A stretch of DNA of 62,516 nt, filler included, from Rhabdomonas costata (Eukaryota): NCBI GenBank assembly GCA_019059605.1. It is 23 parts of 23 records of this genome, joined end to end, with 100 filler letters (N's around TTAATTAATTAA, not from the genome) between each part and the next. Parts side by side here need not be neighbours in the genome. Positions count along the whole stretch, not along the records: positions 21,787 to 24,410 come from JAHMHO010002583.1; 22 more parts are not named here. One strand, written 5' to 3'. This document shows, piece after piece, positions 1-62,516 of the stretch (position 1 is the first letter of the stretch; every line of letters starts with the position of its first letter). The position numbers and the translations under genes were made by a program. The notes beneath the pieces were generated by a model. The model was given only the letters and a program-made list of their open reading frames with translations, made no database searches and was not told the origin of the DNA.

Positions 1-460
1 GTGTGGGGTGTGTGTGGTTGTTTTGGGGTTGCTTGTTCGTTCAAAACGATGGAGGGGGGGGGGTGCGCCTCTATTCCCTTCCATCCCTTGATCTGACCAT
101 GTGACAAAACCTTGGAGAAAATACGGGATCTCGGGTATGGTCTTTCTTTTCCGCGTCGAAAAGAGATAATCTGACAGCAGCCGCTTTGTGTTTTCGGTGA
201 GGATTCGGTGGCGGAAGGCTGTTTGATGGAGGTACTCACTTTGAAAGCAAGCTTCAAGCTCAAGTTGAAAGACAGGCTGCCATTAACCAAAAACAAGGAC
301 AAGCTGGATCTTTGCTTTTTCTGTGGTGGTTGCTCTTTCGTCCCTTTCAAGCACGAACGCGAGAACAAGACAAAAAGGGACGTCCTTTTGCGCGGATCTT
401 TGAGTCATGACACCTTTTCTCTTCTCTATCTTTTTTTCAACTTTTGACAGCTTTCTTACA

Positions 461-2625
461 ATGTCAGATAATCCAGATGCCAAGGTTGTGGTGCGGTGCC
501 GAGGGGTTCCCTTTCAATCTAATGAGGACACCATGCGGGAGTTTTTCTCAGGCCTTTCCGTTGTGAAGGTGCAGTTCATTGTCAACGAACACGGGCGGGT
601 GGCCGGAGAATGCTTCGTCCAGTTCGCCACAGAGGAGGATGCCGCCAAAGCGCGAGGTGAATCTGTCTTTGGGCGTTGCTGTTTCCCTTGGTAACTTAAC
701 TGGTTTGCAGCAAAAAAAAAGTGGAACGCGGAAGTGTGCAGACAAGGACAAAAGCTGGCTCTATGGGAAAACATGGCTGAGCTAGGGTGTATGATGGGCT
801 TTTCACTTCAGCAAACCATACGGAATTGGCAACGTTTGGAATTCCGACTCGAAATCGACACACCTCGAGAACCCCGCTTTTGTTTCGCTTGCCTTCACAG
901 AACGTGACCGCCAGCACATTGGAGCCCGATACATTGAGGTCTTTCTCACCACTCTGGGAGAAATGGCGATGCACCTCAACTCGATTGCTCAGAGCGGGAG
1001 CTCCATCGTAAAGTTGCGCGGGATGCCCTACAGCGCGACAGAGTCTGACGTGCAGCAGTTTTTCTCTGGACTGGATATTATCCCAAATGGCGTTTACATG
1101 TGCTCCGCGGGGCATGGGCGGCTCACTGGGGAAGCGTTTATCGAGTTCTCATCTCCCAAGGTGGCTGAGGAGGCAATGCAGAGACACAGGCAGATGATGG
1201 GTTCTCGGTACATCGAGCTCTTTCGCTCCTCTCCTGTGGAGCGGAAGATGGCTCAGACGTTTGAAGGCATGAGCGAGTGACTTTGAACTTTACCCTCCTT
1301 CTCACTCTTTTTTTTCCGGTAAGAGCCACTGCAAGCGCGATGCGGTTTCCCGCGTTCCGGTTTCGTTATGGGGTTTCGGTTTTTTTACCGCAGCCCAATT
1401 TTTTTTTGAAAAGGAAACAGACGTTGAAGAGAGCGAAGCCGAAGCAGGCCTGGGTAATAAGCAGGCCTCCCGAATCGCTGCGTGGCCGGTCCTTGGGGTC
1501 ACGAGTTTCTCGACCTTTTGCCTTTGGCCCGTTTTGGTGGCCGTTGGCGGCTCTTTCGTGTCCTTTCGCTTCCTTTTGCCCCACTTCTTGCCCCACGCAG
1601 CGGAGGGTATACGACAGCACCCACAACGTACTTTTCGAGGAACCACCAACGCCGCAGCCCAATTTTTTTGTTTTTTGGGTCTGGTATGTTTTCAGGTTCA
1701 CAGCCTTTGTCTATGTGATGGCTTCTTTCCTTGTTTTCACAACTTGCATCTTTCTTTTTCAGGGCAAGGCGGTCTGCAGAGCCTCCCGAACCATGGCGGT
1801 ACGTTCGAGAGAGGAGGCTATTTGTTCCTATGCCATTGCGTTGTTGCTTGTATTTCTTCTGCAGCATCAGGGCCATCCAAGCAGTCGATGGGTGGTGTCG
1901 GGAGGGCAAAAGGACAGGGATTTGGACAGGGGACGTGGCCTCAGGGGGACCCCGGGTGGGGAGAGGCAATCGTCCTTGCTCCTGTGTTAACTCAGAGATC
2001 ATGATCTTGCCACCAGTCCCCGCCACAGGGAACCTTCCGATGATGAGGAGTACTGACCACTCCTTGAAGTCACCGTTACCCCGGCCATGGGTTGAGCAAT
2101 GGTACGCTTACAAGAAGGGGGAAGGCGGCCACCCTCCAAGGATGGGGAGGAGCTGGTTGGAGAAGGGGAGAAGCGCTTGGAGATGGATGGGGGGCAGCCT
2201 TTCCCCGGGAAGCATGGAAAGCTGGGGGGAAAGCAGGAAGAGCCGTGGGATTCCAGCCACTAGCCGCTGCTGGAGTTCCAGCTGTCTCCGAAGGCACTGA
2301 TGGGAAGATGGGAAGGGATGGGAAATACGTCCTTGGCGTTGGGGCTTTTTGGGCCAGAGGGAGTGAGTTGGCCCGCTTTCCTTTTTCTCAGGAATCAACG
2401 GCAGCGCCTTTGTAGTCCGACTTAGAGGGCTTCCCTTCAGCGCCACCGAGTTAGACATTGCCGACTTCTTCTCCGACGTGAACATCGCCTCTCGTGGAAT
2501 TCACATGGTGCCTTGCTTTTTTTATATCCTTGCTTTTGTGTGCTTGCGCTGGCTATGCTCGAGCTCATGGTTCAGACTGCTCGCGTGGCTCTCACAGGTT
2601 TTCACCAAGTTTGACAAACCCACTA
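461..2625 (+). CDS. hnRNP F/H / ESRP-type quasi-RRM RNA-binding protein (spliced, 3' partial)
   Basis: Exon 461-656 (VVRCRGVPF...GECFVQF) splices GT-AG to 901 (ERDRQHIGARYIEVF). Second qRRM: VKLRGMPYSAT...GEAFIEF...MGSRYIELF. Third qRRM in exons 2392-2507 (VVRLRGLPFSATELDIADFF) and 2598-2625. Middle exons are unresolved. Confidence 0.92.
1584..1622 (+). repeat. Dispersed intronic motif, copy 1
   Basis: 36/39 identical to the reverse complement of 30598-30636 on another contig. Confidence 0.75.
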
Positions 2626-2725
2626 NNNNNNNNNNNNNNNNNNNNNNNNNNNNNNNNNNNNNNNNNNNNTTAATTAATTAANNNNNNNNNNNNNNNNNNN
2701 NNNNNNNNNNNNNNNNNNNNNNNNN
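2626..2725. other. Artificial contig linker N44-TTAATTAATTAA-N44 (first of 22)
   Basis: Identical 100-bp spacer with stops in all six frames, at 2626, 5349, 8066, 10791, 13515, 16239, 18963, 21687, 24411, 27132, 29856, 32579, 35300, 38021, 40741, 43462, 46182, 48917, 51638, 54357, 57077 and 59797. The pieces between are all about 2.62 kb, i.e. size-sorted contigs. Confidence 0.99.
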
Positions 2726-3333
2726 GGGTGGTTGGGGTAAAGAGCGATGGACGCGCTGGGACGTTGCCCAAGGCGGCGATGCATCGAGTCGTGCTCAACG
2801 ACCGAAGAGGTGACAGTGGTTTCGATCATGCTTTTTCTGGCAGGGAAAAGTCGGGTGAAATGGGCAGCGAGGCGCCAAAATCTAGATGAGCAGATCGGGA
2901 GGAGACAAAATCCACTAGGGATCCTGAACGTTCAACAATACATTCACAGGAATACAAGCGTGGAGCACCTCCTCTCGGATTCCAACAGAAAAAAAGCAGA
3001 AGGCGAAGCACACCTCCCCCACAAAACGACCAATGAATCGCAGGAAAACATCCCATTCATCAGCAACCCCATATACCGAACCATAAGCTGTTGCTGAACC
3101 CCGAGTCTTCTATTTTAGTACTTTTGCCCAGCGCCTCGAGAGTCCTCGCCAAACCTCGCAAAAAAAGAGAAAGAAACGGACTCCTCCCTTGCAATACAGC
3201 GCTGGCACTTTTTTTCGAGGCCGAGGACCGTGAACAGATAAGGCCCTTTCTGAACCCACATTTTCGTCGCACACACACAGTAGCGCGGTCCACAGCGGAG
3301 GCAATGATTCACTTAGAGCAGGACCTCCTTCAT

Positions 3334-3351
3334 GGGTTAGGGTTAGGGTTA
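3334..3351 (+). repeat. Short interstitial (GGGTTA)3 telomere-like repeat
   Basis: GGGTTAGGGTTAGGGTTA seen directly. Confidence 0.55.
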
Positions 3352-6014
3352 TCTGCAGGCTTGTGAACTGCTCTTCAACGCGCACCACAGGAATTTTACA
3401 GGTGCCGTGTAGGCACCCTTCTTGGTTCAACCGCCTGTTTCTTTGCGCTCCTGTGCACGTCTACCTGTGCCCAAAAGGTACACGTGAAGAACGCTTGGGT
3501 GGATCTGTACTGGGTCACTCTGGTGTTCACCACCCCGGGCGTCTTGCGGGCTTGCAGCGAGGTTGTCAAAGCAACGCAACGTTCCGTGGGGCGCGAACGC
3601 AAGAATGCTCCGTGAGAGAAAACCAGGACGGGTTGAGAGAGCTCATGGCAGAGGAGGACCCTGGGCACACCGAGTATGTGGGCATGGGCAGGGTATATTC
3701 CGGAGGAACAACGCGGTACGACACGCTCATCGTGCCCTCCTTAAAGGTATCACACACTCGCACCCAATGGCTCAGCGGCTCGATCGACGATGCAGGCAAC
3801 AACAGGAAACCCACAAGACCACAGGCACGCTGGGAAAAAGGAGGTGGAAAGGAACAATCTCACCCCTAGAAAGCTTGGAGGGAGGGGAGGCTCCAGTTTG
3901 AAGACGTCCCTTGTCACTAAGTAATGTAAAGGCTAAACTGCAATCAGATGTCAAAGAGTGTGCTGCCAGGGCGAACCCCCACAAGAGCGTTCTCAGGTGC
4001 AGATCATGCAAGACTCCCTTTGGGTCAAACCAGATGTATGCGCACATCGCCATGGAGAAGTTTTCTGGGATACTAGAATGCACGGCAGTTAGAGCCAACT
4101 TCTTGGGACGAGTTTTCCTGAACAGAAATTTTAGGAGGAAAAATACGCGTGGAATTTCATCAGCTTTATTTGTCCGCATTCGCAAGCGTTGCAAATCGAT
4201 AACATCATGTTTGTGTTGTAAACAATGCAGAAATATTTAATTAGGGCGTTTCTCAAAGAGCGATAATATCGGAAATCCAGGTGGATTTTTGGTTAATTTG
4301 TTGGTCATTTGCTTTGCAAGTTGGTAGGAGTTACATTATTTTCTTCCGGGTTCAACACATCCATCTGAAAGTTTCCTTGACGATGCGCAGAGAGGATGTC
4401 ACGAGGAAGCATTATCGTTCACAAAGATAACCTGCGGCAAGCATGAGGCCACGGCATTTTAAACCAAATTACACCAAAAAATGGCCTGTGAGTGGTCTGT
4501 GAGCCTCTGTTAGCATGTGCCGATTTCGACCAGAAACAAGCCACGCGCAGTGGGACAGGCAGTATTGGGCCTGTGTAGGCCCTATGGTATATAGGCCCGT
4601 CTCCTCTTGGCGGCATATCGCTTTCCCTTCAAGGGTGTAGCGGTGCACTGTACCAAGAGTTATGCGGGGGGCGTGGGGAAGCCTCGCCCTGGCTATTCTC
4701 CGGACGGAATCCAGTAGCTTCGACCTGTTCGACTGGAAAGTGCAACAACTTCTCTCTCATTTCTCCTTCTCACCCCGACCACAAAGGACAGCCATTTTGA
4801 GTTCTGTTGTTGGTTGAAGCCAGTTGTAGTGGCGATTTGTAAAACCGGTCGAATCAGATTGGGTACTTAGAGAACCCACGTTTCCGTCAAACCCCAGGAA
4901 ATGGAAGAAGAGCTGCAACCAAAAGAATCTCGAGGCCCTCCCCGCGTCTCCGCCCGACAACGAGTGCACTGTCAATTTTTGCATCAGTCCTCTGCTCGTG
5001 CGATCGATTCCTTCCCATTGGGGGCTTCTTGCAAGCGGCTGTATAAAAACAAGGGAAAAATTCTGGAGAGGGCTCAAGAGGAGTTAAAGAGAGGCTTACG
5101 GAACACGGAAGTACAATTACCCAGAGTCGCTGCCACAGTGCCCGGATCCCTTACCGTTTTCCACATCTCTTTCCCCAAAGGTCACCAGTCCGATTTACAA
5201 TACATCTCGACAACAGAGCCTGTTCAAATCGAGCACCAAAGGAAGCCCCATAGCCCCATCACATCGTAACGGTACTAAAGAAGACACACTTTTCTCACAA
5301 GCGGGCGGACAACAATACCGCACGCAACCATGGTTTCAACCCACACAANNNNNNNNNNNNNNNNNNNNNNNNNNNNNNNNNNNNNNNNNNNNTTAATTAA
5401 TTAANNNNNNNNNNNNNNNNNNNNNNNNNNNNNNNNNNNNNNNNNNNNGTTGGTCGGGGTGGCAGGAGGTAAGTTCTACCCTCTTTTATGTTGAGGGGGC
5501 AGAGAGGGCTTAAAGAAGAAAGGCAGAAAACGAGGACCCGAAAGTTGGATGAAAAGAAAACATGTCCCAGCATACAACGCGCGCTACCTATGGGTGCTCG
5601 CACGGGGATCCCCATAATCTTTGTGTTCTCCGGTGCTGAAGGGAAGTCCAGTCGAAACGGAGGCTATGCCGAGCCGTTTCTTTGGGTGTTAACGTCTCTG
5701 GAACACGCTCATCTAAACTGTCACAAACAAAACACGGGTCCTGTTGCGATCAGCGAGCCATAAAACACACAAGCAAAAAGAAAGAGACAGCCCAACGAAG
5801 GAGTGCTGCGGAGAAGCATGACAATCGGTATCGCAAGGAGCGTTGCCGTGCGAGCAACCACGGGAACGACGTTCTTTTTCTGGAAGTCCGCGTTCGGTAC
5901 CAGTGGTTCTATACTGCCATGCCCCCCTAGTGTTGGGCGGTATCTCCAAGGCAAATCTCGAGTTCTGTGGTTCTGTGGTTTTCATGGGTCACTTTTTGGG
6001 GGGCATGGGCTCAG

Positions 6015-7131
6015 CGGGCAATGGCGGCTCGCTATGGGCTCTCCGCGGCTGCCGCCCAGCGCTCAGCCCTGCAGTGCAGCATGCCCGTGACTTACGTACA
6101 GTCCTTTCTGAACTCCTCCTCGTCCTCCTCCCCGTCTGGGGGCGGCGGCGGTGGGGTGCCCGCTCGGCCATTCTTCTTAGCCACTGATGAGCAGAACCCC
6201 TCCGCCACGGCAGCCTTAGCACAAGCCGGAGCGGTGCGGTACCGCGCCGCGGACCGCCGCACACGGCTAGCTCCCCGCCCCGGAAATGAGCGGCAGCGGC
6301 AGGTGCTGGCTGCAGGACCCGCAAGCAGTGAACCGGGTGGGAATGGCACTGCGGAAGACATTTCGACAGCCTCACGAGCTGCCGCCGCGGGTTGCTATTC
6401 TTATTCTCTCTGCTTCTCTCTGCTTTTTTTGACGTTGGTAAAGAAAAGTGAGCTTGCATCAGCTGTACTGCTTTCCTTTGATGATTATGTTTTCTTCTTC
6501 CTCCGCTACAGGTGGTGAAGGCTGTGTTATTGATGGTTCATCATTAGTTTTGCCTCTGTTGTCTGTTGCGTAGAGGTGGTTGGTTTGCCCGAACTGGTAT
6601 CACATGCCGAATGATAGCTTGTGGTTTACACTCACGCTTTTCTTTGCCCCCCCCCCACAATCATATTTTAACCGAATCTTGATTCTTGCAACAGACAGCT
6701 ACCCTGGCAATCCCGCGGCAGGCTTTCGTTGATGAGTTGAGCTTTTTTTCGCCAAAGCGGAAAAAACGCCATGCCAATACCTCGTCATGGCATACTTTCC
6801 CTGCACTGAGGCCATCCGAACTCTCCGAAACACCTAACACACCAATACCCCACCACCACCACCACAAAAAAAAACAGGCGGGAGCGGGGCGGAGGCGGAT
6901 GGCGGTGGGGGTGGTGTGGCCGAGCTCTCGGGGATCCCCGCGATTGCGGTGGATCTCTTCTTGCTTGCCGAGGCGGAGATTTTTGTAGGCAACGCCGCGT
7001 CCACGCTCTCCATGAACGCCTGCCGGCTCCGGCTGGCCCGCGGCCGGAGCTGCCCAAGCTTCAGCCCCGGCCTCATTCAGGCCCTGGGCGGTGAGCTAAC
7101 CGCTAACCGCTCCTCAGGATGTGCGCTGTAG
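6015..7131 (+). CDS. O-fucosyltransferase-like (GT-B) protein, last two exons
   Basis: Exon 6015-6390 has FFLATDE. Exon 6878-7131 has AVDLFLLAEAEIFVGNAASTLSMN..R, matching the FLATD ... D..L..A..FVG...ST.S pattern of O-FucT-type enzymes. The GT-AG intron keeps frame. Confidence 0.65.
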
Positions 7132-7920
7132 CTCAGGGAGTTGAATTCACTTCATCCTTCGCGGCAGCATTTGCGACCAGCGTGTAACCGCCACCGGTAC
7201 TGATGACCGACTTCCATCCCAAGAAAGAGAGGTCTCCGCTATCCACGATACCCATGTCCCATGTTCAGATGCAAGCTCCTCGGAATTAGCTCATGTCAAT
7301 CAGGGAGAAAGCGAGTGGGCGAGGACGGGGTAACCTCTCTCTCTAACTCGTGAGTTTCTTCTCTCACATTGGACCCCGATGGATTAACATTGCAATGCTG
7401 ACTCCTGCCATGTAAGGTGGTCGGTTTGGGGAACTCCTCAGGCACAGTGCGTTTCTTTCACAGTGGGCAGCTGCTTTGTTGGGGGCTTCCAATGCATTGG
7501 GTCACAAAGTATGAATGCAGCGCAAGTGTCGGCCCCCAACATTTGCACAGGATTTGTGCAGGAAGGTTCATTAAGTGACACTTCGTCTCCAGCTGCGAGG
7601 AAACTTGTCGCATTGGCGACGTTGGATGTCATGAATGACAATCAGGCCAGAAACTGCTTGACCTTGTCCGCACCCTTGCTCGTTTTTTCTTACCTTTTGC
7701 CAAAAGGACCTGCATCACTGTAAGCGCTGGTTGCTCTAGTTCTAGTGTGGGTTGCGGATCACCAGCCTTAATGACTGTCTGGTTTCTGTATCAAAGGCCA
7801 TTTCTATTCCCATTTTTTTTGCGTGAAATCCAATCTGCTCCTCGGGTTTCCTCTCCTCTTCACTTCCTTTTTGTGTTTTTGTTTTTCCTTTCTTTTCTGT
7901 CCTTGCCTTTTCTTTCGGCT

Positions 7921-8065
7921 ATGTCAAACGGTGACTCCGACGGTCCTCGTCGCGTGGGCAGCGCGTATAGCCCAGCAACGGAGCCCTTCTCCGGTACAGT
8001 CCCGGACCAGTCCCAGCTCGAGCTGGTCTCTACCGGAGCTTTCGACGTTCTTTCCCAACCACACC
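7921..8065 (+). CDS. Possible first exon of an unknown protein (truncated by contig end)
   Basis: ATG after a long pyrimidine tract with an open frame to the contig end. No recognisable motif. Confidence 0.3.
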
Positions 8066-8201
8066 NNNNNNNNNNNNNNNNNNNNNNNNNNNNNNNNNNN
8101 NNNNNNNNNTTAATTAATTAANNNNNNNNNNNNNNNNNNNNNNNNNNNNNNNNNNNNNNNNNNNNGGGGTTGTGGGAATGATTCTGTTCAGACTACTCCA
8201 A

Positions 8202-10356
8202 CCGCCAGCTGCCGAATGCTGACCTTGCTGCGAGCAGGCTTCACTCTAGCGGACTTAAGCTTGGAGTAGTCTGAACAGAATCATTCCCGCGACCACCACC
8301 ACCACCACCACCACCACCCATCAGAGCTCTTTTCAATCTGTACACTTCACCATGAGCTCCCATCCACCATCTCTCTCCACGGGTGCTGCTTGTTTGTTAC
8401 ATGAGATTGCTGCACTCCTATCGTAGAGGGAAAAACACAGGCTCCACTTCTCACATCCTCACTTGAACTCCTCATGGTGCTCATGCTTTTCCAGTAGCCA
8501 CAAATACGTGTGCGCACAAGGAGATTCAAGGGAGAGGAGAAGCACTGACCTAGCACGTTGTTGATCAAAACCAGCGCAGACTGCAGGGCAATGCAAGCCT
8601 TCTGCAGCAGGTCCTTGCGGTCTTCCGTCGCCGTGTCAACCCCGGTCCTGTCTCCCGGAGGAGCGTCCAGCAAGAGGATCTGCATCGCCGTCAACGCGGT
8701 CGTTAGAGGAGTACGAATGTCGTGGCTCACAGAGAGAATCGAGGAGGGAGCGTCCAGGGAACGGCTCTGTACGCTACCCACGTCATCAGAAAGTTCACGG
8801 GCTGCAGACGAGTCGTCGGGAGCACTGATCCGAGGGTTCGTACTTGCCTCACCTTCAGGAAGCATCCACCTGAATAAAAACCACAGGAAACACCCACACA
8901 CACGAATACGAATACCTGCGAGGAAAATACAAAAATAAAGTCAATTCCAATAGAAAGAGGAATTACAAAAACTGTTGGTGCATATTCGAGACATCCACGG
9001 TCCCATCCATGGTGGTTATATGGCATAATTTTTCTTTGTATTTGATTCATATTGTTTATATAACAGACATCTCCAAGGCAATGGCGGGACGGGACGCACA
9101 ACCATCAGACAACCATCATAGAGCTGCAGTGGAGCTCAGAGCCAAGCAAAAAAGAGGAGAGGGTGGAGCGCGTTCCTGAGAACTTTGATCCGGGTGACCG
9201 CCTGGTTCAAGCTCTCCACCTGCCTGAGGTAACGGGCCTGCTGCTCATCCAGCCTTCTCTTCATACTGAGCTGAGCTCTGCAACCTGGGTAGGAGTGCTC
9301 CTCGGAAACCGGAGTGAGCTCCAGCTGCGTGCGCCGCCACTGTTCAGCGCCCTGGTCATAGCCCCTGCGGAGGTCCTCAAGCTCACCCCGCAGCGCAATA
9401 GAAACTTGGCACGATGCCCCGGATTCGCTGATCGGGAGCCCAATGCTGGGCTCCGGCCTGGGCGGAAGTACCAGCTCTTCCTGAGTAAGCGAAAGACGTC
9501 GCCGCGGGGTGGACGGGGTCGACGAAGCCCTCTCCATGTCAAGCACAAGGGGACGAGAGAGCGGAAGGGCACTGGCGGACGTTTCGATCAGGGCTTCGTT
9601 GGTGGTGCTGAATCCAGAGGACGGCACCGGCTGGGCGTTTAGCAAGGAGGAGGGAACTTCGCTTGTGGAAAGCAGATACTCTGCCGGTCCACTGACAGGC
9701 TCAGTTTTGGGGGATAATACCTGCCTTCCGCTGGGGCATCCCCGGAAGTGAGCCACACAAAGGGGAACCATTGACCCTCCGCGAAGGCCGCCGGAGCTCG
9801 CACTGGGGAATCCAATCGCGGACCCGGAGGAGGCCGCATGCTGCCGCTCCCGAGCACGGAGCAAGGTAACCCCTACAGACGAGATGGTAAGAATAAGTGG
9901 AAACCCACTGTTGAGCTCAGCCCAAAAGGAAATCGAGGGCACCAGCACAGTGGCCAGCATGGGAAGGAGCTGAAGCCGGAGCTCCGGGGTCATTCCGGAG
10001 CTCAGAAACTGCATCGCAGCGGGCAGGCAGGCGTGAATGGGAAGGCCGAAACCTCTGCTGAAAACACCGTAGAACACAAGCGCTACCACGTGGGCAGCAC
10101 TGAGCATCGCGAAGCCTGGGGTGGAACGGCCCCTGTAGTGCAGCCAGGAAGCCGAGAAGCACAACGCACCCACAGTGAGAGGCGAGGCCAGCGCCAAAAC
10201 GACGGAGGAGGCCAAGGAGGAAGGGAGGAGAAGTGCACTGTACAGGGTCAGGGAAAAGAGCGTTCCCGACCAGACAAGGTTGCGGAGGAACAGGTCCTTC
10301 CGGAGAAGTGTCTCTACCAGAAGGCAAGGCGGTGGATCGACCCGCATGGAAAGCAT
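8202..10356 (-). CDS. Membrane-anchored sensor histidine kinase (N-terminal TM region plus HisKA; 3' partial)
   Basis: Large first exon (ORF 9136-10356) with several hydrophobic helices and a coiled-coil-like end. Exon 8869-8550 has the H-box SVSHDIRTPL and LVLINNVL, and splices GT-AG to an exon at about 8270 reading DYSKLKS (cf. HisKA consensus LINDILDFSKIE). The first junction is not resolved. Confidence 0.78.
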
Positions 10357-10890
10357 TTATTTGTGTCAAGACAAAAGAAAAAGCAACGGAAACAGGGGTG
10401 GACCAAAACACAGGTGCACTGTCACCCCTGTGGACTGAGGGACTCACTCAAACCAACCAACTGAAAAAACACACGCCACCTGCGAGACGGAAGCAGGGAA
10501 CTTTCAGTTTTGAGAGAACGCCAGCAGTCCGCTGAACACGTTAACTGCAATGGACAGGGGGAGCAGGGGCCAGGCGTGACCGGGTTTGTTGCTATAGGGA
10601 TTACATTCACTGAGGAAGCTTGCACGTCTACGAAGATGCGATGCAAGTGAGCATGGAGAAAAAACTGCCATGTGGCAAGAATACCATTTGAAGCACAGTC
10701 GAGCCGAGCGTGCTTCACGGCGCAGGACAGCTTTAAAGCAAAGTCCATCCAATACTGAAAACGCAGTGGCTAAAAGCGATTACACACCCCNNNNNNNNNN
10801 NNNNNNNNNNNNNNNNNNNNNNNNNNNNNNNNNNTTAATTAATTAANNNNNNNNNNNNNNNNNNNNNNNNNNNNNNNNNNNNNNNNNNNN

Positions 10891-13169
10891 TCGGGTTTGC
10901 TGCATCTGGGTCTGACTTCCTCGGCAGCGGGACTGTTTCTTCTGGCCTGTTTGTTTGGGGCGCCGGAGCGAACACAGGCCAAGGAGAAGCAGACTGAAAA
11001 GAAGGCGAAGAAGAGCTACCGTGCGGATGAGGTTGCAGCTCACAACTCAACCAGCACGGGAATCTGGTGCAGCTACAAGGGCAAGGTCTACGACATCACG
11101 AAGTTCGTGGATGTTCATCCCGGGGGCCGTGTGGTGACTTTGGCCGCGGGCAAAGGTTTGACAGACTTTTTTCTTGCTCAGATCCTGCCGAACTGGTCTT
11201 CTTTTTTCTCTCGTTTCCAGCTCTTTGCTCCCCTGAACTGAGTCCGAATTCTAATCGAATGAACTGGCGCTATTTGAGTTTGAATTGCCAGAGATGCCAA
11301 AGAGGGGGGGGGTGTGTGTGCAGCCAAATAGTGTTTTACGTAACCTTTACCTTGTTAATCCCCCCCCCCATTCGGCCGCGTTTACTACCGAGGGTTCGAT
11401 TCCGAGGGAATTCCGGAGGTGACTAGCTGAATGCATTTGCTTTGGGCGCTGCAATCCCAAATGATACCGGATTCAACTTACTCAATTGCGTGGCTCGTTG
11501 GTTCCGATAGCAAATTCCACCTGGTAAAACGAGTTCCATGGTCTGAGTTCGTGCATAAAGGGCCAAGTACCGAAATCAGGCCGACAACAGAAGAGGACAT
11601 TTTTTAAGGAAGAGCGCGAAAACGCAATTATGATTTGTCACTTACACGGGAAACGGTGATCAATTAGAGGTCAGGTCAGATATTTGCTGAAGTGGGAAAT
11701 TGAGGAGGGCACAACGAACAGTCTCTGATGAGCCCAGTTGGGGAATGTCAAAACCTCGTGCGCCAACGCGCGCATTCGGACTCCTTTGCCCGCCATCGCG
11801 CGCCTTCTTTGCAAACGCTGGCCGTCGCCCGCCAACACTTCCGTGGAAGTCGGGTAACTTCAAACAAAAAACAAACCTGTCGCGCTCCATCGCGCTAACG
11901 CAACTTAGCCTGCCGTTGGCCGCCATCGCCGGCCGTCGCCATCGTTCGTCGCGCCCCTTTGAGCACAAAATGTTCACAACGGCAGGGGAAAAGGCAACTG
12001 AAAAAGTAGCAACTGAAAAGCGTGCTCCAATTGACCCTTTTCTGGCTTTTGGGTGATTCGACTTGGATTAAAGCGTTTATAATGTTATTTCAGACCTGGC
12101 ACCGTTCTGGGCGATGTACACCATACACACGGCCTCTGACACTGCACTGAAAATGTTGGGGCCTTTCGAGATCGGCAATCTCGTGGCAGAGCCCGCTGCT
12201 GGCGCGACAACGATGCCCTGCTTGGGTGTGCTTTGTTTCCCTTTTTTCTGTTGCAGCGAAAATCGAAATTTTTTTTGGGGGAATTACAGCTTCGGTGCTT
12301 CACCAGTGCCGTTGCTTTGGTAGATTGGCTGCCTTCCACCTTGCTTGCAGCCTGAACTGTGGTTGTATGATTTTGTAAGTGGTGTATTCGCAACTATTCA
12401 AGATGAATTGCAGGAAACAAGCCTTCTGTCTGTTCCGGCGTTACCGTTCCCGGAATGGGGGCTCGGCCTCTGAGCTGTACCCCCCTCTCTGGCGCCGAGT
12501 CGGCAAGCGGTTGAGCGCCAACTTGGGTGGGCAATGTTGGGTTCCCTTTCTTGTGAATACTAGAACGTAGACTAGAGGTGTGTTTGCGTAGAGGATGTGT
12601 AGAGGTTGTGTAGAGGTTATCCCGTCCACATCTTCGAACCGTGCCTGTGCGCAGTTGCGGTTCATAATAAACAAGCCTTCGTTTTTGTTGTGGACTGCAA
12701 CAGCGGCGGACCCGCCGAAGGCCGATGACTACGACTTTGTGCTCAAGCGCAGCCCCTTGCTCAGTGTGCTGAGCAAGAAGCCGTTCAACGCAGAGCCTCC
12801 CTCTGAGTTACTCTCGGCCGCCTTTATCACGGTACACTGGGGCACCATTATCCTTTGATCTTTTCCGACCTTCTCTTGCAATTGCAACCTCATTGGGACT
12901 CAGGATGGTGCGAGAAGCGAGCTGGAACCGCAGGTTGGTTTGAAGGCATGACATTCACTGGGACCGATTCTTTTTCATCCCCCGGGGAATCTTCATCTCA
13001 CCTGTGGGCTTTTTGCTGTGTACCCGCCCGTTTCTTTTCCGAACACTGCAGCCTGCGGACATCAGCTTTATCCGCAGCCACATCCACACCCCCAAGCTAG
13101 ACGCGGACAAATGGAGTGTGGAGATTTCTGGGCTCGGCATCCCCAAGCCCGTGACCTTCACCTTGAAAG
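10891..13169 (+). CDS. SUOX: Sulfite oxidase with cytochrome b5 domain (partial)
   Basis: Exons: 10891-11155 (EVAAHN..GIW..YKGKVYDITKFVDVHPGG), 12094-about 12225 (DLAPFWAMYTIH), 12704-12831 (KKPFNAEPPSELL...FIT), 13052-13169 (FIRSHIHTP). The order b5, linker, Moco domain is as in animal sulfite oxidase. Confidence 0.9.
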
Positions 13170-15299
13170 GTTGTCCAACTCACAACCTCTGCACGGCTTT
13201 CCCGCTTCTTTACATTTTCAAAAATCAATTCTTCCGAAATGTTTTTGCGGTACTCCCCCTCCCTTACACACTGGGTCACTTTTGCAGCCTCACCCTTACC
13301 ACTCTTTGTCCTCCAGGAGTGAGCGAGTTTTTTGTGAGCACACGTCTCCTGTACCACCTATTTTCCTTATTATTATTTTATTATAACTTCGTTTATTTAA
13401 TCATTAAGTCACGGCACTGCGGCACAAGCAGGAGTTCAAGAGTTCTTGAAGCGTCTGGGCACCAAAAATAATCTACAAGAAGGAACACGAGACAGATCGA
13501 AGGACGACAAACACNNNNNNNNNNNNNNNNNNNNNNNNNNNNNNNNNNNNNNNNNNNNTTAATTAATTAANNNNNNNNNNNNNNNNNNNNNNNNNNNNNN
13601 NNNNNNNNNNNNNNTGTGGTGGTCTCACTTGGGCGTGCACCCTCCTCCTCCCCCTCCTCAGGCCCAGGCCCAGGCCCAGGCCCAGGGTGCACGCCCAAGT
13701 GAGACCACCACGGCCAAGCAGGCATCCGCATCCTCAGACAAGCACTTGTGGTGTTGTGTGTTGGCCTGCTAATATGGCGGTGCAATTGACGTGTGTTTTT
13801 TGGAGGGTAACGGCTTTTTCTTTGCTGAACTCATGCCGGGAAAAAGATGGTGCTGTTTAGGACGTTGCTGCAATACAAATGCGCTCTGCAAGCCCTTAAG
13901 GTTGAAGAAGCTCGAGCACAACTGAAAAGACTGCTCTTTGCAGGAAGAAAGCCATTGATGGGACGAAGGGGTGGGCGAAGTGAGGACAAGGTACAATGCC
14001 TTTCTGGGTGAGATGAAAACGTGTACCTTTCGCTGAAGTGTTATGTTTGGAAGCAACCAAATGGGTCCGCGAGGGCGGAATGTTTTTTGTGTGGAGACGA
14101 TAGAGTGCTGCTCGACCCTGTATGTTGCACACTTTCCTTTCACACAGCCCCCGAATGGTCAGTCCCGAGATGCCCCACCCCCCGTGGCCTCGGAGGCGAG
14201 GGCTGCGCCACCAGCGGCCGCAGCGTCCGATGCCCCATTGGCACAGGACCCCTTGGCAGGTTGCCTGCGGTGGGGGAGAGCGACTTGGGGGAGGTTTGCA
14301 CGAGATATCACGTCACCATCCCTATGTCGTCAACCTTCCTGGTGGGCTCTCTTTTGTCTCACTCAAGCGCGCACGCCAGGCAAGGGACGTCCTTAGGGAA
14401 ACGGAAAAAACCGAAAAACTGATTCCCTCAGTGATGAACTTATGAATTTTCATACCTCTCCCAGAATCGCTGGTGTCTGCTCAGTGACTGTAAGGAATCA
14501 ACGCCAGATATTTGGATAAGTTAAAAGTGATAGGGAGAAACATGGAAGAGATGCAAGGAACGGTTCGCTATTCCCGCTCCATCCCCTACATTCACCCGTC
14601 ACATCAACTCCTGAGACATCGTTAAATTGGTAGGGTAAATTGGTGGGGGGGTTCTCCTTTGGGACTTCCCCGAACTTGTCCAAAAGAAGTAGCCCGTACA
14701 AAGGCCCTAAGCCATAGCATGGACTTGGACACAATGTTCCCAGCTCGCAATGCGTTGTCTCCGCAGAAGTAACCGCATCGGGAATCGTGGTACAGCTCGA
14801 CAAGCATGGAGATTTGTTATCGGAATAAAATAAACAGAAAATTGATACGTCTCTACACGTCAATACAGGGTAATGTTCACAGTTCGTTCGAAAGGAAAAG
14901 GCAATAATTTACAGCAAAAGCAGAAACTATGAGGTATAATGAAAGAAAAGGCCAGGGAGTTTTTGCATAGCACCGTGAGGAGCGTCAAGCCGCACATCTG
15001 AACAAAGAAATCAACTTCGCGGTGGGCAAAAGTCAATTGATCTGACATCACACGCACCGTCTCGCACATCTCTGCCACATCACCCCCCGTTGCCCATGCA
15101 TAACAATGGAACAGTGGAACCACACTTACAGTGGAACCACACTTCGAAGCTGCTGGTTTTTAAACAGGCAAAATTAGAGTGTTGGGGATGGGGTTGGCAC
15201 TGCATACTGCACAATGGAAGGCAGCTGCGGTGGTTCTAATTCCGACACTGAGGGGAGGGGGTGGGAGGAAGGAGTTGGTGCACAAAGGAAGGTGGCGGA

Positions 15300-15680
15300 A
15301 ACAAGAAAGGAGGATTCGCCCACCCTCGTCGTAGCCACCTGGAACGGTCAAAAAAGCTGAACGTGAAGTCAGCAAATGTTACGCGCAGTGCCGGACCAAA
15401 GCCGGGGGGGGGGGAGAATAGGCTGGCGAGCCACACCAGTCCGGCCTCTACGAGATCGCAGAGCTCTGTCCAGCGACGGCGAAGCATGTCCTCCACAGCT
15501 GTGTGTGTTGCAAAATGTAGGGAACGTCCCAGCTCGCCTCCCATTGCAAGAGGGCTGCCTTTTTTTCTTCTGATGAGTGAGAAGATTAGCTGGCCGAGCC
15601 AACGTTTCAACTCTCGCTCAGAAACCTCATGAATGCTAGCATAAATGTTAACAAGCGCCCACTTGTGATGTCTGTCAGGG
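15300..15680 (-). mobile_element. Possible degenerate non-LTR retrotransposon APE-endonuclease remnant
   Basis: ALVNIYASIHEVSERE...SPLAMGGELG resembles the APE motifs LVNIYAP and PLIxGGDFN, but the catalytic residues are not intact. Confidence 0.3.
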
Positions 15681-16362
15681 CAACTTTGGGGATTGGAGAT
15701 AATGGGGGTGTAAGAAGACATTTCGGTTCAAAGGCGGGACATTCTCCGTGGGCACCGTGTGCCGTTGAGTCTCCATAGGGCGGTTGCGGACTACTGCGTG
15801 CGAGCTGCCTCACACATAATCGAAGCGCAAAGCGTCGTAAGTGCCACAAGGGTGAGACATACCATCCATTCATTTCAATGTCCCATAAGATGTGCACCCC
15901 CTGCAATTGGGCGCATACAATCTAAGCGCTCGACGAGCATTCAGGCCGGCGAGTCTTCTGACTTACCGCACCATACCTTCAATCCCATCCTGTACACAAC
16001 TTTTTCTAATTCAGTTTACCCCACTCCAACTCCTCAAGAAACTGGCCACCTTCCGGGGCGCTGGGCTTGGACTTGGAGGGGCTGCTGGAGGAGCTTCCTG
16101 CCTTCCTTCTCGGCGGCGAGGACGGGGCCTCTGTGGTTTCCGGGCAGAGCGGGGGTGTGGCCGGGGCGGGCTCCAAGTTTGCCGCTGTGGGGCCAGCGGG
16201 CCGGCCACACCCCCGCTCTGCCCGGAAACCACAAACACNNNNNNNNNNNNNNNNNNNNNNNNNNNNNNNNNNNNNNNNNNNNTTAATTAATTAANNNNNN
16301 NNNNNNNNNNNNNNNNNNNNNNNNNNNNNNNNNNNNNNTGTGATAGGTGTGTTTGGGGGTTG

Positions 16363-17096
16363 TGTTTCTGGATGAGTTTCAATTCTCTTGTTAGGATTTG
16401 GGTGTGGGCCTTCTGATTAGGTTTCTGGGTTTGAGTTCAGGTGTCTGTACTTGTTTCATTTCACTCCTGTGCTGTATTAGTGGCGGATACTATCAGTAAC
16501 ACTTGCGGCTTTTGTGTTCTTTCTTATGTCCCGTCATTTGGAGTTATGCCATTTTTTCTGCATTAGTCGTGTGTGCCGTCGTGATTTCGATGCGGCGGGG
16601 ACTGTCTTCTGCAAATGGGAATTTTATCCAACCTGATGTGTTTCTGATTTTCTATTTTATTGGGTTTGAAGTTGCGCTTGACAGCGTGGCTACGGAGACC
16701 AGACGTTAAATTACAGCTTTAATAACCAAAAAACAATGCAGGCAGGCAATTGTACCCGCACTCAAAGTGAGAAGTTCATATTCTACTTCATTTCGACTTG
16801 AGTCTACATTGCTTTATTCTACAAAATTACCGTATCAAGTGTATCTCCATGTAGAGGTGCCATTCTGCACTAATACTGATCATGTTTTCATATTTGGACA
16901 TCGCTAAAAAATAGACTGAAACAGTTTGTGATTCCGTACATTGACGGTAGCTTGGGTCGCTTCTATTGATATGAATGTAGAACCGGTGTTTGATTTCTGT
17001 TTCTGGATGAGTTTCAATTCTCTTGTTAGGATTTGGGTGTGGGCCTTCTGATTAGGTTTCTGGGTTTGAGTTCAGGTGTCTGTACTTGTTTCATTT
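16363..17096 (+). repeat. 99-bp perfect direct repeat (16363-16461 and 16998-17096)
   Basis: Identical by eye. The first copy abuts a G/T primer-like contig start, so it is probably an amplification chimera. Confidence 0.9.
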
Positions 17097-20000
17097 GTTG
17101 TGCTCTGGGTTCCACACAATAGTGATGCCCATACACCATCAAAAGTAAAGCACTAACGCAACGCGGAAGCACTATCAAACGTACGCTCACACCCAAGACA
17201 TTTGGTATGTCTGCGCCTCACATCATAACACATCAAGCACATAAGCATAGGCACGTAACTGAAGAATAGTGGTTCGACCACATGCGCGAAATCACCTACA
17301 TCTGCAACACCTTAGTCCGCACAAACTTCGTGAAACTTCCTGCTCTCACTGGATCATGGGAACACCTAACTGGCGTTTGATACTCAGCAAACCGCGTCCA
17401 CTTCGCACCAGTGTGGCCAGTGAACGAAACACGTCTCACGCCACACCACATCAACATTTAATCACGCTCAAACAGCTTTACAGCTCCAAACAGTCCCGAC
17501 TCTTCAACCAGATGCTTCTTCTCTGCATCACCTGTGCTTTGAAACAACATCTCGCTCATACTCTGCCCCATATCACACTCTTTAATATGACACCTAACAA
17601 CTGTCACATACATGCACTTTAATGGTCAAGATCCCACATCAACCAGCCACTACCCGGTCTTCAATAATACCTGATATTACCAGAGTTTGCATGCATCTCT
17701 GCGATTGCAAAGCTATGCCATTTCATCAATTTCTACAAGCCCTTGAATCCGGCGTCTTATATTCGCAAGCAACCGAACCACGTATCACAAAGTTTGTCCT
17801 CAGACTTTGACGCCATCCTGGGGCAACACGCCGGGGCAATCGATGCAATCTCTGGGATGACACGAAACACAACCCATGTACTACAGGTCTTCGGCACGAG
17901 CAACGACAGTGAGACCTGAGGCCGTCATACTTGTCCTTTGGACGATGAACACATGCTTCAATGTTCCACACTTGAACAATTTCATCAACGTGAGCAACCT
18001 GCACGACGCCTTTGGGCCTCAAAAGTCCCAGATAGACTATTTGTGGAAAGCGATGCGGCGCGGCACAATCCATCCAGGAATGTCGCATAAACTCCGACCA
18101 AAATCCGGTTGTGAATGATTTCAACTGGGCTTTTTACCTTTTCTATGGTCTTCAGGACGCGATAACAACGATCGACTGGCGGCACATCCGTCACCTTCAT
18201 TTGGCCCTATGCGATGCTCTAAAGCAGGACTTTGTGAGAAGTCTTGATGTTATCTGTCCGATCTCACAAAAGACACCCCGGACGCCATAGAGGCAGTTGA
18301 CAGTTACTGGTTCCGCCTCAAAAGCAGCACCCACGTCATAGTAGAAACGCTTATACACCAAAACTCCTATGGCGCTGGGAGATGCCAAATATGACGCAAG
18401 AGCAACGGCACGTCCAGAAAACAGTTGGGGCAGATCAGAGGCATCAAAGATATCACGGTTCATCACAATGGCAAGGAAGTCAAACGCATCACCTCCTGCG
18501 TAGGTTGCGACAGTGTCTGCGTCATGCCAAACATGACCACATCTGGCGAGAGAGTGCCAGAGCGTTGTCGGCACTACGACTACATGACATCCAAAGCGTC
18601 CATAAAGTCATCTGATGGCTGGAGGAAACATGTGAAGCCATGCACCGGAACTACACGCAAGTCACAGCCACAGAACTTCATGATTACTTCCGCACAATTT
18701 TTGCCGGCGCACTCCTGCCCACCAATTTCTAGCAGACATGGCAACACTAAAATATCCACTAAAGCCGAGTGCTGGAACAGAACCACTAACAGTCACGCCC
18801 ACACACTTGCACATATACAGCCATTCATTCGAGAGTTCAACGTCGGCAATTCACCATCAGCAACATTACAGTTTATTCGCACTCCGCATCGTGCAACACG
18901 ATTTTTCTCCACAATGTGCGTTGTTTGGATTATGGTATACATCACTATATGTCATAAACCACNNNNNNNNNNNNNNNNNNNNNNNNNNNNNNNNNNNNNN
19001 NNNNNNTTAATTAATTAANNNNNNNNNNNNNNNNNNNNNNNNNNNNNNNNNNNNNNNNNNNNGAGGGGTTGCAATTGTGTAAGTGATAGTGATATTGTCC
19101 CTATGACACGTAGAAAGTTCTGTGTATAATCTCCTCAAACCTATACAAAGTTTGATGTCCTGAGGTGACAGTGTGAGTTTCTGAACAAAAACCCCTCTCA
19201 CCCTCTCACTGAGGCGTGGTGAGGGTGAATTGATGGGTAAGTTGTGGGGAACGTCCCGTTTTTGCGAGGCGGGAGGCCTCGGAAAAGGGGGACGGTGCTC
19301 ACAACTTACTGTACTGCTCCCGCCGAGGTGGCAGATGAACCCAAGGCATCTGACCTCCTCCTGTGTTATGCGGACACTGAAAAGCGAAAAGCGACTGAAA
19401 AAAGTAGCTGGGCCCTGCCACGGTCATGGTTCACCGAACTAATTGGGCGGCCAAGTAAGGCAAAAAAAGATTACGAAGCCAGTGGACAGGTAAGGAGTCT
19501 CCTACGATATCCCCCCCCTACGATATCACCAAAAAGACACCTTTTTGAATCACCGACCCGCGCGTACCGCCGTGCCGCCCGTTTTCTGGGGACGTGCACT
19601 CCACGGCCATTTCACGCGCACCAACCTGGTTTCTGCTTTCTAGCCTAGTCCTGCCCTGCTGCTCGAGGCGCCACTCCCCCCGGTGGGTGTGCCCCGCGGA
19701 GCTTCCCTCGACTGATGTTAATTCCACCAAGCACTCACCCGGATTCCCAGGCATACATCGGGCGTAGCTCCAAGTGCCAACGCCGAGACGCCGAGAAGGG
19801 CGGTCAACCACGGAACGGAGCTCCAGCTTTTCCAACAATGAAAACCGTCGCACCCGAATTGAAGCATAAGCGACAATGCTTGAAAATGCACTGAATTGGT
19901 AATTTAAGCAGCGAAATCAATTGTTCTGTCCCCAGAGTTTGGTTCTTCTTTTTATAAACTGGCTCTCAAAGCAAAATTCGGCTTCCGAGCTGTTATCTCT

Positions 20001-21841
20001 CACGACCATGAGCGTGCAGAGAAGACATAGACGTGGAAACCTATAGAAGCCAAGAAGAAGACGCACGAGAATGATCAGAATACCATGACGTCTCACGGGA
20101 TTCACTTGCCTGCCTTGAGGTCTGCAGCTTCCTTATTGCAGGAGCGATGTGGAAAACCCATCCTTCCTGAGGTACCTTGATCATCTCTCATGTGCTAATG
20201 CCAGCGCAAATAGCTCACTCAATAGCTTCAATTCTCCACGACCAAGCTCCTGCTTAGCTGCTAGCGACCGTTGTTAGTCCCGATGGTGACAACCCACAGG
20301 CACTCATCCTATCACCACATAGTCCAATTGGGCGTCAACTCAGCGGTAGCTCTCTGCAAGTAATGTCCATTGGTGCCTTGAGACTAAATGGGAAGTCCTG
20401 ACTAAATGGGAAGTCCTAAAGGGCCACGCGAAGGCGCTCGGATGGGTATGGTTTCCTCGGTTCCCGATTCCTACCACAACGAAATAGAGAAAACCCGACA
20501 GATACTGGAATCTACAGACTATTCCGACGACGTCAACCCCCACCCCCGTCTTGCCATATTTCCCGAGTGCTCGTTTCCGTCGTTCACTGAATAGACGTCA
20601 TCAAGACCCCAACCCAATCAGCTATTCCGCTGTCGAGCGTTTCCCAAAGTCGACTCGCGAAGAAGCCCGAAGCAGGAGAAAGGCAAATTCCCGTAAACAG
20701 ACATCTCCACCGGTCAAAAAAAGGTTTTTGCCCCGGCAGAGTGAGGTCGAACTCGGGTAAGGGGGGGAAACAAACCAGCAGTCCACTGCGAGCACCCCGA
20801 AGAAGGCCATCCGGAACAGCACCAGCCCCCCGTAGGACGCCACGCATACGAACCACGCGCCGCCTGCGCCGGCCCCACCCTGCGTCCTGATCCCCTCGGC
20901 GCCCCGAGAGGGTGCCGGCGAAGGGGCCACGGAGGGGGTGCCCATTCCACTGTGGTTCGCAGAGCCGTGGGAGAGCCGAGAGGCAGCCGCCTCCCGTGAC
21001 AGCCTCTCCGCTTTCCGAGGGGTGAGCCACATTGCCACTGGACAGCAGTGACTCAGTCACAAAAATGGGGGGTGGCAAACCACACACCGGGCACTCCAAC
21101 AGGCAGCGACTGCTGCGAGAAAGGTCTGCGGACATAGTTTTGGATTCTTCCATGGCTGTGCCAATATCGCTGGACTCATTGCTCCACTTCGCGATGACTT
21201 CTCAATTGAAAAAGCTCTTTTCAATTGTTTCATCTACACCGCCTCGCTATATCATGGAAAGGATGAGAAAAGGTGCCGGACGACTTATGGAACTCCCTGT
21301 AAAACGAAATTTCTGCAGCTGGCCTCCGCATAACATCAACAAAAAAAGACTGCGCACAATGCAGCACCACAACAAAAAGGGTGTCGAGAGATAGTGAATG
21401 CGCGAGAAGGGGGAAAGCCCAGTCGCACGGACGAAAGTGACCGAGCAGACCGTCATGTATTTGTGAGTATGTGGCTAGAATTATACTGCTTCATACCATT
21501 GCAGCCCGAACCACCCGCCATTCTTCCAGCATCCCGCCCACATCACAGGACTGCCGCTTGTGCCGTCAGCCCTCATTCCCACCTCCCCGGTCACAGTCCA
21601 CGCGGCAACGATGAAATCGCCCCCGCAACACTACACAACAACGAGAAAAAACGAAGGGTCAGCAAAACCCCCTCCTCCCTGACCTCNNNNNNNNNNNNNN
21701 NNNNNNNNNNNNNNNNNNNNNNNNNNNNNNTTAATTAATTAANNNNNNNNNNNNNNNNNNNNNNNNNNNNNNNNNNNNNNNNNNNNTGTGGGGGGGGGGT
21801 CTGGAGAAAAGGCGGCTTTCCGTGGAACCCTCGATGGCGCA

Positions 21842-23089
21842 CTAGATATTGGGGTCGCTGGAGAAGCTGGAGGGGTCGATGTGAGTGAAGGTGTCGATAT
21901 TAATCTCGTCCATGTGCTCAATCATGGCGTCGCCGAACTCGGACGTTTTGAGCTTCTTGGCGCCCTCCATTTGATGGGCAAAGTCAAACGTCACCTGGAA
22001 GAAGTGCAGGGCAATCGTTTTGGAGCAGCGCGGGAGAGGCATTAGGCGCGTGAGATAATATGACCATCTCACCTCCAGAGAGTTTCTCAGTACAGCGATC
22101 CCATAAGCAGCGCGGAAAATCCCCCTCGACATGAGATGCAAGCGGAGATTCGGAGGTGCGACGCTTCTGTCTCCGCCATTCATTAAATATCTGAACAAGG
22201 GCACCTGCATTTCCACAAACAGCATTTGCACAGCGCAACAGGAAGGCACGACCTGTTTGCACGCGATGGTGCGGTCCAGCGCGAGCAGGATGACATTGGC
22301 TGCGCGGCTCCAGCCCATGTGCCGCAACATCATCTCTCCGCTGAGAATCACCTGTGCGAGGGAGGGAGCCACGGGGCAAGGAAGAGGGAAGTGCGGAAAG
22401 GATATCTGTTGGTTAGAGCAAGACCCAAGAAACCGTGCGCAGAAACGGAGAGGGGAGCATTGGTTCTCTTTTACCCACGATGACTCTTGTTCCCGTCAGC
22501 TCTTTGTTCTCACTTCGTTGTCTCAGAAAGTGCATCGCCACCGCAAGTGAGCGAGGGTGTGGGGTGGAGTGTGAGTAGGGGTCTTCATGCCGAGCCAGGA
22601 TTGACGACGTCCAGGTTGGCGAAGCGCGGGGCAGTGCCGTGGGTGGCCTCAAACACGGCATGGCCGGTGAGGTAATTGATGTTCCCCCCAGGGGCAATCC
22701 CGATGCCTCCCACCTGGAAGCAGCCCCACCCCCGTCATTCCGAAGATCCTCCGCTGCAACCCATTCGATCCATGCAGTCCGTTCCAAATCCACTGTGAAG
22801 ACGGTATGGTATTGCACTGGTCCCGAAATCAACGGAGAGCAATGGCACCCCATGCTATAGCACGCCTCCTCAATTCTGTTCTTCTGTGCTGGAAAAACCC
22901 GCACAAAAAGCACCTCCCTCACCAGCACACAATAGAACTACCTACGGATATACGAGAAAGCTGCAACGAAACTGCAGGATTTGGTTGACAAGTGCCCACT
23001 AAACCCCAAAGGCAAACCTGGGCAGCAAGGGCGTCGCTGAGATAGTCCCCGTTCAGGTTAGTGGTCGCAATAACGTCAAAGTTTTGCGG
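21842..23089 (-). CDS. icd: Isocitrate dehydrogenase, E. coli Icd-type, C-terminal four exons
   Basis: Exons: 23089-23018 ([24 protein letters not shown]), 22713-22591 ([13 protein letters not shown]...FEATHGTAP...VNPGS, GC donor), 22351-22253 ([14 protein letters not shown]), 21994-21842 ([25 protein letters not shown], stop). Very close to the E. coli Icd C-terminus as recalled. Confidence 0.93.
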
Positions 23090-23673
23090 CTGTGGGTGCA
23101 TCAAAAAAGCTTAACAACGAAGAAGGAAAGGACGCACGGGACATAGAGGTTTTCATAAGAACAAAAGCATAAACGTTCAAGTTGGCATATTATAAACCGT
23201 CGTTGTGTGTGTGTGGGGGGGGGATTACACACATCTTTGGAAGTCCCTCCGCAAAGCAACTCCTGCCCTCATCAAATTTCATGAACTTGACGTACGACGG
23301 GCTTAGGACATATAAAAAATTCTTCTGCTCATGTGCTCCAGGAGTTGGATGGCTGGTGCAGCCCAAACGCTCGCAGACTGCCAGGGTGCTCACTTCAGGC
23401 TACCGGCTCACCATTGCAACTTCGTCGGGTCTGTGGAACCTGCCTCATGGTTCACTGGCTTGTGGGCGGCATAGTACCCCGATATTCTGGGCTTGCTGTG
23501 ACTTACTTAATGTCGGTTATACTGCCATTGCTGCGGCGGCTGTGATGCCTTCTTCCTGTTCTCTGAGGCATTGGATGCCCTTGGGCAACCAATCTGGAAG
23601 TGCCTTTTTGGGATTAGAATTAAGCTCTCCGACATTGCAAGAAGAGGCTCTGAAAACAGAGTGCCAAGTTGAC

Positions 23674-24135
23674 CTTCAGATCCCTGTGAACAATCGCCCG
23701 TGCGTGCAGATAAACAAGCGCGTTGATCAACTGGAGGGTAATCTCCACCGCTTCGTGCTCCGATAGTGAACCCTTACTTTTAATGACGTCAAACAGCTCT
23801 CCGCCCCGCACGTACTCCTCCACCAGATACGTAAAGTCCGTGTCTTGAAAGGCGTCGTACAGCTTTACACAGTAAGTGGAGTCCAAGCTGCGCAGGATAG
23901 CAACTTCGTGCGCTGTGCAGCGAAGCTGCTTTGGAGTCTTTGCAACGACCTTGACCGCGTACACCTGCCCAGCTTCTACCCCCACGTATTCAGGGTCAAA
24001 CCGGCTTTGCTTGCACGTCACCCGATAAACACTGGCGAAAGCACCGGAACCCAAGCTAACTTTCGTGTCCCAGTCAAAAAGAAGCTGAGCGCTGTCCTGG
24101 CGCATGTACCGCAGGTATGGGAGGGAGGACTCCAT
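23674..24135 (-). CDS. CaMK-group Ser/Thr protein kinase, N-terminal exon only (to HRDLK)
   Basis: LGSGAFASV, YAVKVV, HEVAIL, VKLYDAF, YLVEEYVRGGELFD, IVHRDLK, then a phase-0 GT donor at 23673. I found no DFG/APE exon downstream. Confidence 0.9.
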
Positions 24136-25639
24136 TCGGTGCAGGAAAGGTAGGTAAAACGAAAACGGTGCTGCCAGTGCAGCGAAAGATGGCATTAGCT
24201 TTGCATTTCATTCCAAAACAAAAGATGGAGCAGAAAAATAGACACATAGGTATCCCATTTTGCTTCAGACTCTGCTGGATTTTATGTTTCGTTTCTTTAC
24301 ACCCCCCAACACATTCGATTCATATTGCGCCAGCATGTTGGCCTCGAGGGGTTTCTTGAGCACCTAGCTGCCCTTGAATGTCCCCAGACTCCACTTCCCT
24401 TCTTGCGTTANNNNNNNNNNNNNNNNNNNNNNNNNNNNNNNNNNNNNNNNNNNNTTAATTAATTAANNNNNNNNNNNNNNNNNNNNNNNNNNNNNNNNNN
24501 NNNNNNNNNNGGTTTTTGTGGAACCCTCCGTTTAAATCATGCGCAAGTTGGGCCATCCCAAATTAATAAATGAAGGCAAATGGTCGGTTATGTCGAAGCG
24601 TGGTCGTTCGGTACCGGCCCTTTTTTAGACCTTTTGTCTCCAAATTGCCTTTTGGTCTTCGTTTGTCCCGCGGTACCTTGACAATAATGGGGAATAGTCC
24701 GTCTGACATTCCGGCTGGAACGCCCATAAAAAGAGGAAAGGGCGGAACAAGGAGACCGAGGTGCGTAAGAAATTTCCCCCCCTCCCGCATTTGCGTCCGA
24801 AAAAATCCAAGTGACGTCCAAAATTCAAGTGTGGTCGACCGAGTTTTTTTTGTTGTCTAACCGCACGTGACCTTTGGTTTGAACCAATTGATTTGAACCA
24901 CATGTTTCAGAAGTAGCTGTCAGAGCGGAACATTTCCAGCACAAAGACTTTGGCTCTCCTGAGCTCCTGTGGCTCTACTGTTGTGTGGCTCAAACCCAAA
25001 CGTTTGTAGAACTTTCTCTTTTTTAAACAGATAAATCAGTAGCATATCAGTCAGACGTGAAGCCTACATAAGAGACACTAAACATGTCGTAATCTACCAT
25101 GGGCAAGCACCGCACATGTGGCTTCCATCGGCGGAAGACCACGTTACCCACGTGTCTATTACAAGAAGGCAAAGCAGCAGCAGCAGCAGCAGAAGACAGA
25201 AGGCCATATTTTTCCAAAAAAGAAGTCATCTTGGCTTCACCTGTACACAAACTATCAAGATCAAAAAATTGAACACCTGAAAACAGCTCCACATCTAGAT
25301 GTATGTTCCACATGGGACACCCCCAGCACATGAGTGGCGATCTAATCACCAAATTTTCTAATGTGGATCCAAAAGTGAATTTAAGCCAAAAGCAAAATTA
25401 AATATAATAATATACATAAAAAAGTAACTATAAAAGTTTACATAAATAATAAATATAGTAGTATGCATAAATAACACATCAATACTACAAACTACGTGCA
25501 TATTATATTATTTTAATATATCGCGGTGGACAGTTTTATTTGGAGAACTCAAAAGTTGAGATGAAAGTACATCTAAAACACACGTACAACGAGTTTACTG
25601 AATGAAAAATTCGTGAAACACCGAATTTCTGTACAATAG

Positions 25640-26820
25640 TATGCAAAGTAGTTCGATACAATGCCCCCATGCAGTACTGAACAGCTGTTTACTGAAAGCG
25701 TTGCATTCACACGCGAATATCGTTTTTGGATAAGTCTGTAGATACGGTACCAAGTCCGCTGCTTAAATGAGGCTAATGCAGATGGATTGAGCCCAAAAAT
25801 GTTGAGAAGTTGGTAACGTTACTTCAAACCGTTGAAAAAACGGCTACATCTAAGTTTGGCAAATTACGTTGGATTAACAAAAGCAATAACAGTAGAACCT
25901 AGAACCTCGTTTGCCATTTTGCTCGCGTCAGCAAAGGTACTTCTTTAGAGGCCTGGAAGCGCATAAATGAGAAAATGGACTGTATTGGCAAACAACGTAA
26001 AGCACCTTTTTCACGAAAACAAAGCTGATTAAAACATCGCCCATTAGATTAATCATGGAAGAGTTCCTCCATGTTGTAATTTTGGTGCATCACTCTTTAT
26101 AGATTTCGCCACCATTCTTTTTAAATAATCTTGAGCATCAACAGGCACAACCAAAATCACACATTATCCGCGATTTGTATTAAATGGAGCATTAAACAAA
26201 ATGCAAAAATACTTTATCAAAGTTTGTGATGCACAACCGCCATTTTCACAGAATCAAAAGTCTGTTAATGTCGAATAAAACGATGGACATTCTTGTGATT
26301 AAGGCTCACCAAAACAAATTGGTTGGGGTTGAACGCTTTATTACCTGTTGAAGAAAGCATCAAGCACGAAAATAATGTCAACTGTTGCTTTGTGTCCGCA
26401 TCTTACGGAAGTGGTCACTCACTTGTGGACGATTGAAAACTTTTGGCGTGCTTGTACACATTTTATGTGCGGAAAATACGAGAATCTGTACGTTTTTATC
26501 ACAAGTTCTATTGCATGCCAATTGTAGAATACTCTCATGATTTGTCAGCATTAAAAACTTCATGGATTGAATGCACCGATATGGTGGAAGTAATGTGGTG
26601 GAAGTTGGTTCTATGTACCCTTCGTTTCATGGCGTTTCAAAGCCTCATTAGTCAGCTCTATTATTTATTTATTATTTTATTTATTATTTATTTATTATTT
26701 ATTATTTAAATATTTTTGAATAACGGTTACACTTTTGCGATTGTCATTTTTGTTGTTTTTTTGTTTCTGTGTTCATCTTCTGACTCTGTCAAGCTGGAGC
26801 ATAATTGCTCACAAATAAAG
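25640..26820 (+). mobile_element. Possible highly decayed hAT-type transposase relic in AT-rich DNA
   Basis: Frameshifted fragments in hAT order: VRYNA (cf. TRWNS), LL-KPLKK-ATSK, MWWK-GSMYPSF, and LEHNCS (cf. ERxFS). Many stops. Confidence 0.25.
26659..26707. repeat. (TTA/TTTA)n low-complexity tract
   Basis: Seen directly. Confidence 0.85.
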
Positions 26821-29800
26821 TGCATGTGAGGCCACATGGAGGATTTGGAAGGTTTTTATGGGGAATACTCTAAAGTTCGAAACCAAGATGCTCTTTCCTT
26901 ACTTATGACACAGGATAACAAAACTCCCAGGTGTGAAAAACGTGCTGCGCACTGAGCCTCGTGCGCTGCTTTCATTCATTTCATTTGGTTGCATACTAGT
27001 CGGACCAATCTTGCGGCCCTCTCCAGCACATTACAAAGGCATAAACTAACTAATTTGTTCACCCCTTTGGAGGACGATAAGCGCATGTAAAACTGCTGAA
27101 AAATTTGATTCGTACTCTAGTACACCACAACNNNNNNNNNNNNNNNNNNNNNNNNNNNNNNNNNNNNNNNNNNNNTTAATTAATTAANNNNNNNNNNNNN
27201 NNNNNNNNNNNNNNNNNNNNNNNNNNNNNNNTGTGGTTTTTACAGGTGAAAGAGACGAGGACGCCGTGATTTCAGAGCATTTTCACCGACAAGTTAAGCA
27301 GGTCTCTAGGCTCAGGGGATGCAGGCGGAGAAGAAGGACAGGGTGGTGTGTTACAAAGCACAGAGGGTCCCTTCTTTTGTCTGAGATTTACAAATTTACG
27401 TAAGGCGTAGATGAAATCGAAAAAGTCGTCAGGTCGTTTGTTTTCCAGGGTGTTTTTCTCGTTGTATTTCGCCCTTTGTTGTTTCAGAGGTGCCCTAAAA
27501 GAACCACCGCCGAGCCGCGGCCAGAGCCGAGCGGAGACCAGGAGGGCCCGGCAGAGGGTATAGAGGCGGTGGGTTTGCAGAGCGTGAGGGGTGGAACGCG
27601 GCCGAATTACACAGGACCGGGTGTGTGCAGTCGTGTGGCCCTTCCGCATCCTTTGCTTTGGTAGTGAGATCGGGGAAAGGCATAAGCGGCAGGACCCGCC
27701 CGGTGCAACCCTTCCAAAAACCAAGAAGATGTGAGCCCTTAGGCTCGGCAAATCGACCCTATCTGTGCCCTGAGCATCTCACCCCACCCCCCTTCATTTG
27801 CGGAAGCTTTGCCACAAAAGGTTTCCAGATTCCAAAACGGCTTGGTAGAGGGAAGTGGTCGGCCCCCCCCCCGCTTTCAGAAAGGCGACACTCGAGGAAA
27901 GCAGCTCCAAAGCGACCCCAGGGAAGTGCAGAAGGGAAGCCAAGGTCTAGGTTCGGGTCACCTAAGTCAGTCGAGGCTGCGCCCACCTTGTGCAAGCAAG
28001 GTCGGGATAAAGTCCAGCGCGCGCCGGGTCCAGAGGCATCACCACCTACAAAAGTATGCGCCGCGGCAGTGCCCCCGCAATATCCTTGGAGTGTGACTTT
28101 AGCGGGCAGCAACTTGCTTTGGGACTTCTCGGAAGCAATGTCTTACGTTCACGCAACCCGCCCGTCCGTCAAGGGGTGCTAGCTCGACTAAGGACTTTTC
28201 GAACTAAGGAGCTATTTCCCTTCCTTCTGTTCCGCCATGACGAGGCCACAAGTAGTTTATAACAATTTTTCCCTTATGTTTCTAATCCTTTACTGTGATT
28301 GCTTCTGCGGGGGTAAAAGGTTTCGTGTTTGTAAGGTCTTCGTTCGAAAAAAACCGGGGCTGCACGGGGCGCGGTAGGGGGCTGCCTTGGTACGCTCGTT
28401 TTTTCTCGGTGTCTGGGGGGGTTGGTTTATCATTTCTCCCCGCTGCAAACCGGTGGAGAAAAAGCTGTAGAAATAAACAAAACCCTTCAAAACGGAGCCC
28501 TTTCTTTCAAATTCGTTAGAAAAACAAAAAAGGACACAAAGTCGGTGGGATGGACAAAAAAGAATTTCACCCTGCTGAGGCCGGTTGGTCGCACTCTGCT
28601 ACCAGGTGGTTACAATAGCGACTCTGACTGACATCAACTGCTTCAGACGCTTGCGCGGTAGTTGCTGTTCAGTGACCATGGCTTCGCTCGTGATTGTGAA
28701 GCAATCTGAACCTCACAAATTCAACAGGTCTGGCACTGCATGTTCCCAGAGGTAAGCGGTAGGTACAGTAGAGGCTGCGGAGGTGGTTCTGGTCCCTCTT
28801 TACTGGAAACTTCAACCGAATGGACCACCAGCCCAGGAAACAAAGCTGTGTTGGAAGAAAACCGCAGTGGTTGCAAAAGAAAAGTGGGGTTGTGGAAAAC
28901 AAAAATAATCAGGTATTGTAAGCATTCCTAGCCAATCTTCCAGCGTTAACTGCTCAAAAACTTTCTCCATCACTCTTGTTTTCTGTCTTTGTGACTCGTG
29001 CACCTCCACGTTCTCACTCCTACTTAATATACTGGTACTACCCTTGACTGGAGGTTTCAACACACGATCTCTAAGCGCCAGATTCCTGTGCTGCTTCGCA
29101 GTCAGCAACACACGCTTAGCGGTGTAGCATCGCCCAGCAGAGACACCGCCTGCATTGCGCGTGACAGTGGGTCCGGATGGCTTCCAGGCTTTAATCGCAC
29201 GTCTGCTGGTTACTGTCCTCAACTGCTTACCGCATCGCACGTTACAGCAAGTTTAGATCTCTTGACAGGGGCACTGACCGCAGTGACTATGACAGTGAGT
29301 ATGCGTCGCGGTTGGACTGCGGTTCCACATTAGATTAACGTACATCTGTCGAAGTTCCTCCAGTGGTGGCAATCTCGAAACGCACAATGACTGTCGTTAG
29401 GTCGAATTATTTTTGATTTGACGCATCAGACTTAATGGGTGCAACACACATGTTGTATCACAACCGGCGCAGACGCAGCCCGCATCGCAAGGTGAAGCGA
29501 TCGCGCTCGGTCCTGTTGTCTTGATGACATGGGTCAAAGTTTCAAAAGCAGTGGAAGTAGAATTCGAATCTTTCCTGGATCCCGTTGAGACACCGATAGG
29601 CTTACTCCTGACGCCTCGTACGAATCCATTGAACCACTCCACCCGAGCGGGTTTCATTGGCAGTGCGCAGCACACGCAGGGCCGTTGGATGTTAGTCGGT
29701 GGTTCATCGTCGCATGAAGATGACTCCGTCCGATGTAAGCCCAGCGCCTCGTCTTCACCTGGTAGTCCGTCCTTACATTACAATACTTGTAAAACTCTCC

Positions 29801-30280
29801 CCAGATCTACACAACAACACGCTCCGTTCTAGACAGCGTTGGGCTCAACCACACCNNNNNNNNNNNNNNNNNNNNNNNNNNNNNNNNNNNNNNNNNNNNT
29901 TAATTAATTAANNNNNNNNNNNNNNNNNNNNNNNNNNNNNNNNNNNNNNNNNNNNGTTTTGTTTTTACTGCTAACTCTAACTTGCCCGTTTTGCTGCTGA
30001 GTATGTACAGTATGCGCATCTTGCCCTTTGCGGCGGTTTGTTTTGACATTCTGCAAAACGAGCTGCTGTGGACTCGACGATCTGTCCTGCGTATGCACAA
30101 ACACATTGTTAACACGTAGTGTGAATACCGGCCCTGAAGTGCCCGCCTCACCGTTCTCTTACCTTGCGTCCTGCTCTGCTTCGTGAGCATTTTGGGGTTG
30201 ATTGTTTTATTTGAATGAAAATGAATACATTTGACAGAGCGCATGTGCTTGTGAGTAGGGGTGGGGGTGATTCTTCGCAG

Positions 30281-32064
30281 CACCGGATGGCACGGCTGCT
30301 GGTTGTGGTGGCGCGGGGTTTCGCCCACGCCGAGGCCTCGTGCGGGGTCACTGGGCCCTGGCTGGAGGTGCAGGGCACGGCACTGCTGCAGCTGCGATAC
30401 CTCCTGGACCGCCACCCCAACCTTGCCAAGGCATGTGGCCTTGGGCTTGAGTCTCAGGATCTTTAGACTGGGTTGGGCCATTGACTGCCCAGATGTCTGT
30501 GTTTTTGCATCATCCACACACTGCGTTTGCTGAAAGGAAAGGCGTCTAGCACGTGGTGGGGAGGGGTTGCCCGACGTATCTCATGTGTATCTACCACGGG
30601 GGCTGTTGTAAACCCTCCGCTGCGTGGGGCAAGAAGCGCCACAAAAGGGATAACATAGAGACCCACGCAACTGGAAGCCAAGGCATATGTACTTGTGTTA
30701 TTTTCTCGGGTGCGGGCAGGACTACGTGCAGCTGGTTCGGCGGCTGCCCAGCGAGCGGGTGCAGGTCTTCGACGTGGGGCTGCTCCTCGGTCTCTGCCGT
30801 GGTGCCGGCACTGTGGATGCCCACAGCTCTTCGCTCGCCGACAGCGACCCCACAGGGGTGCTCCCCAGCGTTTCCGCCCGAAGCGCGGGGTCCATGGGAG
30901 TCAGCGCCGGGCAGGCTCTGGCCTGCCTGCGGGCAAAGCTGCTGGAGGCTCCAACCGCCGTTGGGGCCCTAAGCGGCGCCATGGCTCGCCAGAACAACGC
31001 TGCTCAGGTTGGTTGCTGGGCCGAGGGGATTATAGCCAGTTGGTTGAGCTTTTCAACCAGCGTTTTCCATGGCTTTTAAAGCATCTGGCTTGCTCAAGTC
31101 TCAAGGCAGCAATCCTTCTCGTTCGTGGAACCAAAGTGGAACAGACGATAGCTCCCACAACGCTCAAACACAGGAACGGACACACCGACCAACTGTCCCG
31201 TCCCAAAAAATGAAATGAGGGCGCATGGAGCTGGTCTCGACTCTAACCCGCAGGCCCTTCTCAGCATTGCGCAGCGCACGGTGGGCTGGGACCACCTCCT
31301 GGACAGCGCCATGGGAGTGGGGTTTGCGCTGCTCCACTACAGCCCCTCCCCCTTCTCCTCCTCCACCGCAAGAACCGCCGGGCGCTCCAGCTCCGCCGGG
31401 CCCTTGCCGCAGTGGTGGGATAGTTGGCATGGCGCTGAGCTGTGGGCCTTGGAAGCCGCCGCAAGCCTCCCAAAAGCCCTGACGGCGGTATGGCGCTTCC
31501 GCATGCTAGATGCTTCGCCCTTTTCGTTATTTTTCCACAAGCAGTGCATACGAGTGCGAAGGGTTCATATCGCTCTCAAGATCGAGTCTTCCATCGGCTG
31601 ATATTTTGTGGGGTTCTATGTCGCCCCCATTTTGAGTACCACGTGCGGTAGAAGTTCGCATGAATTTAGTGATCGAGGAATGTTTTGGATTGTCGGTCAC
31701 TCTTTGGCCGATGAGGGTTGTTGAAATGTGGGTAGCTGCCTGAGAAGCTTGTTGTGGAGCGTTATGGCAGCCTCAAAGTACCAGTATACGATGTACCATA
31801 AATACCAGTTCCCACTGCTCAACTGTTGTTATGGTCGATTGCGCCGTGATGTCAGCGGTCTTTTTGGGGTGCTTTGTGGTGTTGGCCCCGCTTCAAAAGG
31901 AGGGCTCGAGGAGCCCGGGGATGCCTAGCCCTGCGCCGCCCGCTGTGGCGCTTGGGGTGGGGGTGCTGCGGCGGCTGTTTGAGACCCACGAACAGGCCCG
32001 AGGGGCGATCCTGGATCGCGCCCTGCGCACAGTGCTCCACATCGTGAGCAGTAGCACCGCCACT
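30281..32064 (+). CDS. FANCI: Fanconi anaemia group I protein (internal exons)
   Basis: Exons: 30281-30430 (EVQGTALLQL, GC donor), 30720-31007 (FDVGLLL), 31254-31487 (GWDHLLDSAMGVGFALL), 31900-about 32064 (LGVGVLRRLFETHEQARGAILD). Collinear with FANCI motifs VEGTIILHI, FSIALLL, SWDHV...LGFILM and [22 protein letters not shown] as recalled. Confidence 0.8.
30598..30636 (-). repeat. Dispersed intronic motif, copy 2
   Basis: Reverse complement matches 1584-1622 at 36/39. Confidence 0.75.
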
Positions 32065-32680
32065 GGCGTGTTTGTCGGCCGCCTTCTTCTTCCCTTCCTT
32101 TCATGTCTGTTATTGCCTGAAGTCTCTCTCAAGATGCCTTTCTGCTGTTTGTATCCACTGACTATAAACCCATTTTTGAACGAACTTTGGGAACAGGCCT
32201 TCGCTTCTGCGCATAATATCGCGTTAGTTCCATTTTGGTCCAGTACAGAGGCCTTTCCTCGCAGGGAGGTGGGAGGGCGCCACTTCTCAGGAAGACTGTT
32301 TCAATGTGCGCCGTTCAAGCGTTCAAGCAGTTGCGTTCCAAAACATCAGGTCCGTTGATAGAATTCCGTCGTGTTCCCGCACGCGACGTCACCAGCGTGA
32401 TAGACAACCGTCACGATTGGTGTCCGTCACCGTAATGCCCTCCGCAACGCGGCCCAATTGTGCGGCTCGGCGGGAACGTGCGTCGCTTTTAGCGATTTTT
32501 CGCTTGTATGGTCCGTTAGGAATGAGTACCTCACCCCAACGTCATGCAACGTCAATCGCACAGAGATACCCACCCCCCNNNNNNNNNNNNNNNNNNNNNN
32601 NNNNNNNNNNNNNNNNNNNNNNTTAATTAATTAANNNNNNNNNNNNNNNNNNNNNNNNNNNNNNNNNNNNNNNNNNNNGG

Positions 32681-33565
32681 TTGGTTTTGATACTGGTGCC
32701 TTATTCGATGCTTACTCCAATTCTTTATCCTTTCTTACGCATCCAGCGGCTCGATCCTCTGACATTTGGTGGTTTTTTCACGTTCGCTGGAAGAAATCAG
32801 ACAGTGGCGTGGAGAAATCATGGGGTGGGGCTACCGAGCATATCCCACCACATTTTTCAACAATTTCTTTTGATGCACCGCACCAAAATGGACACCGCGT
32901 TGTTTTTCTCACAGTTTGAAGGCCTCCGAAAGAGCAGCGGTCAGAGCTTTTCAGGTTTCGGTCAGGGGCAGTCTAATTTGAGGCTTGAAGCCAATGTTTG
33001 GAGAGACAGGCTTGTTTCCGCTGTGCATTATATCATTCCCGACTCTGCCGCGGACTTCTACCAGGCAGCATTGGAGATTCTCAAGAAGGACAATGAGGAG
33101 AAGTTTGAAGAGTGGGAAAACATGTACACTCAGTTGGAGCTCATGAGCCCGCATTCTCGTTCATGGGCTTCCAGTCCCGCTAGCGGTGGCTCAGTTTCAC
33201 TTGGCAGGCGAGTGCCTTCCAAATGCTTTCCCAGGGCTAGTCATCATCTGTGGGCTTCTGCTGAGGTTGAACCTGACCCAAACGGGGAGATAAGTTCGCT
33301 TCTCGATAAATCCCCCCCGTTTAACTTTTACGGCGTGGAGTGCACTGATGGGACAGGGGTTTCCCGAAAGTTCCTCATGATTAAGCATCCCAAGGATAAC
33401 AGAATCCAAGGGACTTGCGCGCTCAAGTGCGTTCCTTGCGAGTTGAGACTTACAAATTTGCTACTGGACCAAATGGGCGCAGATCGCCGAGAAATAAACG
33501 TCATTCCTGCCAATGCTGATGATTTGAAGGGCGGAGATTTGTCGAGAAGCGAGCTTATTTCGTGA
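32681..33565 (+). CDS. Unknown protein, paralog A of a convergent pair
   Basis: 294-codon frame whose core (W.D.L.SAVH.I.PDS..DFYQ..LE.LKKD...FEEWE...CFPR..HHLWA...EISSLLDKSPPF) is shared with ORF 33328-34011 on the minus strand. Many differences fall at synonymous positions. Confidence 0.65.
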   Translation: MVLILVPYSMLTPILYPFLRIQRLDPLTFGGFFTFAGRNQTVAWRNHGVGLPSISHHIFQQFLLMHRTKMDTALFFSQFEGLRKSSGQSFSGFGQGQSNLRLEANVWRDRLVSAVHYIIPDSAADFYQAALEILKKDNEEKFEEWENMYTQLELMSPHSRSWASSPASGGSVSLGRRVPSKCFPRASHHLWASAEVEPDPNGEISSLLDKSPPFNFYGVECTDGTGVSRKFLMIKHPKDNRIQGTCALKCVPCELRLTNLLLDQMGADRREINVIPANADDLKGGDLSRSELIS

Positions 33566-34011
33566 TTTGGGTCAGGGTCAGGGTCAGGAAAAGCCCACAG
33601 ATGATGGCCAGTCCTGGGAAAGCATGTGGTAGGGGGCAGATCACTGATCGATAATGAGCCACCGGAAACGGGACTTGAAGCCCCAAAACTTGAAAGCGGT
33701 TTCAAGTGCTCATCCAATTCAGCTTCCATCCTCTCCCACTCTTCAAACTGTTCCCCATAATCTTTCTTGAGGTTCTCCAATGTAGTCTGATAGAAATCCA
33801 CCACGGAATCGGGAAAAATGAAGTGCACAGCGGAAGCAAGCTTGTCCTTCCACAGACTGGGTTTCACGTTAAACTGCTCCTGCCCACGTGAAAAGGACCG
33901 AGCATAGCTCTTTCCGAGTGCACCGGACTGAGAAAAAGAAAACCAGATATGCTCATAGATATGGTGGAGGGTTGGGTACACAAGGGGTCCATACACAAGA
34001 TAATCCATCAA
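33328..34011 (-). CDS. Unknown protein, paralog B of a convergent pair
   Basis: 227-codon frame homologous to 32681-33565 (+). Confidence 0.65.
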   Translation of the reverse strand: MMDYLVYGPLVYPTLHHIYEHIWFSFSQSGALGKSYARSFSRGQEQFNVKPSLWKDKLASAVHFIFPDSVVDFYQTTLENLKKDYGEQFEEWERMEAELDEHLKPLSSFGASSPVSGGSLSISDLPPTTCFPRTGHHLWAFPDPDPDPNHEISSLLDKSPPFKSSALAGMTFISRRSAPIWSSSKFVSLNSQGTHLSAQVPWILLSLGCLIMRNFRETPVPSVHSTP

Positions 34012-34191
34012 ATGTTAGAGTAATCCACATCCCATTCTTCCCAAGTGTCTTCCGGTTGCCACTTTCATGTTTCTATATTTACACCGATTTCACTCCTGTT
34101 TCGTACACCTTTGCCCCACAGCGAATCACTTCAGCACAATTATTACAGTGCATTCCAAACGCACACCCTTCCTCCTTCAAAGGTTTTCCAC

Positions 34192-34986
34192 TCATACCGC
34201 ATGAACAAGAAATGGCAGCAACACATACAATAAAACACAACTGCGGCAGAGAACAAATACCTCTTCTGACGTTGCCAGTCCTCGATTACACAATGGCAGA
34301 GGTGGAACCTGGACCTTTCGAGCCGGAGCTTCTTCGCGGAAGCGAACACATTTAGATATCACTGGATCTGCACCGGATTGGACGAGCCGTCCACTGTGGT
34401 AAAGCGATAGCTGCGGTTGAAGCTCCTGCAGCTGCAAATGAATCAGCTGAAGCCTGGTGGTGTCTCTCTTTGCCCTCTCCACTGCATCCAGCAATTCACA
34501 CGCTAGCGCAGAGACTGCCACTCTCAGTTGGTCGTGATCTGCAGTGACCTGGGGGGACCCAGCCTCACTTTTTAGGACAGGCGTGTGGGCTTCCAGCGAC
34601 ACAATCCAGGAGGTCGCCTGGCTGAGAAGCATCTGAGTCTGCTTCTCCAGCTCAGTGAAGCTGCGCAAGACGCTTTGAGGCCACAATGGTTGTTCGGGTT
34701 CGGGAGAAACAGTGTCCATCAGACACTGCAGAAGTGGAACCACCATCCCACGACCCTTTGGCCACTGTTCCATTTCCGAGTGGCCCGCCGGTTCACCTTC
34801 CCCATGATCGTTCAGAGAATTTAGGCCGGCAATGGGGGATGAAGGAGATGTGGCTCCGGGCCTCTGTTGAGGGCAAGTGTTCGGCTCCGGCGGCGGTGAA
34901 ATGCTCATCGGGGGCAGAGCGGAAGCAGCCATACAAGCAGGAACGGAATGCTCGGGAGCTCCGCCAAGTCCTGACGCGGTTTTCAA
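34192..34986 (-). CDS. Unknown protein with Pro/Ser-rich then helical segment; possibly an upstream exon of paralog B
   Basis: 264-codon frame with protein-like composition, on the same strand and just upstream of paralog B. True boundaries are uncertain. Confidence 0.45.
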   Translation of the reverse strand: MKTASGLGGAPEHSVPACMAASALPPMSISPPPEPNTCPQQRPGATSPSSPIAGLNSLNDHGEGEPAGHSEMEQWPKGRGMVVPLLQCLMDTVSPEPEQPLWPQSVLRSFTELEKQTQMLLSQATSWIVSLEAHTPVLKSEAGSPQVTADHDQLRVAVSALACELLDAVERAKRDTTRLQLIHLQLQELQPQLSLYHSGRLVQSGADPVISKCVRFREEAPARKVQVPPLPLCNRGLATSEEVFVLCRSCVLLYVLLPFLVHAV

Positions 34987-35610
34987 GGAAGGTTCAGAGC
35001 CGAGCGATATGGAACCCCAGGGATCAGAAGCCAGTTGAGTATCTAAAACAGAAGTTTCAAACGGTCAAATTTGGCGGAAAGAAGACAAACACCCCAAGAA
35101 ACAGTACCGAAATACCGCACCATCAAACTGGGTGACGAATTCTGAACCGAGCTGCATTGGTTTCACTTTAATATGTTTTCAAAATATATATTCTCCAAAT
35201 ATCCGAGCCTTAGGCGTCACCACAACGGTGATAATCATCAACACAAGCACCTCACAGTTCAATCTGAGTTCAGTCCCCATCGATGGGTAACCACAAACAN
35301 NNNNNNNNNNNNNNNNNNNNNNNNNNNNNNNNNNNNNNNNNNNTTAATTAATTAANNNNNNNNNNNNNNNNNNNNNNNNNNNNNNNNNNNNNNNNNNNNT
35401 TGTGTGTGTGTGAATGAAGCAGACAAATAACCGCCGAACCAAACCCAAACTGCAAAGCCGAAGCATCCTTTGAAACTGTGGGCTACCCGAAAGGCCGGTA
35501 CCCCCTGACTCGTGCCCCTCAACCCTCAGTGGCTCTTTCTACCAGTATAAGACCCGAGATTCTGAAAAACCATCAAGCAAAAATGCTGGAAAATAGAGGA
35601 AGGGTAACAC

Positions 35611-37715
35611 CTGCGCCATTGCGTCCAGAAGGGCCTTCATCGGTCGGGCACCCCCCATAAAGCCCCCACTGCAGACGGCGGCTTTATTCCGCACCCTTCT
35701 CAGCTCTTCGGCTCCAAAGCTAAGCATCGCCCCAGCAGCAACCGTGCGTTAAATTAAGGTACGTCAGTGGAAAATACAAAAAAGTAACAAAACCCTCAAA
35801 GGTGGGGGACAGAGTGCGGCACATGCTACGCTACGTTCAACGCTGTTAATTCCTCCATGAAAAAACAATTGCCTGTTTCAGCAAAGGAAAGGAACAGGCA
35901 GGAAGTGAGAAAACGGGAGCCAATTGGATAGGGAATCGGAATTGTGCAATTTCATTTTTTTGCATTTCTAGGGCTCTTCCAAAGACACAGCGACCTCCAC
36001 GAATCAATTTCCGAACACAATGCAGTGTGACGGGAAAAAGCCCATCCTCCCTATGCTAGGAATGCCTCCTCGTAGGAAATCGAAGAAGGAGAATGTCGCA
36101 ATGAGGGAACGAATGAAGACGGAGCGGAGGCACCAGATGTACATCCACCACGCGTTGAAGGGCTCATCCCCAATGGAGATCTGGTTGTGCTCGGGAAAGG
36201 CCAACTGTGACCAGAAAATAGGACCAAAGGACAGTCGCGAGAGAACGGAGGAACGATCGGAGGGGTGGGAACGAGATGCTGTGTGTGTGTGTGGGGAGGA
36301 GCTCTTCTGTCAGAAACTAGGGTCCCTCCACTTTTCATCAAAACTAGCTGAAGTTTTTGGAAGACTTCTTCTCGACACAGCCAAGGTGTGGGAGAGGATT
36401 CGGGTCTGAAGGGAGAGGGAGGATGGCGGTGGAGGGGCTAACGTAAAACCACAACAAGATCTAAAGATTAAAGCCTGTGCGTCTCGCTCCCATAACAACC
36501 TCTTGCTTGTGAAGAACGAGCGTATCGAAGAAAACCATGATGAGCCCCCCCCTTCCCAAATCTCTTATACGTGGAGGTACGTGTAGGTCCTGGAAGTGTG
36601 AGTCTTTAACTTCGACACAACAGCCCCTGCGGGGCAGTGACTCTAAATGCTGAAATTTCTAAACAGCAGCTGACATCGCTGATGCCCAAAAGCGACTTTG
36701 TGTGAGTGTGATTGCGTCGGGAAGGGGGTTAGGGACTTCCACACGAAGCTGCAAAGAAGGGATTCGGGAGATTGTCAATAAGCTGAAGGTGACCAATTCA
36801 TTATTAGCGCGGAGCAAAAAAACATTAAGCATTAGCGTGCAGTGGGCAGTGAAGCAGACCATTCCTGTCAACGGAGCCAAGCCAATGAAGGGATCGCTCT
36901 GGAAGACCACATCTCTGGCGTCGCACACCAGCACGTTGCCATACCTGTTTTTTCGGGAGGGGACGGGGGAGTGAGCACCAGCAAAATATGCAAGTAGTAC
37001 GAGCGATGAATTCAAGTGCTTTTTTAATTCATCAGGGAGTGCCTCTAAAAATCTGAAGCGGCCAAGTAGGGATTTCAGAGCTCGCTTTGCCAAAGTTTTA
37101 GACAGCTGCTCTTTGGAAGAAGGAAGAAAAAAGGTCAAAAATCATTGGACATCAAAAATATGACGTGGAAGCTGTTTCGTGCAGCATTATAAAATTCACA
37201 ATCGATTCCAAGGCGGAATGCGAGGAACAACAAAACGGACAGAAGTTAGGAATACACAGAGAGGGAATTGAAGGATACGGAAGGGGTGGGGGACGCTTCC
37301 ATGTGAAGTGCACCATCCTAATTTTAGCACGTGAAACCGAAAACTCAGAACATATGCTTTTAGTCTCAGTCGTATTATAAACGTTTGAAGTGTGTCATAT
37401 GCACAAGTGCCAGCCCAGCGGCATTTTAAAGTAGTGTTCCCAGGGCTTTATGGAAACATAGTAAAGTCTGCGCTTCGGGAACGTGTAACTTACCTTAGCT
37501 TTGGCGGCGGTTGCAGCTTTGGCGGCGATGAAAGCGCCCCATCCAATTTGCAGCACAGTGGCGGTGGGGAAGGAGAGGGAGTGAGACCTTCCCATAGTTC
37601 GATTAAGGTATCCCGCAAACACTCCAAAGCGGCCATTTTCCGGCCTCGGCCTCAGAGGAAAGGGCAGGCCCACCACCTCCACGACAACTTTGCGTTGGAG
37701 CTTGGCCTGGCTCAC
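35611..37715 (-). CDS. Uncharacterised glycosyltransferase-like protein (DxRD-V-FQxDPF type), internal exons
   Basis: Exons 37715-37588, 36944-36860, 36204-36134 and 35719-35611 join in frame by GT-AG introns: RFGVFAGYL...RYGNVLVCDARDVVFQSDPF...IGDEPFNAWWMYICFG...AVCSGGFMGG. Confidence 0.65.
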
Positions 37716-39390
37716 CTAGGTTGCCACGCAAAAGAGAGGCGCTTTTTACTCACACGATGAACACGCTGGGTATCTATTCCCAGAAAAAGAAAAAAGTACT
37801 CATCGATTCTGAAGCGGCATTAGCTGACAATAGAATCTTGATGGCTGGGACAAACACTGCAGTGATGGTAAAACAGCCCAAGAATGGCATGTACGAGAAA
37901 TGTTACCAAAGTCTTTACCTTGCAGAGAAGAAATACGAGCAAAACACGGGCTTGAACTCGCTGATGGGGAAACATTTTTGTCAACCTCATATGAGCGCGC
38001 GCTACACCGCGTGCACCGCTNNNNNNNNNNNNNNNNNNNNNNNNNNNNNNNNNNNNNNNNNNNNTTAATTAATTAANNNNNNNNNNNNNNNNNNNNNNNN
38101 NNNNNNNNNNNNNNNNNNNNTTTTGGTGGGCGGCCCGCGAGATGGGGTTTGTTGTTGTTTGTCGTTTATTTTGCTTACTGTGGACCTTTGCGCGTTACCC
38201 GTCGTTGTTTCCCTGTTGTCTGGATTCCTCGGGGGTCCCGGTACGGTGCCGCAGGGAGTCCCATTCGATCGTGCGGAACTGTCGTGTTCAACGGCGTCTT
38301 TGTATGCTGGTTGCGCTGTGCTTTGTGGCAGTTCACCCCCCCCCCCGCCACGCGGCGGAGGAATGTGTGTGTCCCCCTGCTCCATTTTGCCCATCCTAGT
38401 AGGCGACATTTGGTTTCGTTTCCTCTGCTGCCGGACCTTGCGCAAGAACGCCATGAACATGAACATCGGGAAGGTTTCGGCAAACGCAGATCCCATAAAG
38501 CAGACACAGTTTAATTTCATCCTGTGGCCCACCCACCACTCCGAATTTCCACTTCGGGAGCTTTCCGGGCGCTCAAGAGTTGCTGGATTCTCGGCAAGAA
38601 GAGCGGGGAAGGCCGGACCCTATCTTACAACTGGGTGCATATGGTAATTTTGGGGGGCAAAAGTAGCATGGTTGACAAGTCGCGTCGAGCAACCCCCTAG
38701 GAACCAAAGGCCCTTAGTCACGCCATCGGGTAACTATCAGGAAAAACAAAAAACTCAGTACTGGTGTTCGACTTGGCCACAGGAAAGTGGAAACAAAAAA
38801 CCAAACAAACACAGCAAAGCCCGAGATCATCCTGCGCAGGGGTTCAAAGCGTTCAAAGTCCGGCACAGCACCGAAGAACAGTACAAGAAGTACAAGAAAA
38901 AAAGGGAGGGGAGCGAGGAGCAGAGGAAGCATGGGAGTGGGTGCGCATGAACGAACACCACGAAACCCTGGGAGTGGGAGAAACGGGGGCGTTTCCTGCA
39001 CAACGAGAGGTGCGTGCAAAGGAAAAAACCAAACTGGAGGAGGCGCACAGCAGCCAAGTGTTGTTGGTGGCGCCACTGCTCGGGCGTTCAGTGTCAAGAA
39101 CCCTCCCGCCAAAAAGTTTGACACCTGAAATAACCCATTGAAGAGCGGCGAATGTGTCCTTTGCGCCAAGCAGTGTACCCCATGCGCGTACTTAAATATT
39201 CACCGACACACCAATGGGGCTGTTTGAGGACTGAACCTGAGCTTGAGTTTGAGGAAACCCGAGGAAGTGGTAATAAAAAAGGCAGCGTACTGTGCCAGCT
39301 GCCATCGTGGATTTCCACAGAAAGCGGGGAAGTGCAGGGCATAAAACTGGAGAGGATCAGACCAGAGAGATGGCACATGCGACGGTTGCA

Positions 39391-40576
39391 TTACTCCTCC
39401 TTCTCCTTTCCCCCATCAACGGTCTGCCAGGAGCCCTCCTCGGGGTCCTCGGCGATGACGTTGAGAAGCCCCCCCTCGCCTGCCGCCTGGCTGTACATCT
39501 CATCGATAATGCTGCGGATTTTCGTCTTGCACTTCTCCAGAGTTTGCTCTGCAAAGGTCTTGGGATCCTTCATGAAACCCAGCATCGCAAGGACTGGGCC
39601 ACCGCTCGCGATCAGCGAGCCAAAAGTGGTCTGTGGGAGGGAGAAAGGGAGGGGCGTTGCATCATGGTGTGTGTGTGGCTCAGAAAGCACGTCCGTCAGT
39701 GGGCTCCACACACCCCACCAAGGCTACGTACCACAAGTCACATCAATTCTCCTTGGAAGGTTACTCCCAAGTAAAAGCAATTGATTCAGCCTGCCCCAGT
39801 TGAGAATGAACCACTCCAGGAGGTGGGTTGGAAAGTTCTCATTCCACTAAAACTCATTCCACTAAAACCCCACGCTCACCGATACGATTCCTCCGTACAT
39901 TCATAGAACGAGCTGCACCGTGCAAGTCTCCCACAAGATCCCTCTTTATCATAACCACCACATGCGATGCGCCCTGTGTACAGTATTTGATAGCGATAGG
40001 CCATTGCCCGAACCTCGCCATATCTGCAAGTCACTCGATTCGGCAGTTCAGTGGCATCAGTGACTTCACAAAACCCCTCGCTCTGGTTCCATAGGAATAT
40101 TCAGGCGAAGTCTGAGGGTGTGCTCGTGATGCTTTTGTGTGGAAACTAATGGAGACCTGAGAGCGAGTAAGACAGAAGCACGCGACAGGTTGTTCAGAGA
40201 GACAGTTTGTTCACCGCTCCGAGTTTGTAGAGAATGTTCTGCAAATAAGGACAATGGAACAGATCACCGATCAGGCGGATCAGGACGAGTGCGCCGCCAC
40301 ATGCCTTGTTCTGCATGGCCTCAAACCCGATCAGGATGAACACTAGGACCAGCAGAAGCAGGAAGGCCACTCGGATAACCCCGAACGATACATCAGTGTC
40401 AACCGCCTTGCCCCCGCCCACCATCGAGAAGACGTAAATCACCTTCTCGGACATCTGCTGCCGGAGGATCTTCTTCAGCTCGCTGAGGTTCGAGGAGCTT
40501 CCCCAGCGGGTGCCTCCGCTGAGCGCGCTGCTAATCGCATAGGTGGACATGATAAGGTTGTTCTGCGCCACGTGAT
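39391..40576 (-). CDS. Unknown membrane protein, 3' exons
   Basis: Exon-like segments 40576-40327 (ends in the TM-like VAFLLLLVLVFILI) and 39630-39391 (to stop) have splice signals. Intermediate exon(s) are unresolved. Confidence 0.45.
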
Positions 40577-42126
40577 CTGGCCAGCAAAGAATAGAAAATA
40601 GCAGACCAAGGGAGCAGACGCACCCTCTCTCCCAACACGAGAGATGAGGAAAAGGAGAAGCAGCTGTGTCAGACAAAAGACGGTGACCTTCTTTTCGTCC
40701 CATGCACGAGACGGAAGTTCCCTGATATCACCAACAACCCNNNNNNNNNNNNNNNNNNNNNNNNNNNNNNNNNNNNNNNNNNNNTTAATTAATTAANNNN
40801 NNNNNNNNNNNNNNNNNNNNNNNNNNNNNNNNNNNNNNNNGCGGGTCCTTGGGGTTTTATCGAATTTCACTGTAACTGTCGAGAAGTGCAAGACTAACAC
40901 GTGCAATTTTAGTATTTGGATAGAGTCGTGTCAATGTAAGGTGGTCGACGCTCTCGGTTGCCAGTATCCCGATAGGGGCGGTTTCTGTCTGTTTCTGTTC
41001 ATTTTGAGATTGGTCGTTTTTGTTGTGCCCTCTTTCGGAAGGCCGAAGGGCATCCGGCAGTCTGGTGGCTTGGCTTGTGCGGAGAAGGGACAATGCCTGT
41101 AGCTGTAGCTCGGTTTACAACATGGTTGTGCTCTCTGAGTCACCTGGTTATGCTGGTTTGCCCCTCATTTTCCTCCATGCGAAGGGTATGTACAGCTTAT
41201 TAGCGTATTGATCTATTGTCGGTAAGATTTTCAGGTGGAATGGCGGGCGACCGGGAAACGAAAACATTCAGAGCCCGCCATGCGCATGGGACCAGATGTG
41301 TGAGAGGCGGAGGCGAGCCTCCGCGGCGATCGAGACGTCTCAGCGGCGAGGCCAGCCCGCGGCGCCGCCAACCACCAGAGCGAGGGGCAAATTGCAAATT
41401 GCAATTATTGCAGTGATTTCTTTTTTACTGGTTTGTTTGTGAACGGTCCTCATTCAGAGTCAGGTGTTTTGTTGCTCCTGGAAAAGACGATAAAAGACGA
41501 TATCGTTCGCTTTCACCTTTTCGGTTGTGACGGCGGTAACAGAAAAATGTTCGCCTAGCGTCTTTCGAGAGACAACAAAATAGGATAGCAAACGCCATCA
41601 CCACTGAGCCCATCAAGCCATCAAGGTCGTGACCTTCTTCCTGACGTTTTCCCCTCCCCAGAATTTTTATTCAAGATGAAACAAGGGAGTTTTCAAAGGG
41701 GGCTTCGAAATGAGAATTTTGTGGAAAGTATATTGTGGTTTTTTCACTTCTTCAGTTGCATTGTCTTTGTGACTCTAGTCTGTCTCTGCAATGTAACTCT
41801 TTGTTTCCGCTGCCTTTAGCGTGCAGAATGCGCGGGGGGCCACACAAAGGAGTCATCAATCGGGTGAACGATAGTCAAATTTCGGGAAAAGTTTACCTAT
41901 GCGTTGAAAAGGGACGAAAGGTTCGGTAATCGATGCTTTCCAGGAAGCTGTTTCGGATTCTCAATCTTCAGCTTCTGTCTTATTGCGGTTATTGCTGTTG
42001 CTTTTTTCCCCCAATGGCTCACGAGTCATAGGTTGTGTCTTTGTCTTTTCCGTTGTCTGTCTTTCCTTCGCATACACACAAACACGTACACGCGTATACG
42101 AGTACACTGGCGTGGGGACAAGTCAC

Positions 42127-43440
42127 ATGGCTACCTCGGAGGTGCCATGTTTCACAACTCCCTCCCCCGCGACCCCTGAGATCTCGGGAGCCTCCAAGGC
42201 AATGCTGGCACGCCGAGTCAGCCTTGCTGTGCTGAAGTCGTTCACCTTTCCTCAGCATGCGGTGGAGTCGGCTGACTCTGGAGACTCCGGGGAGCAGGAA
42301 ACCAGGTGTCAGTTACCTTTCCCCGTGACATTCAACTTTCAAAGCTTATGTTGAAGCACAAGCAAGGGATTTACAGAGAGGGGATGTCTTACCAATTCGC
42401 CTCAACCCTCTGCAATTTAGTTGTCTTTGTTCTTGATGCAGCTCACGATTTCGTTTCCATCTTCAGGAATTTTCCAGATTTTGGTTACGCCCAACGCAAT
42501 AATGCACATGCACTTGGCTATATGCTTGCATTATTGCATTCGAGCTCTGTGTCATCTGTGTGCTTTTTGCTCCTTGTCCCTCCCTTGTGGTCTCCTTTCT
42601 TTTCTGCCGCCCGTTTTTCTTTTGCTTACCTGTCTTACGCTTTCCGCTTTTGCTGTAAATGCTGTGAATTCCTTTCGCTTCATTTAGGTTTCCAGTTCGC
42701 ACCAAATTGGACGAAAAGGAAAAGCAAAGGATTTACTGATTTGAGGCATCTTTTGCAAAGAAATGGATTATGGAGGGCCCCCCTGTCAAGGAAAGAAACT
42801 CCGCTACAAGTTCAAGAAACGGGAAAGGGATTATCAAATCATCTGTGTGCAATCAGGGTTGTTCGGGCCTGCGTCATTTTTGGGGGCAACGTGCACTGGA
42901 TCTTCCTTCTGGTCAACGTGCTGACTCGGGAACGGACTGTGATGTCATATGTGGGTCTCATCGGAGCAGCCGTTACTGTGGGATTGTGGTCGCTGCTTCT
43001 TGTGCTGCCCTGGCGGGTATCCTTTCTCTCCCTTTCTTCTGCACTTTTATGAAACTTCCGCAAAGCTGCAAAGCTTCATTGCTTGCGCTTCAACTTTGTG
43101 TACAGTTGCTTCCATTGAGCATCCGCTGAAACAGTGTAATTTTTGACAGCCCCGGCTGGCGTTTTTTTCACACAGGCATTTCCCAAAAATGAAGCACCCC
43201 TTTACGGTCCCTTTACGGTTTGAGACGAGTGGTTTTTAGGGTGGGTTTTCCTTCTCCACCTTTTTCCTTTTCCTTTTCTTTGCGTCGCTTCAGATTGCCT
43301 CTGTGGTGCTGAAGCCCATGGTGACGCTACTGCTCTCGTTGTCACTGCTGATCTTCACCATACTAGTGCAGATTGGGTACCCCAGGCCCTCCCCGGAGAG
43401 TTGTGGCTACTGCAGTGGGTGGCCAAACCCGCACAATATG
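42127..43440 (+). CDS. Unknown multi-pass membrane protein, first three exons
   Basis: Exons 42127-42305, 42857-43016 and 43294-43440 join in frame via GT-AG introns and give about three hydrophobic helices. Confidence 0.6.
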
Positions 43441-43561
43441 GTACGGGTTTGACCACCCACANNNNNNNNNNNNNNNNNNNNNNNNNNNNNNNNNNNNNNN
43501 NNNNNTTAATTAATTAANNNNNNNNNNNNNNNNNNNNNNNNNNNNNNNNNNNNNNNNNNNN

Positions 43562-45509
43562 GGGGTGTTGTAGGCTCCGCAGTAGGTCCCCGTGGTGAGG
43601 GAGTTTGCCGGGATCGAACTGAAGTAGCACCCGGAGGCCGGCGCAGAAGACACGCAGCTCCACCCCGCCGTTAGCGCACCGGAGGTGGTGCAGGACACGC
43701 TGCTCGGGCTGCTGGCACTCCGAGTGTACCCTGCCCCAAAAACCACGAAATGGAGGTGGTGTCATGATAAGGCAAGACGACAAGATTCCTCTTCTCCCAC
43801 GGGAGGCACTCGCATTGCAGCACACTACGGCTCCAAAGCGGGCCGCCCATCGGGCGGTGAGAATCACTTCCACTTCTGCGGAGGGCTGCAGAGGCCTTGC
43901 AAGACCCATGGGGTGGGGTGCACTCCTGCGCAATAAATACACTTCCGTTTCTCTCTGAGGGCATAACCATCCGCACCCTTCGCCCCACAACATGCACACA
44001 CAAAAAGAAGCAAAGCACCCTTCCGATCCAAAAGAAAAAGAATATAAGGAAACGCACTAGTCTGGAGTTTGCCAGCCCATCTCACAAAGACGGCTGCACA
44101 GCGGGGGGACAGGGGATGGGACGGGGAAAGGGAGGGGAGAGGCTCACGCACAACAAACCCGTGGCACAGTCCACCGTGCATGAGCCCGTAAAGGTCGCGG
44201 TGGACGAGCTGTAGGCCCCGCAGGATGGCGCGGAAGTCAGCGAGTTCGCCGGGATGGAGGGGAAGTAGCAGGCTGGCACAGGGGCAGGAGCCGCCGCGGT
44301 GGTCCGCACGCACCGCACGAAGTTCTTCACCCGAACGGCATCGCCCTGGGGGCCGTGGCCGTTGGGGTAGGTCGTGCCGTCGTCGATCTTGGGGTCGGAC
44401 CGCACCGCACCCGCCCCGTGAACGTCTATCCACGCCCCGTTCATGTACCCCATGGCCCTCCCTCGGGTGACGTAGATCGCCCAGTCCACGTTGCCGTCAT
44501 ACAGCGTGGTCGAGGTCCACTCCCAGCCCCAGTCCGTGCTACCGTCCTCCACCGTCAGAGAGGTCGCCATGAAGATCGCCGGCAGGGCAGGGGAGCTCGT
44601 GGTCTTCGGGGAGCGCGTGTAGTCGCTGATCGACTGCGCCTCCTTGGCCGTCGGGAGGCGCCAGTCGCTGTACCCCGCAACCGTGGAGGCCTCGCAGTAC
44701 TGCAGCGCTGAGGGCCAGTCCATCGACCCGGCCCCGCTCACACTCCCGCTGTCCGCCTTCATCCACTGCAACCCCGTGCTGGAGTCCACGATGGTCTGGT
44801 CGCCCATGTCCGTCAGCGTGTTCGTGCCGTAGGCCACAGAGCCCCCCGTTGGGGTTCCCCGCACGTACAGCACCTCGAAGTTCTTGGTCAAGGGGTAGCA
44901 CTTGATTCTCCCGTCCGCGAGGTTCACCCCAAACACGCACTGCTGCCCACTCATCACCTTCGACACGTATTGCGTGCTGGTCACAAACTGCGAGTCAATC
45001 TCCCGCGTCTCCCCCCGGGACAGCCCGTACAGGAACTGGAACGCCGTCGTGTTCACGAACGGGGTGCACACGCCCGTGCAGCTGCTCGCCGCAGACTGGA
45101 TCACTCCGTTGTAGTTGATCAGCGAGAACAGCTCCTTGATCGTGGGCAGGCGCCAGTCCGTGTATCCTCCTGTGGTCACGGAGGACACCGAGGACACCGC
45201 CTGGGCGTAGTTCAGCTTGGAGGCGGTGAGGTGATTGGTCCACATCAGCCCCGTGACCGTGTCCGTGACCGTGGCCGTTGTGGCCTGGGACCCGATAAAG
45301 CCTGGGGGGTTGATGGTGTACGAGGCGTCCTGGCCATAGTATGGGGAGAGAGTGCTGGGACAGGTGGCGACGGACCAGTGGGTGTTGGAGAGGGTGGTGC
45401 AGAAGGTTTGGCCCGTGTCGGGGACGCTGTAGGCCGCCGCTCCGGCCAGTAGGCCAGCCACGACCACACACAGCGACAACCCTAGGTGCCGGGGAGCTTT
45501 GCCCTTCAT
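43562..45509 (-). CDS. Secreted tandem DUF1566 (Lcl C-terminal-like) protein with Cys-rich repeats (3' partial)
   Basis: ATG at 45509 with a signal peptide, then PDTGQ..C, YGQDA, VTDTVTGLMW, DWRLPTIKEL, and a second repeat DSSTGLQW, GYSDWRLPTAKE, ending NFVRCVR. Intron 44158-43731, then the repeated unit CYF.SIPANSLT....CGAY. Confidence 0.88.
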
Positions 45510-46281
45510 CGGCGTTTGTGCAGGAGGGGGGGCGGGGGCCAAAGGAAAGGATCGAAAGCGAGTGCGGGCCTGGAGTGGATTGAGGTGAGGAACCTTCGGG
45601 GGGTGCAGAAGAGAGAGGTGGAAACAGGTGGGGAAAAAACTCACAACGGTGGCCCCCAAGGGGTGTGCACGATCGTCGCTGCAGAAGAGAAGCTCAGAGA
45701 CATGCGCCACCGGAAACCCTGATTGCAGCAGACTGTGCGTAGCGAGAGTTTCCTTAGAAAGCCGGACTTTTGCAGGGATGATCGTTTTGGGAATACCGCT
45801 GAGCTCCCCGCGAGCTTAATCGCGGGCGGTCATCCTTTCCAGCAGAGAGGGGGGCGATCCTGACTACAGGTGAAACCCGGGTTCCAAGCAGTTTATAGTA
45901 GGTGATTTTCTGAAGCACGTCTAATGAGCATCAGTTGAAAGCCGTGCCAAGGGCAAAAACTTGACTCACTCGCTTTTCACCTCTGGGGTGCTGCCGTTCC
46001 AACTGGGGACTTGCAGATACCTCAGCGGTGCATCCTCTGCTTGCGTGACGGAGGACACGGGGGGGCGTTGGCGCGTTGGCGCGTTGCATTTCGATGGACC
46101 AGCTGAAGTCTATGATGTACCAGCTGCTCTACGGCCTGCTCTTCATGCACAAGGCAAGACTGCCCATACCACCCCCCCCACNNNNNNNNNNNNNNNNNNN
46201 NNNNNNNNNNNNNNNNNNNNNNNNNTTAATTAATTAANNNNNNNNNNNNNNNNNNNNNNNNNNNNNNNNNNNNNNNNNNNN

Positions 46282-48534
46282 TCGGTGGTGAGCCGATTTC
46301 GGTTCCCCACGGCACCGTTCGCTCCAACGGCACCTCTCGCGAGCACCCGTGGCCAACAGCGCGTGCGCCAGTCAGTCCCCAGTGGTCACCACCAACCAGT
46401 CAACCAGTTACCCAGGCAACAGCCAGCGCGCAATGCGCCCAACACACACACGCTTGCCTTTCCGCCATGTCCGCAGCGACTTCGCCATCAGGCACGGTGG
46501 CCTGGCGCAGCTTTTTGCTGGGCCTTTGCCTTTGCAGAAATGTTCCCCCCTCCCCGCACCTCCTTCAGGTTCCTCCGAGTCGAAGGCCAAAACCGCTGCC
46601 GTTTCCGAGGCTCGGGTGTGGCTAGCCGGCCTTCCTGCTGCTGCGGACGCGCTGCAGACCTATGACATTCTCTCTGAGTTAACCCCCCTACTGCAGGCAC
46701 GGGGCGCTCACTAAGGGAGGCACACACAAAACCAACAGACCTGCTCCACCATCTTATTTTTGTGTTACTCCTCACGGCTAGCAGGCTCCGAGCTCCACTC
46801 GTCGGTGCTAAACAAAGAGGAAAAAGTACACTAGAACACCGACGCAAGAGCTTGGAATCAACTCCTCAAAAAATCAAAGTCGATTTTTTGAAACACAGGC
46901 GCACATACAGTTCAATACGCAGCGGTAACACCGTATACTTTTCTGGTTTTTATTCGATTCGAGGCTCCAAGAATGCTTTTGACCGCAAAAGTGCTGCGCT
47001 CTCTGGGGATGTGCCCAACCTGCTGAAATTTGTTGTGAGGTTTCTCTGCTCGAAGCGTATGCACGCTTCATCTCAGGGTGAAGGCGCGGCCACAGTGGCG
47101 GTGGAAGGGGCCCAGCGTGCGCTGCGGCGGCTGAGCTCCCAAGAGGAGGTCCAGCTTCTGAGCGACGAGCAAGCGGCATCCTGGGTGGACTTCACCGTGG
47201 GCGACGAGAGGCTGACGTTCCCTGGAAAGGCACACTGCGCCCTTTCCCTTTGACTCTTTCCACTGGACCCTTTGACCGGCGACTCGTCCAATTGTCCAAG
47301 AGAAGTCTTTGCTTTAGCACGTTCTGTTGTTCTGCGAAAAGGGGAGGTTGTCTCACGTGCGGGACCCGTCAGCTGCGTTCCGAACGCTGGCTGCAAGGCT
47401 AACGCCGATTTTTAGGTACCCGAATTGGAACTTGGAATTTTGGGCATGACCTTTGGTATGGTGCCGCGGTACTTCAGAAGGGTGGTGTTTGCTTCGTCCC
47501 CCGATTCCATTCCATTGACTTCAAAAACACCGCCCTGTTGGGCAAGAGAACGGACCAGTCGCAGCCGAACATTGCACGGATCGCAATTCAAATGAAGGAA
47601 CGGAAACTTTTCTGCGGTGAAAAAGTTCGAGAAAACGTTTGACTGCACACACTGTCTGAGGTTCCCGTTCTAACGCGAGGAAATCAAGACTTCGAGGTGG
47701 GGCCTTTCTCGCGTTCAGAGTGTGTTGCAGCTGAAAAGGGAGACCAAGGCCTGCCCCTTCCAGATCTACCGCCTGATGAACGAGGCCATGCGCACGGGAA
47801 AGGTGTGATTCATCTTGTCTAGGTACCTGCATATACAAGTGGCTGGTTTGAGTCCGTTACACTCTCATGTGTCCGTGTGCCCGTTGTGCCAATGGGACGT
47901 AGTCCTTTAAATTACGATGAGGTCAACTACTCTCAGCTACTCTCTTCTGCTGCCCTCGTGTCGGGGAAGCAGCCAAGCCTGCTTTTGTATCCTTGCTTGG
48001 CTTCCTTCAGCGGCATGATGCATGAGCTCCTGCTCTCTCTGCCAGCTGTGTGTCTTGTTGGGATGCGTAGGGGTGTGGTCGGTGTTTGCCATCTTCTCGA
48101 TTCCCCACCAAAACAACCCCTTACAAAGGGTCTGGAGAAATGGACCTTCCTGATCTACTGCATTGATTGTGCGCTACGGGCCCTGCCTCCGGCCCCGTGC
48201 CCCAAAGTGTTCCGGTGTGTCCAGAGCGGACGAGGTGTCGGTTCATTGTGGCATTCTTTCAGAACGAAGGTGTGACCTTTCGTCACTTCTCGCATCGTTT
48301 TGTGTCACGTGTTTTCGCTGCCGACCAATGGCTATTTTTTGGGGCTTTTAGGTGGTTCTTTGTACGCATTTTCACTGCCAACCTATCCTGTCCAATGGCA
48401 GTACGTTGTATGTCTCAGTGTTCTTCCCAGCCCCAGTTCCTCCTCTATCCGTTATGCAGGGGCATCGGCGTCAACTTTGACGCAGCCGGGGAGTACGCCG
48501 AGAAGAAGGTGGTGTGCTGGCCGGCCTTCTCCAG
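46282..48534 (+). CDS. Mono-ADP-ribosyltransferase (R-S-E, ART-like) domain protein, partial
   Basis: Exons 47764-47802 (IYRLMNEAMR), 48129-48214 (WTFLIYCIDCALRALP...VFR) and 48460-48534 (G...Y...VVCWPAFSS) give the Y..LN.ALR / AL..LP / VFRG / W..FSS pattern. Upstream exons at about 46282-46696 and 47077-47229 are less certain. Confidence 0.72.
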
Positions 48535-49122
48535 GTGTGGGTGAGGCGAGTCCAGGTTCAAAGCGGAATTTTGAAGTGTGAGCTCCGTTTCTGCTTCTCC
48601 TTCGGCAACCTGAGGTGGGGCTTGGATTCGATAAATTCGCGCATGCCGAGCGGATTTCGGTGTCTTTGCACAGGGGAAACCCAGACTGATGAATGATACC
48701 TCCCTTAAGACGTCTGAAGAGGGGCATACGTGTGCCGGGGTCACATGTGTGTGTGTGAAAGTTCCACAATGCCCTGAATCGGAAGCCACCCACGGACGCA
48801 CCCTCACGCACACGCACGCACGCACGCACACACAGGTTCGAGAGAAGCCCCAGCCCCCACCCACCCCCCAAAAAAGGAGTACAGAGCCAAACAAACAACC
48901 ACCCACACCCAACACANNNNNNNNNNNNNNNNNNNNNNNNNNNNNNNNNNNNNNNNNNNNTTAATTAATTAANNNNNNNNNNNNNNNNNNNNNNNNNNNN
49001 NNNNNNNNNNNNNNNNTTGTGTTTTGAAGCCGCGAGGGTTTGAGAGAGTGAGCGAGCGAGCGAGTGAGTGCGCGAGTGAATGTATATCCTCTTAATCATG
49101 GTTTGTACCTGCGTCAGTCTCG

Positions 49123-49790
49123 AAAAATGAGCTTGCGGCCGATGAAATCCGCAAGGCTACCAAAGACCAGCTGCCCCACAACCGCACCCCAAAGTGCAGT
49201 TGAAGCGACGTATGACTTGTCTGCTGTCGTCTGAGGGTAGGATAAACATTGTGGGGAAGTAAAAGAGTAATGACATGCTCCGCTCATACAAAATCGCTTC
49301 GCGCAAACTACCGAGCAGGGAGTGATATCAACAAGGGTCCATCCACCATGCTTGATCAATAGTCTAGCAAAAGCCGAAACATGCACTTTGAATCTGCTCT
49401 TGAATTTCGGGCTTGGACATAGGGACTCTTGTTTCAGGATAATTTATCAGCTCGTGTCTGTTCCGCAGCTTCGAGCACCACAAACAAGGGCACCACAACA
49501 AGCGCGGGGAACCAAGTAAGTGACACACCAACGCGACAAACGCGTTCACAGTTCCACTTTTGGACATTCAGACATTCAGACAGACAGACGGACAGACAGA
49601 CAGACTTGCACGCAGTTTCACAAAAAAAGACTACAAGGTATTGCCTGAGGGTAGAGCTCCTTCATAATAGACAGCACATTGTTAATGACAAAGAGGTCGT
49701 ACGCGTCGCACATGAAACCAGCGCCTACAATCACCACTTGCGAAAACAACTTTGCATTGAAGAAAACAAGGGATAATGCAGGAAGGGAAC
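49123..49790 (-). CDS. Pho84/PHT1-type MFS phosphate transporter, N-terminal exons
   Basis: VVIVGAGFMCDAYDLFVIN...LYPQ (to 49645, GC donor) joins 49230-49123 (ALWGAVVGQLVFGSLADFIGRKLIF). Start codon not identified. Confidence 0.85.
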
Positions 49791-51742
49791 GACGGGAAGT
49801 TGCTGGAGACCACGCTAATGAAAAAGCTGAATCTCATCCGAAGGTTACGGGACGAGAACAGTTCGTTTCGAGACATACACACACGTACTCAATCACACGC
49901 TGACCTAACCTCACCCACTCAAAAAAGACAAATATGCAACAATTTACTGCCCCCCCCCCCCTTCAAAACACAACCAGCCTTCGATTCCGACGACTCAGGT
50001 CGCAAAAGCTCGCACTGGTCAGCGACTAAGCACCGACCGGGCGTTCTCGGGAGACTTCGCCGCCCTGCCTTTTGCGATCCAACAGAACCAGAAAGCTTCA
50101 CCGCTGGTGCCTCGCAACCACTACACACCCTCACTCTCACAGGAATGTGCACCAGCGGCAACACAAACCCTTTCTGTACACCTGCTTGTGTTAGAAGCTG
50201 AACTGCACCTCCACCCCCAAGGGGTGCTTCTCAATGATCTGTTGCAGTACCCGCAGCGCGGGGGGCACCGCCGGGATAGGGGGGCGGTGCGCCTGGGGCT
50301 CTTCTGCATCCGCATCGGTGATCTGTGGGGTCCATGCCGCAGATCCGGGGGTGGGCGCCATCGGGGCCCCCGAGCGGATGGCCCGCAGCCACCGCTCAAA
50401 AGAGCAGCCAAGCTCCACTCTCAGTGAGGTTGGGCTGAGGCACATCTCGCCTGGACCCAGGGAGCCCGGGACCAGCTCCGTCTTCTCACGGTCCTCGAGA
50501 CGGTACATCCATCTTGGACCCCCCCCCCCCGGTACATATGGGCTTTTTTGTGCGCTGCACTGCTTTTCGGACCTCTCTCGCCCTGTGCCTTTCCTCGCTG
50601 AATCGCTCCTATGGTGCCTGCTGTGTGTACTTCCTCTGTTTTCAGGGATGAGCCTGGAGCAGAGCCTGGCGGAGCTCCGGCTGGTTCGGGAGGCGGCACA
50701 GGAGAGGAGGAGTGCCCTGCAGGCCATGCTGAGCGGGGCTGCTCGGGAGATTGTGGCGCAGATGGGCCGCCCCCCCACCGCCGACGAGCTGGTGCTGCTC
50801 GTCAATCCCTCCGCGTCCTGGTGACGGGGTGTTCGCAGCTCGCCTCTTTGCGTTTGCCGGCACGCACACACATACACACATAAATATCGCACCTTTCCAC
50901 TCCAAACCTTTGCGCCCCCCCCCTCTCCCTCTTTCCCCTTCCTCTCTCCATCTCAATTTTTATTTCGTTCGAGGCCGGGAAGCAGCCAACCAGCTCATCC
51001 AAGGAGTTATAACACACCGGTTCTGGGGTCAATGTTAGGTCTCCGGTCCGGTCTGGTCCGAGAGTGACCATACCCAGCAAATTAGGCGGGGTTTTGAGCC
51101 AAAGTAAGCGGTCCTAACCCCTCATTTCCGATGAGGCCCCGACGACTGTTGAGGTTCCCGAAGCCCGCTGAAGAGAATAGATAGTCTCACCTGGTAAGAG
51201 AGAACTGTGCGAGGTATTGGGGTGAGGCATACTCCATGTCCTGGTTCTCCGAGACTTCGTTGCCGGCCTCAGCCAGTGGCTGGTAGCACGCTAACACCTT
51301 AGGCGGGGTGCGATAGGCCAGCCGGAGGATGGTGCTGGGCTGGCATTTGATGTGGCACTCCACCTGAGCGTGCATGTATGTTACCCGACACTCGATGCAC
51401 AGACCTTTCCTTATCGCTTTGGAAAAGTAAAGATGGCGGCCTTTGCACTTGGCACCCTTGTGAGTGCAGGACTTCAACACATCTTCGGGCATAAATGGTG
51501 TAACGAGGTTATTCAGTATAACGCCAAATGGCCAAGTTGATGAATTCAAAATGACAACCAACAAGCAAAAAACGTGAGGAAAAGCGGGAAGAACAAATTC
51601 CCTGAAAACAGGCGATTTTAGGACATACAAAACCAACNNNNNNNNNNNNNNNNNNNNNNNNNNNNNNNNNNNNNNNNNNNNTTAATTAATTAANNNNNNN
51701 NNNNNNNNNNNNNNNNNNNNNNNNNNNNNNNNNNNNNTTTTT

Positions 51743-52351
51743 GTGTGCGTGGTGCAGGCCCTGGCCGGGGGCCTATTCCCGGGCAGCGCCACCGGGGGCG
51801 CGGCTGGGGGAGGAGTGTACGGGGTGACCGTGTTCCGGAAGCAGCGCAGTACCTACTCCGTGAAGGTGTGGGTGGGGGACTCCCAGGACAAGGCCCACCT
51901 GGGAGCGGTGCGGGAGTTCCTGGGGAGGCTCTTGGAGCGCGCGTGGTACTCCTCGATGCGGTTCTGCCCGCACCGGTTCATTCTGCAGACCTTGGCCCGG
52001 CAAAGGGGGGGCGCGGGTCATCGCCTCGTGGACCCCGCTGAGGAGCCCGTGGACTACGACCCAACGCCCACTCCAGTTGTGGGGATTTCTAACCTCCCGG
52101 TGTTCCCTCCCGGGCTAAGCTCTGCGGGCCCATTTGCCCCCCTACTGCTGCAAACCCTTGGACGGCTTCCCACCGCGCTGTCCCCTGCGCACGTGGGTCC
52201 AGGCCACCAAGTTTCCACCCAGAGCGGCCTTCCCAGTGACAAAAACCCTTCCCGGAAGACCAGCGCAAGCACTGAGGTTCGCTCTTCTGGTGGATCCTCG
52301 GGAGAGGTGTGCACTGTGAGAGCTTCTTCTGCGTCGCTGTGCACGGCTTGA
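51743..52351 (+). CDS. Divergent eIF4E-family protein, C-terminal half of the domain plus low-complexity tail
   Basis: VQALAGGLF...VYGVTV...VKVWVGD...AVREFLGRLL...MRFCPH parallels eIF4E LLALIGEQF / VCGAVV / IxxW / IRExLKxxL / YxxH. Confidence 0.5.
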   Translation: MCVVQALAGGLFPGSATGGAAGGGVYGVTVFRKQRSTYSVKVWVGDSQDKAHLGAVREFLGRLLERAWYSSMRFCPHRFILQTLARQRGGAGHRLVDPAEEPVDYDPTPTPVVGISNLPVFPPGLSSAGPFAPLLLQTLGRLPTALSPAHVGPGHQVSTQSGLPSDKNPSRKTSASTEVRSSGGSSGEVCTVRASSASLCTA

Positions 52352-54456
52352 GTGCCTGAGGTTGGGCGCCCATCCATTTTTTTTGATTCGGTCGTTCCAA
52401 GAGTTCGTCCTTTTCCTCCGCGCAGACCCCATCTTAGGCGCAGGGGCACTGTCACTCTGACAGAGGGCGAACCTTCTACACGCTCCATTCCACTGAAATA
52501 CCTGAAAGCCTCTCTGTTTCTGGGTAATGGGCAAATATCTGGATGCCAGGCACTTTCCAAATGTCATTGCAAGTTGTGGTGCAAGTTGGTCGGCTTCAGT
52601 TTTCCGTACTCCTCGCTAATCTTTTTCACATATAGTCTGTGTCCACGCTAGAATTGGTTGGAGGGCACGTCACCACCTAAATTCGCCATACGCTGTAGTC
52701 CGGGCAATGTCAATGCAGGAATTTAATCTTTTGGAAAGGGCACAGTCCAGTCTTAGATTCTGACGTTGGAGTGGAACTGGAACTCGTCCCCCAGACACAC
52801 GTCAATTGCACCAAAACATGACTGTGGCTGGGCCAGTTTCAGCGCCGGATGTTACAGCCTGTGCGAGCAATGTTTTTTGGGCCGCCCAGGTCTCCCTGTG
52901 GTCCAACGCCAGCCCCGAGGAGATGCTCATGGCACTGCAGCTGGACCACGCTGCGCGCCGCCTGCGACAGAGACAGCAGCAACATAACTCCGGCTGGCAG
53001 GAGGCCCTCCCGGACACGGCTGCTGCGCGGCCTCAGGAGGCCAGCGCCTCGGTCTGCTGTGGGTCCTCCAATGGCACTGGCGAAGAAGAATGCTCCACCC
53101 TCGAAGGTTCGGTGCCCTCCGTGCCACCGTGTGTAGCTCTGTTGGTGCATTGAGGGAGCAGACCGAAATTGCTGACGTAATAAAATGCAGTTTACTGCGC
53201 CGCGATGCCTTCACCGGCCAGCTTCCATACACTTGTGAACTCCATCTACAGAAGCGGCTACGTTTCACCCCAACCCTCTTCTGATTTCAGCTTTTGTTGA
53301 ATGTGCCCTCGATTTTTTGCAATGATGATGACTTTCCTCTGCTCAGGGGGAAGTTGCAGCCGCGAGATGGTTGCCTGGAAGTCGGCCTCCCCTCTGGCGG
53401 CCCCCGAAGCGGCGGCGCAACTGTTCTTCAAAGTGATGTCTTCGGGGAATTAAACGTCTGCTCGGTGCTACGGTACTAAGGTGCCGCGGAGTTTGACAAA
53501 ATATGCTTTTGCGGGTTTTTCGACACCCTTCCCCCTCAATTTTGTACTTGGTGACGGCTGCGTGCGGTCCTCACACGTGTGAATATCGTTTTCTGTTTTT
53601 GCCCTGGCTTTGTGGGTTTTTTAGTGCACCGACCTGTGTAAGTGTGCGTGCTTTTGCGGTGCCTCTCATGTCCTGCGGTTTCGTGTCTTTTCAACTCCGC
53701 GCTGCGCATAACACCTCTGGACAACATCTGTCCACTGGGAGGGAGGGGTGGAGTGGGAGAGTTGCATAATATGAGGCAACGATTGTGACCCTCATATGCC
53801 GTTGCCTTGCGATGGGCGCCTGGGTAATTGTCGTCTGTGGCCATTAGAATTCGGCCTTTGTTGGGCTGTTCCTATGCGGAGCTGCCAGCGGATGTTCTTG
53901 CAAGGACCGCGACCCTTCACCCTCTCCTCCCCTACCCCCCCTCCGTCCTCGTGCTTACGCCTCACCTCGTCCCCAGCTGCCGCGTCCATAGTGCAGCTCA
54001 TTTCTCTCACTTCAGCGACTTCACGAAGTGGACTGTATGTCCTTCCCTCTCTCACAAACTCACTCAGCAGGATGCGGGAGCCCTAGACCCCCCTCCTCCT
54101 CGTTTTGGAAGTCCGTCGATTAGAGGCTTTCAAAAATAGTTCCAGACTATCCTGTCGGCCCGTCTCTAACATCTGCCTCATACTGCTCCCCTGTGCGCCT
54201 CCCCAGATAGGTCAGGAGTTACTGAGTGCTTACCGATGCTTGCCTGCCACCCGCACTCCTGCACGCACAGCCTGGTATCCAACTCACCCTTCCCTTCCCT
54301 TCCCTTCCCGACCCCCTGCTCCTTCCTTCCTTGGGCTGTTTTCATACTTGCCCTTTNNNNNNNNNNNNNNNNNNNNNNNNNNNNNNNNNNNNNNNNNNNN
54401 TTAATTAATTAANNNNNNNNNNNNNNNNNNNNNNNNNNNNNNNNNNNNNNNNNNNN

Positions 54457-54860
54457 GCCCGCCGCTGTGGTTGCTGCTGCTGCTGCTGCGCCTGCTCTGA
54501 TCGGTGTGCTTGCTGGGGTGGTTGGAGAGGAGGGAAGCCTGATCTAAGGGCTTCGAGGTAGGAGGGAGGAGGGTGGCAGGGAAACTGAGCTGGAAGCTCT
54601 GGACGCTGAGGTGGTGCAGGCAGTGCGGGCAACTCAGTCCTGCGTCTCGCCTTCGCCACTGGCCACTCCTCGCCGTTGTGCTCCTTCTGGTCTTGCACGG
54701 GCGCGGCGTCTGTCGTCGGGCGCTTCCGCTTCACCTCCACGAGCGCGTTGCGGTCGTCGCGCACCACCAGAGCTGTGCAGGGGGGAGCTGGAAGCTGCAG
54801 GACTGGCGGGGGTGCTTCCAGCTGATCAACGTCATCAACGTAGGGTCTGTTACCCTGTTA
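54457..54860 (-). CDS. Pro/Gln-rich open frame of unknown nature (partial)
   Basis: Open frame of about 130 codons to the contig end, with KRKR and a polyQ tract. No family motif. Confidence 0.3.
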
Positions 54861-55970
54861 GTAGTGTTATTCGTAGAGTGTGTGTGTTGCCAAGAGTTGG
54901 TGTGGTGGTGTGGTGGGGTTGGGCTCTGCGTCATAGTGCCACTGGAGAAGGTGGGTCAATCCATGGTGTTCTGCCTCCGCTTCATCACCACCCCCATTAC
55001 CACGCCAATGATGGTAACAAAAATGTCGATAGTTCTTGGTTCTCTCGTTTTTTCGATGGTGTTTTTTTTCTTACATCCCAATTTAAACGCTTCCTCAGAT
55101 TAACAACAGGCCTTGTTCTGGACTGTTGTAAAAAGACAAAATACAAAACGGGTTAGTTTAGGATAGCTAATATACCGTGATTCCTGCATCCTTTCATGGC
55201 TCTCCGTCGCAGCTTGGTGTGTTTCTTGCTGCATTTAGTTTTAAACGGGATATAATTTACCCCCCGGTTTTGTTGCACTTAATTGTGCAATAGTTGAGGA
55301 AATATTCAAGTTCAGAAACCTCTGGGTGTTTCTTCTTAATTTGGTTCTTTTTTTACTTCTTTTTTTGCATGTAAAAAGAAAATGTCATCCCTCACAGCAA
55401 TGTGGCGGTAAAAGAAGGTTGCGAAGTCCCGCTATGTACAAAAAAGGTAGAAAACATCAGAGATGGCATGAGGAAGTAACACCAAAGTTTTGGGGGACAG
55501 AGCTCTCTGATCGGAGCAAGAACACAAACAGGGGAATAGGGGTGCAAGATCGAGGGATAAAAAACGCACGAGATATCCAACATCAGGGAGCTGCCTCGGT
55601 GGAAGCTCTCCAAAGAAGGTTGCCCGGAACCGACGATCCCAGAGGGCTTCCAGCCTCACCACTAAGCCACGGTGTTGTAACGGGCATAACGACCCTCTAG
55701 TTCGCATGCTAAGATAGTGGTCACCTAGGACATCCGCAAGACGACCACAACCAATTGTGTGCTCGGAGGAATTATTTTTGACTTTCCTAAATTTTTATAG
55801 AGGTATAAGCCGAAGGAGGCCTGGGGTCTTTTCTAAACTTTCCTAAAAATTTCATAATTTTACATTTAAATTTCAAATGTGATGCTGGTTCAACTGTTTT
55901 GTTATTTCCCCATTTCCCCTTGTTTTTTTCAGGTTTGTTTATTTTGCAAGGTTTGGTGACCGTTTGACAG

Positions 55971-56872
55971 GTGAGGAGTTTTTCGACAGCTTCCTCCCAA
56001 GTCGCGGGCCTCAATGTGGCACAACTCCGTGAGCAGCTTGCATCTCCCGTTCTAAACGGCAAGCCCACCATCAAAATGCCCCCCTACCTCAAGCCGTCAC
56101 AACTGAGGCCAACCCGAGGATGCGTATGTCACCTCTGCCGCCAGTCTTTTCTGTGCGACTCGCTTCCTGGAAAGTCCCTCTCTTTGGTTTGCGGGGTTCG
56201 CCGTCCCGCTGTACTGTTGGCACCCCGTTTGTGCGGGCATGCCGTGTTCCGATTTCCGTGGTATTAAAAAAAAAATTACGTTTTTGTTTTAGTATACTTT
56301 CCGTAATGGCGCTCCTTGGGGTCAGGTCATGTGCAAGCAGAAATAGGTTACCAAATTGCAACTCAAGGAAGTAGGGGAGTGTTCGATCGAGTAAGAAACA
56401 GAAGTGGGCGTGGTAGTAGAGTTGGATGATGCCAGTGAGGAAAGGAAAACCGTTAGGAAAGGGTGGTGGTGGAAGTTCAGGTGTGCGAAGGCTTGTGGGG
56501 TGCTTTGCTGCTGAGTGCTTTATTGCAGTTCACGGACGAATTTGTTCTGAAGAACTACGTGTGGTCAGCCGTGAAGGACGGCTCAGACCCCAAGGGAGAC
56601 AAGGCGCGGCTGTACGTGTACATGGTGAAGGCGCAGAACTGGGGAACCTTGCTGGCAATGTCCCGTGCCACCGTCCTCTTCATCCTCAGCCAGTATGTAG
56701 TCGTTTTTGTCCTTTTTTCCCCATTCGCTCAATCTTCTCTTCTTCTGTCGCGTGTGAGTCGTCTTCTCCCCGCTCAGTTTCCGCCCAACAAAGAGCAGTC
56801 AAGCCCTGGCCAACATCGAGGTGGACATTGGGGACATTCCAGAGGGTAAGACGGTCACCATCATTTGGAGAG
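55971..56872 (+). CDS. UQCRFS1: Mitochondrial cytochrome bc1 Rieske Fe-S protein, N-terminal exons
   Basis: Exons 55971-56123 (tentative), 56529-56692 and 56778-56872 join in frame: ...LLAMSRATVLFILSHFRPTKSSQALANIEVDIGDIPEGKTVTIIWRG. Confidence 0.85.
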
Positions 56873-57176
56873 GTATGCTTCTTCCATTGGCTGCGAAAAC
56901 TCACCGTCGTTGCAAACCTCGGCCATTGCGCTTCCACCGGGTGCTATTGCGCTTTCGCCATCGCCACCACACGCCAATGCTCACTTCTGGACAGTCTTCA
57001 CACCGAAAAAAGCCTCTCCCTTCTTCCATGTCCCCCAACACACCAAACACACCACCAACCCCAAACACACCAACACNNNNNNNNNNNNNNNNNNNNNNNN
57101 NNNNNNNNNNNNNNNNNNNNTTAATTAATTAANNNNNNNNNNNNNNNNNNNNNNNNNNNNNNNNNNNNNNNNNNNN

Positions 57177-59626
57177 GTTGGGGGTGGACTATGAGATGCC
57201 GAGGACTGCGAGGACTGCGGAGTTCCAGTGATCTGCATCGGACGGGTGATCCCGGGGCTGGAAAAGCGAGTGTGGCAGCGAGGAGGACTGCTACACTGCA
57301 ACTGTTCACGCGCGTGCACAGCAGCGGCTGGCGATGAGCTGCTAGGCTGCGGCTCGGAGCAAAGCTCAGAAATTCTGGAGGACACCGGACTCGCGGCGCA
57401 TGCGTCTACAGAATCAGTATCCGAACAACGACGGGTGTGGGAATTGGGGCTGGTGGCCTGAAGGCTCTGTTCAGAAACGCAGGTTGGAATTGGGGCAATT
57501 TCCTCCGTCTCCTTTGCTTCAGCTTCTTCAACAAGCAGCTGAATAATTGGAACCACAGGTGGCGTAGCATCCGGTGCGCTGAGAACGACTGGGGGCTTCG
57601 CTGAAGGGTGCGTTCCCGGCTCTCTGTTTGAAGTTCCTCCTAAAGAGAGTGCGGGGATGGTGAACACGGTGTCCACAACCGATGAGGGGGCGGAAGTCAA
57701 GCTTGTGGCAGACCGAAAGGAGGTGCTAGTGACACAGCTAAAGGCCTTCGGAGAGCCAAATGAGGCGGCGGAGAGGGAAAACCCAACTGGAGACCTGCGG
57801 TGGCTGGGACACCGCAACGGAGACCCCGGGACTCCCAACCGAAAGGAAGGCGAGCGCCGGGCGCTGACATCGTTGTGCCGTGCCAGGGAAGGGTCCTGGG
57901 GACTCTTGCCCAGAAGGTTCGCCATGGTAAAGCTGCGTGGGATCAGCGGCATCGAGCCCGAGACAGGGGAACTGCAGGAACTGCAACGAATTTGAGCCAG
58001 AGAAAGCTTGGGGACCAGCCGGTGGATGACAAGCCGACCATCGATCCCAGACCAAACTCGGGAAAGGCCATCCGCTGAAGACCGCGTTGACGAGCTCTGC
58101 TGGAGCGCGTCCTTAACAATCTCTGGGAGGATTCGTCCGTTTTTGGGGTCTACCAGAACAGCCACACAGCTTCCCAGTGAAGCGTATCCATCACCCCCTC
58201 GAAACATGTAGTCTGTACAGGCGACAGAGTAGGTCTTCTCGTCGTCAAGAGGGGAGCCACTTATCCTGACCTGAGGTGTCACACAAAATGGTCAAAATGT
58301 ACATAGATGCTACCATAAACAAAGCGTAAAAGAGACTTGAAAGAGACTTGAATGCTCAGGCAACAACCCAGCTCTGCAACACGGATCACACGGATCGTTT
58401 TTTCTGGCTCCTAGATGGTGTGAGGTTTTCGGGTGCTCCAACAAAGTTCAAAACGGAAGGGAACATGCTAACATATGCACTACCGTTTTGGAGAAAAGCG
58501 AGCGGTTCGCCTATCGTAAAGCAAGCCTAAGCAAGGCACACCCCTCTTCACCAGAGTCTAACAAGTTGGCGAAGGCGCACGGTTGGACTTTTCCGAAGCG
58601 GTTTGGCCACCATTTCAACGTTCAATTCAACATTTTCCGGTCACTGCTGTGGACAACAGCAGAGGGCATGTATGTCAGACCCGGATGGGGGTGGCAGTCC
58701 TTCGGGCGGTGTGCAGCCAACTGGCGGGCTTTTCCTGAGGCAGGGTTGGATGTGGAACCTCCTCTCAGTCGCTTACTCATGGTTTAAACTTTGAACACTG
58801 GATAACGTTTCCTTGGGTGGTGTTTAAAGAACCCCCTGCCCATTGTTGATCTTCAGCGTGTGAAGCCAGTTTATTCAATCCGCATTGCATTCTGTGTGTG
58901 TGCATGCGCTCGTCTGTCTTCATGTGCTCTGCGCAGCTCGCTCCCTGTCATTGCTTGTCCTCGTGGGACAAGCTATATATAGGCACCGCGACGGCGGGCT
59001 TTTTTTTTTCCACGGTGTGGGTGTGGCTGTGAGGGGGAGCGGGTTCTATCGGGCCCATGCCTTTCTTTTTGATGCCTGTGTTGTGTCTGTGTCTGTATCC
59101 TATTTGCCTCAATGAAGGCATTGGACACACTTGCTCTGCCTCATGGTGGCCCACCGAACCATTGTGGCGCTCCCCGTTCATGCGAGCAAGCCATGTTGCT
59201 GCTGTGAGTTTCTTGTTGAAAAAGCTGTCGATTCATTTGCCTTCATTCCCATCTACCCCTCTTTCGAGCGGTACAAAATATTTCCACAAGCACAGTCCAA
59301 ACGATCTGACCCGACAGCACATGCAAAGCCGACCTCGACAAGCCTGCTCCCAGATGGGGCCACCGCGTCGAAGACCACCCTCATGCCCGAGACCGCGGGG
59401 AACCGCCCCTCGTGTGCGGGATACCGGCCCACTCCAGACTCTAACGCGGCCCTTAAATCAGATCCCTGGAGAGAGATCTTGATCACCACGTCCTCCACCG
59501 GGAAGATATCAAGAACATCTTTGACGGTGATTAGCGAGCCTGCAGGGTAGACCACATCTGCTCGAAGAGACCCGCTGTTGAGTAGGGCTACGTCGGCGCT
59601 CATCTCCTTGCGCATCGCATCTGCAA
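57177..59626 (-). CDS. 5'-nucleotidase/UshA-type C-terminal domain with long Ser/Pro-rich tail (partial)
   Basis: Exon 59626-59334 (VADAMR...ADVALLNSGSLRAD...ITVKDVLDIFP...ALESGV...EGRFPAVSGMR) splices to 58270 (PLDDEKTYSVACTDYMFRGGDGY). Confidence 0.92.
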
Positions 59627-60352
59627 CTGAGCAAATGCCACACGGACCTCCAAAAGCAACCTTCACCGGGTCTTGTGAAGTTGTGTGCGTGTGATCCCAG
59701 CCTGCATATTTCCCTATCCTCGGTGTTGTTGGGTCGGTCGACGTGGTTGGGAAATATGCAGGCTGGGATCACACACACACAACCAAACCACCACCCNNNN
59801 NNNNNNNNNNNNNNNNNNNNNNNNNNNNNNNNNNNNNNNNTTAATTAATTAANNNNNNNNNNNNNNNNNNNNNNNNNNNNNNNNNNNNNNNNNNNNGTGG
59901 TGTGGGGCAGAGTTTCTGAAGGCAAGTCACCACAAATGAGTACCCGTTCAGTTCAGTTCAATTCATTTAAGGCAAGGCGACCCGTTTCCATCCCAAATAC
60001 TATTTGCACCATGTTCCAAAGCGCCGTCATCAAGCAAAGGAGTCCAGTGTCCGTTGCATCCTAAACATGCTCGCTATACAGTGTGCCAAAGGAGACTGCT
60101 ACATCACGATGTTGCGGAAAAACGCGAAGATCTTCGAGTACTACAACCTGTCTCTCTGCCTTTATCTTTTATCTGCTCGCGTCTTTCCCAACGGGCGCAT
60201 TCAGAATCCACATACAGGAATGGTTCACTGTTTGCTCTCACATTAGCTTTCTGTTCAACCCTTGGCAGAGAGGATGCAACTCAAAGGAAAAGAACGCACA
60301 GGAGAGAGGGCAACAATGGCGGCATGGGAGAGGGTGGGGACGAAATTACTAC

Positions 60353-61553
60353 CAATGGAAAGTCCCACAATCAGCGGCACTGGGGAGATGTTGTTGACGA
60401 AGGCCATGGGAATGGTGAAGAGTCCGCTGGGCTTCTCATTGCTGATGTGCCCGAGGTACTCAAACAAGCTGGGGACGTGCAAGCACCAAGAGCCACAGAC
60501 AGGGGCAGGAGCAGCAAGGAGTTGGCAATCCGCGAAGCGAAATCCCAAGGTTACGAACAAAAATGCCGTGTGTGAGCATTCGCACCGCGCGATTCGAAAT
60601 GGAGAAATCCATCACAAAAAAACCAGAAAAAGGCACAAAAAAGGAAACCAAGAAGTGCTTCTGTTGGGTTGTTCCGTTGCGTTTGTTGTTGCCCCCTGTT
60701 GGAGTGACTGCCCAACGTCCTCACCATGGTCGTTTGGACGTGTTTGTACCCCTTGAATACAGATGGCAGGTACAGATGCAAAACGGGGTCATTGACGCAA
60801 CGCTGGAGTTCGAGAGAAAGACAGCGAAGAGGGAGAGGTGGAAGGTCTGAAGACCTCTCGTTGGCCTTGGACATGAAAATGGTGACCCCGTGGCCCGGCG
60901 GGAGCGGGGGCTGCCCCGTTAGAAAAAGCACGATGCGGTCGGACTGCAGCGGGACGCAGAAGCCTATAGGTGTATGCGGGCATAGGTTGGCACATGTTTG
61001 CTTCAGTCAGTTCCTGCCTCTTGCAACGAGAACAAACGATCTTAACAATCTTCTAAACAATCTTCACATTCTCAGCACGCGCATCCGCCCCATTATCTCT
61101 GCTGTACATTCGTATCAGAGGTTACTCATTCCTTGAACTCGGGCAAAGCGGATGTTTGCCCGAGATCTTCGGAGAAAAATCGGTGGTACACAACACCACT
61201 GTGGAAAAGCAAACCCCTTGCAAAATCAGTAATCGAAAGGATAACAACCTCTGCACTTACAATGACGATTCTATTCTGAAGAAGCCACAAGCTTCTACTG
61301 AGATGATGCCATGCCACTATCGCCTGGATTACGTCTTTTTACTAGCAGCACCATGCAAAGCTGGCAAATGTCTGGGTTCACAGGACCCCTGACATAGACA
61401 TAATTTGGAACTAGCCGCAGAAGCCGAACTATCTTATCGCCTGGGTGTGCAATTGCACAGACAGTGGGGGGCCACACCTAGGGTCCACTTTCGGGCATCG
61501 ATCTGCTGGAAACCCAGCTGAGGGGGATGCCCAGGGAGAACACAACCCAACAT
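60353..61553 (-). CDS. Hikeshi/OPI10 family protein, first three exons
   Basis: Exons 61553-61478 (MLGCVLPGHPPQLGFQQIDARKW), 60963-60855 (IVLFLTGQPPLPPGHGVTIFMS) and 60468-60353 (FEYLGHISNEKPSGLF...IVGLSI) join in frame with GT-AG introns. Confidence 0.85.
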
Positions 61554-62516
61554 ATTGGGGTTACCGGCCGCGCAGCAGAGCTCCCGGTATCATTCGACGG
61601 CAAAAATCACGCGCACACAACTGATAAGGTCTTTTGCACGAGGATGAGAGTCAGAAGTCACTGAGCAATGAGAACAATGCAACGCCGCCAATGTAAGGAT
61701 GCGGCCGTATGGCCCCGCGCTGTATGCTGGAAGTGGGACTGGCTAACCTAATGTTTCGAACAAGAAATGCCCACCACTGGGACGCTCGAGTTTTCGGCGA
61801 TCGTCCGCAGCCACGGCAAGCACTGAACAAAGCAGTCAGTTGGAAGGCAACCTCCTTGAGTCATCAGCTGTTAACAGCAGTACGGAAGCACTATCAGTTT
61901 TCCCATGCCTTCCAAAGAGATCAGCATCCTGACACAGGTTCAGGGATCCTGCACCCTTAGTCCTGCACCTGTTGCACCTCCCATGCATTCTGCAGGTAGA
62001 ATCACAGGATTGAGTACAGATCGTAGGACTGCTATTACGACTGCTATAATAAAAAGCAAGAGCCGTGCAGCCCTGCGAGACAGCCGCGAAACGTCGCTTA
62101 CGCATGACAAGGACGTTGGGCGGGCTTGATAGCGAGGACATGTCTTCAGTTAGAAGGACTGGCCTGCCTCTAACAAGTGACGCATTGTTGAGTTCACTTG
62201 GCTGTTGTCGCAAGGGCCATGCCTTTCTAGTCAATACCTGCACTCTCATGCTAACTCAACCAAGATGCTTGCTGGATCAATTCGGGAAGGATTTGAAGCC
62301 ATTTGGATTTTCTGCGTTCGCTTCCATTGCATTCAAACCAGCGCATTGCGCATTGCAGGGGGGCTTATGCGCACCCAGAAGCAGGGGGGAAGATCCCGCA
62401 CCTTACCCGCCTTGGGCTGTCTCACGAAAAGCACTCATAAAGGCCACCAGGGCGGCCACAGGCCAGCAGTGTACCACTCACAACAAAACTCAACCCTGCA
62501 CAGGCAAAACACAAAC

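Follow-up and report, generated by a model that had tools for sequence, protein, structure and literature searches.

The window analysed here, a 62,516-base stretch of DNA from Rhabdomonas costata, is made of 23 contigs, 2617-2635 nt long, and the 22 linkers between them are identical, each 100 nt in length and made up of 44 N, TTAATTAATTAA and another 44 N. The ninth of the 23 contigs carries exons of two unrelated kinds, a protein kinase and an IDH, and the kinase/IDH arrangement is confined to this one contig of 2624 nt. The features that matter for what follows, read from the kinase start towards the IDH stop, are these:

21787..24410, the contig with the kinase and IDH exons, 2624 nt, flanked by linkers
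24135..23674, - strand, first coding exon of the kinase, 462 nt, 154 aa, M...IVHRDLK
23672..23673, - strand, GT donor straight after the K154 codon, reading GTCAAC
23224..23673, - strand, non-coding stretch next to the kinase exon, presumably where kinase intron 1 begins, 450 nt
23202..23223, + strand, G/T-only tract and probable join, 22 nt, GTTGTGTGTGTGTGG+GGGGGGG, then AT...
23090..23201, - strand, end of an IDH intron with a CAG acceptor, 112 nt, T-rich (40% T)
23090/23091, - strand, acceptor ...CCCACAG, 584 nt past the kinase donor
23089..23018, - strand, IDH exon starting PQNFDV, 72 nt, with a GT donor (Iso_dh E 1.9e-6)
22713..22591, - strand, IDH exon ending VNPGS, 123 nt, followed by a GC donor
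22352-22590, - strand, GC-AG IDH intron
22351..22253, - strand, IDH exon ending ACKQ, 99 nt, with a GT donor
21994..21842, - strand, last IDH exon, 153 nt, with a TAG stop and a 22-residue C-terminal extension
21787..21800, + strand, terminal G/T-only tail TGTGGGGGGGGGGT, an amplification-primer tail

We found that the 154-aa exon matches the Pfam Pkinase family (PF00069) with an E-value of 1.2e-26 over profile positions 3-125 of 263, a span that runs from the N-lobe through the catalytic loop only. Its translation shows GSGAFAS, YAVKV, HEVAILRSL and HRDLK, of which we take the first to be the Gly-rich loop, the second to hold the Lys and the third to be the alpha-C Glu segment. By both the Pfam match and the translation, then, the N-lobe features of a eukaryotic protein kinase are present. 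The catalytic motif HRDxKxxN is not encoded as one unit, as the exon stops at HRDLK.

When the kinase exon was used as a query, eight proteins were matched, one of them near-identical. This 438-aa protein (P0006 in our search) is RCo050826 of Rhabdomonas costata, from EukProt set EP00906, and it is identical to the exon at 152 of 154 residues (99%), the differences being E2Q and H127Q. RCo050826 runs on past HRDLK as PDNVLVTENP...IDFGFAKF...YRAPEAL and so has a DFG and an APE of its own; the full reading after HRDLK is PDNVLVTENPITGKRNVKLIDFGFAKF...YRAPEALL. The contig sequence and RCo050826 part company exactly at the GT donor at 23672..23673. According to PMC8219788, the protein predictions for Rhabdomonas costata were based on a transcriptome and not on the genome. 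Because RCo050826 is derived from a transcript, a normal full-length kinase mRNA uses exon 24135..23674 and takes PDN from another exon, and since that protein continues with PDNVLV, the true next kinase exon lies elsewhere.

Residues 155-438 of RCo050826 are absent from both the contig and the window. In a tblastn search of the window only residues 1-163 were matched, with nothing beyond them under an E-value of 0.22, and a permissive search of the contig for the kinase C-lobe, DFG and APE gave a best E-value of 0.30. The solved structures closest to the full RCo050826 are those of CDPKs, DAPK1 and CaMK1/2 (E 1e-34 to 1e-28), which indicates a CAMK-like Ser/Thr kinase. The exon shares its Pkinase match with kinases of the CAMK group (CDPK, DAPK, CaMK1), but the contig carries only the part from the N-lobe through HRDLK, and the remainder of the gene is not in the window.

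The other four exons encode the C-terminal third of an IDH, including the NLNGDY.SD metal/substrate loop and the GTAP..AG segment. Three of the four match Pfam Iso_dh (PF00180), at profile positions 230-252, 254-292 and 294-324 of 348, and the three introns between them are GT-AG, GC-AG and GT-AG, all in phase 0. In tblastn searches with six full-length bacterial-type IDHs, the contig aligned only to residues ~306-432, and the N-terminal ~305 residues, which form the nucleotide-binding domain, had no match at E<1 anywhere in the window. The contig stops 55 nt beyond the IDH stop codon.

The closest known system is the prokaryote-type homodimeric NADP IDH (Icd; PDB 1hqs, 3icd), in which the exons align to residues ~306-432 of proteins of 432-464 aa; the best solved match is 1hqs_A (E 2e-17). 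The 42-aa exon is 93-95% identical to bacterial and metagenomic IDHs, the third exon 46-59% and the last, over 28 aa, 64%, while the PQNFDV exon reaches 74% over a 31-aa alignment that extends into intron-encoded residues. Unlike the prokaryote-type enzymes, the gene on the contig has three spliceosomal introns and the 22-residue C-terminal extension, and it reads PQN where its relatives read PDE, PEE or PKE. A search with the 42-aa IDH exon matched 7999 proteins, and the 120 listed were all bacterial or metagenomic (88-95% identity), with none from EukProt among them. The 50-aa last exon had no match in a protein database search. The supplement of PMC8219788 gives two NADP-IDH transcripts, RCo050230 (best match Deltaproteobacteria, 1.4e-173) and RCo040025 (Monosiga, 3.3e-184). 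The kinase and IDH halves differ in GC3 (0.66 vs 0.79, ~150 codons each), a gap too weak to make a case for two organisms.

The five exons (462, 72, 123, 99 and 153 nt) are all multiples of three and all in phase 0. Joined by their coordinates they give 302 aa with no internal stop, and the junction reads HRDLKPQN, or at the nucleotide level GATCTGAAG from the kinase exon followed by CCGCAAAAC from the IDH exon. A sequence-only reading of this DNA had already described much of this layout: a kinase exon ending IVHRDLK at a phase-0 GT donor at 23673, with no more kinase exon in the next ~580 nt; an acceptor at 23090 that opens a phase-0 IDH exon; an uninterrupted ORF of ~302 aa that reads HRDLKPQN; a missing DFG, APE and IDH N-terminus; and a 22-nt G/T-only tract at 23202-23223. 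We recovered each of these features at the same positions on the - strand (the tract being read on the + strand), the search for further kinase sequence was negative over the whole contig, DFG and APE are absent from the whole window, and the gap at the IDH N-terminus comes to ~305 residues. The same reading had headlined them as an in-frame splice that rebuilds the kinase catalytic loop, and this we could not support, since RCo050826 takes PDNVLV at that point and PQN is ordinary IDH sequence.

To what extent is the reconstituted motif remarkable? Aligned bacterial-type IDHs read RP[KDE]EFDVIATMNLNGDY at the PQN site. Among the 120 relatives listed, 90 bear the motif (the other 30 do not, apparently because they are mostly fragments), and Pro stands at the first motif position in all 90. 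The variants are PDE in 53, PEE in 19, PKE in 10, PED in 4, and PDD and PTD in 2 each; Asn is found at the third position in none of the 90. Judged from this alignment, the Q and N of PQN are lineage-specific replacements of acidic IDH residues. Because the Pro is invariant in IDH and the exons are all in phase 0, nothing but coincidence is needed to produce HRDLKPQN, and the compatibility of the frames is unremarkable because every IDH exon here is in phase 0. The motif thus lies within chance and is coincidental.

How, then, did the two halves come to lie together? Because only the N-terminal part of the kinase and residues ~306-432 of the IDH are present, both genes can be intact only if they are interleaved on the same strand, with the 5' exons of the IDH upstream of where the kinase starts and kinase exons 2 onward downstream of where the IDH stops. 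The options are therefore that the join is absent from the genome, that the two fragments are really adjacent, or that the genes are interleaved. Most probably, in our view, two unrelated loci of a Rhabdomonas-like euglenid were joined artefactually at or beside the G/T tract, and we consider it rather improbable that any of the non-artefact readings, taken all together, is correct. The identity and extent of the two gene halves, the kinase's true continuation, the native Pro of the IDH, the primer tails on contig ends and the primer-like anatomy of the tract are direct results; that the join is not in the genome, and the manner of its formation proposed below, are inferred. Of the three explanations that the sequence-only reading had offered, the amplification or assembly chimera at the G/T tract has fared best, whereas its headline splice has found no support and a kinase exon inside an IDH intron is unlikely.

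The contigs in the window carry a footprint of amplification primers at their ends. Of the 23 contigs, 17 open with 6 or more nt of G/T only (mostly 10-14), and 18 close with 6 or more nt of A/C only. For Sigma WGA kits, PMC4833346 gives the "WGA-specific" adapter as TGTGTTGGGTGTGTTTGG, and in PMC10781638 the primer is described as consisting of this 18-mer, ten G/T positions (K) and a final two N (K10NN). With up to two mismatches allowed, the 18-mer TGTGTTGGGTGTGTTTGG has three copies in the window against 0.12 expected, all of them at contig ends: two finish exactly at a contig end (16339 and 48916), and the third (57034-57051) lies inside the 45-nt A/C tail of another contig. As reported in PMC8219788, the DNA for the R. 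costata draft genome was amplified with Sigma WGA4 and the raw reads were assembled with SPAdes 3.7.0, giving contigs that were very short (N50 of 1194 nt, maximum of 8093 nt), which its authors blame on uneven amplification. The window fits a WGA4/SPAdes-type assembly of this kind.

Several properties of the internal tract at 23202-23223 recall these contig ends. Of its first 15 nt, 13 agree with the 3' part of the Sigma WGA primer, 7 G come next, and it has TGT+G9 in common with the tail at 21787..21800. In strand and side it corresponds to the 5' primer tail of a stand-alone kinase piece spanning 23224-24410; in - strand terms, it is the A/C tail that normally closes such a piece at its 3' end. 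The sequence on its two sides differs as well. Towards the IDH exons lie 112 nt with the T-richness of an intron end, which the 450 nt towards the kinase exon (23224..23673) lack; these have an even base composition and no Pfam match. Scanning the window with the primer's 3' 15-mer at up to two mismatches gave five matches where 0.22 were expected; contig-end tails account for four of them, and the remaining one is at 23202-23216. We also used composite models that couple the n 3'-terminal bases of the 18-mer (U) to m G/T positions (K). With U12+K7 there were 7 matches against 0.05 in shuffles, 5 of them within 25 nt of a contig end, and the two internal matches are the 23202-23223 tract and one in contig 15. 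The stricter U8+K10 model at up to one mismatch did not match the tract, which has 7 G against the model's 10 G/T positions. The suggestion of a chimera at the G/T tract draws its support from primer tails at the contig ends and by an internal tract of like anatomy and the right orientation.

The likeness has limits. The contigs resemble the products of Sigma GenomePlex-type primer-tailed WGA in their G/T 5' tails and A/C 3' tails of ~10-14 nt and in their near-copies of the 18-mer, but the tract itself, at 13 of 15 positions and with 7 G/T positions in place of 10, might just as well be a (GT)n microsatellite. Within the 23 contigs, internal runs of at least 12 nt number 52 for G/T and 47 for A/C, vs 50 for purine and 43 for pyrimidine, so that neither G/T nor A/C runs are enriched over other two-letter runs. 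The 23 contigs have some 11 internal (GT)n-like tracts, the primer fits a (GT)n tract roughly as closely as it fits 23202-23223, and the chance of a natural G/T tract within the 584-nt interval is roughly 0.1. Because internal (GT)n-like tracts are common and not enriched, the 23202-23223 tract may be a natural microsatellite. Junctions from A/C to G/T number 7 in the window vs 2-5 in controls, an enrichment that is not clear. There is no A/C tail on the IDH side of the tract, so that two amplicons were not simply concatenated end to end. SPAdes finishes with a k larger than a 22-nt repeat, and the junction must therefore occur in some reads, whether these come from a chimeric molecule or from real DNA. 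Intact frames and splice sites in both halves also count against an artefact, as does the possibility that E2Q and H127Q mark a second genomic copy of the kinase exon.

An artefactual origin could be pictured as follows. The DNA of the contigs would come from primer-tailed PCR whole-genome amplification, with the primers left untrimmed. One piece, running from 24410 to 23224 on the - strand, would hold the 5' region, the first exon and the start of intron 1 of a CAMK-like kinase, and would terminate in a primer remnant, the G/T tract. The other, running from 23201 to 21787, would hold the final part of an intron and, with it, the four 3'-most exons of a bacterial-type NADP IDH. One or a few chimeric molecules or reads may then have bridged the two dead-end pieces, for example where a broken IDH fragment became attached to a kinase amplicon at its primer end; alternatively, an assembly step at small k may have passed on a chimera that served as the bridge. 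This bridge would have been retained by the assembler for want of a competing path under low, uneven coverage. If so, no kinase-IDH fusion protein would be produced, and HRDLKPQN would arise because the kinase exon chances to end after K and the IDH exon to open at its invariant Pro.

Other searches of the contigs and of protein collections bear on the same question. The sequence-only reading had proposed looking for the missing kinase C-lobe and IDH N-terminal exons on other contigs, and neither was found among the 23 of the window. It had also proposed looking for separate full-length transcripts that use these exons: the kinase has one, in RCo050826 with its 152 of 154 matching residues and its own C-lobe, while for the IDH exons there is no EukProt match among those listed. 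As a gauge of chimerism, a Pfam scan was run on 374 of the 430 stop-to-stop ORFs of at least 70 aa (150 + 150 + 74), omitting 56 ORFs of <100 aa from contigs 17-23. Domain matches fell on 6 contigs, and two families occur only on the kinase/IDH contig, counting the IDH exons, which were identified separately; the IDH-bearing ORFs gave no match in the 374-ORF scan itself. With so few domains found, no chimera rate can be estimated for the contigs. We found no published chimera rate for the Sigma WGA kit, and the chimera measurements given in PMC4527218 are for MDA only. Nine ORFs of the contig were looked up exactly in a protein collection and none was present. The 197-aa ORF that spans the junction matched, among 1.84 billion representatives, one unrelated repetitive protein (E 1.8e-6, 32% identity), and a metagenome scan with the full kinase gave 49 loci at 25-50% identity, none of them conspecific; in these searches neither flank came up in an independent assembly.

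The alternative that survives best is a real but inert adjacency. In a euglenid genome rich in repeats, partial duplication would have placed the 5' end of the kinase next to the IDH gene, or the 3' end of the IDH next to the kinase gene; the tract would be a microsatellite of natural origin, and functional full-length genes would be located elsewhere or make use of only one of the halves. We regard this as unlikely. E2Q and H127Q could be a sign of a second genomic copy of the kinase exon, as this alternative supposes, but the two substitutions would fit PCR error or alleles as well. No identical protein turned up for the last IDH exon or for the 42-aa exon, even though the supplement of PMC8219788 has bacterial-type NADP-IDH transcripts, and the frequency of internal G/T tracts, without specific enrichment, also speaks for an inert adjacency. 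Against it, both halves keep their frames free of stops and frameshifts and their splice sites intact, the tract has a primer-like anatomy and is oriented as a contig end would be, and it would be a rare accident if partial duplicates preserved the exon-intron structure exactly on each side within 600 nt.

A second alternative is that the two genes are interleaved on the same strand, with kinase exon 1 in an IDH intron, the last four IDH exons in kinase intron 1, and each mRNA skipping the exons of the other gene. This would account for the intact exons and splice sites and for a full-length kinase transcript that uses the exon, but the contig ends 55 nt past the IDH stop without a kinase exon 2, it has no IDH exon upstream of the kinase start, and a primer-like tract lies within the interval. 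Same-strand interleaving of unrelated genes is very rare, and we consider it highly unlikely here. The last and least likely alternative is an exon-shuffled gene, in which a splice between 23673 and 23090 would give 302 aa made up of a kinase N-lobe and an IDH C-terminus. It has in its favour a GT donor, a CAG acceptor after a T-rich tract, matching phases (0 and 0) and an uninterrupted ORF, but its product would be without DFG, APE, the C-lobe and the ~305 N-terminal IDH residues, its architecture is carried by none of the eight proteins matched by the kinase exon (0/8 have both Pkinase and Iso_dh), and it is further opposed by the different exon 2 of RCo050826, by PQN being native IDH sequence and by a phase-0 fit that is nothing special. 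It is likewise very improbable that the junction is real, whether interleaved or young and exon-shuffled, and that splicing from 23673 to 23090 occasionally yields a transcript with a kinase N-lobe and an IDH tail.

Were a real spliced junction present after all, it would represent live exon shuffling, eased by exons that are all in phase 0; even then it would carry little biological weight, because the predicted product lacks half of each fold. With an artefactual join as the preferred reading, the broader meaning of this contig lies in how others like it are to be read. Contigs of this kind carry untrimmed primer tails, and at least some have internal primer-like tracts. Gene fusions, domain shuffles and odd gene neighbourhoods on them should accordingly be disbelieved without read support, and a primer-like G/T-only or A/C-only tract between two incompatible gene halves offers a simple screen for such cases.

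The window is made up of 23 independent contigs of 2617-2635 nt each, separated by 100-nt linkers of N/TTAATTAATTAA (2626-2725, 5349-5448, ... 59797-59896). The contigs are apparently ordered by length, and features that cross a linker are without meaning.

When we examined the contig ends, we found that 17 of the 23 contigs begin with a G/T-only 5' tail and that 18 end with an A/C-only 3' tail (for instance, at 1-31, 16339-16367, 48887-48916, 57032-57076 and 59770-59796). The 18-nt universal primer used in whole-genome amplification also has three near-copies there. These tails are untrimmed remnants of amplification primers; the one at 57032-57076, 45 nt long, resembles a tandem pair of primer units. 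Primer-like tracts are also found inside four contigs, which are numbered here by their order in the window:

26307-26331, contig 10: A/C12-to-G/T13 junction
28409-28428, contig 11: G/T or A/C tract
38791-38813, contig 15: G/T or A/C tract
54878-54923, contig 21: G/T or A/C tract

These internal tracts could mark artefactual joins in addition to the probable one between the kinase exon and the NADP-IDH exons. The coding features of the window considered here are as follows:

404-691 and 795-1277, plus strand: two RRM_1 domains, contig 1
8350-8940 and 9139-10356, minus strand: ORFs of contig 4
10891-11238, plus strand: cytochrome b5 domain, contig 5
21842-23089, minus strand: bacterial-type NADP-IDH
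23757-23755, minus strand: kinase codon 127 (H127Q)
24132-24130, minus strand: kinase codon 2 (E2Q)
44085-45815, minus strand: uninterrupted ORF of 577 aa, contig 17 (43562-46181)
57179-58291 and 59256-59768, minus strand: pieces of a 5'-nucleotidase C-terminal domain, contig 22

The two pieces of the 5'-nucleotidase domain are collinear, covering profile positions 28-123 and then 125-154, and the gap of ~960 nt between them fits one long intron. This collinear split shows that contig 22, at least, is internally coherent. The 577-aa ORF of contig 17 carries an Lcl C-terminal domain (E 5.7e-37), and G+C reaches 62% in 44001-46000; this contig may stem from contaminating bacteria and not from the euglenid. 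The ORF at 8350-8940 of contig 4 encodes a HisKA phospho-acceptor domain (E 2.3e-7), and the neighbouring one (9139-10356, 406 aa) had no Pfam match. A G9(TG)4 tract lies at 11304-11320 of contig 5, 66 nt past the cytochrome b5 ORF.

At two residues, E2Q and H127Q, the kinase exon of the contig departs from RCo050826, the R. costata protein derived from a transcript; an allele, a paralogue or amplification error are possible sources of these differences.

The NADP-IDH piece contains three spliceosomal introns, all phase-0 and one of them GC-AG, and encodes a C-terminal extension of 22 residues. Compared with IDHs from bacteria or metagenomes, its most conserved exon shows 93-95% identity. The R. 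costata supplement (PMC8219788) includes NADP-IDH transcripts whose best hits are bacterial, along with a Euglena gracilis orthologue. Because it combines spliceosomal introns with a bacterial-type sequence, the NADP-IDH is a prokaryotic-type gene that belongs to a eukaryotic nuclear genome.
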